The notes under the pieces: model-generated
The model's input: the letters and a program-made list of their open reading frames with translations, nothing else
Told to the model about the DNA's origin: nothing
The model's database searches: none
Assembly: GCF_002075285.3 (NCBI RefSeq)
Contig: NZ_CP021983.2
Coordinates: 3,840,001 to 3,872,000, forward strand
Origin: Halomicronema hongdechloris C2206
Lineage (GTDB): Bacteria > Cyanobacteriota > Cyanobacteriia > Phormidesmidales > Phormidesmidaceae
Direction of reading: 5' to 3'
DNA length: 32,000 bases
Program-made: the position numbers and the translations under genes
Shown here: piece by piece, positions 1 to 32,000 of the stretch
How positions within the stretch are numbered: position 1 is the stretch's first letter
How the letters are laid out: the number at the start of each line of letters is the position of its first letter

Positions 1-1
1 C

Positions 2-727
2 GGGGCCGCCAGTGGCATTGGCCGCGCCTGTGCTCAGACCCTAGAACGGCAGGGGGCCGCCGTCGTCGGCCTCGATCTCGACGCCCGCATCACCGAGGTC
101 GGCAATACCCCCACCCTGGTAGGGATCCATGGGGATGTGACCGTGAGCACTGACCTACAGCGGGCCGTGGAGACGGCGGTAGAGCGCTTTGGTGGCCTGG
201 ATATCCTGGTGGCCAATGCCGGTATCTTCCCGCCGGGGCAACCCATTGAGACCATGGATGCCGCCCTGTGGCAGAAGAGTCTCTCGGTGAATCTCAGCAG
301 CCATCAACAGTTGCTAACCGAAGCCATTCCCTATCTGCGCCATGGCATCGACCCGACGGTGGTGGTGATTGCCTCCCGCAATGTGCTGGCTCCCGGCCCT
401 GGGGCCGCCGCCTACTCCGTGGCCAAGGCCGGATTGACCCAGCTGGCCCGCATCGCCGCCCTAGAGCTGGCCAGTGATGGCATTCGGGTGAATATCCTGC
501 ATCCCGACTGTGTCTATGACACCGGCATTTGGAGTGAGGAGGTTCTGCAGGCCCGGGCCGAACACTATGGCCTCACCGTGGCCGAGTATAAGACCCGCAA
601 TCTGCTCAAGGTAGACGTGTCCTCGGCAGAGGTGGCGGAGCTGGTCTGTGCCCTGGCCAGCCCCCTATTCGCCAAGACCACCGGCGCCCAGATTCCCATT
701 GATGGTGGTAATGAGCGGGTGATTTGA
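2..727 (+). CDS. SDR-family short-chain dehydrogenase/reductase, 5'-truncated by the window edge
   Basis: Frame 2 is open from nt 2. It reads GAASGIGRA (Rossmann glycine motif), NAGI and YSVAKAG (catalytic YxxxK). The Met at 137 in the ORF track is internal. Confidence 0.85.
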   Translation, partial: GAASGIGRACAQTLERQGAAVVGLDLDARITEVGNTPTLVGIHGDVTVSTDLQRAVETAVERFGGLDILVANAGIFPPGQPIETMDAALWQKSLSVNLSSHQQLLTEAIPYLRHGIDPTVVVIASRNVLAPGPGAAAYSVAKAGLTQLARIAALELASDGIRVNILHPDCVYDTGIWSEEVLQARAEHYGLTVAEYKTRNLLKVDVSSAEVAELVCALASPLFAKTTGAQIPIDGGNERVI

Positions 728-730
728 CCA

Positions 731-765
731 TTCAAAGTTCAAAGTTCAATATTCAAAGTTCAAAA
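731..765. repeat. Five tandem copies of a heptamer (TTCAAAG, TTCAAAG, TTCAATA, TTCAAAG, TTCAAAA) filling the SDR/fibrillin intergenic spacer
   Basis: Read directly from the sequence. The last copy overlaps the first base of the ATG at 765. It resembles the heptameric short tandem repeats (STRR-like) known in cyanobacteria. Confidence 0.8.
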
Positions 766-1532
766 TGACAACTGATACCACTCATCTCGCCGACAGACTC
801 GCTGCTAAGGCAGCGCTGCGCCAGGTACTGGCTGAGCATGATGGCGATCCCCACCACGAGGCGGTGGCGGCGGCCATCGATACCCTGGCGGCCCTGAACC
901 CAACCCCGGCCCCGACCCAGACCCCCGATCTATTGGAGGGGGAATTGCGGCTGATCAGTGCCCCCAGCTTCCCCGATGGCCAAAAGCTAGACGATGGCAG
1001 CTACTGCTATAGCCTGGGGCGACTGGCCTTCGATATGTTTCAGCCCCGCAACCTGAGGCTGGTGATCAACCAGGTCTGGCAACCGGTGTGGCCAATCCAG
1101 GGGGGCCCCCAGCGCAGCCACGACATCGTGGTGGACTTCACGACCCGCCAGGACAATGAGCCGCCGCTGCGGGGCATCGTACGCAATCTGGGGGGCTGTG
1201 AGCCAGCCAATGATACGGCGCTGCGGGTGTGGTTTACGGGGGGTGTCCTGGAACCGGCCCCAGGCACTGACCTGAGCCAGTGGAATACTGTCTTCGGGGA
1301 CCAAACCCAGCCTGCCCCCGACTCCCTGAAGAGCTGGTTTCAGGGCCTGTTCCTGAAGCTGATGTTCGGCCTGGTGCCTCCCGCTGGCATAGACCCCAAC
1401 ACTGGCCGGGTGGAGTTTCAAATGAAGCGGTCCCCCAAAGGCTCCTTGACGATTCTGTACCTGGATGAGGAGCTGCGGATTACCCGCGGCCATAAAGAGA
1501 CGGTGCTGATATGCGATCGCATCAGTCTCTGA
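765..1532 (+). CDS. PAP/fibrillin-like domain protein
   Basis: 255-aa ORF with the usual fibrillin layout: an N-terminal helical part ending in LNPTPAP, then LLEGELRL, and a C-terminal LTILYLDEELRITRGHKETVLICDR (compare the LDxDLRIxRG motif). The assignment is from memory of the family pattern only. Confidence 0.55.
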   Translation: MTTDTTHLADRLAAKAALRQVLAEHDGDPHHEAVAAAIDTLAALNPTPAPTQTPDLLEGELRLISAPSFPDGQKLDDGSYCYSLGRLAFDMFQPRNLRLVINQVWQPVWPIQGGPQRSHDIVVDFTTRQDNEPPLRGIVRNLGGCEPANDTALRVWFTGGVLEPAPGTDLSQWNTVFGDQTQPAPDSLKSWFQGLFLKLMFGLVPPAGIDPNTGRVEFQMKRSPKGSLTILYLDEELRITRGHKETVLICDRISL

Positions 1533-1692
1533 ACAATATGTCTCTAAGGGGGACTTCGAAAAGTACAAATCTTATTGAGAATGGTGACGAAGTTTCAGTG
1601 GCTTGGGCTCTCGAGATTCTCAAGCCATACTCGCCCTGCTTACGGCACTCTTTGGCAATATTAAAGCAATTCCCTACAAGACTCAGCAAGAC

Positions 1693-4164
1693 ATGAGCGA
1701 TAACCACCGTCGCCTAATCCTGTTTAGAACCCTAAGTGCCTTGGTGCCGCCGCAGTTTGAGGAGATTCGATTTGCTCTCAAACCGCCACCAGGTATTGTC
1801 CCTGAGGGAGTTGCTGCCCAAGGTAACCGCGCCTATGCTCTGCTGAGCTGGGCAGCAAGTCCGACCGGCTGTGGGTTAGACACCGTTATCGAAACCCTAG
1901 AGCAGCTTTTTCCGGGAGTTCTGCGAGAGGAAGACTCAACTTTAGAAGAAGCCCCGTGGAATCTGCCTTATCCTCGAAACCCCTACTTCACTGGGCGGGA
2001 TGAAATCCTGACAGAGCTACATCAAAAGCTGAACGATACCAGGACCGCCGCAAGTTCCCAAACTCAGGTAATCAGCGGATTGGGAGGTATTGGTAAAACT
2101 CAAACAGCAGTTGAATATGCCTACCGCTATCGCGACGACTACCGCTACGTGTTTTGGGTTCAGGCCGACACGGAGTTGGAGCTGACGAATGGCTATGTGC
2201 GCATTGCCCAGTTGATGAACCTCCCCCTAAAGGATGCCGAAAACCAGGAAGAAACGGTGCAGTCGGTGCGGGTGTGGCTGGGGCGGGAAGAGGGCTGGCT
2301 GCTGATCTTTGACAATGCTGATCGCCCCGAGAGGGTAAAGCCTTTTTTGCCTCGTGAGGTGAGGGGCCACATTTTATTCACCTCCAGAGCGCAGGATTTT
2401 CAAGCTCTGGGCATTGTGCAATTTATCGAAATGAAAACGTTGTCATCGAAGGAGGCCAGACGTTTTCTTCTGTGGCGTACTGGGCGAGATCAAGGAATCA
2501 CCCAGGAAGATCCCGAATTTCCTACCGCCAACGAACTCGCCAACGAACTCGCCAACGAACTCGGCAATCTACCCCTCGCTTTGGAGCAGGCCGCGGCCTA
2601 TATCGTTACTAATCAAGTCAGATTTGCAGATTATCTCAAGAGCTATCGTAGAAAATGCTTAAGGCGGCTGAAAGAGGCCAAACCTGAGCTGGGCGACTAT
2701 CGCAAATCTATTGAGACCACCTGGACTTTGAATCTAAAGGAAGTTCAGAAAATCTCCCCTGCTGCTGCTGATCTGCTGAACTACTGTACCTTTCTGCATC
2801 CCGATGCAATCCCCTTTGAGCTGTTCATTCAAGGAGCAGGTGAATTGGGGGAGCCGTTAGCCACTGCTTTGGTCGATGCTATGGATGACCCGCTGGAATT
2901 CTATGATTTGCTGAAGCCTCTACGTAGCTATTCCTTAATTTGGGTGAACTCAGATAACCAGAGCTTTAGCCTGCATCGCCTGGTGCAAGAGGTTCTGCGG
3001 TCAGACATGTCTTGTGAGGAGCAAACCCGGTGGGCAGAAAAGATAGTTGCAGCTATTACGAATGTATTTCCCGACACAGAGTTTGAAAACTGGGAGCAGT
3101 GTAAACGCATTCTTCCTCACGCCTTAAAAGCTATTGACTGGATAAACGAATACATCTTGGAATCAGAAGTCGCTGCTCAGCTGCTTCGTAAAACTGGGAA
3201 TTATTTGCAGGAAAGGGGACAGTATAAAGGAAGCAAACCTTTAGTCGAACGTTTCTACGAAAAAGCCTATGAGATGACACGTAAACTTTTCGGTGAAGCT
3301 CATATTGAAGTGGCAGCGAGCTTAAACGATTTAGGCTCACTGTATAAAGATCAGGAACGCTATCGGGAAGCAAAAAATAAACATGAAAAAGCACTTGATA
3401 TTTATAGACTGCTTCTGGATAATGAGCACGTGGATATAGCGACTACCCTACATCATTTAGCAGATCTCTATATCTGTGTACATCAATACAGAAAAGCCGA
3501 GAAGTTGTGTCAACAAGCCTTAAAAATGTATCAGGCTTTGTTAGATGAAGAGCATTCCCACGTGATTTGCAGCTGTCATACTCTAGCTATTATTTATAGC
3601 AATGAGGGACGCTATGAAGAAGCCGAGTCCAAATATCGAAAGGTTTTGCAGGCATATAGAAATCTTAAAGGAGAAGAGCATCCTAATGTGGCCGCGTGCC
3701 TCCATAATCTAGGTGAATTCTACAAAGCTTGGGGAATCTATCATCACAAAAAACGCCCTAATCTGGAAGAGGGTGAGAAGTATCTTCGACAGGGTGAGTC
3801 CTATTATCAGCAATCACTAGAGATGTATAAAAAGCTATTGGGAGAAGACCATCCCTATGTTGCGCAGAGTCTTAGTAATTTAGCCGGGTTCTATAATAAT
3901 CCATGGGGTAATTACGAAAAATCGGAAGAATACTACAATAAGGCTCTTGAAACATATAAGCACTTGTTTGGCGAGGAGCATCCTGGCTATGCACGCACGC
4001 TTAGAGACTCTGCTATTTTGTACAAAGCTTATGGAGATTATAATTTAGCTGAACCTCGGCTACAGCGTGCTCTAAATATATTTATAGACAGACTTGGAGA
4101 CGATCATCCAGATACAGTGAAGACCCGAGAACTGCTAGATAAATTACGACGTTTCGGCCAGTGA
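1693..4164 (+). CDS. STAND NTPase: N-terminal effector-associated-domain-like helical module + NB-ARC P-loop ATPase + C-terminal TPR (kinesin-light-chain-type) repeats
   Basis: Walker A GLGGIGKTQTA; Walker B LLIFDNAD; GxP/GLPL-type motif GNLPLALEQAAAY. At least seven TPR-like units of the form LGxLYxxQGxYxEAExxYxxAL follow. The N-terminus (LSALVPPQFEEIRFAL...RAYALLSWA) resembles the adaptor domains seen on conflict-system STANDs. The ATG at 1693 is preferred over the TTG at 1603. Confidence 0.85.
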   Translation: MSDNHRRLILFRTLSALVPPQFEEIRFALKPPPGIVPEGVAAQGNRAYALLSWAASPTGCGLDTVIETLEQLFPGVLREEDSTLEEAPWNLPYPRNPYFTGRDEILTELHQKLNDTRTAASSQTQVISGLGGIGKTQTAVEYAYRYRDDYRYVFWVQADTELELTNGYVRIAQLMNLPLKDAENQEETVQSVRVWLGREEGWLLIFDNADRPERVKPFLPREVRGHILFTSRAQDFQALGIVQFIEMKTLSSKEARRFLLWRTGRDQGITQEDPEFPTANELANELANELGNLPLALEQAAAYIVTNQVRFADYLKSYRRKCLRRLKEAKPELGDYRKSIETTWTLNLKEVQKISPAAADLLNYCTFLHPDAIPFELFIQGAGELGEPLATALVDAMDDPLEFYDLLKPLRSYSLIWVNSDNQSFSLHRLVQEVLRSDMSCEEQTRWAEKIVAAITNVFPDTEFENWEQCKRILPHALKAIDWINEYILESEVAAQLLRKTGNYLQERGQYKGSKPLVERFYEKAYEMTRKLFGEAHIEVAASLNDLGSLYKDQERYREAKNKHEKALDIYRLLLDNEHVDIATTLHHLADLYICVHQYRKAEKLCQQALKMYQALLDEEHSHVICSCHTLAIIYSNEGRYEEAESKYRKVLQAYRNLKGEEHPNVAACLHNLGEFYKAWGIYHHKKRPNLEEGEKYLRQGESYYQQSLEMYKKLLGEDHPYVAQSLSNLAGFYNNPWGNYEKSEEYYNKALETYKHLFGEEHPGYARTLRDSAILYKAYGDYNLAEPRLQRALNIFIDRLGDDHPDTVKTRELLDKLRRFGQ
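2527..2562 (+). repeat. Perfect 12-bp x3 in-frame tandem repeat GCCAACGAACTC (encodes ANEL-ANEL-ANEL) inside the STAND gene
   Basis: Read directly. It lies immediately upstream of the GNLPLAL motif of the NB-ARC module. Confidence 0.95.
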
Positions 4165-4283
4165 GACTTAGGACTCTAAGCCCTACTGGCCTTTGGAGAA
4201 AACCGCGAAATCAGTTCGTTCTGATCGGTCCTGTAGTTCTACGATCCATTAGAAAAATGTAGGAACTGATAGCAGCAATCTAC

Positions 4284-5813
4284 TCATTCAGATTGACTGT
4301 TGCTGTATAACTGAGACTCGCTGATAAACTCCTGCAGCTCTTGAGGGTTTTCATCAGCGAAACGTCGAAATATAGCTGCTGCTCTGACCAGTTCAGTTGC
4401 TTCTTTTTGAGGATAATAACGGCGGAGGCCACTATGCCGTGCCAAAGTATAGGCTCTGGAACGATCCAAAGCAGCAGTCTTATAGTCAGGATCACCCGGC
4501 CTTAAGTCATTGATCGAACCTTCGTTATCGTCCACCTTGAAAAAGCCAAATTCACTGACATAAACTGCCTCTCGGCCTAACACTTGGAAGTCCAAATATA
4601 CTGTAGTATCTATTGCTCCGTTGAGTTGAAAGACTCCCTTTGAGTTGCCAGCTTCATTTATTAGAGATGTGATATTGGCAGAAGTATCAAGTTCTTCTGA
4701 AATGAGACTAGAATCGGTAATTCCTTGCACCTTAACTTTCAAATCGTCAAAATCTCCGTCATTTCCAATCAGTTGGTCTTCCCATTTCAGTAGTAGCCCG
4801 TCCTCCTGAGACTCCGACTTGATAGGAGAAAAATCATTGAGATTAGCCTTTGGCACACTAAATAAGACGTGCACTGGTTGATCTCCTTGATACCCCTCGG
4901 AAGGAGACATCACGGATTCTGCAGGAGCATCAACTACCAGGTAAAAAGCAATATACTCCCCAGATTCGAGGCTAATCCCTTCAAATCCCCAATATTCATC
5001 GATATGGTATCCAAATTGGTCCACATAGCCCCAATCTACCCAATCGCTCAGAACCGAACATTGATCGGTGTTGAATGCTTTCACGCTTTCTGGACTGCAA
5101 GCCTGCTCAATTTCTTCTATGTAGGCATACTCGGCACCTTCATAGTTCGTCCAATGGTATCGAGATAAAAGCCCTTCTGCTTGAGCTTTTCCGTCAGCTA
5201 GACGAGTGACAAAATCAGTGTCTATGTCGGTGTTAACGTAAGAACCACCGAACGTTTCGGCGGGATCAGGCTGAGAATCATGCCCAAGGCTAGCATTGAG
5301 TTCTTCCTTGAGCCAACTATCATCAAATGAATTCAGAAGGAGACTATCAAAGTCTAGGAATTCCAGAATCTCGGGAACTTTGCCTTGAGCTAATTCAGCA
5401 GGGGTAAATCCACCGGGCACAGACACTAATTCATCTTCAGGATTACTCGTTTCAGGTAGCCAGGCAGAGTATGCGCCTATCTGCCCAGTGAGTACCCACT
5501 GGGATAAAGAAATGGCCGTCTCGGGAGAAATATCTAGCTGATAGCAGATGTCTTCAAAGAGTAGGCAAACTCGCTGACCGGAATCTGACTGAATATCTAT
5601 CTGCAGGTCCAAATCTTTGACAGAAATAGCTTGTTCATCTGGTCCGAAAAAGTTGCTAGACCCTTGTAAAACTACTCCACCCCAGTCGTCAACCCTTGCA
5701 AAGACTTGACGTATTTTTGGCGTTGAGCCTGTGGCGATTGCGACCTCAGAGCAGATGCTTGAGAGCGCGAGACCGATAAGAAAGGCATTTTTGATTGGCT
5801 TCATTTGTTTCAC
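4284..5813 (-). CDS. Secreted protein with a DUF4114-like region
   Basis: N-terminal signal-peptide-like segment (KPIKNAFLIGLALSSICSEVAIA). LLLKWEDQLIGNDGDFDDLKVKV matches the remembered DUF4114 core (xEDxxxGGDxDFNDxV). Confidence 0.55.
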   Translation of the reverse strand: MKQMKPIKNAFLIGLALSSICSEVAIATGSTPKIRQVFARVDDWGGVVLQGSSNFFGPDEQAISVKDLDLQIDIQSDSGQRVCLLFEDICYQLDISPETAISLSQWVLTGQIGAYSAWLPETSNPEDELVSVPGGFTPAELAQGKVPEILEFLDFDSLLLNSFDDSWLKEELNASLGHDSQPDPAETFGGSYVNTDIDTDFVTRLADGKAQAEGLLSRYHWTNYEGAEYAYIEEIEQACSPESVKAFNTDQCSVLSDWVDWGYVDQFGYHIDEYWGFEGISLESGEYIAFYLVVDAPAESVMSPSEGYQGDQPVHVLFSVPKANLNDFSPIKSESQEDGLLLKWEDQLIGNDGDFDDLKVKVQGITDSSLISEELDTSANITSLINEAGNSKGVFQLNGAIDTTVYLDFQVLGREAVYVSEFGFFKVDDNEGSINDLRPGDPDYKTAALDRSRAYTLARHSGLRRYYPQKEATELVRAAAIFRRFADENPQELQEFISESQLYSNSQSE

Positions 5814-6142
5814 CTCTCATAATTGGAAGAGCTTCATCTGGGTAGTGTTTGTTCCATCGGTATTTGCATTCTGCTGATGGATAACAGGCATGAGCGTACA
5901 AATGCTGAGCTCCCATATGCTCAATCTGCGAAACCCTTTGCATCTCAAGCACTGTTGATAGCTCATTACCACTAGTAGGTACCGATTCAGTTTGGTTCAC
6001 AGAAATGGCAAAAAATCTGATGTGGCTTCATGAGTGCATCACTTCAAACCACCGACATTGAATGATATGTAGCTCGGGAGCTCCAGCAATCAAACTGTTG
6101 CAATAAAGGCTATTGACCCTACATCACTACTGGAGAACTAAA

Positions 6143-6304
6143 ATGGGTATGAAGCAGAACCTGTTCTCAAAACTATTCATCTGGCTCTTCCTCGAAATTT
6201 TGCTTTCAGCTCTCAACTTGGATGATCTGGCAGACTATGGCGAATTCCTTAACGTCTCTCGACACAACTTGGCCGTTGAAACCAGCGTTGTACGTATTTC
6301 TTAA
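6143..6304 (+). CDS. Small hypothetical protein (53 aa from the ATG at 6143) with one hydrophobic helix
   Basis: A GGAG at 6132-6135 lies 7 nt before the ATG. Sequence MGMKQNLFSKLFIWLFLEILLSALNLDDLADYGEF. No family recognised. Confidence 0.3.
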   Translation: MGMKQNLFSKLFIWLFLEILLSALNLDDLADYGEFLNVSRHNLAVETSVVRIS

Positions 6305-6495
6305 TAAGATTGGGCCAGGATGGTGAATAACATGTCCCGGCTTGCTTAGGGAAGAGGCTAATAATCGTGATATGGACGTTGTCAGTCAGATTGTTGCCAA
6401 AGTATTTGTAGCGTTTCTGAATTTCTTTGCTAAAGTTAGACGAACTCGAGCAACAGTGTGGTTAGGCATAGCCCCAGCCAGCAATCAGCGCCTCC

Positions 6496-9390
6496 ATGAA
6501 GCATGCATCTTCCATCCTCATCCGCAGCATTTTCACTTCATTGTTCCTGCTTGGGGACTTCACTGCAGATTTAGCGCTAGCCAACGAGCCGCCAGCTATC
6601 TTGGCCAGTCATCGAAGTCAGCTTCAAAGTCAGCTTCCCTCGCACCTGACGATGCGCCTGCCTGCTGATAGTTGGCTACAGGAGTTGCTCACCTCAGAAG
6701 AGGATTACTCTGTTCACATATTTCCTGCATCAGCAGAGTCAGGCCTCGCCATTGGACTGTTTACTTGCGATGACATTTCTCCAGACTGTCTAATTGCTAG
6801 CTTTTCTACCCTGGAAGTATCCTCTCCGACTGCTCAAGCAGCATTGCAACAACATCAGGCAGCTGCAGCTCCCATTACCCTTGCCCCTGAAGCGCGAGGG
6901 TATTTGTTGGATGGGTCGAAACTCAGCCCACAGGCTGAACTTTCTTCAGTTGTTTGGGTGCAGGATAACCAGCTTTACGCGGTGCGATTCCCTGCAGACG
7001 TTCGCCAAACGGGATTGTACCTGGCACACTCAATGGCGATTGCCCCACCCCTGTCAGGCATCAGTACTATTACAGAGACTGCGAACGCTCCCACCGAAGA
7101 ATCTGAAGTTACAACTAGAAATCAAATTATCGAGCTATCCTCCGGTGGATTGGCAGCCTTGGCGGAAGCATTAGCCCAACAGTTGCCAGCCGCTGTATCC
7201 ATGAGGTTACCTGAGCGAATGCTATCGCTAGAAACCACAGCAAATGATGAGGCCAACTATCAGCTCGAAGTAATTCCCACAACGACGTCAGATACTTTAA
7301 CAGCGAGTATATTTACCTGCCGAGCCACCACACCAGATTGCTTCCTGGGGCATTTTTCAGCCAGTGCGGGGACGTCGGCAGCAGCAGAGGACTTACATCG
7401 GCAGCATCAGGAGCAAGGAAATTCAGTTACGCTTAGCAGAGAAATTACAGCCTATGTTTTGGAGCTAGTTGAGGGAGATGCCTTTTCGCCCTTGGTGTCG
7501 GTGATGTGGCAGCAAGATAGGCAATTTTATAGGCTCCAGTTTCCGGTGCAAGCGCGGCAAAATATGCTGTTCACGGCACTGTCTATGATCAAAGGGCCGA
7601 TAGTGGTTTCGGCCCATTCAGAGCCTGTAGCTGTCACTGCTGATAATGGGCGCGGGGATGAGTCGTTGTCTTCCATTCCTGAGGAACCGGCCCCGCTACT
7701 GCAATTGCAGGAGGTAGAGACGGCGGCTATCAGTGATAGCACTGCCCAGGCATTACCTCCAGATTCTGTGTCTCCAGATGCTTCCGAGGAAGCAGTGCCT
7801 GCCCCCGCTTCAGAGGCAGAGCCATCATTACTCGAAAGGGCAGAGATTGAAATTCGTGGTGTTGAAGTAAAGGGCAGCACGATCTTTGACAAGATTGACT
7901 TCCAGCCTATTCTTGAGGAAGCGGGGATACATCCCAACTTACTGGAGAATGAAACTCAAACCGTGAATTTGCCGCAGTTGATTAATGTGGCTAACGGCAT
8001 TACACAACTCTATGTGGACCAGGGCTATATAACTTCTCAGGCGATTCCCCCAAATCGAGACAACTTTCCTGACGTTTCAGAGAATGGAATTGTCTATCTG
8101 CAGGTAATTGAGGGACAGTTGGGCGAGATTAACATTCAGGGCACAGAACACTTACAAGAAAGCTATGTCCGTAGTCGGCTGGAATTAGGAGTGACATCGC
8201 CTCTACGAATTGATCGCATTGAGGAACAACTGCGGTTGTTGCAGGTGGACCCCAATCTGTCTGCTGTTGAGGCAACGCTCAAACCGACAGGTACCCTTGG
8301 GTTGAGTAATCTGGAGGTGACGGTAGAGGAAGCCCCGACCTTTGTGGCAGGAATTTCAGTCGATAACTATTCGCCACCCAGGGTTGGTAGTGAGCGGACT
8401 GGAATTGACGTGGCGCTTCGGAACCTGGCTGGGTGGGGCGACTCGCTCTCAGGCTCCTATTTTCGATCCACGACGGGCGGAGCAGAGGTCTTTGATTTCC
8501 GATATACGGTGCCTTTAAACGCCATGAATGGAACCCTACAGTTTCGAGCTGCGCCGGAGCGCAATGAAGTGACCCTATCCGATTTCAGGGAGTTGGGGCT
8601 GCGGGGGGAGATTGAGCGCTACGGTGTGCAGTTACGGCAACCCGTGATTCGATCGCTCAATGAGGAGCTAGCGCTATCGTTAGGCTTTACGTTTCAGGAG
8701 GGGCAGACTTTTGTGTTTGACCAGGAGCCCGCTCCCTTTGGTATCGGCCCGGATGAAGATGGGGTGAGCCGGACCAGTGTCTTCACCTTTAGGCAAGAAT
8801 ACGTTAGCCGAGACAGTTTCGGAGCCTGGGCATTGCAGTCTCAGTTTAATTTTGGTACCGGATTATTTGAGGCCACGGCAAATCCCTCGTCGATTCCGGA
8901 TGGTCAATTCTTTAGCTGGTTGTTTCAGGCCCAGCGGCTGCAGCGTCTGAGTGACAAGCATTTGCTGGTGATTGGAGCCGATGTGCAGTTGACACCGAAT
9001 ATGCTGCTGCCGGCTCATCAGTTCACCATTGGCGGGGGGCAATTGGTGCGCGGCTTCCGGCAAAATGCTCGTTCTGGGGATAATGGCTTTCGTTTCTCCA
9101 TAGAAGATCGCATTACGGTGACGCGGTTGCCATCTGGTGTGCCGGAAGTCCAGCTAGCCCCGTTTGTCGATATGGGGATGGTGTGGAATACGGCAGGGAA
9201 TCCGAATATTTTGCCAGAGCAACGATTTCTGGCGGGTGTGGGCATTGGTGGCATTTGGGATTGGTTTTTGGGGATAGAGCGACTAAGTGTCCGGCTGGAC
9301 TACGCCTTGCCGCTAATTGATTTAGAGGATCGCGGTAACAACGCTCAAGATTCCGGCTTCTATTTTCGCGTGAATTATCGGACTGAATAG
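6496..9390 (+). CDS. ShlB/FhaC/HecB-family two-partner-secretion transporter (TpsB, Omp85 superfamily) with a long duplicated N-terminal extension
   Basis: Signal peptide present. POTRA-like segment EIRGVEVKGSTIF...LYVDQGYITSQAIPP...VYLQVIEGQLGEINIQG. The C-terminal barrel carries the conserved GGGQLVRGF motif and ends in F-rich beta strands (FYFRVNYRTE). Confidence 0.9.
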   Translation: MKHASSILIRSIFTSLFLLGDFTADLALANEPPAILASHRSQLQSQLPSHLTMRLPADSWLQELLTSEEDYSVHIFPASAESGLAIGLFTCDDISPDCLIASFSTLEVSSPTAQAALQQHQAAAAPITLAPEARGYLLDGSKLSPQAELSSVVWVQDNQLYAVRFPADVRQTGLYLAHSMAIAPPLSGISTITETANAPTEESEVTTRNQIIELSSGGLAALAEALAQQLPAAVSMRLPERMLSLETTANDEANYQLEVIPTTTSDTLTASIFTCRATTPDCFLGHFSASAGTSAAAEDLHRQHQEQGNSVTLSREITAYVLELVEGDAFSPLVSVMWQQDRQFYRLQFPVQARQNMLFTALSMIKGPIVVSAHSEPVAVTADNGRGDESLSSIPEEPAPLLQLQEVETAAISDSTAQALPPDSVSPDASEEAVPAPASEAEPSLLERAEIEIRGVEVKGSTIFDKIDFQPILEEAGIHPNLLENETQTVNLPQLINVANGITQLYVDQGYITSQAIPPNRDNFPDVSENGIVYLQVIEGQLGEINIQGTEHLQESYVRSRLELGVTSPLRIDRIEEQLRLLQVDPNLSAVEATLKPTGTLGLSNLEVTVEEAPTFVAGISVDNYSPPRVGSERTGIDVALRNLAGWGDSLSGSYFRSTTGGAEVFDFRYTVPLNAMNGTLQFRAAPERNEVTLSDFRELGLRGEIERYGVQLRQPVIRSLNEELALSLGFTFQEGQTFVFDQEPAPFGIGPDEDGVSRTSVFTFRQEYVSRDSFGAWALQSQFNFGTGLFEATANPSSIPDGQFFSWLFQAQRLQRLSDKHLLVIGADVQLTPNMLLPAHQFTIGGGQLVRGFRQNARSGDNGFRFSIEDRITVTRLPSGVPEVQLAPFVDMGMVWNTAGNPNILPEQRFLAGVGIGGIWDWFLGIERLSVRLDYALPLIDLEDRGNNAQDSGFYFRVNYRTE

Positions 9391-9425
9391 AACGGGCTGA
9401 ATTGCACAGTTAGCGACAGGATCTA

Positions 9426-9431
9426 AAGGAG
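9426..9431 (+). promoter_or_regulatory. Shine-Dalgarno-like AAGGAG, 7 nt upstream of the TpsA ATG
   Basis: Read directly. It supports the start at 9439 over the internal Met at 9484. Confidence 0.6.
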
Positions 9432-9438
9432 CAACGTC

Positions 9439-12400
9439 ATGGGTTACGCATCACCACAGACAGAGAACACTACTGGTTTGATAATGCAGCTGGGCCGACT
9501 AGGTATCCAGGCATTGTTGGTGGCGTTGCCGATGACTGGGCTATGGGTGGGGGGATTGCCTGGCTTTGCTCAATCCATTATTCCGGCAGCGGATGGGACA
9601 GCCACGATCGTGACGCAGGATGGGGAGCGCTACATCATTGATGGCGGCACCTTGTCAGGTGATGGCGCGAATCTGTTCCATAGCTTTCAGGAACTGGGGC
9701 TGTCAGCGAATGAGATTGCCACGTTTTTGTCTGACCCGACGATTCAAAATATTCTGAGCCGGGTTATCGGAGGTGATCCGTCGATTATTGATGGGCTGTT
9801 ACAGGTGTCGGGAGGTAACTCGAACCTGTTTTTGATGAATCCGGCGGGGATTGTATTTGGCCCAAATGCTCGGCTGGACTTGTCGGGGTCGTTTAGTGCG
9901 ACAACAGCAACAGGCATTGAGTTTGCTGAAGGCTGGTTTGATGCCATTGAGGCAGGTGACTTTACGACCCTGACGGGAAACCCTATCGCGTATCGGTTTG
10001 GGGTGGGGGAACCGGGGGCGATCGTCAATGCCGGAACGCTGGCGGTTGAGCCTGGGCAGGGAGTGTCGCTGGTGGGCGGCACGGTGATCAATACGGGGAC
10101 GATTGAAGCTCCGGGGGGACAAATCACGGTAACGGCGGTGCCAGGGACCAGTCGAGTGCGGTTGCAGCAGCCGGGATGGGTGGTGGCGCTGGAGGTGGAT
10201 GTGGCGCTGCTGGCAGAAAGTGGCGCGTCGGCCATTGCCCCATGGGATTTGCCGAGGCTGCTGACCGAGGGAGCACCGGGCATCGAGACGGGATTGGTGT
10301 TGGCGGCGGATGGCTCGGTGCAGTTGGCGGAGTCCGGGGTGATGGTGCCGAGTGGAGGGGCGACGAGCATTGTGTCGGGGCAATTAGATGCGGCGAATAG
10401 AGCGTCGGGACAGACCGGGGGTGAAATTGCGGTTTTGGGCGATCGGGTTGGCTTAGTCGGTGCTGAGGTAGATGCATCGGGCGATGCGGGTGGTGGTCGT
10501 GTGCTGGTGGGGGGTGAGTTTCAGGGCAACGGGATGTTGCCAAATGCAGAGCGGACGTATATAAGTGAGGATTCGAGCATTCAGGCTGATGGAGGGACAA
10601 CAGGTGATGGGGGCGAAGTGATCGTTTGGGCGGATGAGGTGACAAGATTTTATGGGGGGATTAGTGCCCAAGGTGGGAACGAATCGGGTAACGGTGGATT
10701 TGTCGAGGTATCAGGTGCAGAAACTCTGACGTTTCGAGGAGAAGTTAATACGAGTGCTCCAAACGGGGAAGCCGGGACGTTGCTACTAGACCCTGAAAAT
10801 ATTGTGATTGTCGATGGAGCGGGAACTGATGATGGTCAGATTATTGATGGCGAAATACTGGCTGGAGATGGTCCTAGTGATACCTTCACAATTTCAGAAA
10901 TTGCTTTAGAAAATTTAGGGTCAGATACCAATGTCATTTTAGAAGCAACTAATGATATTACTATTAACGATTTGACCGATGATGCTTTAGCGTTTTCGGA
11001 AGGCCCTGGTGGTTCAATAATTTTTAACGCCGGCAATGATTTTATAATGCTTGATATAGAAGGAGATAGCGTTTTTGCAGGAGGCATTTTAGGAGAAGGT
11101 GATCAAATCGTTGCCTTTGATCGCAACATTTCAATTTCTGCTGGTGGAGATGTAATTATTGGTACGATAAATACGCTTACTCCTTCAGCTTTTCCTTCAA
11201 CTAATGATGCTGGTTCTATCAATGTTAGTTCTGAAAATGGAAGTATTGCTGTAAATATATTAGACAGTCGGTCTCCTGATGGAAGCGGAGGTGAGATATC
11301 ACTTGATGCATTTGGTGACATTACTGTCAATAACGCAATATTTTCACTCGGAGTTTTTGATGGAGTTGGAGGAGACGTCACTATAACTAGCCGAGCTGGT
11401 CAAATAAGCATCCCCCGCCTTAATACCCGTGGAAGTGCATCTGCTGGAAATATATTTGTTTCTGCACTTGGTGATATTGCAATTGATGATACTGCTGCTG
11501 CACCAGCTAATGCTTCAGCAGATAATGTCGGTGGCAACGTCGAAATCTTCAGTGAAGAGGGAAATATATTCATCCCAGATGGTATTTCCTCAAGTTCCAG
11601 TAATGGCGATGCTGGCGATATATCTATTATTGGCCTTAATGGATTTATTAATATTGATACAGGAGAAATAAATTCAAGTTCTCTGAACGGTGAAGGCGGC
11701 AATATACTAATACAAGCTTTGGGAAATATTACAACTTCTGACGTCACTTCTCGAATCCCTGTCGAAGACAATAACGGTCTCCCAAATCTAGGCACTGGCA
11801 CTGCAGGTGATATCACAATCAGAAGTCTTGCAGGTTCGATTGACACAACTAATCAAACCAACTTTGCAGGCATTGATGCGCGATCTAACAGCGGGCAGGG
11901 AGGCAACATTATTCTCGAAGCTGCAGGGGATATCAGAACGGCTGATGTGGCTTCGTGGATTAGCATCACTAACAACGGCAGCGGCACAGCAGGCGACATT
12001 TTGATCAGGAGTTTGAATGGGGCTGTCGATACCACTGCTCAGGTCAATGATGGGGTCTTGGCTAACTCCAATAACGGCACCGCAGGCAGCTTAACCATTG
12101 AAGCGGCAGGCGATGTCCGAACAGGTGATATTGGCGCTTCCATTGCAGATACCAATAACGGTAGTGGCTTTGCAGGTACGGTGACCGTCAGAAGCGCAAA
12201 CGGATCAATCGACACGAGGGCCGGTAATGTCGCTGCTCGCAGTCAAAACGGCACTGCTGGCAGCGTCACCCTTGAAGCCGAGAATGGCAGCGTCTTCACG
12301 AGTGATATTGATGTTGATGGTTTAACTGGAGGTGACCTCAGAATCATTGCCGAAACCGCGATTACCACTCTGGAGCTCGATACGAGCGGCTCCACTGGCA

Positions 12401-14316
12401 GCGGCGGCAATGTCTTCCTAGATCCGTTAGAAGACGTAGAGGTCTCATTTATTGATGCTCAAGGGGGACTGGCAGGTGTTGGCGGCGAAGTTGATATCAC
12501 TACCGGGCGTTTCTTTCGCGCTACTGGCACCTTCATCGACCAAAATGGTATTGAAGCAAGCATTTCTAGTGCTGGAGGCCAAGGTGGCGGGCCGATCACC
12601 ATTCGTCATGGAGGTGGCTTACAGGGAACTTCCTTTGACGTTGGCGATGCCACTGTTAATGGCACTGCCGGAGCAATCACTTCCGCTGCTGATAACGTCA
12701 TTGCGCCCACTCAGTCTTTCCCCACGTCTTACACGCAGGGCAATATCCGCATCCTCACCCCTTCCCCCAACGTGGTTGAAACTCAAACCCAGCCTGCTAT
12801 CCCAGAGGTGACAGATCCTGAGTCTCCAGCCGCCAAACTGGTGGCGCAAATAGAGACAGTTCTCACCTCAGATGTTCAAACCTACTTTGGACGCACAGGC
12901 GAAGATACGCCGATCAAAACCCTCAGCGTGATCCAAAGTGAACTCAACCGGGTAGAGGCACAAACCGGTTCCGTAAAACCAGCGGTGATTTATGCCTTTT
13001 TTGTGAATTCTCAAATTGATACCGAGAGGCTTGCCGAAATTGTCAACAAGAATCCTCAACCTTCCGGGCAAGTGGAAGAATCGCCTGATATCCAATGGCG
13101 ATACTCTTCTGACCGACAAGGCACCGCTTACTCTACCATTAGCCCCTATGTCTCTCAAGCGGAAGAAGTCTCTGAAAAATTGGTGTTAATGGTCATCACT
13201 GCCGATGGTCCGCCAAAACTGTTCCCTACCGAGGTTACCTTTGAGCAAATTGATTCTGCTGTACAAAATCTCAATGCTCAACTGAGTCAGGATTTTGGCA
13301 GCGATCGCTGGGAACCCCATGCCCGCTCCATGCATAACTATTTGATTGAGCCCATCGAAACCATGCTTGAAGATCAGGGCATCAACAACTTACTCTTCGT
13401 CATGGACGCCAATCTCCGGCATCTTCCTTTAGCGGCTTTCCTCCCAGGTAATGATAATGATGATGCGATCAGCGATTTGCAAAGTGATGCAGAAATCGCC
13501 AGCAGACTCCGCTCAACTCCGTTGTCGCTGCTCAAGAGTGCTGATGGTCGCTACCTAATCGAAGATTACAGCGTCGGCTTAGTCCCTAGTATGAGTCTGA
13601 CCGATACTCGCTATCGAGATGTCAGCCAAGATCCCTTTCTGGCGATGGGAACCGATGATTTCTCTCAATCCGAAGATCGGCTCAGTGCTTTGAAGGGAGC
13701 TCGTACCGAAATTGAGTTCCTAGAAACCATCTGGCGTGGAGAAGTCGAAGTACCTGATCAGGCAGAGTTCACGATCGGCAACTTACAGTCCTTGTTGCAG
13801 CAGCAAGATTTTCGCATCGTTCACTTGGCAACCCATGCTCAGTTCAAAGACAGTGAAGCCCATAATTCGTACATTCACTTCGCGGGAACGGAGCGGCTGT
13901 TTCTAGATGAGTTGCCTACGACATTAGACTTGCATGACATTGAGCTTCTAACCCTGAGCGCCTGTGAAACAGCCCTCGGCGACAGAGAAGCTGAACTGGG
14001 ATTTGCTGGGCTAGCATATCAAGCCGGTGCCAAGTCAGCACTAGCTAGCCTAGTACAAGTTTCAGACGTGGGCACGGCAGCACTGATGGCTCAGTTTTAT
14101 ACCAACCTCAGTAATGCCCCCATCAAGGCTGAAGCCTTGCGAGAGGCCCAACTTGCTATGTTAAACAGGCGAGTCTATGTCCAAGAGGGGCACATCTATG
14201 GTGAGGGGTTAGAAGCGGGTTTTCCGCTTCAGGAACCTCTAACAGCCTCTAGCTATCAAAGCTTTGAGCATCCCTATTATTGGGCTTGGTTTACCGTAGT
14301 CGGCAGCCCCTGGTAG
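9439..14316 (+). CDS. Two-partner-secretion exoprotein (filamentous haemagglutinin N-terminal TPS domain + beta-helical repeats) with a C-terminal CHAT caspase-like peptidase domain
   Basis: Signal peptide present. TPS-domain motifs NLFHSFQELGL and NPAGIVFGPNA. GGFVEVSG...GTLLLDPENIVIV. Degenerate repeats of about 58-68 aa span roughly 11695-12320. CHAT dyad: VHLATHAQF (His codon 13834-13836) and LTLSACETA (Cys codon 13963-13965). Confidence 0.9.
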   Translation: MGYASPQTENTTGLIMQLGRLGIQALLVALPMTGLWVGGLPGFAQSIIPAADGTATIVTQDGERYIIDGGTLSGDGANLFHSFQELGLSANEIATFLSDPTIQNILSRVIGGDPSIIDGLLQVSGGNSNLFLMNPAGIVFGPNARLDLSGSFSATTATGIEFAEGWFDAIEAGDFTTLTGNPIAYRFGVGEPGAIVNAGTLAVEPGQGVSLVGGTVINTGTIEAPGGQITVTAVPGTSRVRLQQPGWVVALEVDVALLAESGASAIAPWDLPRLLTEGAPGIETGLVLAADGSVQLAESGVMVPSGGATSIVSGQLDAANRASGQTGGEIAVLGDRVGLVGAEVDASGDAGGGRVLVGGEFQGNGMLPNAERTYISEDSSIQADGGTTGDGGEVIVWADEVTRFYGGISAQGGNESGNGGFVEVSGAETLTFRGEVNTSAPNGEAGTLLLDPENIVIVDGAGTDDGQIIDGEILAGDGPSDTFTISEIALENLGSDTNVILEATNDITINDLTDDALAFSEGPGGSIIFNAGNDFIMLDIEGDSVFAGGILGEGDQIVAFDRNISISAGGDVIIGTINTLTPSAFPSTNDAGSINVSSENGSIAVNILDSRSPDGSGGEISLDAFGDITVNNAIFSLGVFDGVGGDVTITSRAGQISIPRLNTRGSASAGNIFVSALGDIAIDDTAAAPANASADNVGGNVEIFSEEGNIFIPDGISSSSSNGDAGDISIIGLNGFINIDTGEINSSSLNGEGGNILIQALGNITTSDVTSRIPVEDNNGLPNLGTGTAGDITIRSLAGSIDTTNQTNFAGIDARSNSGQGGNIILEAAGDIRTADVASWISITNNGSGTAGDILIRSLNGAVDTTAQVNDGVLANSNNGTAGSLTIEAAGDVRTGDIGASIADTNNGSGFAGTVTVRSANGSIDTRAGNVAARSQNGTAGSVTLEAENGSVFTSDIDVDGLTGGDLRIIAETAITTLELDTSGSTGSGGNVFLDPLEDVEVSFIDAQGGLAGVGGEVDITTGRFFRATGTFIDQNGIEASISSAGGQGGGPITIRHGGGLQGTSFDVGDATVNGTAGAITSAADNVIAPTQSFPTSYTQGNIRILTPSPNVVETQTQPAIPEVTDPESPAAKLVAQIETVLTSDVQTYFGRTGEDTPIKTLSVIQSELNRVEAQTGSVKPAVIYAFFVNSQIDTERLAEIVNKNPQPSGQVEESPDIQWRYSSDRQGTAYSTISPYVSQAEEVSEKLVLMVITADGPPKLFPTEVTFEQIDSAVQNLNAQLSQDFGSDRWEPHARSMHNYLIEPIETMLEDQGINNLLFVMDANLRHLPLAAFLPGNDNDDAISDLQSDAEIASRLRSTPLSLLKSADGRYLIEDYSVGLVPSMSLTDTRYRDVSQDPFLAMGTDDFSQSEDRLSALKGARTEIEFLETIWRGEVEVPDQAEFTIGNLQSLLQQQDFRIVHLATHAQFKDSEAHNSYIHFAGTERLFLDELPTTLDLHDIELLTLSACETALGDREAELGFAGLAYQAGAKSALASLVQVSDVGTAALMAQFYTNLSNAPIKAEALREAQLAMLNRRVYVQEGHIYGEGLEAGFPLQEPLTASSYQSFEHPYYWAWFTVVGSPW

Positions 14317-14350
14317 AGATGAACCGCTGTGCGAAAGCTCGCCTCTCCGT

Positions 14351-15103
14351 CTAGTTGCTTTCACACAGCTCGGCATAGATTTGGTTTGTGTAGGCATCTT
14401 TTTCAGCAGATTGGCTGAGGTTAAACAGCTCCTGTACGGCATCAGCAAAGAAGTAGGTTTCGCTGTCCGCTCCGGCTGCTGTAATACCACTACCCGGAGT
14501 GTAACTATGGCTAGAAAAGTAGTCTATTCTTTGCCAGGTCAGCGAGTCCCGGTCACTTGAAGCCGATCCACTAGATAAATCGTTCAATGCTGTTTGAACA
14601 TTCTGCCATTCAGCTTGGGGAAGAAGCTGGAACGGTACGGCAAATGGCCTGTCCCCACCTCCATAGATTTCAAAGTAGTATTCTTCTCCAGGCGACAAAT
14701 TTTCCTTGTCATAGGCTATAGAGTGCAGGGTTTGAGCATCTGCATCTTCTGGGATGGATACCGTGTCACTCCATCTAACGTCGTTGACAGTCTCTCCTCT
14801 CACCTGAACTCGCAGCTCGCCTTCGCCACCGAACCAAACAAATAAAGGCTGGTGATGCCAAATGTAGCCACCGTCAGGTGTGATTACACAGATAGGGCCT
14901 CGCGTACTTCCCCCGCGCGACCGTCTAAAAATCTTATCGATGATTGATTGGCTTTTCTCTTGTTGACCGTCAAAATTCAGCACCTGAGAAACTGGAGTGT
15001 TCCCGAATGCTGATTGACTAAAAACGCCTGCCAACATTGCTCCGGTCGCTGGTAATAAGACTGACAGCAATAGTCTTTTTGAATGAGTCCGTAGTAAACG
15101 CAT
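14351..15103 (-). CDS. DUF928-family secreted protein
   Basis: Signal peptide present. An RSRGGSTRGPIC motif followed by PLFVWF matches the remembered DUF928 pattern (R-GGGxRG-C then PTFFWY). Its ATG overlaps the stop of the upstream gene by 1 nt. Confidence 0.65.
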   Translation of the reverse strand: MRLLRTHSKRLLLSVLLPATGAMLAGVFSQSAFGNTPVSQVLNFDGQQEKSQSIIDKIFRRSRGGSTRGPICVITPDGGYIWHHQPLFVWFGGEGELRVQVRGETVNDVRWSDTVSIPEDADAQTLHSIAYDKENLSPGEEYYFEIYGGGDRPFAVPFQLLPQAEWQNVQTALNDLSSGSASSDRDSLTWQRIDYFSSHSYTPGSGITAAGADSETYFFADAVQELFNLSQSAEKDAYTNQIYAELCESN

Positions 15104-17610
15104 CAGAATATCCTCCGGGTAATAGGTCCTAAGTAGTTCAGTAAAACAGTCAAAGGGAATAGAACCGGCAGCAAAACGGGCACCGAAACATAAAGCTGTA
15201 GGCTGAGTAATCCATAGCCAGTGATCGCGAAGAAAGCAGTGCGAATCAATTTTTTGCGTTTCGCCCGTGGCTGTTTCTGTAGCGCTAAAACAGTGCCTTT
15301 GCCCAAAAAGATGGCTAATCCCGTCATTAAATAGTTGGGTACAACTCTAACCTGGTGTCGCTGCAAGAGTTGAGAGGTCATATAGGCATGGAATTCTGAG
15401 CTACTGAAAGACCTGGGCTGATATGCACAGCTTTGTCGTGTCCCCTGGTTTGAGTCCTGGGTATTAGGTCGATTAAGTGATAAACACCACCAATACTCTA
15501 TAGCCAATGGTGGCGAATAGTTATCTTCGGCATCGGCATAGTCACCAGAGCCAATGATGAAAACCTGATCAGAAGATTGCGCAGTTGTGTCAGCATCCGA
15601 TGAACTCTCTTCCAGTAAATTAGAGGCCAATGTTCTTTGATAAAAAAAACTAGGTGGTAGCGAAAAATCGATAATAGATTGCCAACCCAAAAAAGATTTA
15701 TTCTGATGTATGAAGCTTCTTGATTGTTCGTTTTCGGCCAGTACAGTATTGGTTAAGGCGATCACACTCTTACAAAAATCATTACCAACATTTTCAATCT
15801 CTTGATCGCCGACCGCCTGATCCACTTTTTGCCTGAAACTTGTTATATTTGCCGTCGCAGGACTGGCATTTAGACTGTGTGATAAGGCCATCAAATAGCC
15901 GAAAGGGCACAGCTCCTCTAAATCGCTATCGTCTGGGGTGTCAACATCCCATGTGTAGAAGTTAGCGTCACTTCTTAGACTGACTTCCAGTTGTTGTAGC
16001 TCATCGAATACCTCAAGGTTCCGGTCTGAACTTGTTGGTACGACGAACCAGCTACCCTGCTCTCGTGACACTTCTCTCATGGTGTCGAGCAGTTGAGAAG
16101 AACCTGCATCAGGATCATCTAATAAATATCCAATGCCAATCGTTTTCGGCTGATAAAGGGAGACTTCATCAACTAGCTCGGCGATAAAAGCTTGGGGCAT
16201 CGGTTCCGCTTCGGTAATACCAGCCATATCTAACGCCCGTTGATCTATCGCGATTAAATGGACGGGCGGTACAGCATCTTCAGCCATTACTGGAACTTGT
16301 TGGGTTATGTCTCGATAAACTGCCTGTAGTGCAACACGCACTTCAACTAGCACATCTTGAACAACGGGTACGGCACCTAACAGCAGCACCGCTCCCGCAG
16401 TGGTTAGCTCCCGCTTGGTGGGTAACCACTTCCTCATCTGCTGCCGCCAAACGTACGACTTGATGCGGTACGGCAGCACCCTTGGTGGGCTGAATAATGA
16501 CGGCACCAGATGAGCCGACGGAAACTTGATATTCTCTGCCGACCTTAGCACCTCGCAGGTCTGCATCATTGCTGTGTGGGCATCTTGATACTCTCGGAGC
16601 CGCTGACAAAACTGGGTCAGAAATTCCTGAGCTGCATCATCGTGAATCTTCTCCCGCATCACGATCGCTTGAATACCTGACCGAGTCAGCGACTGGGCGA
16701 TCGCCAATCCTGAACAGGAATTGAACACTGCTAGCCTTAGCCCCTGACGCTGGGCTGTTTCCAAATGCTCTCGAATGTCATTGACTGACAGACTGACCAT
16801 CGGCGTTAACTTAAACGTGCCACTGGTATTTTCCTGGTCACTGCTATGGCCAGTAAAGAAGAGAACGTCCCATCCGCGATCATCCGCGATCGCCTCAAAT
16901 ACCTTGCGAGTAATGACATGGGGCGCATCCTCTGGCAACCACTTGGCTTTTTTGACATCGGCAACCGGGCGCAAGCCTCGGATGATTTCCCAATCCCCAT
17001 CTACGTCTAGGTGATTATCCTCAGCCACAATGGCTAAAACTCTTGGCTTTTTGAGCGATTCCGGTGGCGGCTGTCCGGCTAATCCTTGAGGGTCATCCCT
17101 CGCTGTGCGAATCACCCGAATTGAGTTGGACGGCAATCCCTGGGGTACGAGCCTTCTGGCCCATGCTTCCCAAGGGAGTTGCTGCAAGCGGCTATCTCCA
17201 CAGGCCAGAAAAACATTCACACCCAACGGCATGGAGGACTCTTCCTCACTGGTTTGAGAAACCTCCAGTAAGGCCGTTTGCAACTGTCGCTCGATTGAGC
17301 GAGTATCCCCAGCACCCAGCCAATCTAGAAAAGTCGTGGTCAGTATATCCTCAGCATTCCTGACCGCCGCTGACGGATCGCCATTAGGACGTACCGAAAA
17401 GGTACCGCTACGAGTCACTGGCTGTTCCGATTGCAGATGATAGTATCTCAGGTACTGCCGCTGCCAACTCTCATAGTCCCGCTGCAGCCTGCCCAGAAAG
17501 GGTTGACTAGCAAACAGATCACGCTTTCCCTCATCCCAGACCAGGTAAAAAACGCAGGAGCCATCGTCCTGAGAGAGTACCTTCAAATCAAACGTTACTT
17601 GCCTCGCCAT
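15103..17610 (-). CDS. CHAT peptidase domain (N-terminal, cytoplasmic) fused to a CHASE2 extracytoplasmic sensor with 1+3 transmembrane helices
   Basis: CHAT dyad in DVLFFTGHSSD (His255) and LAVFNSCSGLA (Cys299). First TM helix around residues 401-417. CHASE2-like motifs VHLIAIDQRALDMAG, TIGIGYLLDD and VFIIGSGDYADAEDNYSPP. Three C-terminal TM helices follow, and the protein ends right after the last one. Confidence 0.8.
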   Translation of the reverse strand: MARQVTFDLKVLSQDDGSCVFYLVWDEGKRDLFASQPFLGRLQRDYESWQRQYLRYYHLQSEQPVTRSGTFSVRPNGDPSAAVRNAEDILTTTFLDWLGAGDTRSIERQLQTALLEVSQTSEEESSMPLGVNVFLACGDSRLQQLPWEAWARRLVPQGLPSNSIRVIRTARDDPQGLAGQPPPESLKKPRVLAIVAEDNHLDVDGDWEIIRGLRPVADVKKAKWLPEDAPHVITRKVFEAIADDRGWDVLFFTGHSSDQENTSGTFKLTPMVSLSVNDIREHLETAQRQGLRLAVFNSCSGLAIAQSLTRSGIQAIVMREKIHDDAAQEFLTQFCQRLREYQDAHTAMMQTCEVLRSAENIKFPSAHLVPSLFSPPRVLPYRIKSYVWRQQMRKWLPTKRELTTAGAVLLLGAVPVVQDVLVEVRVALQAVYRDITQQVPVMAEDAVPPVHLIAIDQRALDMAGITEAEPMPQAFIAELVDEVSLYQPKTIGIGYLLDDPDAGSSQLLDTMREVSREQGSWFVVPTSSDRNLEVFDELQQLEVSLRSDANFYTWDVDTPDDSDLEELCPFGYLMALSHSLNASPATANITSFRQKVDQAVGDQEIENVGNDFCKSVIALTNTVLAENEQSRSFIHQNKSFLGWQSIIDFSLPPSFFYQRTLASNLLEESSSDADTTAQSSDQVFIIGSGDYADAEDNYSPPLAIEYWWCLSLNRPNTQDSNQGTRQSCAYQPRSFSSSEFHAYMTSQLLQRHQVRVVPNYLMTGLAIFLGKGTVLALQKQPRAKRKKLIRTAFFAITGYGLLSLQLYVSVPVLLPVLFPLTVLLNYLGPITRRIF

Positions 17611-18944
17611 TATGACTCTCCCGCGTCATAGGTGAGCGGGGGTAAGGCAAACGCTGTTTCACCGGGAGCAATAATTTCCACGTTCAGGACTTCTCCGACT
17701 CGGGCATCTACAGAGCTGTACACCAGCACTTCCTCGAATTCCAGATCAACAGCCTCTAAGAGATCCATTTCCCGACTGATTTTTAACTGTAGCCCCGCTG
17801 GTAACAGGCGATCGCTTTGAGACCCCACAATGACCAGCAATGACCAGTCAATCGCAGCGTCTGAGGCTGTCTCTAATGCTACCGGAGACCGATAGGGCAG
17901 CAAACACAGACACAAATCAAGTTCTTCTAGTTCAACATTCCGATACAGGGGACGAATAACTTCGGGAATAAGCAATCCGTCTTCCCGTAATGTGGCGATT
18001 GCCCCTTCAAACACTTCTGATAATGGCTGCGATTTCATAGCAGAGGCAAATTGCAATTGACTTCCTGTTAAGAAACCGAGACTTTGAGCCACCTCATCCA
18101 GCCCCGACTCTAACCACTGGCCGACATCGATCACGCTTTGTCTGGCGGCAGCCACCGCAGTTTGAAGACCTTGGCTTTGGCGATCACTTTGGGCAGGCTG
18201 CTGCCAGCAATGAAATTCAGCCCGGAGTGCTGGTGATGTCAAAATAGCGGCAGCCTGCTCCCAGGTCAACTGTTGCCAGAGCGGATCGGTCATAGAAACG
18301 TCTGCCAAAACTTGCTGCAACTCAGGCACCGCCATAGTGGCAGAACTTGTGGCTAAATCTCTCTCAGGCAATGAGAGAGTTGCGATGTCAAGCTGCTCAG
18401 CATAAAACACTAAGCGACTGGGCTCCTGTTCAAAGAGAGTCAGGGGTACGCGATATACCCAGTCGTCATCCGCTTCCAGGTTCATCGATTGTCGATAGTC
18501 TTGAAAGCGATCGCAGCGCAGCACACCTCGAAAAATCAATTCCTCATGTTCTTCAATCACTTCTACGACTAGACAGAAGTGAGGGATAAACTCAGGGAGC
18601 TCCACCGCCGCTTGAGGAATCTTGACCACTCCATCGATAATGCTTTCCGTGGCAATCAGGCACGCCCTAAAGGGGCCAATGGCAAGGCCGCAAGTCCCAT
18701 TTAGCAAACCCGCATAGCCAGGTTCAAAAAGCGTACTCTGTTCAATGTCGACCGCTCGTGTTCTCAGACGGTTTTGCAGCGATCGCTGTAGACCCAAAAC
18801 CGCCAACCCTTGCAAGTAGAGATCCCACTGCAAATTCTCGGTTGGGGCTAATTGACTATTCTGGCTAGCCCGCTGAATGTCCTCAAGCTCCAAAAGAATC
18901 GTCTCAGGATTGAGAAGTGTAGTGTCGCTAGTGGTATCAAACAT
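17610..18944 (-). CDS. DUF1822-family protein
   Basis: 444 aa with no TM helix or signal peptide. The N-terminal WDLYLQGLAVLGLQRSL and central KIPQAAVELPEFIPHFCLVVEVIEEHEELIFRGVL match the remembered DUF1822 pattern. Its stop overlaps the downstream ATG by 1 nt. Confidence 0.7.
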   Translation of the reverse strand: MFDTTSDTTLLNPETILLELEDIQRASQNSQLAPTENLQWDLYLQGLAVLGLQRSLQNRLRTRAVDIEQSTLFEPGYAGLLNGTCGLAIGPFRACLIATESIIDGVVKIPQAAVELPEFIPHFCLVVEVIEEHEELIFRGVLRCDRFQDYRQSMNLEADDDWVYRVPLTLFEQEPSRLVFYAEQLDIATLSLPERDLATSSATMAVPELQQVLADVSMTDPLWQQLTWEQAAAILTSPALRAEFHCWQQPAQSDRQSQGLQTAVAAARQSVIDVGQWLESGLDEVAQSLGFLTGSQLQFASAMKSQPLSEVFEGAIATLREDGLLIPEVIRPLYRNVELEELDLCLCLLPYRSPVALETASDAAIDWSLLVIVGSQSDRLLPAGLQLKISREMDLLEAVDLEFEEVLVYSSVDARVGEVLNVEIIAPGETAFALPPLTYDAGES

Positions 18945-18968
18945 GGTGATTACTTTCCTTAAATATAT

Positions 18969-20462
18969 TTATGACTCTTGTAAGAAGCGGCGTAGTTCAA
19001 CTGCATAGAGGCTGTCAAACGAACGATCCTTATTGGGCTTTTGCAGTTCCTGGAGCGCCTCGTCAAAAACCTCTGCATCAACCAGCAGCTCCAACTGCTC
19101 CATCAGGTTGCTCAAATAGTTTGGTTGGGGGGGAATGGCCGTCAATCCCATTTCATTGGCACGAACCAAAATAATATCCAGCAACTTTTCGAGCGTGCGA
19201 AAACGGACCTGGTGAATCAGTTCCTTGAGGGCCAGCACCCGAGCTACCAAAGGCTGGTTAGGAAAACTAAGGCGTTCTTGGATCGCTCGTTGTGAGAGCC
19301 CCTCTTGATAAATCAGCCTCAGTCCAGGGATGAGCTTGGAGGCATGCGCTTTACGGCGGCTCTTGCGGATTTCAGTGAGGCGATCGTCGATGCCCTGCTG
19401 AATTCCATACTGCAGGGCGTAAAGCTGTTGTTCGCGAATGAACTGCAAAATGTCCTCGTATTCCAGCTTTTCAGGTTCATTGACGACTGTCGAAGCAATG
19501 TCTCTCCGCTCTGTCGGTAGCCCCGTTTCTGGATCAGGCAGTTCAATCGGCTCAGCATTAGGGCGGCCCTGCCGTATCCACGCATCAATTTCTTGCAGTT
19601 CTTGCGCTACTTGCCGAAGTTCTTCCAATAAAATTTTTGGAGACTGAATTGTGATGTCGAGTTCTCGCAATTGATCCAACATCTCTCCTAACTGAAAATT
19701 TGTCGGGTCTGGACACTTTTTGGCTCTTAAACTTTTGCCATCCCGCTCCCGTTGCTTGAGGCGATCGCGACGATACACAGCCTGAAAGACTTCGACTAAA
19801 TGGCGCGATCGTTGAGATAACCATTTGAGTTGAGCAGACCGCGCTCGATTCATCAGCGCCCAATTGCTTAGTCGCTGAAAGCCCACTTCACTAAGAACGG
19901 TCTTAAGCCGCTCGTGATAGCGCGTCACATAATAGGCCCAGTTCGATAGGCTTTTGCGACCAGGGCTTTGGTAGTTGTAACCACTCAGGACATCAGCACC
20001 AAAGAAGCGGTAAGGCTCTGACTGTGATTTGTCAGAACGGTTTAGTAAACAGTATTCCTCGTTGTCGAATAGCCAAAGGGTCAAGCCATCATCATCTAAG
20101 ACGGCGGATAAAAGCTTTTGGAAGGTGTCTTGTCTGTTGGCTGTTCCGGCAAAGGCGCTGGCCTGATCCTTGCAGGCTTGTAGAATTGAGGGCGAGATGT
20201 AGCACCGTAGGCATAGTCCAGCTCCGGCTCGACGCTCCCTGGACTGAGAGTCGTCGGCAAACAGACTAAACAACTGCACCTGAATGGATACATCCTCATC
20301 TCCACCATTGAGCAAGATCTCGTTTTGACCTGCTAAGAAGTCATCCCACACAGTTTTGGCACGGGGAGACGGCCAAGACTCATACCCCCGCCTGACGGTT
20401 CCAGGCAAGCTACCTGGAGACGGCAGACGATAAATCTTTTGATAGCGGAGTAAATCACCCAT
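18969..20462 (-). CDS. Large divergent sigma-70-like / HTH regulator (region-4-like C-terminal module)
   Basis: LIPGLRLIYQEGLSQRAIQERLSFPNQPLVARVLALKELIHQVR resembles sigma region 4 (LxYxEGLSxxEIAxxLGxSxxTVxxRxxRA). SLSNWAYYVTRYHERL is weakly region-2-like. A GAGG lies 7 nt before the ATG. It is the first gene of the minus-strand operon. Confidence 0.5.
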   Translation of the reverse strand: MGDLLRYQKIYRLPSPGSLPGTVRRGYESWPSPRAKTVWDDFLAGQNEILLNGGDEDVSIQVQLFSLFADDSQSRERRAGAGLCLRCYISPSILQACKDQASAFAGTANRQDTFQKLLSAVLDDDGLTLWLFDNEEYCLLNRSDKSQSEPYRFFGADVLSGYNYQSPGRKSLSNWAYYVTRYHERLKTVLSEVGFQRLSNWALMNRARSAQLKWLSQRSRHLVEVFQAVYRRDRLKQRERDGKSLRAKKCPDPTNFQLGEMLDQLRELDITIQSPKILLEELRQVAQELQEIDAWIRQGRPNAEPIELPDPETGLPTERRDIASTVVNEPEKLEYEDILQFIREQQLYALQYGIQQGIDDRLTEIRKSRRKAHASKLIPGLRLIYQEGLSQRAIQERLSFPNQPLVARVLALKELIHQVRFRTLEKLLDIILVRANEMGLTAIPPQPNYLSNLMEQLELLVDAEVFDEALQELQKPNKDRSFDSLYAVELRRFLQES

Positions 20463-20730
20463 AGTTGAGCCTCATACTCATTTCAACTGCGTTGCGCGAT
20501 CGCTTCGTGAGTCATTCAGTGCAACCACGATGAACTGATTCAGTTACAACCCTACTGCTCAAAAAACAGATCACAAAGTCTTCGTTACCAAGCTTTAGAT
20601 GAGCAATTGAAGCGGCCAATATATGAATAATTCGATGACTTTTGCATAACTGAATCGCTGCCTAACCTCCAACCTGATGAATGGTCAGAGCCACTCAGAA
20701 CGGCTGTCTAAATTCACAGAGGTATTTGTT

Positions 20731-22863
20731 ATGGGCTTCAAACGTTCTGGAATCCATGAAATCGATTCTTTATTAAAAGGAAAATACTGGAATGACACGG
20801 GTAAGCCCGTTACCCTCACCTACAGCTATGACGTGACCGGAAAAGACGGTCTAAACAGAGAGCAGAGAGACATGATCTTTGAAGCTCTAAACCAATGGCG
20901 AAAAGTAGCCAATATCAACTTCAACTGGGTGCCAAAGGGGGGGGATCTTCGATTTAAGGCAGAGGATATTCCGGGAGGAAATGTTGACTACAAGGAAGCT
21001 GTTGACTGGTGGAATCCCTTTAGCTACGGTACCAACAAGCTTAAGCACGTCAATATCAAGCTTGGGAAAAATTTAATCACGGGAAAAGGTAACGATTTCT
21101 TAGAAGTTGCTCTGCATGAAATCGGTCATGCTATTGGATTGAAGCATCCAGGCCGATATGACGGTGATAAAAGTAAGGGTGAAGGCCCATTTTTGGCTTA
21201 TTCCCAAGACCACAATACCAATACTGTCATGTCTTACAACCACGCAGGCTCTCTTGCAGTTACCCCTATGCCCTACGACATCAGGGCAGTGCAGTACCTA
21301 TATGGTGCTAGAAGTTTCAACCCATTTAATACCCGCTATAAATTCAGCACTATCCATAGTTATAAAAGCGAAGATTCCAGAGTGGAATTTCGGGGTCGCG
21401 ATGACAAGGTCATGAAACTGACTATCTGGGATAGTGGTGGAGAAGATACTCTCGATTTTTCAAAGCTTGCTTTTGCTCCCGATGGATATCATCTTGATAT
21501 TCGTGAAGGAGGAATTCTTGCCACCAAGTTCAACCTAGAAAAGGACGCATTTGGTCAGTATTACGCCAGAGACAATACTAAGGATACGAAATACAGCGAC
21601 CATCAGTATCGGGCCGCAAGTATTGGCACGGCGATTGCCTACGGTACTCATATCGAGAACGCCATTGGTACTTCGAGCTTCGACGAAATCATTGGAAATG
21701 GACGTTCAAATCGTATAGAGGGTAAAGGCGGTAACGACATCATCAAAGGCGGTGGTGGTAGCGATACTGTATACGGTGACTCAGGCAATGATCGCATCTA
21801 CGCTGACGGTGGTCATGACAAAGCCTATGGAGGTTCAGGAGATGACTTTATTGCCGGATGGTACGGCAATGACTATCTCAGCGGTGGTTCTGGCAGCGAT
21901 CGCATCTATGGCGACGACGGTCATGATACAGTCTACGGCGGTTCAGGTAACGATGTAATTTGGGGTGAATCTGATAATCCTAATCTCAACCGCAAGTTTG
22001 GTGCTGGTAACGATAAGCTCTACGGTGGTACCGGCCATGATGAAATCCATGGTGGCAAAGGCAATGATTTAATTAACGGCGACTCTGGTAATGACAAACT
22101 CTACGGCAATTACGGCGACGACCGAATCTATGCCGGTCGTGGCGATGACAAAGTTTATGGTAGTTCAGGGGATGACTTTATCGCAGGCTGGTACGGCGAC
22201 GATTATCTCAGCGGTGGATTTGGCGATGACCGCATTTATGCCGATGATGGTGACGATGTTGTCCGCGGTGGGTTTGGCGACGACATTATTTGGGGAGAGT
22301 CAGATAACTACAAGCTTAATCAGAAGTTTGTGGGGGGTAATGATGATTTGAGTGGCGAGTATGGTCACGACAAAATCTATGGTGGTAAAGGAAACGATAG
22401 TGTCAAGGGTGGTGCTGGCAATGACAGGCTATACGGCCAGCAAGATCATGACACCATTGATGGTGGTAGAGGCGAGGATTACCTGAGTGGCGGTTCTGGC
22501 AACGATATTCTGGTGGGCGGAGATGATGATGATGTGCTGAGAGGGGGAACTGGTGCTGATATGTTTCGCTTCTCCTCCCTTCGACACGGAGTTGACCAAA
22601 TTCGAGACTTTACTCAGGCACAAGGTGACAAGCTACAGATTGTTACTAGTGGTTTTGGCGGTGGCTTAGTTTTAGGACTCTTAGATGCTAGTCAATTTGT
22701 TTTGGGTTCAGTTGCGACTAATGCGAGCGATCGCTTTGTTTACAACCAAAATACAGGTTCTCTCGCCTTTGATGTTGACGGTTCTGGCAGTCAAGCTGCT
22801 GTTCAATTTGCCAATCTAGCTATAGGGCTAAATTTAAGCGCCGGCGATTTCGTCCTTGTGTAA
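20731..22863 (+). CDS. Serralysin-like (M10B metzincin) zinc metalloprotease with RTX calcium-binding nonapeptide repeats
   Basis: HEIGHAIGLKHP (HExxHxxGxxH) with Met-turn TVMSY. Dozens of GGxGxD/GxDxL repeats. C-terminal tail ...GDFVLV (acidic residue plus hydrophobics), as in type I secretion substrates. The ATG at 20731 (GAGG upstream) is preferred over 20677. Confidence 0.88.
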   Translation: MGFKRSGIHEIDSLLKGKYWNDTGKPVTLTYSYDVTGKDGLNREQRDMIFEALNQWRKVANINFNWVPKGGDLRFKAEDIPGGNVDYKEAVDWWNPFSYGTNKLKHVNIKLGKNLITGKGNDFLEVALHEIGHAIGLKHPGRYDGDKSKGEGPFLAYSQDHNTNTVMSYNHAGSLAVTPMPYDIRAVQYLYGARSFNPFNTRYKFSTIHSYKSEDSRVEFRGRDDKVMKLTIWDSGGEDTLDFSKLAFAPDGYHLDIREGGILATKFNLEKDAFGQYYARDNTKDTKYSDHQYRAASIGTAIAYGTHIENAIGTSSFDEIIGNGRSNRIEGKGGNDIIKGGGGSDTVYGDSGNDRIYADGGHDKAYGGSGDDFIAGWYGNDYLSGGSGSDRIYGDDGHDTVYGGSGNDVIWGESDNPNLNRKFGAGNDKLYGGTGHDEIHGGKGNDLINGDSGNDKLYGNYGDDRIYAGRGDDKVYGSSGDDFIAGWYGDDYLSGGFGDDRIYADDGDDVVRGGFGDDIIWGESDNYKLNQKFVGGNDDLSGEYGHDKIYGGKGNDSVKGGAGNDRLYGQQDHDTIDGGRGEDYLSGGSGNDILVGGDDDDVLRGGTGADMFRFSSLRHGVDQIRDFTQAQGDKLQIVTSGFGGGLVLGLLDASQFVLGSVATNASDRFVYNQNTGSLAFDVDGSGSQAAVQFANLAIGLNLSAGDFVLV

Positions 22864-22892
22864 ATTTTGTAAACAAACAGGGATTCGTTTAG

Positions 22893-22916
22893 AGGGGCTA
22901 TTTAGCCCCTATTCTT
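22893..22916 (+). terminator. Rho-independent terminator candidate after the RTX protease gene
   Basis: A perfect 7-bp stem AGGGGCT / AGCCCCT (22893-22899 and 22904-22910) with a 4-nt loop, followed by ATTCTT. Confidence 0.6.
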
Positions 22917-23031
22917 GTGCAACTGAATCAGTCTTCCAGTTTCTCAATAATTAATATATAGAGCCTTACAAAATTGAGTAAATTAGCATTCCTGCGTCAT
23001 TGGTTCTAATCAGAATATCTGGAGACTTTTC

Positions 23032-23481
23032 ATGAAAAACTTGATTGCATCGAGTCTACTGGCCTCAACCCTTGTACTGTCCTTTTTAGGAATGGAGAGT
23101 AAAGCTCAAAATCAAGCTTCTGATCAAACGCGGTTGCCATACCCAACAGCTGTCATAGAGTGCAGCAGGCGACCTGTTTTGTTTGGACACCGCGATATTA
23201 GAGGACGTGCAGTACCCATTAGTAGATCGGATCGCAACCTGGGAGGTAATTCTAGCGGTAGAGGAGGAGATGTCACTGGCTTTAATAATTCCGCTGGCTC
23301 TATATGTGTGCCCAACGGATGGTACGTGCAAATCTATAAAAACCAGAACTACGGACCTCCCGCGATGAATGTCCCTCCTGGAACAGCTTTATCGTTTACA
23401 GCTGGCGGATGGAATAACGAAGTATCGTCTGTGCGGGTTTTCCGACTTAGTAGCTTTGGAAACTGGATTGAACAAGACTAA
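23032..23481 (+). CDS. Small secreted protein with a beta-gamma-crystallin-like double Greek-key domain
   Basis: Signal peptide present; a GGAG lies 8 nt before the ATG. Two motif pairs: LFGHRDIRG...FNNSAGSICV and WYVQIYKNQNYG...WNNEVSSVRV. These fit [YF]xxxx[YFI]xG ... N-N-x-x-S/T-S. Confidence 0.55.
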   Translation: MKNLIASSLLASTLVLSFLGMESKAQNQASDQTRLPYPTAVIECSRRPVLFGHRDIRGRAVPISRSDRNLGGNSSGRGGDVTGFNNSAGSICVPNGWYVQIYKNQNYGPPAMNVPPGTALSFTAGGWNNEVSSVRVFRLSSFGNWIEQD

Positions 23482-23688
23482 TCGGATCCGTTAAATTACA
23501 AATTTCAAAGCACATTAGTGAGCGATTGCTTTTCATTAAGGGCGATCGCTCTTCGGCTTGATTGATTGTAATTACGTTAGACTCATCGCTATCCCTTGGT
23601 GGCATCTTTCTTAACAAACCAGAGCCGATGGAAGCCTTACGTACCAATAGTTTGAGAGCTTGCCCAGAATTTGAGGTCAGCCAAATCG

Positions 23689-24457
23689 GGCTCTTCCCAG
23701 CTTTTGGTAATGCTGATAAAACCATTGCTGTACTTCATTGGAGCTTCCTGTCATGTAGCCATAATGAATCGCTTGGCAAGTAGCTCTAAGCCAGCCCTGC
23801 CGTACATCTGTCGCTTCAGCATCTTCAGCTTGTTGTTCAGGCCTTCAACGTGGCCGTTGCTAACCTCTGTCATCAGGCTTGCTTAGCCGCAGCATAGTCA
23901 TCAAATATCCCTTTGGCAAACGTTTGCAACGGTTTGAGAGCGCAGCTGGCGGCCTTGCGTAGCCAGTCATCGAGGACGCCTGCTTGTCGGTGTCTTAACA
24001 GTTGTAAGAACTCATCAGCCAACTCAACCAGCACCGTCAAGTTTGGATGCTGTTGCCTCACCCGCTCTAGGAGATCAGTCTCTTCTGCCTGCCGATTGTC
24101 TGGATTTAGATTGTCTGGATTTAGCATGACCAAGTGGGCGGCTTGACGCGGGGTGAAGGGGGGCGACTGTGGGTCAACGACCTTGGGCAACGTCTGAGCG
24201 ACTTTGATCCTCACTGGCGGTAGCCCCTGTGCTTTGCGCAGGCCGTAAATGTAGCGTTGTAGGGTCCGAAGAGAGCTTTCAAAACCCAAGGGTTTGAGCA
24301 ATTCCATCAGAATGCTCAGTTCTCGAATCCCCGAGTTCCACCAGTCCAAAAGTCGTAGATTGTAGGGATCGAGTAGGCTGCGCCCAAACATAGCACGGCG
24401 CGCGGGTACCTCTGGAAAGTCTGGGTAGCGTTCAACGGTTTTGAGACTAACGCCTAC
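23689..24457 (-). mobile_element. ISL3-family IS remnant: only the C-terminal third of the transposase, frameshifted, plus a probable terminal inverted repeat
   Basis: The 207-aa ORF carries LLDPYNLRLLDWWNSGIRELSILMELLKPLGF... and ...LKPLQTFAKGIFDDYAAAKQA. After a frame change at about 23873 it continues as TEVSNGHVEGLNNKLKMLKRQMYGRAGLELLAKRFIMAT* (stop at 23751-23753). This is the ISL3 signature SNGxVEGxNNxLKxxKRxxYGRA. GGCTCTTCCCAG at 23689 matches the ISL3 IR start GGCTCTT. No DDE core is present. The 24457 boundary is approximate. Confidence 0.7.
24094..24123. repeat. Perfect 15-bp x2 in-frame tandem duplication GATTGTCTGGATTTA (encodes NPDNL-NPDN) inside the ISL3 remnant
   Basis: Read directly. 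Confidence 0.95.
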
Positions 24458-24902
24458 TAATGGTAGTCGGCGACACTCCGCTGGCCTCAGGGCCAAGCAG
24501 CGCCGCTAGCGCTTCGCTAGAGTCTCTGGTCGAGACCCTTTTGAGATATAATTAGGGCAACGCCTCCTCTATGCTCGTGGCTCGTTTCAAATACGGCGGC
24601 AACAACCGAGAGTTGAACTTAATGCCGCTACCGCTGCGGTCTCGCACTTTCGGCACTTTGACCTCCACCTCACCCACACCCGTTATAATCGTGCACTCGG
24701 GTGAATAGCTGTTGCGCACGACTGCCTAGCGACCCCGCTCATCTCGCCGGTCGGCGTACTCGGCTAAGAACTCCTGCAACTCCGCCTCCACCGCTTGAGC
24801 GATGATCTGACGAGCACCGTTACGGATCAAGTCGCTCAGAGCGTCATGAAAGGTTTCCGTTGTCTCAACCGATTGAAATGCAATAAGATTGTCGCTACTC
24901 AT
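24447..24902 (-). pseudogene. IS256-family transposase, N-terminal fragment with in-frame stops
   Basis: The minus-strand translation from the ATG at 24902 reads MSSDNLIAFQSV...LIRNGARQIIAQAVEAELQEFLAEYADRRDERGR*AVVRNSYSPECTIITGVGEVEVKVPKVRDRSGSGIKFNSRLLPPYLKRATSIEEALP*LYLKRVSTRDSSEALAALLGPEASGVSPTTIS. This is the IS256/mutator-type N-terminus. Stops fall at 24726-24728 and 24552-24554. Confidence 0.75.
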
Positions 24903-25024
24903 GGTGTATCCTCGTCTGCTTTTTGCTTAATTCAGCAGGATACGCCCTTTCCTAATTTCTCTCCATACACCAGAAATGAGCATAACTCGGCAATACTTAC
25001 TCTTGAGAGGATTTGTGATCTACT

Positions 25025-25195
25025 GAATTTGTTTTGGGTTCAGTTGCGACTAATGCCAGCGATCGTTTCATGTATAACCAAAACACAGGTTCTCTAGCCT
25101 TCGATATCGACGGTTCGGGTAGTCAAGCTGCGGTGCAGTTTGCCAAGCTCTCTGGAGGGCTGAACTTAGCAAGCAGTGACTTCACAATTGTGTAA
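25025..25195 (+). pseudogene. Orphan C-terminal remnant (56 codons + stop) of a second RTX-metalloprotease paralog
   Basis: It translates to EFVLGSVATNASDRFMYNQNTGSLAFDIDGSGSQAAVQFAKLSGGLNLASSDFTIV*. It aligns codon for codon with 22693-22863 (the C-terminus of the intact RTX protease). My hand count gives about 36 mismatches in 171 nt, many at third positions. Confidence 0.8.
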
Positions 25196-25315
25196 TGGAT
25201 AGCCAGACCCTTAGTGGTGCAGAGAAGTGCTGAAAGTGCTGCTGTATAAGGAGCCTCAAATAGAACAAGAGGGTGTTTCATGAGAAGCTGAAGTTCCCCA
25301 ACTATCGCTAACCTC

Positions 25316-25980
25316 ATGGAAACGCCTATCGTCAACTGGAAGACCAATTACGTCAATGGGTCGAGCCCAAAGACCAACGCCATCTGCAGGGCTTCGCTGA
25401 AATGCTGGCGGCCATCTTGCAATCTGGCCAGGCCTGCTTGGGGAAATAGATTCCTTACTTGGATCACCTCGGGTGTAACGCCCGAGCTCACTTGGAACGT
25501 GTGAGCTATTTTCTCCGCAATGATGTGAGCTATTTTCTCCGCAATGAGCAGATCACTGCGGAACGGGTCTACCTGCCCTTGTTACGCCATGTGCTGTCCG
25601 CGTTTGCTGGGGAAGCTGTCCTGTTGACCTTGGATACGACTCTGCTGTGGAATCACTGGTGCTTGATAGAGGTGTGCTTGGCTTGGGGCGGTCGGTCGCT
25701 CACGCTAGCCCAACAGGTGATTGAACATCGCAGTGCCACCATCAGTTTCGAGCAATACCACGGGGTGCTGGAGTGCGCCCGTCGAGCCTTACCGCCAGGG
25801 GGTCAGGTGACGCTTTTGGCCGACCGAGGCTTTGAACATGGAGACTTGATTCGTTGGCTCAATCGCCATCACTGGAACTGGTCGATTCGCGTCAAGTCAG
25901 ACTGGCTGGTCACCCTGGCCCAGGGGCGAACTCAACCCGTCGAGGCCCTCTGTCCACCGCCGAATCAGGCGCCAAGTTAG
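25316..25980 (+). pseudogene. IS4-like DDE transposase, disrupted and 3'-truncated
   Basis: The frame open from 25312 reads ...YRQLEDQLRQWVEPKDQRHLQGFAEMLAAILQSGQACLGK*IPYLDHLGCNARAHLERVSYFLRN...LTLDTT...LLADRGF...IRVKSD. There is an in-frame TAG at 25447-25449 where Trp is expected. The only ATG (25316) is out of frame. The third catalytic region is absent. Confidence 0.65.
25501..25548. repeat. 24-bp x2 in-frame tandem duplication GTGAGCTATTTTCTCCGCAATGA(T/G) (VSYFLRND-VSYFLRNE) in the IS4-like pseudogene
   Basis: Read directly; the two copies differ at one base. Confidence 0.95.
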
Positions 25981-26154
25981 CAATCTCACTGATGAGCGAC
26001 GCAGAATCATTCGCTTTTTAGGACCTCTCGTGGAGCAGTACTACGCACACTCATAATTATTTGGCAACCTGCGGAATGTCGGTTCATTTCGCTGTTTCTC
26101 AATCCGCCTCACGGCACTGACTCAGCCATATGTTGGCTGAGCCAGGCTATGGTT

Positions 26155-26391
26155 TTACATCAAATTGGGCCTTTGGGCACTATTATTATCCTGTTCAAAA
26201 GTCTGAATCTTCTCAACAAGACTTTCTACGGTTTCGTCAGCAAAGAGCTCATCTCGCTGCTGCAGGTAATCCCCGCCATCAGACCACCAGCGGCTAATCA
26301 GGACAATTACCTGAGAAGGGGCCATCGTTTGATTCAGAATACGCAGAGCGTCTTGAATGACTGCTTGCTCGTTGGGGAGTGCAATCTTCAT
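26155..26391 (-). CDS. Small protein downstream of the PIN gene and overlapping it; putative antitoxin-like partner
   Basis: 78-aa ORF. Its ATG overlaps the PIN stop by 4 nt (ATGA at 26388-26391). No family recognised. Confidence 0.45.
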   Translation of the reverse strand: MKIALPNEQAVIQDALRILNQTMAPSQVIVLISRWWSDGGDYLQQRDELFADETVESLVEKIQTFEQDNNSAQRPNLM

Positions 26392-26825
26392 TGGGTTACC
26401 TCAGTGATCTCCAAAACAAAGTTGACCGGGTTCATCGCCTTCATGGGGCCGGAATAACGGCGCAGTAAGCGGTCATCACAGGCCAGAAAAACATCACAAC
26501 CGGCTTGCTCGGCAGAAGCCACATGAAGCGCATCGATCTGCTTCAGCCCTTTCCCTTCCAGCATTTTAGCTCTCTGGATAATATCGTTCTGGAGGGATTG
26601 GTAGGTTTTTGCCAGTTCCAAGCATCGACGAACCCAGCTTTGGCGGGTTGGATTGGCGTTGCGGCTGGTTTCGTAGTCCAGCACTGATGAGCTGATAAGC
26701 TCTAACTGCTCACTTTCGACCAACTGTAGGATGGTGCGCAGGGCCTGAGTTTCAAGAATGATTCTCGGTTGGGTTTGGTTGTCAAACGGTCGATTAAAGA
26801 CACTGGTGTCTACATAAATTTTCAT
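26388..26825 (-). CDS. PIN-domain ribonuclease (VapC-like toxin)
   Basis: MKIYVDTSVF (first acidic residue), ILETQ, LDYE and QIDALHVASAEQAGCDVFLACDDRLL match the PIN acidic quartet layout. Confidence 0.8.
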   Translation of the reverse strand: MKIYVDTSVFNRPFDNQTQPRIILETQALRTILQLVESEQLELISSSVLDYETSRNANPTRQSWVRRCLELAKTYQSLQNDIIQRAKMLEGKGLKQIDALHVASAEQAGCDVFLACDDRLLRRYSGPMKAMNPVNFVLEITEVTQ

Positions 26826-26867
26826 CGAGATTCGTGGTGTAAGCCCGCTCAGAGGATGGCCTCAGAC

Positions 26868-27206
26868 TCAGAGTGCATCCCAGTTTTGTAGACCTAAGCT
26901 GAGAACCTGCCGTCGAGGTAGACGCAGCGATTCTGAGCGATCCCAGCCGAGGGAGTTGTCCTTGAACTCCTCATAAATAGAATCATGGTACACCTGCTTC
27001 CCAGCATTGGCGTGATTGACGGCCCGCTCTTCGATCGCTGTTTGCAGCGTCTCCGGAATTCCCAAATACTCAGTCTGAGAAGCCACGAAATCAGCAGAGC
27101 CTAGCAGTAAACTCGCCGTCAATGCGGCCCCGAAAAGCCCCGTCAGGAGTAGACGGTGGCAGCGCAGCAGCCAGTGTTGGTGAGTGAAGCGAGGGGCACC
27201 AGGCAT
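26868..27206 (-). CDS. Hypothetical protein with an N-terminal hydrophobic anchor or signal
   Basis: ORF only; LLLTGLFGAALTASLLLGSA segment. No family recognised. Confidence 0.3.
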   Translation of the reverse strand: MPGAPRFTHQHWLLRCHRLLLTGLFGAALTASLLLGSADFVASQTEYLGIPETLQTAIEERAVNHANAGKQVYHDSIYEEFKDNSLGWDRSESLRLPRRQVLSLGLQNWDAL

Positions 27207-27224
27207 GAAGCTATGATAAACGCA

Positions 27225-27851
27225 TTACATATCATTACCCTGAACCTGGCTTTCCTGCAGCACTTGAGCCAGGGTTAGCTCTAGGTCTGGAAACGTGGGC
27301 GATACAATTGGCTCTTCATCGCGAAAGAGCGCCACCTGATATTCTCCATCCACCCACTGATAGACTGAAAGAGTCGGTTGCTTGGGGGTGCCGATGTAGC
27401 GCCGTCCCCCCAGCCCTAAGTAATCCACAATCCAAAATTCCGGAATTCCCATCTCTTCATAATCCGCTGCCTTGCGCTGGTAGTCATCCCGCCAATTGGT
27501 GCTGACGATCTCTACTATCAACGGCATCGACTTGCCTTGCGTCAAGGTGGATTCTCGCTGCCAGCGGGGTTCATGCTTCAGTTGAGTGGAGTCCACCACG
27601 ACCACATCAGGTAAATAACCTGATTGTTCACTGAATGGCTTGATCGTACAACTCTTGGGAAGAAAGTAAGGCAACTTGAGGCGGGCAATTTCCACTGCTA
27701 GCCGACCATTCAAATACCCGCCCACCTGTTCATGGACTCCGGTTGGTTTCACTTCCTGTACCCTGCCATTGATCAGTTCATAGCGTCCCTGCTCTGGGTA
27801 CCAGGCCATGAATTCATCGAAGGTGGTGACTGAGGAAGTTGTCTGAACCAT
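27225..27851 (-). CDS. Uma2-family (DUF820) putative restriction-endonuclease-like protein
   Basis: TFDEFMAWYPEQGRYELINGRV, YLPDVVVVD, PLIVEIVSTNWRDDYQRKAADYEEMGIPEFWIVD are the typical Uma2 PD-(D/E)xK pattern. Confidence 0.85.
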   Translation of the reverse strand: MVQTTSSVTTFDEFMAWYPEQGRYELINGRVQEVKPTGVHEQVGGYLNGRLAVEIARLKLPYFLPKSCTIKPFSEQSGYLPDVVVVDSTQLKHEPRWQRESTLTQGKSMPLIVEIVSTNWRDDYQRKAADYEEMGIPEFWIVDYLGLGGRRYIGTPKQPTLSVYQWVDGEYQVALFRDEEPIVSPTFPDLELTLAQVLQESQVQGNDM

Positions 27852-27917
27852 GGTGGTCTATCAGTACCAAACTGCCCCAAGTTTACCTCACAGGTCAGAT
27901 TCCGGCGGATGCTTTCT

Positions 27918-28754
27918 CTAGGCGTTTACTTGGCCCGACGGTCCTCGGTGAGCTTTCAGCCAGGCGACGCCAAACTCCACCAGTTCTCGCTGGGGCATAT
28001 AGAGGGCGGTTGCCAGTCCCACCTTGCCCACCACCAGTGCCTGGGAGACCTGGCCATAGGCCTGCCCTAAGGCCTCAAAGTCATCGCTGTCCACATCTGG
28101 TTCAGCATAGGTGACCCATTGCCACCCTTGGGGTCCCAGGATAGGAGCCCCTGTCTGAGTTTGGGACTGGGTCTCCCCAAAGGCTCGCCGCTCAGCCAGG
28201 TGCAACGACGTATTCTTATCGTGGCCCACCCCAAGTAAGAGGATATCCCCCGCCAGGTCATAGATCCGCCCCAGCGGTGACTCCTCGCCCAAGGGATCCC
28301 TGAGGGCGTGGAACTGGGTAATCTCCGCCGCTCGCTGGCCCCAGGCGGCGAAGGAGGCAGTCGGGTGGTAACTGCGCCGGACCCCTGGCATCGCCCGAAA
28401 CGCTTCTGGAATGACCCCCATGCCACGCGTCGGTGTCGTCGCCGGATCGAAGCCGGGCATGGAGGCGCGAATCGTTGCCCACCAAGCCTCAGGCACCGGG
28501 GGATGTTGCCAATTGGCTGGGTCGGAGAAATGGGCGCTATGGGTTGGCATCACTAGGGTACCTGCGGGGGTGAGCGCTTGCATCAAGGCGTCGATCACGG
28601 CCACCTGGGCTCCACACACCCACCCCAGCGCCCTCAGGGAAGCATGCACCAAAAGAACAGCGCCTGGCCGCACCCCTAAGGTCTGCAGGTCTGCCACCAA
28701 GGATTGCACCGTAACCGGTTGCAGAGACCGTTTGACTGCGTCGGCTTCAGACAT
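27918..28754 (-). CDS. AAC(3)-family aminoglycoside N(3)-acetyltransferase homolog
   Basis: LGVRPGAVLLVHASLRALGWVCGAQVAVIDAL...GTLVMPTHS...PVPEAWW...GVIPEAF...RSYHPTASFAAWG...SPLGRIYDLAGDILLLGVGHDKNTSLHLAE follows the Antibiotic_NAT family pattern. The region is very GC-rich. Confidence 0.85.
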   Translation of the reverse strand: MSEADAVKRSLQPVTVQSLVADLQTLGVRPGAVLLVHASLRALGWVCGAQVAVIDALMQALTPAGTLVMPTHSAHFSDPANWQHPPVPEAWWATIRASMPGFDPATTPTRGMGVIPEAFRAMPGVRRSYHPTASFAAWGQRAAEITQFHALRDPLGEESPLGRIYDLAGDILLLGVGHDKNTSLHLAERRAFGETQSQTQTGAPILGPQGWQWVTYAEPDVDSDDFEALGQAYGQVSQALVVGKVGLATALYMPQRELVEFGVAWLKAHRGPSGQVNA

Positions 28755-28771
28755 ACTGGCTGAGTCCTGAC

Positions 28772-29107
28772 TTAGTTCCCTTCTCTTGGCCGTGAGCGTA
28801 GCTGGCGTCCCGCGGAGTCGCGCTCAGGGATCACCCAGGCAACATAGCCCAGAATCAACAGCCCGATGCCGGAAGCAGGCCCCACAAATACGTGAAAGAT
28901 CTGTTGTTCCGTGACGATTAGAGCGATGCCGGCGGCCATGGCCAGCCCGTTGGAGAACACTAGATACAGAAACACCCGCCAGTCCCGCATCACGACATAC
29001 CAGTTGTAGACAAAGATGATGGCCGGCACTAGCGAAATCAGCTGCATCAGGCCCTTGCTATCGTTGACGCCATAGGTCAAGGGCACCGCCCTCAATGCAA
29101 ACGACAT
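28772..29107 (-). CDS. Small integral membrane protein (three predicted helices), possibly co-transcribed with the acetyltransferase
   Basis: ORF with three hydrophobic stretches. There is a 17-nt gap to the downstream AAC(3) start. No family recognised. Confidence 0.4.
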   Translation of the reverse strand: MSFALRAVPLTYGVNDSKGLMQLISLVPAIIFVYNWYVVMRDWRVFLYLVFSNGLAMAAGIALIVTEQQIFHVFVGPASGIGLLILGYVAWVIPERDSAGRQLRSRPREGN

Positions 29108-29334
29108 AGACCAACCGTGGTTTTACCTGTGAAAACTGCCCTAACCTACCATGGCAGAAGTCGACCAACCCTTCTGCCCCCTATCTCCCCTGCCAATAGT
29201 AATAGCAGCCAAACTTGCGCCGCAGTCTACTAGATCGTGCCAGCGTCATTAATCTTGAGTCACGATCAGTGATTTATAAAATCTCGCGGGAACTCTAAAG
29301 CTGTACCCATAGACAATACCGTGCAGTTAAGCAC

Positions 29335-30798
29335 ATGACTCATCAACCTGTTCCCCCAACCCCTCCCAAGCACTCGGCGATGTACTCCGAATCGCGCCTG
29401 TTCTGTCGATTAGAGGGGCTGTCTCCGGTCGAGCGCTGGCAACGGCGACAAGCCGTGCTTGATCAGCTAGATTTGCTCAACACCGATGGCGTGCCGGTGT
29501 TCGAAGAAGCGGTTCAGATGGGGGCTAGATTCTTGGCAATGCCCATCTGCATCTTGAGTATTGTCAATGGGACCCAACAGTTCTTCAAAGCCGCCGTCGG
29601 CCTATCTCAGCTCGGGGTGATGAATCGGTTGGCAGCCCAACGAGCACTTCCCCTCGCAGAAGGTCTATGCACTTACGTCATCGATAGTGAGCAGGTGCTG
29701 GCCGTGGCCAATGTCCTAGAGCATGAGGCATTCACGCAGCTATCCTTAGTGCAAGAGTATGGGGTGCAAGCTTATGCCGGTATCCCTCTGCTGACCTCCC
29801 AGGGAGACTGCATCGGTACCTTAGCCGTGATGGATACCACGCCCCATCACTTCAGCCAACAAGATATCGCCTTCCTAGAATTGACCGCTCGCTGGGCTAT
29901 GGGAGAATTTGAGCGAAACCAGCTGATCGCCTCAACGACTGCAAATTCTCCTTGGCCTACCCTAGCTTCCAACTCTCTGAAGGCCACCATTGATGCCGTG
30001 CGGCTGAATTTGATTGCTCAACTGACACAGGACCTGCGCAGCCCCTTAACCTCGATTGTGGGGATGGCCAGTGTACTCAGCCGGCAAATCTATGGCCCCC
30101 TAACCGACAAACAGAAAGAATATACCGACATCGTCCGCCGCAGTAGCCAGACCTTAATGAATCTAGTCGATGACATCATCGGCTTGGGGACCGATCGAGA
30201 CGACTATAACTACCTGACACCAACGCCAGTCGACATTGAGATGTTAGGGCAGCAGGTGATCCAAAGCCTAGAGCAAGTCGCAACCCAGCGAGAGCAACAG
30301 ATTAAGCTCACGGTTGAACCCGGCCCGCGGATTTGGATGCTAGATAAAGGTAAAGTGCGGCAGCTCCTCTATCACCTAATCTTTAGTGTGGTTCAAACCG
30401 CTGGCGAAGCTAGCACCATTCAAGTGCATGCCTCCCGCAAGGCTGACCATTTGCAGCTGGCTGTTGGGCTTTCAAATCCTTGGCTGGGAGAAGGGTTACC
30501 TCAAGCTTTGCTAGCTCTAGATCACCACTTGCCCGGAGGTAACATTGGGGATCTATATCCAGTCAATCAGGATTTAGTCGGCCCGCACCCGAGTCGGGAC
30601 CTTCAATTCCCAGACACTACAACTTCCTCTCAGGAATCCTCTCGAGAGTTGTTGAGCCTACTCCTTAGCCGTCAACTCACCGAGATGCAGCGGGGAGCGC
30701 TAGGGATTCAGGGAAGTCCTGAGGCCGGATATCGCTATGTCATTACCTTGCCATCCCTCACGGCCAATGCCTCAACCGCGTCTCGAATAGCTTGTTGA
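29335..30798 (+). CDS. GAF-domain protein with a degenerate histidine-kinase core (DHp-like helix lacking the phospho-acceptor His; degenerate ATP-binding boxes)
   Basis: GAF-like region around residues 55-195. The H-box-like segment reads LTQDLRSPLTSIVGMASVL, with Gln232 (codon 30028-30030) where SHELRTPL carries His. I could not recognise clear N, G1 or G2 boxes downstream. Confidence 0.7.
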   Translation: MTHQPVPPTPPKHSAMYSESRLFCRLEGLSPVERWQRRQAVLDQLDLLNTDGVPVFEEAVQMGARFLAMPICILSIVNGTQQFFKAAVGLSQLGVMNRLAAQRALPLAEGLCTYVIDSEQVLAVANVLEHEAFTQLSLVQEYGVQAYAGIPLLTSQGDCIGTLAVMDTTPHHFSQQDIAFLELTARWAMGEFERNQLIASTTANSPWPTLASNSLKATIDAVRLNLIAQLTQDLRSPLTSIVGMASVLSRQIYGPLTDKQKEYTDIVRRSSQTLMNLVDDIIGLGTDRDDYNYLTPTPVDIEMLGQQVIQSLEQVATQREQQIKLTVEPGPRIWMLDKGKVRQLLYHLIFSVVQTAGEASTIQVHASRKADHLQLAVGLSNPWLGEGLPQALLALDHHLPGGNIGDLYPVNQDLVGPHPSRDLQFPDTTTSSQESSRELLSLLLSRQLTEMQRGALGIQGSPEAGYRYVITLPSLTANASTASRIAC

Positions 30799-30900
30799 TT
30801 GGATTTAAAGACGCTTCAAAGACGCTTCTCATCTAGAATTGGGCAACGAGGGTGCACTTAGCCACACTTAGCTGTTCTCGGTATTGTCTGGAAAGCGTCG

Positions 30901-31056
30901 GTGTTTACTGGTATTGACATCATTGTCCTACTCGTCGTGATCGGGTTTGTACTCTACCTAGCGGCTCCTGAGTCGAACCCCACCTTATTCCAGTGGGATC
31001 CCCTCGCCGCTCTAGTGGTGATTGCCGTGATTATTTTGGTAGTCTCTAGCCTTTGA
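30901..31056 (+). CDS. Possible 51-aa two-helix membrane peptide (GTG start)
   Basis: Frame open from 30862 with the only plausible start being GTG at 30901. VFTGIDIIVLLVVIGFVLYLAAPESNPTLFQWDPLAALVVIAVIILVVSSL. Too short for the ORF track. Confidence 0.25.
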   Translation: MFTGIDIIVLLVVIGFVLYLAAPESNPTLFQWDPLAALVVIAVIILVVSSL

Positions 31057-31176
31057 GTTCTGGGCAGGAGAACTTCGAAGTATACCGACTCTCTAGACTG
31101 CGGCTACCCATGTTGCTCCCGCGCCCATGACATCTATCAGCATCTCTATGGTGCACCAAGCTGAACATGGGCGTCT

Positions 31177-32000
31177 CTAGTTAGAAGATTGTGTCTGTTC
31201 GAGTTGCTGCAAGATACGCTGCAACCGTTGTTGAGCTTCACCGTAAGCGGGCCAGTCTCCCTGGCTCAGGGCATCTTGACTCGTTTCGTAGGCCTCTAGG
31301 GCTGACTGAATCAGGTTGGCAATGTCGGGGGAAACCGTTGTTGTGTCTGGGCTTAGGGGCTGTTCCTCCGATGAGGGGGCCGGAGTCGGGATGGCCGAAG
31401 CTGTGCCAAAAATCGCTTCCAGACAGGCTTCCAATGTATTTCGCATGACGATTTGGTCGTCATAGGCAACGATGACCCGACGTAGCTCTGGCAATTCTCC
31501 CTGCTCTGAGCGCAGATACACAGGCTCGATGTACAGCAGAGACTGATCGATGGGAATTACCTGCAGATCTCCCCGAATCACTCGAGACCCTTCTTGACTC
31601 CAGAGAGTCAGTTGTTGCGAAATTTCAGGGGTTTGATCGATGCGGGCTTCGATCTGACTAGGGCCATAGACTAGCTGTTGCTTGGGAAACTCGTAGAGCA
31701 GAAGCTTGCCATATTTGTCGCCATCGGAGCGTCCCGCTAGCCAAGCCACCATATTGTCTTTATTGACTGGGGTAAAGGGGCTAATCTGAATAAATTCTTC
31801 TTGGGTTTCTTGGGGTAAACGCATGATGATGTAATAGGGCTCCATCTGCACCTGCTCTCCTTCATAGATTTGAGTGGGAAAGCGCCACAGGTCTTCCCGG
31901 TTATAAAACACCTCTGGATTGGCCATATGATAGGCCCGATACATTTGGGCCTGAATCTTGAACAAGTCTAGGGGATAGCGAAAATGGGCCCGCACCGCCT
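31177..32000 (-). CDS. UPF0182-family (COG1615) membrane protein, C-terminal part; the gene continues beyond the window
   Basis: HFRYPLDLFKIQAQMYRAYHM...FYNREDLW...EPYYIIMRLP...EFIQISPFTP...NMVAWLAGRSDGDKYGKLLLYEFPKQQLVYGPSQIEARIDQ...IRGDLQVIPI...LLYIEPVYL is the characteristic UPF0182 C-terminus. The frame is open to the window edge. Confidence 0.85.
   Translation of the reverse strand, partial: AVRAHFRYPLDLFKIQAQMYRAYHMANPEVFYNREDLWRFPTQIYEGEQVQMEPYYIIMRLPQETQEEFIQISPFTPVNKDNMVAWLAGRSDGDKYGKLLLYEFPKQQLVYGPSQIEARIDQTPEISQQLTLWSQEGSRVIRGDLQVIPIDQSLLYIEPVYLRSEQGELPELRRVIVAYDDQIVMRNTLEACLEAIFGTASAIPTPAPSSEEQPLSPDTTTVSPDIANLIQSALEAYETSQDALSQGDWPAYGEAQQRLQRILQQLEQTQSSN

Follow-up and report, generated by a model that had tools for sequence, protein, structure and literature searches.

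Putative envelope-spanning module in Halomicronema hongdechloris combining a CHAT-tipped two-partner secretion pair with a CHASE2-caspase operon

Two operons converge in a window of 32,000 nt (the whole stretch of DNA that was analysed) from Halomicronema hongdechloris C2206, one encoding a two-partner secretion (TPS) pair and the other a sigma-like protein (SIG), a DUF1822 protein, a CHASE2-caspase membrane protein and a predicted secreted protein. Judged from sequence comparisons, this gene arrangement is far more than chance, and the view that both operons belong together holds. The leading explanation, to which we give an even chance, is that the locus is one envelope-spanning module and a compact variant of a cluster kept in many, mostly filamentous, cyanobacteria.

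Architecture of the locus

The coordinates of the six ORFs given in the initial annotation were recovered exactly, as were the 34-nt convergent gap between both operons (14317-14350) and the 1-nt stop/start overlaps on the minus strand at 17610 and 15103. Pfam upholds four of its labels: TpsB, TpsA carrying CHAT at the C-terminus, CHAT-CHASE2 and DUF1822. The features are as follows.

5980-5992, no strand: second palindrome-core copy with 2 mismatches, tentative, in the DUF4114/TpsB divergent intergenic region
6496-9390, plus: TpsB-type outer-membrane transporter, 964 aa (Pfam ShlB E 7e-27, POTRA_2 E 2e-9, Omp85)
9439-14316, plus: TpsA exoprotein, 1625 aa (Pfam TPS E 1.9e-40, CHAT E 1.7e-61; NCBIfam adhes_NPXG)
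9601-10176, plus: TPS secretion domain of TpsA, residues 55-246 (Pfam)
13318-14307, plus: CHAT domain of TpsA, residues 1294-1623 (Pfam E 1.7e-61)
13834-13836 and 13963-13965, plus: TpsA CHAT dyad, H1466 and C1509 (alignment)
14351-15103, minus: predicted secreted 250-aa protein in the DUF928 position (signal-like N-terminus; homologous copies)
15103-17610, minus: inner-membrane EACC2-like, caspase (CHAT) and CHASE2 protein, 835 aa (Pfam CHAT E 5e-10, CHASE2 E 1e-8)
16345-16401 and 15139-15195, minus: hydrophobic segments of the 835-aa protein, residues 404-422 and 806-824 (sequence)
15313-16293, minus: CHASE2 domain, residues 440-766 (Pfam and hydrophobic segments)
16441-17049, minus: caspase-like core, residues 188-390 (46-sequence alignment)
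16846-16848 and 16714-16716, minus: caspase dyad, H255 and C299 (alignment)
17050-17610, minus: constant N-terminal module, EACC2-like, residues 1-187 (46-sequence alignment)
17610-18944, minus: cytoplasmic DUF1822 protein, 444 aa (Pfam DUF1822 E 2.9e-27)
18969-20462, minus: SIG, predicted sigma-like helical DNA-binding protein, 497 aa, XM38_036580 (profile and fold comparison)
19230-19328, minus: region-4-type HTH of SIG, about residues 379-411 (family profile)
19938-19994, minus: weak sigma2-like motif of SIG, residues 157-175
20533-20545, no strand: palindrome AACTGAATCAGTT, the local version of AACTGCATAAG, about 83 nt upstream of the SIG start
20677-22863, plus: serralysin-type M10 and RTX protease, divergent from SIG (Pfam)

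TpsA runs from a signal peptide through the TPS domain, Gly-rich beta-helix repeats and a linker to the C-terminal CHAT protease, and has orthologues in three other loci (L081, L163 and L165). Inspection of TpsB reveals an N-terminal extension of about 450 aa that holds two internal repeats of about 200 aa; its orthologue is present in L165 (E 5e-264). The CHAT domain of TpsA belongs to a subfamily shared with stand-alone TPR-CHAT proteins, one of which was annotated ‘SIG+TPRs+CASPASE’ by Kaur et al. (2021; PMC8195603). Fusion of CHAT to TpsA is seen in Halomicronema-type loci; elsewhere CHAT is a separate gene, and the TpsA proteins of most related clusters end without it. The stand-alone homologues have no TPS domain and carry signal-peptide-like N-termini, which points to action in the periplasm rather than to the display or release of CHAT first proposed.

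The 835-aa membrane protein matches the EACC2+CASPASE+CHASE2+TM+TM layout of Kaur et al. (PMC8195603). Residues W49, Y53, W97, P146, W147 and W150 of its EACC2-like N-terminal module are conserved in the 46-sequence alignment. In almost every full-length relative the caspase core begins near residue 225-255, irrespective of the C-terminus, which varies between relatives (CHASE2, nSTAND1-WD40). The CHASE2 domain, enclosed by the two hydrophobic segments, is predicted to be periplasmic, and the EACC2-caspase module, N-terminal to the first segment, presumably faces the cytoplasm. This agrees with the topology first proposed, as does the signal-like N-terminus of the 250-aa protein (about 15002-15103; hydrophobic segment at residues 11-29). 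The intact His/Cys dyads reported for both proteases were also confirmed and are not routinely lost among relatives, H255/C299 being invariant in 46 aligned sequences and H1466/C1509 in 19.

Assignment of the 250-aa protein to DUF928 did not survive. It has no Pfam or NCBIfam match even at E 10, reaches only about 0 bits with profiles of true DUF928, with all DUF928 profile tests negative, and is not demonstrably a member; it fills the DUF928 position only. It has a single close homologue, and its copies in L081, L163 and L165 share 25-30% identity, compared with 59-69% for their neighbours, marking it as fast evolving.

The sigma-70-like label of SIG is weakly supported. A region-4-type HTH of about 40 aa, to which the matches of the family profile are confined (DeoR HTH E 3e-4, SigF r4 E 0.36), and sub-threshold fold matches speak for it, the top Foldseek matches being sigma factors, none of them significant (best SigB, E 0.035, prob 0.95); against it, SIG has no Pfam or NCBIfam match. 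Neither SIG nor the DUF1822 protein has hydrophobic segments. The latter yielded a poor structure model (pLDDT 53), for which no fold match was informative; in the supplement of Kaur et al. (PMC8195603), proteins of the NCBI ‘DUF1822 family’ carry the annotation TRADD-N+TPRs.

The M10-RTX gene is possibly an associated gene whose position is kept in the nearest relatives only. In L080, an M10-RTX gene with 37% identity to it is likewise divergent from SIG, and L081 has an RTX gene at the equivalent position. A DUF4114 gene lies divergent from TpsB across an intergenic region, and STAND NTPase and transposase fragments flank the locus.

Conserved linkage and upstream motifs

Conserved co-localisation supports the earlier proposal of a single system made up of both operons. 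The Halomicronema-type composite recurs in three independent contigs (L081, L163 and L165) at 25-69% protein identity, SIG itself falling to about 41%. Linkage is also evident around DUF928 genes, where a canonical cluster is common in the order ECF-like sigma, DUF1822, EACC2-caspase-CHASE2, DUF928 and TpsA, and also carries TpsB followed by TPR-CHAT; all cluster genes are co-directional in L094, L117 and L119. Among 31 dereplicated loci seeded on DUF928 genes, CHASE2-caspase lies nearby in 29, TPR-CHAT in 23 and DUF1822 in 21, while TPS occurs in 18 of the 31 against a background of 2/27 (Fisher p=6e-5, odds ratio 17). CHASE2-caspase is directly upstream of DUF928 in 51 of 54 loci, and TPS, TpsB and TPR-CHAT are strongly enriched beside this pair in differing gene orders.

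In 75-76 of 79 genome loci, SIG is directly followed by DUF1822. A TPS gene lies within 10 kb in only about 8 of the 79 long-SIG loci, and the Leptothermofonsia and Moorena variants have no TPS genes; thus, the sigma/DUF1822 pair does not need TPS. In many long-SIG loci the pair is joined instead with EACC2-caspase-nSTAND-WD40.

The element TGTAA[CA]-N10-GTTT[TC]GCATAAA (27 matches vs 2 in shuffles) precedes the small ECF-like sigma gene in at least 12 loci and also TpsA genes in L092, L095, L097 (twice) and L122. This promoter-like motif is shared by the sigma and TpsA genes of canonical clusters, and is absent from the Halomicronema window. Long-SIG genes are preceded, at a fixed position of about -80, by AACTGCATAAG (126 matches vs 33 in shuffles), which recurs ahead of DUF1822, EACC2-caspase-STAND, GerE-HTH and TPS genes. 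The palindrome copy nearest TpsB is 504 nt away and closer to the DUF4114 gene. The idea that the sigma-like protein drives the TPS operon is consistent with the motif of the canonical clusters, but no sigma-type motif lies directly upstream of the Halomicronema TpsB gene. Generic promoter and terminator scans gave results at chance level.

Comparison with known systems

The initial annotation knew of no functional description of such a module. However, the core of ECF sigma, DUF1822/TRADD-N and EACC2-caspase-CHASE2 was described in silico by Kaur, Iyer, Burroughs and Aravind (eLife 2021; PMC8195603), who proposed protease-gated signalling for this neighbourhood and placed the EACC2-caspase family among conflict systems enriched in multicellular bacteria. 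No experimental study of the cluster was found in the literature, the core having been catalogued by computer analysis. The link of TPS to this core is not discussed in their main text, where a term search returned no mention of hemagglutinin/TPS, POTRA or DUF928; ‘Haemagg_act’ stands in one supplementary operon string (PMC8195603). As in those systems, the Halomicronema locus joins a constant N-terminal module and caspase to a C-terminus that varies and in this case consists of CHASE2 and TM helices, with adjoining DUF1822 and HTH/sigma-like genes. The neighbourhood that they describe corresponds to the canonical cluster. The Halomicronema locus differs in its long (497 aa) rather than small ECF-like sigma-like protein, in the fusion of CHAT to TpsA, and in the non-DUF928 protein that occupies the DUF928 slot.

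With FhaB/FhaC, ShlA/ShlB and CdiA/CdiB, the secretion pair shares the TpsA signal peptide, TPS domain, NPNGI-like motif (LFLMNPAGIVFG) and beta-helix repeats, along with an adjoining TpsB with POTRA_2 and ShlB barrel. Unlike them, TpsA ends in a caspase-like CHAT protease, tpsB precedes tpsA, TpsB bears the 450-aa repeat-containing extension, and the pair is part of a conserved cluster that also encodes a sensor-protease of the inner membrane and a sigma-like regulator.

ECF sigma signalling proceeds by regulated proteolysis or cell-surface signalling in RseA/sigmaE and FecA-FecR-FecI. A similar logic of outer-membrane and periplasmic parts, inner-membrane transducer and cytoplasmic sigma partner may apply here, together with a predicted autoregulated promoter motif. 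In contrast to RseA, an anti-sigma cut by DegS/RseP-type proteases, the transducer itself bears a cytoplasmic caspase-like protease; DUF1822/TRADD-N stands as sigma partner where an anti-sigma of the ZAS or RskA type would be expected, and at the outer membrane a TPS pair takes the place of a TonB-dependent transducer. Type III-E CRISPR Craspase (gRAMP/Cas7-11, the TPR-CHAT Csx29, Csx30, Csx31 and RpoE) is a precedent for CHAT-gated sigma control, and there, too, a TPR-CHAT-type protease has genetic links to a partner protein and an ECF-like sigma factor. However, the window contains no gRAMP-sized gene or CRISPR-like array, its scanned ORFs no Cas domain, and no sequence similarity to Csx29 was detected; the TPR-CHAT relatives carry signal peptides and would be periplasmic, and the cytoplasmic protease here is the EACC2-caspase.

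Working model and alternatives

From the genes and domains present, the topology predicted for the proteins, their conserved linkage and the upstream motifs that recur, we infer the following working model. The beta-helical TpsA would be exported by TpsB, and a classical CHAT protease would be active in the envelope, either fused to the TpsA C-terminus, as in Halomicronema, or encoded on its own as a TPR-CHAT with a signal peptide, in one transcript with TpsB. Judged by the analogous C-termini of FhaB and CdiA, CHAT probably acts in the periplasm, a compartment it would share with the secreted protein of about 250 aa in the DUF928 slot and the CHASE2 domain of the inner-membrane protein. CHASE2 could then sense a periplasmic change (for example in the state of secretion, on contact with a surface or through a cue at the envelope) and switch on the cytoplasmic EACC2-caspase module, which would cut itself or the DUF1822 (TRADD-N/TPR) adaptor. 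Such a cut may alter how active the neighbouring sigma-like protein is at DNA, and this DNA-binding protein would control its own operon and the envelope genes of the cluster.

A system for programmed cell death or against invaders, as Kaur et al. understand it, is rather unlikely, though the strongest of the alternatives. The EACC2-caspase and CHAT would then serve as effectors that, after an invader or damage is detected, kill or arrest either the cell itself or a neighbour, with TRADD-N/DUF1822 as a death-adaptor-like switch, the sigma-like protein as the transcriptional arm and TpsA as a surface receptor or delivered toxin rather than a regulated product. The conflict-system placement of the family (PMC8195603), the variable C-termini on its constant module, several paralogous clusters from one assembly accession series, the fast-evolving 250-aa component, and the STAND NTPase and transposase fragments in the flanks are consistent with such a role. 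However, there is no PADLOC match, nothing in the analysis indicates toxicity, and the invariant gene order and promoter-like motifs resemble a housekeeping signalling operon rather than a shuffled defence island. Its mechanism overlaps that of the envelope module, the main difference being the output.

Less probable still is that TpsA-CHAT works as a polymorphic-toxin effector, secreted or delivered by contact, whose toxic tip is CHAT, with the minus-strand operon merely regulating it or conferring immunity. Although TpsA resembles CdiA in its layout of TPS domain, long beta-helix and enzymatic domain at the C-terminus, and the small secreted protein encoded alongside could be an inhibitor, that protein is encoded downstream of CHASE2, not of TpsA, and the CHAT domain is conserved and invariant in its dyad rather than polymorphic. 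Moreover, because CHAT in most related clusters is a separate TPR-CHAT gene with a signal peptide and TpsA there ends without it, CHAT is not a variable toxin tip. Chance adjacency of two unrelated systems in a variable region is very improbable, since convergent operons that require no co-transcription, nearby transposase fragments and the lack of TPS genes in most long-SIG loci are outweighed by the three recurrences, the enrichment and the shared promoter-like motif, and it is largely refuted by the comparative data.

Overall, the locus is a fused variant of a conserved cyanobacterial cluster that links two-partner secretion to the core of Kaur et al. (PMC8195603), with a putative role between envelope and transcription.

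Organization of the locus and its encoded proteins

The composite locus consists of two operons that converge across a measured gap of 34 nt. The coordinates of all six genes in the initial annotation are reproduced by an ORF list, as follows.

6496-9390, plus strand: TpsB (ORF list, Pfam)
9439-14316, plus strand: TpsA (ORF list, Pfam)
14351-15103, minus strand: 250-aa ORF (ORF list)
15103-17610, minus strand: 835-aa ORF, CHAT-CHASE2 (ORF list, Pfam)
17610-18944, minus strand: 444-aa ORF, DUF1822 (ORF list, Pfam)
18969-20462, minus strand: 497-aa ORF, the sigma-like protein SIG (ORF list)

The last three minus-strand genes are joined, as had been claimed, by overlaps of one shared base each, and Pfam upholds the labels TpsB, TpsA-CHAT, CHAT-CHASE2 and DUF1822. 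Generic sigma-70 promoter and terminator scans across the locus gave chance-level results, with no terminator-like site reported in the 34-nt convergent gap, and a tandem-repeat scan returned nothing relevant.

TpsB matches ShlB (Pfam E 7e-27), POTRA_2 (E 2e-9) and Omp85 (E 1.5e-12), and its gene is spaced 48 nt from tpsA. TpsA has an N-terminus that is signal-like in sequence, a TPS domain at residues 55-246 (Pfam E 1.9e-40) and an adhes_NPXG match (NCBIfam E 5.6e-22). The pair thus has both features of two-partner secretion (TPS) systems, namely a cargo with a signal peptide and TPS domain and an adjacent POTRA/Omp85-ShlB TpsB. TpsA also carries a CHAT domain (Pfam E 1.7e-61) of predicted peptidase activity, in which the H1466/C1509 dyad is invariant in alignment. 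This domain belongs to one subfamily with stand-alone TPR-CHAT proteins of ~900 aa, the homology being confined to the CHAT domain. Ahead of its POTRA domains, TpsB bears an N-terminal extension of ~450 aa (residues 1-450; 6496-7850) that is without a Pfam match and contains two internal repeats of ~200 aa with the motifs FTCDDISPDCLIASFS and FTCRATTPDCFLGHFS. The interval 10001-11000, with a GC content of 56% and a very high GC skew (0.39), overlaps the Gly-rich beta-helix repeat region of TpsA.

The 835-aa protein matches CHAT (Pfam E 5.1e-10) and CHASE2 (E 1e-8). Its H255 (FFxGHS) and C299 (FNSC) are invariant across 46 aligned relatives, so that the His/Cys dyads first noted in both CHAT proteases hold in alignment, with peptidase activity again a prediction. 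Almost all full-length relatives with CHASE2 or nSTAND1-WD40 have a module of ~230 aa ahead of the caspase core, and they share its conserved aromatic residues. The architecture matches that of the EACC2-caspase proteins of Kaur et al. 2021 (PMC8195603), whose variable C-termini include CHASE2; judging from this architecture and the authors' operon strings, the module is probably their EACC2 domain. Two hydrophobic segments (404-422 and 806-824) flank CHASE2, and from this a periplasmic CHASE2 and a cytoplasmic caspase module are predicted. Upstream, the 444-aa protein is a clear DUF1822 member (Pfam E 2.9e-27). With 8 homologues retrieved, its model reached a pLDDT of 53, and the Foldseek matches were generic beta-sandwiches and uninformative as to fold.

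The 250-aa protein was first labelled DUF928, an assignment that did not survive. It has no Pfam match even at E 10 and no NCBIfam match. Profiles of 12, and then 77, true DUF928 proteins were compared with the protein and with a 5-sequence query profile of its family; hmmsearch --max gave -1.4 to 0.7 bits and hhalign E 0.018-0.078 over 17-43 columns; genuine DUF928 proteins of related loci are matched by Pfam at E 2e-58. With all profile-sequence and profile-profile scores non-significant, membership in DUF928 (PF06051) was rejected, and the equivalence is one of position alone. The protein nonetheless has a signal-like N-terminus, and its gene, which shares 1 nt with the CHASE2 gene, lies in the slot directly downstream of CHASE2 that DUF928 holds in 51/54 loci. 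It is therefore called a positional analogue. Only one close homologue emerged from 5.8 billion clustered proteins, and three syntenic contigs hold more divergent copies (25-30% identity). Copies lie at 14351-15103 here, and at 7574-8296, 13803-14609 and 4428-5177 in the compared loci L081, L163 and L165, respectively. The small secreted protein diverges much faster than its operon neighbours (59-69% identity in L081), perhaps because diversifying selection acts on this periplasmic component or constraint on it is relaxed.

The 497-aa protein SIG is XM38_036580 of Halomicronema hongdechloris C2206 (100% identity), and its sigma-70-like label is weakly supported. It has no Pfam or NCBIfam match at permissive thresholds, Sigma70_r4 and region 2 included. 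In a PDB search the family profile matches only a region-4-type HTH of ~40 aa (DeoR N-terminal HTH, E 3e-4; SigF region 4, E 0.36), and hhalign against region 4 of E. coli RpoE gave a weak E of 0.04. For region 2, a lone weak motif match in register links SIG to small ECF-like proteins (E 0.026). The AlphaFold model is confident (pLDDT 86.5); Foldseek returned no match at or below 1e-3, and its weak top matches were mostly SigB and SigA chains (E 0.035 to ~1). The family, met here in cyanobacteria only, has 320 relatives in GTDB species genomes and falls into ~736 clusters at 50% identity. An exhaustive profile search recovered full-length family members only and no bridge to canonical sigma factors. 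On this sequence and model evidence, a sigma-like identity is plausible. One family protein, P0167 (951 aa), has an AAA_35 (STAND-like ATPase) domain fused N-terminal to a complete sigma-like module.

Conservation of the arrangement in cyanobacteria

Two sets of loci were compared. The first comprises 79 genome loci, all cyanobacterial, seeded on SIG by a genome scan based on a 17-sequence alignment, with all ORFs clustered without regard to the window. DUF1822 directly follows SIG on the same strand in 75-76 of these loci. The genes that come next vary, encoding EACC2-caspase-nSTAND1-WD40 in 23, CHAT-CHASE2 in 23 and TPR-CHAT in 17 of the 79. DUF928 is present in 18, almost always adjoining the CHAT-CHASE2 gene, and TPS-domain genes occur in ~8; in L003 and L024 the TPS gene is the next one after DUF928 and has the same orientation. 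A reduced variant, in which SIG, DUF1822 and CHAT-CHASE2 lead on to genes for a ~100-aa protein and a GerE/Sigma70_r4_2 HTH protein of 190 aa, is found in Moorena (L016, L022, L030, L073) and Leptothermofonsia (L162), where TPS genes and DUF928 are absent.

The second set comprises 80 metagenome loci seeded on DUF928, independently of SIG. The gene directly upstream of DUF928 encodes CHASE2 in the 51/54 loci, and in 46/54 together with the caspase. After dereplication at 80% identity, CHASE2 is found in 29/31 loci, TPR-CHAT in 23/31, DUF1822 in 21/31, TPS in 18/31 and TpsB in 9/31, this last count being limited by the 10-kb flank. Only 2/27 background loci carry TPS (Fisher p=6e-5). Several of the DUF928-seeded loci (L082-L161) share an assembly accession series (e.g. 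JAESGY, JAESGF and JAESFT, with 3 loci each), which suggests multiple paralogous clusters per genome or community.

The canonical array in this set encodes a small protein, DUF1822, EACC2-caspase-CHASE2, DUF928 and TpsA, in that order, plus TpsB followed by TPR-CHAT, and is convergent in some loci and wholly co-directional in L094, L117 and L119. The small protein (~216 aa) has Sigma70_r4_2 and an ECF sigma2-like signature, and its sole PDB match is the sigma2 region of ECF SigK (E 0.37). In the window type, the long SIG, the 444-aa DUF1822 protein, CHAT-CHASE2 and the ~250-aa protein converge on TpsB and TpsA-CHAT. This arrangement recurs in three places: L081 (Logan contig), L163/L164 (ENA contig) and L165 (Tara scaffold), the last with a TpsA of 1743 aa bearing both TPS and CHAT. 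Between L081 and the window, identity is 69% for SIG, 65% for CHAT-CHASE2, 59% for DUF1822, 39% for TpsA and 30% for the small protein. CHAT is fused to TpsA in window-type loci and is a separate gene elsewhere, which speaks for TpsA and the CHAT protease acting jointly.

The proposal that the two operons belong together is thus borne out, both by the recurrence of the window arrangement in three contigs and by the enrichment of TPS beside DUF928. The composite locus is real and wider in occurrence than could be seen from a single sequence, and its component families together are among the more conserved multi-gene neighbourhoods of filamentous cyanobacteria.

Upstream elements and flanking genes

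Canonical clusters share a promoter-like motif, TGTAA[CA]-N10-GTTT[TC]GCATAAA (27 matches versus 2 in shuffled sequence), one form of which is TGTAAC-N10-GTTTYGCATAAA. In at least 12 loci it immediately precedes the small sigma gene, and it is also present ahead of TpsA genes in L092, L095, L097 (both TpsA genes) and L122 and ahead of a divergent PAS-AraC regulator gene. Examples among loci L090-L122 are at 5772-5799 in L094 and at 9804-9831 and 13839-13866 in L097. The pattern points to an autoregulated ECF-type regulon that would include TpsA.

Loci of the long SIG family carry another element, AACTGCATAAG[C/T]T, before SIG in 49/89 upstream regions, at a fixed distance of ~76-90 nt in most. 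It also precedes DUF1822, EACC2-caspase-STAND, GerE-HTH and TPS genes (126 matches versus 33 in shuffles), including the GerE gene in four Moorena loci. In the window, the palindrome AACTGAATCAGTT, which agrees with this element at 10/13 positions, occurs as follows.

20533-20545: exact, ~-83 from SIG
22921-22933: 1 mismatch, between the M10-RTX stop and the I36-like ORF
5980-5992: 2 mismatches, DUF4114/TpsB intergenic region
31304-31316: a further copy

The window has 18 matches with no more than 3 mismatches, against 8.8 expected, and the palindrome is kept at ~-80 from SIG in L081 and L080. Neither the palindrome nor the long-SIG element lies directly before the window TpsB; in a comparison of sigma-upstream and TpsB-upstream motifs, the TpsB upstream regions were mostly coding. 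The palindromic core copy nearest the DUF4114 gene is 167 nt upstream of its start.

Several flanking genes deserve mention. Divergent from SIG is a serralysin-type M10 protease gene with RTX repeats (20677-22863), followed by a hairpin and a 149-aa ORF (23032-23481) with a weak match to peptidase inhibitor family I36. L080 and L081 likewise carry an M10-RTX or RTX gene divergent from SIG, and the system may thus have in its product a local target or partner. A 509-aa DUF4114 protein (4284-5813) is encoded divergently from TpsB, and farther upstream lies a conflict-system-type gene for an 853-aa NB-ARC/STAND NTPase with TPR repeats (1603-4164). The right flank (23873-24496, 25459-25980, 27225-27851 and 27918-28754) holds ISL3-like and DDE_Tnp_1-like transposase fragments, a Uma2 endonuclease-like gene and an aminoglycoside 3-N-acetyltransferase gene; many transposase genes also lie near the SIG gene of L080.

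Known systems and a proposed envelope-spanning module

The initial annotation knew of no functional description of such a module. An in-silico account of its core already exists: Kaur et al. (PMC8195603) link EACC2-caspase proteins to an ECF sigma factor, DUF1822 and proteins with TRADD-N, and propose an autopeptidase activated by a stimulus plus a transcriptional step. The window likewise has a neighbouring DUF1822 and sigma-like/HTH gene. Their supplement lists DUF1822-family proteins as TRADD-N+TPRs, a Fischerella operon with a CHASE2-caspase, a beta-rich TM protein and a TPR-caspase, and one operon carrying Haemagg_act genes. Term searches of the main text for TPS/hemagglutinin, POTRA and DUF928 returned none, and these are absent also from the discussion in Section 9. 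Beyond this study, no paper was found connecting these families, nor any joining CHAT with CHASE2, hemagglutinin or two-partner secretion. A WD40 survey includes a CHASE2/DUF928/WD40 cluster in Nostoc punctiforme and cites the acid-stress induction of Sll1891, a Synechocystis DUF928 protein.

The type III-E CRISPR Craspase differs in having gRAMP/Cas7-11 and an array. The window has no CRISPR-like repeat array and no Cas domain among the ORFs scanned, its large ORFs all being assigned to other families. Csx29 is not among the PDB matches of the TpsA CHAT domain in a single-sequence search, and a profile search with TPR-CHAT was dominated by generic TPR matches. PADLOC 2.0 models no component of the locus; the six focal proteins gave no qualifying match, only a marginal BovA (E 7.7e-4) without a qualifying stretch, and the flanking STAND protein gave a generic TPR match.

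The N-termini of stand-alone TPR-CHAT proteins are conserved, basic and then hydrophobic, with AxA-like motifs at the end. Large TpsA proteins such as FhaB and CdiA keep their C-terminal portions in the periplasm, at least transiently. The most economical interpretation overall is that the CHAT protease would be active in the periplasm, which would also house CHASE2 and DUF928 or its analogue. Kaur et al. (PMC8195603) tabulate one stand-alone TPR-CHAT protein as "SIG+TPRs+CASPASE", where "SIG" can be read as signal peptide.

The best-supported reading, in which gene linkage, domains, predicted topology, dyads and shared motifs are all observed, is that the locus forms a single envelope-spanning module. 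What is sensed, which proteins are cleaved and which way the signal runs are inferred. TpsA/TpsB, the periplasmic CHAT protease and the small secreted protein would make up the extracytoplasmic part, the CHASE2 protein would relay information over the inner membrane to its cytoplasmic EACC2-caspase, and DUF1822 and the sigma-like protein would constitute the output. A counter-invader or cell-death system, the mechanism of which overlaps with that of such a module, is possible but rather unlikely. Most clusters export CHAT as a protein of its own, which speaks against a secreted toxin under a dedicated regulator. The comparative data contradict, and essentially refute, the idea that the two operons are neighbours by chance.

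A further proposal, which we regard as quite improbable, is that two proteases form a relay across the inner membrane, a bacterial caspase cascade with transcriptional output. A surface event reported by TpsA would switch on the CHAT protease in the periplasm, in this locus attached to the C-terminal end of TpsA, and the protease would process the small secreted protein of the DUF928 slot. CHASE2 would read the processed product or its loss and turn on the cytoplasmic EACC2-caspase, and this in turn would cut the TRADD-N-containing DUF1822 adaptor, freeing the sigma-like factor. If true, this cascade would be wired like death-receptor signalling.

The TpsA-CHAT fusion and the shared promoter motifs lead to testable predictions as to which proteins share a compartment and which promoters respond. 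To our knowledge, DUF1822/TRADD-N, EACC2-caspase-CHASE2, DUF928 and its analogue, the long sigma-like family and CHAT-linked TPS pairs have no experimentally known function. Should the model hold, bacterial caspase homologues outside CRISPR type III-E would gain their first physiological role and first substrates, a sigma-like factor would prove to be controlled in a new way, and a secretion system would be coupled to transcription by a new kind of link.

Follow-up and report, generated by a model that had tools for sequence, protein, structure and literature searches.

The genome of Halomicronema hongdechloris C2206 encodes what is, judged from its sequence, a genuine exoprotein of the two-partner secretion (TPS) type that ends in a CHAT module with an intact catalytic dyad, as the preliminary description of this DNA had proposed. 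A subfamily of these TpsA-CHAT proteins is syntenic with a four-gene operon encoding p497, a DUF1822 protein, p835 and p250. We propose that the exoprotein may act as an extracytoplasmic processing protease of the envelope, held on a surface filament and linked with the neighbouring signalling operon, a reading to which we give a probability of about 0.45. The combination of TPS domain and CHAT module proved real; it is very frequent in cyanobacteria and seems not to have been studied. Table 1 lists the features found in the window, i.e. the whole stretch of 32,000 nucleotides that was analysed.

Table 1. Features of the tpsBA locus and the convergent operon (positions in the window)
Feature	Position	Strand	Basis
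TpsB outer-membrane transporter, 964 aa	6496..9390	+	ShlB, Omp85 and POTRA_2 Pfam matches
TpsA-CHAT exoprotein ORF, 1625 aa	9439..14316	+	uninterrupted ORF; coordinates include stop codon
Predicted Sec signal peptide, residues 1-44, cleavage ...PGFA/QSIIP	9439..9570	+	inspection of sequence
TPS secretion domain, residues 55-246, NLFHSF and NPAGIVFG	9601..10176	+	PF05860, TIGR01901
Repeat stalk, rich in Gly/Asn/Asp/Ser/Thr/Ile, residues ~324-1062, ~30 aa per unit	10408..12624	+	repeat-motif count
Pro-rich linker TPSPNVVETQTQPAIPEVTDPESPAA, residues 1107-1132	12757..12834	+	sequence reading
CHAT module, residues ~1133-1625, N-terminal lobe followed by C-terminal lobe with dyad	12835..14313	+	PF12770, AF2 model, stand-alone homologues
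Predicted catalytic His1466, HLATHA, codon CAT	13834..13836	+	kept in 119/120
Predicted catalytic Cys1509, LSACET, codon TGT	13963..13965	+	kept in 119/120
p250, DUF928-like secreted protein, 250 aa	14351..15103	-	remote homology; convergent with tpsA, 34-bp gap
p835, EACC2-like and caspase/CHAT, TM, CHASE2, C-terminal TM region	15103..17610	-	Pfam CHAT E 5e-10, CHASE2 E 1.2e-8
DUF1822 protein, 444 aa	17610..18944	-	PF08852 E 2.9e-27, 96.1 bits; stop overlaps p835 start by 1 nt
p497, first gene of the convergent operon	18969..20462	-	sigma-70 region-4-like HTH near residues 375-420

By their domain matches, the products of the gene pair 6496-9390/9439-14316 make up a type Vb (two-partner) secretion system. 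TpsB matches ShlB (PF03865, E 7.3e-27, 95.1 bits), POTRA_2 (E 2e-9, 37.6 bits) and Omp85 (E 1.5e-12), with POTRA and the Omp85/ShlB barrel at residues ~450-960; the ~440 aa ahead of them are an unexplained extension at the N-terminus. Its gene lies upstream of tpsA on the same strand and ends 48 bp before it. The protein is 60% identical to TpsB of locus L004 and 49% identical to that of locus L001; TrwC relaxase genes occur near both of these loci. The product of the tpsA reading frame is 100% identical to P0121, a "CHAT domain-containing protein" of H. hongdechloris, and is composed, from N- to C-terminus, of a Sec signal peptide, the TPS domain, Gly-rich repeats of ~750 aa, a Pro-rich linker and a CHAT module of ~490 aa. 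The start chosen by NCBI (1586 aa, MPGFAQS...) removes the signal peptide, while the longer reading frame, for which Met16 (9484) is a possible translation start, yields ...LLVALPMTGLWVGGLPGFA followed by cleavage in front of QSIIP. Homologues have in common a hydrophobic stretch and then A-Q-S/P-I-T/I-P-A-x-D-G-T, and it is from this motif and from inspection that we infer the Sec signal peptide. The TPS domain had been described as canonical on account of NLFHSF and NPAGIVFG; both motifs are present, and the domain is recognized by Pfam PF05860 (E 1.9e-40, 139.8 bits, cut-off 33.5) as well as by NCBIfam TIGR01901 (adhes_NPXG; E 5.6e-22, 77.5 bits, cut-off 29.1). The repeat region turned out shorter than the ~1200 aa claimed for it, with the motif G-x(0-2)-[GAS]-G-x-h-x-h occurring 20 times between residues 324 and 1054 (~750 aa) as compared with 1.2 +/- 1.0 times in 500 shuffled sequences. 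No FHA-repeat family was matched in a Pfam scan of TpsA-CHAT. The stalk, which is free of cysteine, presumably folds as a beta-solenoid or beta-helix.

The CHAT module is matched by PF12770 over residues 1294-1623 (E 1.7e-61, 208.6 bits, cut-off 24; profile positions 3-289 of 289). It begins behind the linker at about residue 1133, upstream of the start of the Pfam match, an N-terminal boundary that was set from stand-alone homologues, and it closes with an invariant G-x-P-W at the C-terminal end of the protein. An AF2 model of residues 1201-1625 (pLDDT 82.7, pTM 0.83) points to a caspase-like fold: Foldseek retrieved Csx29, separase, SAVED-CHAT, DdvA, gingipain, CED-3 and caspase-9 with a probability of 1.00. 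The best match was the TPR-CHAT protein Csx29 (8eex_B, E 1.2e-11), separase scored at E about 1e-6 to 1e-7, and the alignments covered ~380-400 columns. Nothing relevant was retrieved when the CHAT module was compared with the PDB by sequence-profile search, so that the relation is one found by fold comparison only; even the best fold matches, Csx29 (Craspase) and separase, share no more than 12-16% sequence identity with the module. Both of these proteins are cytoplasmic and are regulated by RNA-guided Cas7-11 or by securin.

His1466 (VHLATHAQF) and Cys1509 (LSACETA) occupy exactly the codons given in the preliminary description. Conservation of the dyad among homologues, on which that description was to stand or fall, is high: when the query was aligned with 119 relatives over the last 450 aa, His was kept in 119/120 and Cys in 119/120 sequences. 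Around the dyad, HLATHA and LSACxT hardly vary among the relatives, and as a sequence pattern the conservation of the His-Cys dyad is far beyond chance. Cys1509 is the sole cysteine in 1625 aa. Exactly one cysteine is also found in 81/98 TpsA-type CHAT modules and, counted after the signal peptide, in 58/106 relatives, a property that would fit passage through an oxidizing periplasm with retention of the nucleophile. Since a single cysteine is common to all exported CHAT modules, it does not discriminate between a periplasmic and a surface location.

TpsA-CHAT of this locus belongs to a very large cyanobacterial family and, by sequence comparison, to a deep subfamily of it. Among the best 120 of 3268 relatives, all of them cyanobacterial, TPS domain and CHAT module occur together in 119; the reading frames range from 868 to 2627 aa with a fixed CHAT end, and some relatives carry lectin-like LamG domains. 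Sequence identity is even along the protein in locus comparisons, with no abrupt drop at a toxin boundary. The preliminary description had raised the possibility that CHAT alternates with other C-terminal domains. The answer comes from one of two surveys: CHAT is constant in 119/120 of the best full-length relatives, and a homologue search with the TPS domain alone returned nothing but fragments of up to 500 aa, mostly partial gene calls. The argument for a constant cargo therefore rests on the full-length search, which favours two-domain proteins. The same CHAT module is also encoded beside the same operon in proteins of ~460 aa and in TPR-CHAT proteins of 900-1150 aa, both with a Sec signal peptide and without a TPS domain. 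From many matches of 350-700 aa with ~40% identity it could seem that the module is usually free-standing, a notion that we rejected because many of them are incomplete gene calls or have their start within stalk or linker. Genuine short CHAT forms with a signal peptide do exist.

The gene convergent with tpsA had been treated as irrelevant beyond its orientation. It is in fact the first-encountered member of the conserved four-gene operon that is syntenic with the TpsA-CHAT subfamily. Its assignment to DUF928 fails by direct comparison, as p250 has no Pfam match even at E<=10, and is suggested by remote homology only: p250 has 111 homologues, and in a set of 61 aligned sequences (p250 and 60 phmmer homologues) 19 match DUF928 (PF06051, best E 1.6e-7). 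The protein features a signal peptide, an Ig-like beta-sandwich with a helical C-terminus and conserved Cys71/Cys246. A fold search with its AF2 model (pLDDT 81.7) returned generic Ig-like sandwiches alone, with no inhibitor-like or enzyme-like match. Orthologues with 25-27% identity are found at the same position in L001, L004 and L005. For p835, the predicted topology places the N-terminal EACC2-like and caspase/CHAT domains in the cytoplasm and CHASE2 in the periplasm (hydrophobic segments at residues 404-422 and 806-824). His255 (16846-16848) and Cys299 (16714-16716) lie in GHS and NSCSG motifs that are invariant in four orthologues. We call the N-terminal domain EACC2-like for its likeness to a published architecture (PMC8195603). 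No match was obtained for p497 in Pfam and NCBIfam, sigma families included; a profile of 12 orthologues retrieved the sigma-4 domain of SigF (8jzt_A) and the DeoR HTH (7bhy_A) at E 4.6e-4, a resemblance that is limited to a region-4-like HTH. A scan of positions 5700-21000 for promoters and terminators gave counts at or below the shuffled expectation, with nothing in the 34-bp convergent gap. PADLOC, run on the CHAT module, TpsB and the four operon proteins, reported only a weak CHAT-BovA match (E 1.5e-4), and by this comparison the locus is not a catalogued defence system.

The operon at 15103-20462 fits the description of EACC2-caspase systems, in which a constant N-terminal module and caspase are combined with a variable C-terminus, DUF1822 and an ECF sigma factor (Kaur, Burroughs, Iyer, Aravind 2021, PMC8195603). 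In the operon described here the variable C-terminus is CHASE2, and the gene in the position of p497 is the one that was called an ECF sigma factor (PMC8195603). TPS exoproteins, DUF928 and exported CHAT proteases are absent from the neighbours named in the main text of that paper; relative to that main text, the association of the EACC2-caspase operon with all three is an addition of the present analysis.

Gene order is identical in L001, L004 and L005 at protein identities of 25-56%. Loci were surveyed with home-made HMMs on ORFs running from stop to stop. A gene for a TPS protein and/or an exported CHAT protein was present within 10 kb of 31/46 full operons as compared with 4/34 loci that have a p835 homologue and lack the full operon (Fisher p = 8e-7); about one third of the full operons are without a TPS or CHAT gene at this distance. 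Operon-adjacent TpsA-CHATs cluster in a tree of 94 CHAT modules, albeit a crude neighbour-joining tree without support values. A DUF928-like gene immediately adjoins a TpsA-type CHAT gene in 12 loci, and in other loci the neighbours of this operon are different CHAT proteases that carry a signal peptide. p250 is also found in operons without any TpsA-CHAT and is absent from most TpsA-CHAT loci. Parts of the operon occur near TpsA-CHAT in only ~4/80 metagenomic loci and many TpsA-CHAT genes have no nearby TpsB (5/21), so that the coupling is limited to one subfamily and does not extend to the whole family. The synteny could reflect co-regulation or joint mobility only.

The arrangement has parallels in characterized systems. 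With FhaB/FhaC of Bordetella, likewise type Vb, it shares a Sec signal, a TPS domain with NPxG, an adjacent POTRA-Omp85 TpsB, a repetitive stalk and a distinct C-terminus. The C-terminal region of FhaB stays in the periplasm and is removed. TpsA-CHAT differs in that Pfam FHA repeats are not detected and in that its C-terminus is a predicted protease fold with an intact dyad, whereas that of FhaB is a protease substrate. The maturation protease of Bordetella, SphB1, is encoded elsewhere. The closest functional analogy to the mechanism that we propose would be CdrA/CdrB with LapG/LapD of Pseudomonas aeruginosa, in which a periplasmic tail anchors the TpsA adhesin, a periplasmic Cys protease releases it and an inner-membrane sensor exerts control (PMC5422565). 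LapG is, however, a separate and unrelated Cys protease under c-di-GMP control via LapD. In TpsA-CHAT, adhesin and protease would form one polypeptide, and the CHASE2-caspase protein, which has a sigma-like partner, is the candidate for the sensor. Both the FhaB prodomain and the CdrA tail, which is cut by LapG, are cases of a TPS C-terminus kept in the periplasm (PMC5422565). A solved periplasmic TPR-CHAT is available from DdvA, a transmembrane anti-sigma factor of Myxococcus xanthus (PDB 8rot/8rw5), whose CHAT has been proposed to be a self-cleaving site-1 protease (PMC11506125). An extracytoplasmic CHAT, an intact His-Cys dyad, a genetic tie to a sigma-type regulator and structural similarity are common to both proteins, but DdvA resides in the inner membrane, has a zinc-type anti-sigma domain and TPRs and is devoid of TPS domain, stalk and TpsB.

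In the reading that we propose, TpsB would thread the stalk to the cell surface from the N- to the C-terminus, and the CHAT module, emerging last, would process the envelope of the producing cell and not serve as a toxin for other cells. By analogy with the FhaB prodomain and the CdrA tail, the module would most likely remain at the outer membrane or beneath it and anchor the filament there. On cue, it may cut its own linker for release or maturation and/or cleave p250 or the CHASE2 domain of p835, and by such cleavage the condition of the surface filament would become coupled to a cytoplasmic caspase domain and a sigma-like regulator. Conversely, the operon may control expression of tpsBA. 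It is conceivable, if rather improbable, that the six genes at 6496-20462 form a trans-envelope proteolytic relay that has a caspase-fold protease on either side of the inner membrane. The TpsA stalk would then report contact or damage as a surface filament to a CHAT module on the periplasmic side, which would cleave p250 or the periplasmic CHASE2 domain of p835. Once activated by this cut, the caspase domain of p835 on the cytoplasmic side would process the DUF1822 protein and free the sigma-like p497. In other genomes, stand-alone CHAT or TPR-CHAT proteins exported by Sec would take the part of the initiator.

A different fate of the module, unlikely in our view though deserving attention, is that the whole passenger, CHAT included, crosses the outer membrane, in line with the display or release suggested in the preliminary description. 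The protease would then fold outside and attack sheath, S-layer or exopolysaccharide-associated proteins of the producing cell or proteins of neighbouring cells, grazers or phages. Whole enzymes are exported by TPS, e.g. HxuA and the protease LepA, which is not a CHAT protein (PMC5422565). Depletion of cysteine throughout TpsA-CHAT is what would be expected of a chain kept unfolded in the periplasm, and the LamG domains of some relatives suggest external binding. An extracellular caspase-fold protease as such is not new, as the structural matches include the gingipain RgpB (4ief/1cvr), a caspase-fold Cys protease acting outside the cell; members of family C25, the gingipains are secreted by the type IX system. 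Against such export speak the occurrence of the same CHAT module with a Sec signal alone and no outer-membrane export signal, the periplasmic location of DdvA as the nearest solved extracytoplasmic CHAT, and the consideration that oxygen evolved by the cell would be likely to oxidize a free-thiol protease on its outside. Nor did the open-access literature yield an exoproteome report. Because of the Sec-only forms, periplasmic DdvA and the TPS C-termini retained in the periplasm, surface display or release is not favoured over periplasmic retention. Peptidase activity, substrates and final location of the module are predictions.

The position of CHAT at the C-terminus behind a Pro-rich linker, together with the precedent of the FhaB prodomain, would also suit a domain that matures its own polypeptide in cis, as an intramolecular chaperone or self-cleaving prodomain, and is cut off and degraded after secretion of the stalk, the operon being merely co-located or co-regulated. 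Most family members lack an adjoining operon, and autoproteolysis in trans has been proposed for the DdvA CHAT (PMC11506125). Stand-alone exported copies, however, have no stalk to process, and synteny with the DUF928 gene and the operon is tight and ancient in the subfamily; we regard purely cis-acting maturation as improbable. A CHAT toxin delivered into and killing neighbours, with immunity encoded elsewhere or provided by p250, appears very unlikely. TPS delivery of a functional C-terminal domain is a feature shared with CdiA/CdiB/CdiI, and for CdiA delivery of C-terminal toxins is established. p250 evolves rapidly (25-27% identity between orthologues), as is the case for immunity proteins, and Zhang and co-workers reportedly described in 2012 caspase-like peptidases as toxin domains in polymorphic toxin systems. 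Here, by contrast, the cargo is not polymorphic, with the same C-terminal domain in 119/120 of the best relatives, the Pfam scan revealed neither PT-VENN nor FHA-1/FHA-2, and CHAT with its ~490 aa is much larger than a typical CdiA-CT. Nor does a co-oriented immunity gene follow, in agreement with the preliminary description: p250 is secreted, its gene is convergent and belongs to another operon, and it is tied to p835 rather than to TpsA. The constant CHAT end and the missing pretoxin motif and immunity gene thus argue that TpsA-CHAT is not CDI-like, and even divergence along the protein is in line with the earlier view that it is not a classical CDI toxin. Least probable of all is a non-catalytic fold that serves for binding or anchoring only. 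CHAT proteases do rest in an inactive state, and dyad mutants of DdvA have no phenotype in unperturbed cells (PMC11506125), but conservation of His and Cys in 119/120 relatives, with this Cys as the only one tolerated and HLATHA and LSACxT nearly invariant, argues for catalysis.

Nearly all that is known of two-partner secretion comes from adhesins, cytolysins and CDI toxins of proteobacteria, and CHAT proteases have recently been shown to be regulated switches in immunity (Craspase, SAVED-CHAT and DdvA). In agreement with the preliminary description, we found no functional study of a TPS-linked CHAT protease in the open-access literature, and none of DUF928. Joint mention of CHAT and hemagglutinin was restricted to an annotation-enrichment list in a Trichodesmium preprint; an Anabaena exoproteome paper mentions neither, and the main open-access review on TPS covers neither cyanobacteria nor caspase-like cargo (PMC5422565). 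A family of thousands joins a constant protease of the caspase fold to the TPS pathway, which leaves an entire functional class of TpsA proteins uncharacterized. If the protease merely matures its own stalk, this would be a modest addition to TPS biology. An exported, filament-tethered CHAT would extend caspase-type signalling to the bacterial envelope, and in one subfamily the genes for a membrane sensor-caspase and a sigma-like regulator are tightly linked to that of the exported CHAT. The relay, if true, would amount to a bacterial initiator/executioner caspase cascade for cell-surface signalling, i.e. for the sensing of kin, phages or grazers, in multicellular cyanobacteria. With six genes and two predicted catalytic cysteines, the circuit offers a testable entry point and may bear on surface sensing by filamentous cyanobacteria and on their much-debated "programmed cell death" machinery.

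The tpsA-CHAT gene runs without interruption and its product carries both PF05860 and PF12770, confirming the proposal of the preliminary description that a CHAT domain forms the C-terminus of a TPS exoprotein. The dyad motifs and coordinates it gave are exact, with His1466 encoded by CAT at 13834-13836 and Cys1509 by TGT at 13963-13965, while its repeat region of about 1200 aa has to be shortened (see table). The repeats of the stalk comprise 20 motif copies versus 1.2 +/- 1.0 in shuffled sequences, and a Pfam scan matched no FHA-repeat family to them. Window positions 10001-11000, inside the stalk, exhibit a strong local GC skew (+0.39) and an elevated G+C of 0.56, which we ascribe to densely spaced Gly (GGN) codons and not to replication or foreign origin. 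By inspection, the N-terminus resembles a Sec signal peptide (…LLVALPMTGLWVGGLPGFA|QSIIPAADGT), and the junction A-Q|S/P-I-x-P-A-x-D-G-T is common to the relatives. A Halomicronema hongdechloris entry under the name 'CHAT domain-containing protein' matches TpsA-CHAT at 100% identity; its annotated start yields 1586 aa, would drop the signal peptide and is probably located too far downstream.

Features of TpsA-CHAT and its neighbouring genes in the window
Feature	Position	Strand	Remark
TpsB, partner transporter	6496-9390	+	Pfam ShlB, Omp85, POTRA_2
TpsA-CHAT	9439-14316	+	1625 aa
TPS secretion domain, TpsA-CHAT	residues 55-246		Pfam PF05860, E 1.9e-40
NPxG adhesin N-terminal domain, TpsA-CHAT			NCBIfam TIGR01901, E 5.6e-22
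Gly/Asn/Asp/Ser/Thr/Ile-rich repeats, TpsA-CHAT			~750 aa behind TPS domain, units of ~30 residues
Pro-rich linker, TpsA-CHAT	residues 1107-1132		
CHAT module, TpsA-CHAT	start near residue 1133		boundary judged from free-standing homologues
CHAT domain, TpsA-CHAT	residues 1294-1623		Pfam PF12770, full-length match, E 1.7e-61
p250	14351-15103	-	operon member
p835	15103-17610	-	operon member
DUF1822 protein	17610-18944	-	operon member
p497	18969-20462	-	operon member

When the last 450 residues of the protein were aligned with those of 119 relatives, 119 of the 120 sequences had His1466 and 119 had Cys1509; the HLATHA and LSACxT motifs around them hardly vary, and G-x-P-W forms an invariant C-terminal end. 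Cys1509 is the sole cysteine among the 1625 residues, exactly one cysteine follows the signal peptide in 58 of 106 relatives, and the cysteine content is 0.12% versus about 1% in cytoplasmic neighbour proteins. Residues 1201-1625 gave a confident AlphaFold2 model (pLDDT 82.7, pTM 0.83), which best matches the TPR-CHAT protease Csx29 of Craspase (E 1e-11, ~390 aligned columns), followed by separase, SAVED-CHAT, the periplasmic TPR-CHAT of DdvA, gingipain RgpB, CED-3 and caspase-9; no PDB entry matched the module at sequence-profile level. Dyad conservation, the single cysteine and the modelled fold thus point to a bona fide clan-CD protease that is probably active. Protein P0003 (640 aa), encoded outside the window, combines a signal peptide, two POTRA domains and, directly joined to these, a TpsA-type CHAT module with a replaced catalytic Cys motif (LSSNKT); it looks like a recombinant or decayed TpsB-CHAT chimera.

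The architecture is not peculiar to the Halomicronema genome. A search with the full-length protein retrieved 3268 clusters at E<=1e-10, and PF05860 and PF12770 occur together in 119 of the best 120, the sole exception residing on a 7.1-kb contig. The named sources of these best 120 are all cyanobacteria, and lengths range from ~1340 to 2800 aa. The combination is already visible in public annotation, which labels relatives 'CHAT domain-containing protein' or 'filamentous hemagglutinin family protein'. The openly searchable literature yields one passing mention of TPS-linked CHAT, in a Trichodesmium preprint, and no functional study, in agreement with the earlier statement that a TPS-delivered caspase-like protease is uncharacterised; in the main TPS review, cyanobacteria and caspases do not appear (PMC5422565). 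TpsA-CHAT is a TpsA with a constant, apparently unstudied caspase-fold C-terminal module. About one tenth of the best relatives (P0128, P0129, P0144, P0155, P0182, P0199, P0206, P0225, P0232, P0237 and P0238) feature a GT2 glycosyltransferase domain of ~250 aa ahead of an apparently normal Sec signal peptide (...ASLFMAAFPLAAAIGIKSVSAQ|QIIP...), followed by TPS and CHAT. These could be cytoplasmic glycosyltransferases fused before a cleavable signal, an arrangement reminiscent of HMW1C-type glycosylation of TpsA adhesins, or else read-through gene calls.

The assignment of the upstream gene as tpsB holds; it lies on the same strand and ends 48 bp upstream of tpsA. Its product has an N-terminal extension of ~440 aa (window 6496-7815, residues 1-440) without a Pfam match, in which two internal repeats of ~180 aa each contain a close Cys pair (…FTCDDISPDC… and …FTCRATTPDC…). 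The extension also occurs in the TpsB of homologous locus L004 (965 aa) and is absent from that of L001 (606 aa). Downstream of tpsA lies an operon that the preliminary description passed over: four closely packed minus-strand genes, with overlaps of 1 nt at 15103 and 17610. The adjacent gene had been described as DUF928, which stands at a remote level: 19 of 61 aligned sequences (p250 and 60 of its 111 detectable homologues) match that family, while p250 itself has no direct Pfam match. p250 bears a signal peptide, and its model shows an Ig-like sandwich with a helical C-terminus, for which a fold search gave no informative structural neighbour. p835 comprises an N-terminal caspase/CHAT region, with GHS and NSCSG motifs invariant in orthologues, then a hydrophobic segment at 404-422, a CHASE2 domain and C-terminal membrane segments. 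p497 lacks a Pfam match; when 12 of its orthologues were combined into a profile, this hit sigma region-4-type HTH domains (SigF and DeoR, E 4.6e-4). By its predicted domains, and with the sigma-like p497 in the place of the sigma factor, the operon corresponds to the arrangement of an EACC2-caspase with variable C-terminus, an ECF sigma factor and DUF1822 outlined by Kaur et al. (2021; PMC8195603).

The block is flanked by genes for a serralysin-like M10 metalloprotease with RTX repeats (20677-22863, plus strand) and a DUF4114 protein (4284-5813, minus strand), and DUF4114/PEP-CTERM and CAP+RTX genes adjoin the same operon in locus L005, hinting at a wider secreted-protein neighbourhood. Further upstream, 1603-4164 (plus strand) encodes an NB-ARC/STAND NTPase with DUF7779 and many TPR_12/TPR_10 repeats. 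NB-ARC/STAND-TPR proteins are typical of conflict systems in multicellular bacteria.

The layout of the window recurs in three close TpsA-CHAT relatives, Adonisia turfae (L001), a JGI metagenome contig (L004) and FACHB-472 (L005, without TpsB): TpsB and TpsA-CHAT are followed convergently by genes for ~250-aa, ~830-aa CHAT + CHASE2, DUF1822 and ~540-aa proteins, the last of which was not seen in L004, whose contig stops inside the DUF1822 gene. Pairwise identities across this comparison are 25-27% for p250, 33-56% for p835, 31% for DUF1822 and 24-31% for p497. A TrwC-type relaxase gene is found a few kb upstream of TpsB in L001 (4806-7922) and L004 (498-3914), so that in some genomes the block from tpsB to p497 may be carried by a mobile element; within the window, none of these relaxase genes was seen.

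Scanning a p835 alignment against one genome per species gave 80 loci, annotated with HMMs built from the proteins of this block. The full four-gene operon is present in 46, and a TPS and/or extra CHAT ORF lies within 10 kb in 31 of these versus 4 of the 34 p835 homologues without full operon (Fisher p = 8e-7). The companions are true TpsA-CHAT proteins (L007, L017-L019; cut by contig ends in L011, L012 and L026), ~460-aa proteins with the TpsA-type CHAT module, or TPR-CHAT proteins of 900-1150 aa, which in Nostocales often follow divergent CHAT-less TPS proteins. All non-TPS CHAT companions start with a Sec signal peptide and have a single cysteine in the CHAT module. In 12 loci a DUF928-like gene directly adjoins the TpsA-type CHAT gene, mostly with the 3' ends facing each other. 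In L017 (4823-6981) and L022 (4449-6638), a second DUF928-like paralogue just upstream of the operon is convergent with a short Sec-signal CHAT gene, echoing this pairing in the window. In Nostocales and others (L033, L037, L040, L049, L054, L059, L060, L069), one to three tandem divergent CHAT-less TPS proteins (TPS score 110-130 bits) are encoded downstream of the DUF928-like gene, in some loci followed by a ~900-aa signal-peptide TPR-CHAT protein; such loci resemble a 'split' version of the fused TpsA-CHAT.

Conversely, among 80 metagenomic loci retrieved by the CHAT module, operon parts are nearby in only about 4, and of 21 complete TpsA-CHAT genes with flanking sequence only 5 have TpsB within range. 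Most family members are 'orphans'. When 94 CHAT modules were placed in a crude neighbour-joining tree, full-length proteins encoded beside the operon (window, L001, L004, L005, L007, L011, L012, L017-L019, L159) clustered near the base with only two non-adjacent members, and operon-adjacent short forms made up a second small clade. This grouping, in a tree without support values, places TpsA-CHAT of the window in an old subfamily of its own, in which the gene goes together with TpsB and the operon as a block of six genes.

The passenger is addressed to Sec and TPS, and its CHAT end is constant, dyad-intact and single-cysteine; its genetic association with a sensor-caspase facing the periplasm, a secreted DUF928-like protein and a sigma-like protein is conserved. 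We infer that the CHAT module acts outside the cytoplasm, on the envelope of the producing cell itself. TPS export runs from the N- to the C-terminus and the CHAT module thus emerges last. FhaB and CdrA retain their C-termini in the periplasm, where a Cys protease controlled from the inner membrane releases CdrA (PMC5422565); in the anti-sigma factor DdvA, the TPR-CHAT resides in the periplasm and is proposed to cleave itself (PMC11506125). On account of these precedents, the export order and the companions with CHAT behind a signal peptide only, periplasmic retention is at least as likely as surface display. We rate the fully extracellular protease originally envisaged as rather unlikely. A CHAT domain serving solely as a prodomain in cis would accord with self-cleavage as proposed for DdvA; CHAT companions outside TPS proteins, which have no stalk to mature, speak against it, and we judge this reading improbable.

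A CDI-like toxin would share the C-terminal position on a TpsA protein. Here, CHAT is the constant element and stalk length varies (ORFs of 868-2627 aa in the metagenome sample), identity to orthologues is even along the chain (~39-46%) without collapse at a toxin boundary, a Pfam scan found no pretoxin motif family, and the gene after tpsA-CHAT runs convergently. These observations support the earlier negative conclusion and make a toxin very improbable; a non-catalytic scaffold is scarcely credible beside the conserved dyad. Sequence and analogy tentatively favour, at a probability of roughly 0.45, a filament-tethered processing protease coupled to the p835/p497 module or acting as its regulated output. 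The CHAT module would cut its own linker and/or neighbouring periplasmic proteins, and cleavage would couple the state of the filament to the p835/p497 module; alternatively, TpsA-CHAT would itself be the output regulated by that module. The main text of PMC8195603 does not report a companionship of exported CHAT proteins with the operon. What our analysis adds is a conserved six-gene block and exported CHAT proteins as recurring companions of the EACC2-caspase-CHASE2 operon.

Follow-up and report, generated by a model that had tools for sequence, protein, structure and literature searches.

Canonical CHASE2 receptors, reportedly defined by Zhulin et al. in 2003, are histidine kinases, Ser/Thr kinases, adenylate cyclases and GGDEF/EAL proteins. 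Their output is C-terminal and works through nucleotide messengers or phosphate transfer. The protein described here shares their TM-CHASE2-3TM sensor cassette, but its output is N-terminal and predicted to be proteolytic.

A similar protein has been reported from Trichodesmium erythraeum (Jiang et al. 2010, PMC2853523; Asplund-Samuelsson et al. 2012, PMC3501461). According to the passages of these papers that deal with it, it resembles ours in having a caspase homologue at the N-terminus, then a TM helix, CHASE2 and three further TM helices, but its protease is a Peptidase_C14 metacaspase/orthocaspase, not a CHAT domain, it is reported as a single sequence, and these passages describe no operon around it. 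In the corresponding part of the second paper it is read as a receptor, with CHASE2 outside and the caspase homologue acting in the cytoplasm. The CHAT-CHASE2 architecture itself is common in cyanobacteria and is known from an earlier sequence study, in which Kaur, Iyer, Burroughs & Aravind 2021 (eLife 10:e70394, PMC8195603) predicted computationally a system of EACC2, caspase, CHASE2 and TM segments, with DUF1822 and ECF-sigma neighbours.

For switches that lead from a protease to a sigma factor there are two experimental precedents, Csx29/Csx30/CASP-sigma (Strecker et al. 2022, PMC10028731) and DdvA-DdvS of Myxococcus xanthus (PMC11506125). In the former, Craspase (Cas7-11 with the TPR-CHAT protein Csx29, Csx30 and CASP-sigma), the CHAT protease is inactive until the sensor is triggered, and then cuts an inhibitor of a sigma factor at a specific place, which leads to a transcriptional response: Csx29 cleaves Csx30 and releases CASP-sigma. 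DdvA is a transmembrane anti-sigma protein with TPR-CHAT.

We analysed a window of 32,000 nucleotides from Halomicronema hongdechloris C2206, see Table 1. Judged by the published description and by synteny, its CHAT-CHASE2 locus is an instance of the EACC2-caspase type. Shared with these systems (PMC8195603) are the caspase-fold domain, the variable C-terminus, of which CHASE2 plus TM helices is one variant, and a nearby DUF1822 (TPR or TRADD-N+TPR) gene; the N-terminal alpha+beta domain ahead of the caspase fold agrees with their constant domain by description. The published systems also have a neighbouring ECF-sigma gene, and the window locus has a sigma-like one, for whose product a region-4-like HTH is the part supported. 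The idea of a receptor protease, which the initial annotation had likened to receptor-activated caspases, was published earlier, in PMC8195603 and in the relevant passages of PMC3501461; the gene is of a known type rather than a discovery, with a function predicted from sequence. We extend the description of EACC2-caspase systems by showing that the genes are translationally coupled, by counting neighbours in about 80 loci, by relating the secreted protein encoded downstream to DUF928, and by noting that a CHAT protease secreted by the two-partner (TPS) route is encoded next to the operon.

Table 1. Features of the CHAT-CHASE2 locus and its surroundings, in window coordinates.
Feature	Position	Strand	Evidence
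TpsB-type outer-membrane transporter for the TPS-CHAT protein (predicted)	6496..9390	+	Pfam ShlB, POTRA_2, Omp85
Two-partner-secretion exoprotein, 1625 aa, N-terminal TPS and C-terminal canonical CHAT	9439..14316	+	Pfam
DUF928-like secreted protein, 250 aa, last operon gene	14351..15103	-	Signal peptide, junction, family alignment
CHAT-CHASE2 gene (EACC2-like + CHAT + TM + CHASE2 + 3TM)	15103..17610	-	ORF, Pfam, homologues, AlphaFold2 model
TM2-4, residues ~757-828	15127..15342	-	Hydropathy, model
CHASE2, periplasmic (predicted), residues ~429-756, ~328 aa	15343..16326	-	Pfam CHASE2
TM1, residues ~402-428	16327..16407	-	Hydropathy 1.88, K/R-rich N-terminal flank, model helix 399-435
CHAT (caspase-fold) protease domain, residues ~128-378	16477..17229	-	Pfam CHAT, invariant dyad, Foldseek
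Cys299 codon	16714-16716	-	CHAT domain
His255 codon	16846-16848	-	CHAT domain
N-terminal alpha+beta domain, residues ~1-125	17236..17610	-	Model secondary structure, conservation
DUF1822 protein, 444 aa	17610..18944	-	Pfam DUF1822 E 2.9e-27, junction, synteny
Sigma-factor-like protein, 497 aa, first operon gene	18969..20462	-	HTH ~350-418, synteny
Palindrome AACTGA-W-TCAGTT	20533..20545	.	~75 nt upstream of sigma-like gene

Architecture of the CHAT-CHASE2 protein

The gene is a single uninterrupted frame with an ATG start, and its 835-aa product ends in ...GPITRRIF. The public annotation begins the protein at Val65, giving 771 aa, the sole irregularity that we saw.

We found 146 clusters of homologues. 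Among the 120 listed, most are 744-948 aa long and cover 95-100% of the query, and most contain both the CHAT and the CHASE2 Pfam domains while the rest contain one. Single-frame matches occur in 575 or more species-representative genomes, almost all of which carry a cyanobacterial label; 80 loci from these genomes were kept. That an adjacent CHAT gene and a CHASE2 membrane-protein gene have been read as one, by an error of annotation or assembly, has nothing in its favour beyond the public start at Val65 (771 aa). We reject this explanation, whose probability is negligible: the frame is unbroken across the whole ORF, most of the listed clusters are full-length two-domain proteins, and the matches in the 80 loci mostly span residues ~1-833. 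Full-length relatives in that many species refute a fusion artefact and settle the concern that related genomes might carry the gene as two ORFs.

In the AlphaFold2 model (mean pLDDT 84) residues ~1-120 form three beta-strands and three helices. No Pfam model matches this N-terminal domain; by description it agrees with EACC2 as published. In an alignment of 41 sequences the conserved residues are C19, F21, W49, Y53, Y57, G69, F94, W97 and L98. The cytoplasmic part has a single long loop of low confidence, residues 62-74, in which Gly69 is invariant and basic residues are conserved. The loop has the motif [LMF]RGR..x[SG]G in the family and [RK]SG in the clade of the window protein, and this RGR...SG or [RK]SG motif is a candidate cleavage or pseudosubstrate site.

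Both Pfam domains score above their gathering cut-offs. CHAT (PF12770, cut-off 24 bits) matches residues 230-376 with 39.7 bits (E 5e-10), and CHASE2 (PF05226, cut-off 26.3 bits) matches residues 440-766 with 35.3 bits (E 1e-8, profile positions 31-247 of 257). The CHAT alignment spans profile positions 127-274 of 289, i.e. the C-terminal half only, and the domain is divergent. His255 (in GHS) and Cys299 (in FNSCSG) are nevertheless invariant in the 41 sequences at ~30-65% identity, and the model places them at, or immediately after, strands 249-253 and 293-300. Foldseek places the model next to solved CHAT proteases, best to SAVED-CHAT (8tl0, E 3.6e-8) and then to Craspase Csx29 (8d9f, E 3.7e-7); the Craspase structures 8d9f and 8eex are among the best matches, with E about 1e-6 to 1e-7. 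Separase, caspase-9, gingipain and DdvA (8rw5, E 7e-4) are also matched, and the probability is 1.0 for SAVED-CHAT, Csx29, separase, caspase-9 and gingipain. The model and the alignment together show a CHAT/caspase fold with an intact His-Cys dyad, and a peptidase is predicted.

Hydropathy and the model place TM2 at ~757-775, TM3 at ~789-808 and TM4 at ~809-828, and the protein terminates seven residues past TM4, so that no kinase, cyclase, GGDEF or other output domain follows. No signal peptide was found in the protein. Stretches rich in K/R lie ahead of TM1 (5 K/R), in the loop QKQPRAKRKKLIR between TM2 and TM3 (7 K/R) and at the C-terminus, positions that fit an orientation with the N-terminus in and CHASE2 out. 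Hydropathy, charge pattern and model are consistent with a 1+3 TM topology in which CHAT would be cytoplasmic and CHASE2 periplasmic. The initial annotation had proposed this order of domains, the two catalytic residues, a periplasmic region of about 330 aa and a C-terminus without an output domain, and in each of these points our analysis agrees with it.

The operon and its surroundings

The CHAT-CHASE2 gene is part of a conserved four-gene operon, in the order sigma-like, DUF1822, CHAT-CHASE2 and secreted DUF928-like. It is translationally coupled to both its neighbours, as the junction sequences show: its start codon overlaps the DUF1822 stop (TAATG), and the DUF928-like gene in turn begins within its stop codon (TGATG), each overlap with a Shine-Dalgarno-like sequence upstream. 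The sigma-like and DUF1822 genes are directly upstream in 45 out of 67 evaluable loci, and 49 of the 67 have a DUF1822 gene of the same strand no more than ~6 kb upstream. Directly downstream, a DUF928-like gene is present in 59 out of 78 loci. In 17 of the 67 loci neither sigma-like nor DUF1822 genes are among the profile matches, with up to 10 kb covered per side, which indicates that the coupling to a sigma protein is not obligatory or acts in trans.

ECF sigma factors are proteins of ~200 aa consisting of a sigma-2 and a sigma-4 domain. The first gene of the operon encodes 497 aa with a sigma-70 region-4-like HTH at residues ~350-418; the protein itself has no Pfam or NCBIfam match, and no sigma-2 region was detected in it by sequence. 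The family profile matches the sigma-r4-like HTH of DeoR (7bhy, E 4.6e-4) and SigF region 4 (E 0.53), Pfam Sigma70_r4 is matched by 12 out of 47 family members, and hhalign aligns residues 350-418 with RpoE region 4 (E 0.041). Four of the top eight Foldseek matches are sigma A/B chains, all of them weak (E 0.045-0.2, TM-score below 0.3). Several weak lines thus converge on one region-4-like HTH and hint at a sigma-like identity; the protein could also be another kind of HTH regulator.

The DUF1822 protein is a candidate adaptor or substrate. It has no recognisable anti-sigma domain, and its profile gives no convincing match to a PDB chain. The DUF928-like protein has a signal peptide and, in the family alignment, two invariant cysteines (Cys72 and Cys247). 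Pfam DUF928 is matched by 15 out of 32 family members (best E 5e-8) and an Ig-like domain by 12 of the 32. We consider this protein a candidate periplasmic co-sensor or ligand.

Convergent with the operon lies the gene of the exoprotein, with strong Pfam matches to TPS (E 1.9e-40) and CHAT (E 1.7e-61), which is possibly linked to the operon in function. The same TPS-CHAT arrangement is found in locus L001, and in locus L085 the convergent CHAT gene in that place is truncated. Of 34 loci with complete flanks, 18 encode a further CHAT protein no more than 10 kb from CHAT-CHASE2. Such neighbours are of the TPR-CHAT, short CHAT or TPS-CHAT kind and score very highly against Pfam CHAT.

The palindrome upstream of the sigma-like gene is a candidate operator. 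Its core CTGAATCAGT is kept in the two closest loci, and an exact copy is found upstream of ShlB in L001. In the window there are near-copies at 5980-5992 (upstream of TpsB), 22921-22933 and 31304-31316 (inside an ORF), and six strand matches are observed against 0.95 expected. A palindrome at this place points to a regulator that binds as a dimer more than to a promoter read by a sigma factor.

The window also holds genes of conflict-system type, an NB-ARC/TPR STAND protein and Uma2. The PADLOC defence models gave no match. Among the neighbours scanned we identified no Cas family, and the window is free of CRISPR repeat arrays and of Rfam CRISPR families.

A predicted signalling circuit and its alternatives

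The architecture reads naturally as a predicted signal-gated cytoplasmic protease, as the initial annotation had it, but not as one that stands alone, given the conserved operon with a sigma-like gene. The conserved coupling to sigma-like, DUF1822 and DUF928-like genes makes it likely that the output is transcriptional and goes through the sigma-like protein. We put the probability that the operon is a sensor-protease signalling circuit acting via this protein at about 0.5. It would likely be a proteolytic version of anti-sigma signalling and not necessarily a death-caspase pathway. Also in favour of the circuit are the fold matches to regulated CHAT proteases, the two experimental precedents and the candidate site in loop 62-74. 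Against it count the sigma-like protein, in which no sigma-2 region was detected by sequence and whose fold matches to sigma factors are weak, the 17 of 67 loci with neither the sigma-like gene nor DUF1822, the lack of a recognisable anti-sigma domain in DUF1822, and the palindrome, which suggests a dimeric regulator.

In the proposed circuit, CHASE2 would sense a periplasmic cue. This may be the DUF928-like protein, some small molecule, or something produced by the secreted CHAT or RTX proteases encoded nearby. The TM bundle would pass the signal on to CHAT, probably by altered dimer or oligomer geometry, as in other CHAT proteases, which rest with a misaligned dyad. The activated protease would then make a limited cut, either in its own flexible loop (62-74) or in the DUF1822 partner. 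The cut may free or activate the sigma-like protein and switch on its regulon, plausibly including the adjacent secreted-protease genes. Kaur et al. (PMC8195603) give the same system-level reading, with autopeptidase activation and an ECF sigma as the final step.

A stand-alone death caspase, in which a CHASE2 ligand triggers broad cytoplasmic proteolysis and thereby death or arrest (programmed cell death or abortive infection), is in essence the initial annotation's reading of a receptor with proteolysis as its only output, and would also agree with the intact dyad of a caspase-fold protease that has no other output domain. The 17 of 67 loci without sigma-like and DUF1822 neighbours, the NB-ARC/TPR STAND and Uma2 genes in the same window and the grouping of EACC2-caspase proteins with apoptosis- and immunity-like systems by Kaur et al. 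(PMC8195603) point the same way. However, the tight conserved coupling to the sigma-like, DUF1822 and secreted proteins suggests a regulatory circuit, PADLOC matched nothing, and among characterised CHAT proteases those nearest in fold, i.e. Csx29, SAVED-CHAT and separase, cleave in a specific and limited way. We therefore consider a death caspase unlikely, if the least improbable of the alternatives to the circuit.

Somewhat less probable still is that the receptor CHAT initiates a protease cascade by activating a second, canonical CHAT protease nearby, in parallel to initiator and executioner caspases or to SAVED-CHAT cleaving PCaspase. Its target would be the TPS-secreted CHAT in the window and a TPR-CHAT or short CHAT protein in other loci. 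The second CHAT protein at most 10 kb away in 18 of the 34 loci with complete flanks agrees with this, as do the very strong CHAT scores of the TPR-CHAT, short CHAT and TPS-CHAT neighbours. In Fischerella, the operon given by Kaur et al. (PMC8195603) ends in TPRs+CASPASE, and the best fold match, SAVED-CHAT, is a member of a published proteolytic cascade. Against it, the second CHAT protein of the window is predicted to be exported by TpsB and would be in another compartment than the cytoplasmic CHAT, the type and orientation of the partner differ among loci, and CHAT genes are abundant in filamentous cyanobacteria anyway. A role without cleavage, in which CHAT would hold DUF1822 or the sigma-like factor back at the membrane and let it go by a conformational change, as with the resting-state CHAT of DdvA, appears more doubtful than either. 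The model does match DdvA, whose catalytic-dyad mutants behaved as wild type under the conditions tested (PMC11506125), and the CHAT profile is matched in its C-terminal half only (127-274 of 289), the domain being divergent; but the invariance of His255, Cys299, GHS and FNSCSG at ~30% identity argues for retained catalysis.

By analogy, we infer that the sensor-protease circuit follows the logic of Craspase, with a membrane receptor replacing the RNA-guided sensor. The Craspase sensor is the cytoplasmic RNA-guided Cas7-11 complex, whereas here a predicted periplasmic CHASE2 is part of the same polypeptide as the protease. No similarity between DUF1822 and Csx30 is detectable when the DUF1822 profile is compared with PDB chains, and the sigma-like protein, with 497 aa, is atypical. 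The locus may thus work like Craspase yet is not a member of it, with no Cas family found among the neighbours scanned and no CRISPR array in the window. With DdvA-DdvS (PMC11506125) it would share a membrane CHAT protein and, as we propose, sigma control. In DdvA, however, CHAT is periplasmic and a zinc-binding anti-sigma domain cytoplasmic, while here CHAT is predicted to be cytoplasmic and CHASE2 periplasmic; DdvA has one TM helix against four, and no ZAS anti-sigma domain was found at the window locus.

We found no experimental literature on the substrate, ligand or protease activity of the CHAT-CHASE2 family. More tentatively, these operons might represent a new, experimentally unexplored class of transmembrane signalling, mainly of filamentous cyanobacteria, that leads from CHASE2 through a CHAT cut to an atypical sigma-like factor of ~500 aa. 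In such a class CHASE2 would read the state of the co-secreted DUF928-like protein or the activity of the exported CHAT/RTX proteases, and one specific cut would be made in DUF1822 or in the RGR/[RK]SG loop of the receptor. If true, this would be a phosphate-free proteolytic route, set apart from one-component and two-component signalling and from the classical regulated intramembrane proteolysis of ECF/anti-sigma pairs, and the membrane-receptor counterpart of Craspase.

Architecture and predicted topology of the CHAT-CHASE2 protein

The CHAT-CHASE2 protein is encoded by a single minus-strand open reading frame, as the initial annotation had proposed, and both of the domains named there score above their Pfam cut-offs, with 39.7 bits for CHAT (residues 230-376, cut-off 24) and 35.3 bits for CHASE2 (residues 440-766, cut-off 26.3). 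The proposed catalytic residues, His255 (in GHS) and Cys299 (in FNSCSG), could be read from the protein and are invariant in an alignment of 41 sequences, mostly only about 30% identical. The N-terminal domain has no Pfam match at E-values up to 10. The sole PDB profile match of the family, alpha-haemoglobin-stabilising protein, is marginal and probably spurious.

An AlphaFold2 model was generated with 41 homologues as input (mean pLDDT 84). According to the model, the protein starts with an alpha+beta domain (strands 4-13, 18-25 and 30-37; helices 40-59, 79-98 and 103-120), followed by a caspase-type alpha/beta domain (residues ~130-375). A long transmembrane helix (399-435) then leads to a mixed domain in the periplasm (450-756), after which three transmembrane helices complete the C-terminus. 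Sequence inspection and hydropathy gave no signal peptide; five K/R precede TM1, seven lie in the TM2-TM3 loop, and the C-terminus reads TRRIF. Hydropathy and charge support a predicted topology with the N-terminus in the cytoplasm and CHASE2 in the periplasm, and together with the model they agree with the TM-CHASE2-3TM order and cytoplasmic CHAT domain claimed before. All details of the initial observation are thus borne out. Foldseek searches with the model matched SAVED-CHAT (8tl0, E 3.6e-8), Csx29 of Craspase, the type III-E CRISPR protease (8d9f, E 3.7e-7), and DdvA, a CHAT-containing transmembrane anti-sigma factor (8rw5, E 7e-4); separase and caspase-9 were also matched. In the loop of residues 62-74, Gly69 is invariant, most homologues carry [LMF]RGR..x[SG]G and the clade of the window has [RK]SG. 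We speculate that this loop could be an autocleavage or pseudosubstrate site.

A public protein with 100% identity, annotated just as "CHAT domain-containing protein", starts at Val65 and has 771 aa. Because conservation among homologues starts at about residue 7 (L9, C19, F21, W49 and others), the longer reading, from the ATG at 17610, is to be preferred. This conservation, and the overlap of that ATG with the stop codon of the DUF1822 gene, mean that the Val65 start is probably a truncation, removing half of the N-terminal domain (window 17419-17610, minus strand).

Features of the CHAT-CHASE2 locus and its surroundings (window coordinates unless a locus is named)
Feature	Position	Strand	Remarks
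STAND NTPase (NB-ARC + TPR), 853 aa	1603-4164	+	TTG start
TpsB transporter	6496..9390	+	convergent neighbour of the operon; two-partner secretion pair with the TPS-CHAT exoprotein
TPS-domain exoprotein, 1625 aa	9439..14316	+	C-terminal canonical CHAT, E 1.7e-61
Operon gene 4, 250 aa	14351..15103	-	signal peptide
Operon gene 3, CHAT-CHASE2	15103..17610	-	835-aa ORF, ATG start, ends ...GPITRRIF
Candidate loop, residues 62-74 of CHAT-CHASE2	17389-17427	-	no other long stretch of the cytoplasmic part is modelled with low confidence
Operon gene 2, DUF1822	17610..18944	-	Pfam E 2.9e-27
Operon gene 1, sigma-like, 497 aa	18969..20462	-	
Palindrome AACTGA-W-TCAGTT	20533-20545	.	~75 nt upstream of the sigma-like gene
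Palindrome in other loci	L001 12214-12224; L086 9920-9930		
Secreted RTX-repeat protease	20677-22863	+	divergent, upstream of the sigma-like gene

A conserved operon with a sigma-like gene

CHAT-CHASE2 lies in an operon with sigma-like, DUF1822 and secreted DUF928-like genes. At both of its junctions the adjoining genes overlap by one base (TAATG and TGATG), with a Shine-Dalgarno-like sequence on the 5' side of each (GGGAGAG, GGAGGA), which indicates translational coupling to both adjoining genes. We evaluated synteny with profile HMMs over 84 scored loci, 80 of them from one-genome-per-species representatives. The sigma-like and DUF1822 genes are directly upstream of CHAT-CHASE2 in 45 of the 67 evaluable loci, DUF1822 is upstream in 49/67, and a DUF928-like gene follows directly downstream in 59/78. 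At one locus (L015, 3672-9754) the order is rearranged to DUF1822, CHAT-CHASE2, DUF928-like, sigma-like, the four genes still being together. Neither upstream partner was detected within the locus in 17/67 cases; these may be paralogues whose partners are encoded elsewhere. Genomes with two CHAT-CHASE2 loci were observed in Allocoleopsis, Rivularia and Mastigocoleus MAGs (L008/L081, L025/L033 and L030/L049).

The 497-aa protein itself has no Pfam (E up to 10) or NCBIfam match. The profile of its family matches a DeoR sigma-r4-like HTH (7bhy, E 4.6e-4) and SigF region 4 (E 0.53), and a family-wide scan found Pfam Sigma70_r4 in 12 of 47 members. In hhalign, residues 350-418 align with region 4 of RpoE (E 0.041), and sigma A/B chains are among the top Foldseek matches of its AlphaFold2 model (pLDDT 87; E 0.045-0.2). 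These four lines are each weak and converge on one HTH, at about residues 350-418, that resembles sigma-70 region 4; we therefore call the protein sigma-like; a sigma-2 domain was not detected by sequence. In the family of the 250-aa protein Cys72 and Cys247 are invariant, and 15 of the 32 members match Pfam DUF928 and 12 an Ig-like domain. The Sigma70_r4 and DUF928 affinities are visible in family-wide scans, while Pfam scans of the single proteins missed both. For the 250-aa protein, Ribosomal_L24e (E 0.093, Pfam at E up to 10) was rejected as a chance match below threshold. Comparison of the DUF1822 family profile with the PDB gave no recognisable anti-sigma fold, and its matches to MHC are spurious.

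Neighbouring secreted proteases and a shared palindrome

The TPS-CHAT exoprotein is apparently an exported caspase-fold protease. Its gene contains Gly-rich repeats, coinciding with a very high GC skew (0.39) at 10001-11000. The arrangement of the TpsB and TPS-CHAT genes immediately beside the operon, and convergent with it, recurs at one other locus (L001); in L085, one of the two closest loci, the convergent CHAT gene at this position is truncated. A divergent RTX protease gene is also present in both closest loci (L086 6131-9535, L085 1-1839); the catalytic domain is serralysin M10 in the window and L086, and subtilase S8 in L085.

The palindrome core CTGAATCAGT is kept in the two closest loci although the remaining intergenic region has diverged, a footprint shared with close relatives. 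In the window six strand matches are found against 0.95 expected, with near-copies upstream of the TpsB gene (5980-5992, two mismatches), right after the RTX protease gene (22921-22933) and within an ORF (31304-31316). An exact copy is located in the L001 intergenic region upstream of ShlB. The palindrome may be a shared operator, and its copies at both operons suggest that one regulator could govern the sensor genes together with those for the secreted CHAT protein. Since the site is palindromic, it suggests binding by a dimeric regulator more than a promoter read by a sigma factor. When the operon was scanned for sigma-70 promoters and terminators, sites were no commoner than in shuffled sequence.

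The STAND gene matches the NCBIfam "FxSxx-COOH system TPR protein" (409.9 bits, cut-off 300); it is of conflict-system type and unrelated to the CHAT-CHASE2 finding. Towards its 3' side the locus is flanked by two transposase matches and by genes for Uma2 (an endonuclease family) and an aminoglycoside 3-N-acetyltransferase (23873-24496 (-), 25459-25980 (+), 27225-27851 (-), 27918-28754 (-)), which suggest a mobile or variable region; both transposase matches, of ISL3 and DDE_Tnp_1 types, are weak and partial.

Distribution and possible signalling mechanism

A word-indexed search returned 146 homologue clusters. Among the 120 listed, most are 744-948 aa long with 95-100% query coverage, and most contain both Pfam domains, the others one. 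With only the N-terminal 385 residues as query, a search of 1.84 billion representatives gave 1,919 matching clusters at 50% identity (1,617 with E <= 1e-10); the 150 listed are mainly CHASE2 proteins of this type and of ~800 aa, besides a few shorter ones. When one genome per species was scanned, relatives were encoded at no fewer than 575 loci. Among the 80 loci kept, nearly all record titles name cyanobacteria, and filamentous genera such as Moorena, Calothrix, Nostoc, Okeania, Coleofasciculus and Leptolyngbya are frequent. The gene is neither an artefact nor rare: with most listed relatives being single full-length proteins, and so many genome loci encoding them, a fusion artefact is refuted.

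The architecture and the receptor-protease concept are already published, from computation. Kaur, Iyer, Burroughs and Aravind (eLife 2021, PMC8195603) describe EACC2 as a constant N-terminal alpha+beta domain preceding the caspase domain, with a variable C-terminus, "e.g., CHASE2" with TM helices, and propose stimulus-induced autopeptidase activation acting via a sigma factor; the gene order they give resembles the operon in the window. Jiang et al. 2010 (PMC2853523) and Asplund-Samuelsson et al. 2012 (PMC3501461) describe a metacaspase-TM-CHASE2-3TM protein in Trichodesmium, read in the latter as a receptor with CHASE2 outside and the caspase homologue free in the cytoplasm. Our literature search found no experimental study of the EACC2-CHAT-CHASE2 family. 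Experimental precedents for a protease-to-sigma switch are Craspase, in which Csx29 cuts Csx30 and relieves the inhibition of CASP-sigma (PMC10028731), and DdvA, a membrane CHAT protein controlling the ECF sigma factor DdvS (PMC11506125). The window locus is not a Craspase, since it has neither a CRISPR array nor any identified cas genes.

The initial interpretation is supported in part: ligand-gated intracellular proteolysis, as first suggested, is reasonable, but the gene sits in a conserved sigma-linked operon. The predicted topology is receptor-like. CHASE2 would perceive a periplasmic cue and the TM bundle would pass it to the CHAT domain, whose limited cut, in itself or in DUF1822, would free the sigma-like factor. 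We give this model a probability of about 0.5. Its weak points are the partly supported sigma identity, the lack of a recognisable anti-sigma fold in DUF1822, and the absence of both upstream partners from a quarter of the loci. A stand-alone death or defence protease is unlikely; NCBIfam and PADLOC scans gave no match for the four operon proteins, so the operon is not a catalogued defence system. Somewhat less probable again is that the protein starts a cascade by acting on CHAT proteases encoded nearby; in 18 of the 34 fully flanked loci a second CHAT protein, of TPR-CHAT, short CHAT or TPS-CHAT type, is encoded no more than 10 kb away. That the CHAT domain is a non-catalytic tether seems improbable, the protease dyad being intact and conserved in the alignment.

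To those who study bacterial caspase-like systems the CHAT-CHASE2 type will not come as a surprise, and the value of the locus is as a well-defined experimental target, not a discovery. If the sigma-switch mechanism is true, hundreds of cyanobacterial species would signal through a membrane receptor by a specific caspase-like cut, in place of phosphorylation or a nucleotide messenger, and the cut would feed an unusual sigma-like regulator. By testing it, three large families whose role is not known (DUF1822, DUF928-like and EACC2-CHAT) would gain their first function and CHASE2 its first ligand context. Ordinary envelope sensing would then join Craspase and DdvA as a case of protease-to-sigma logic.
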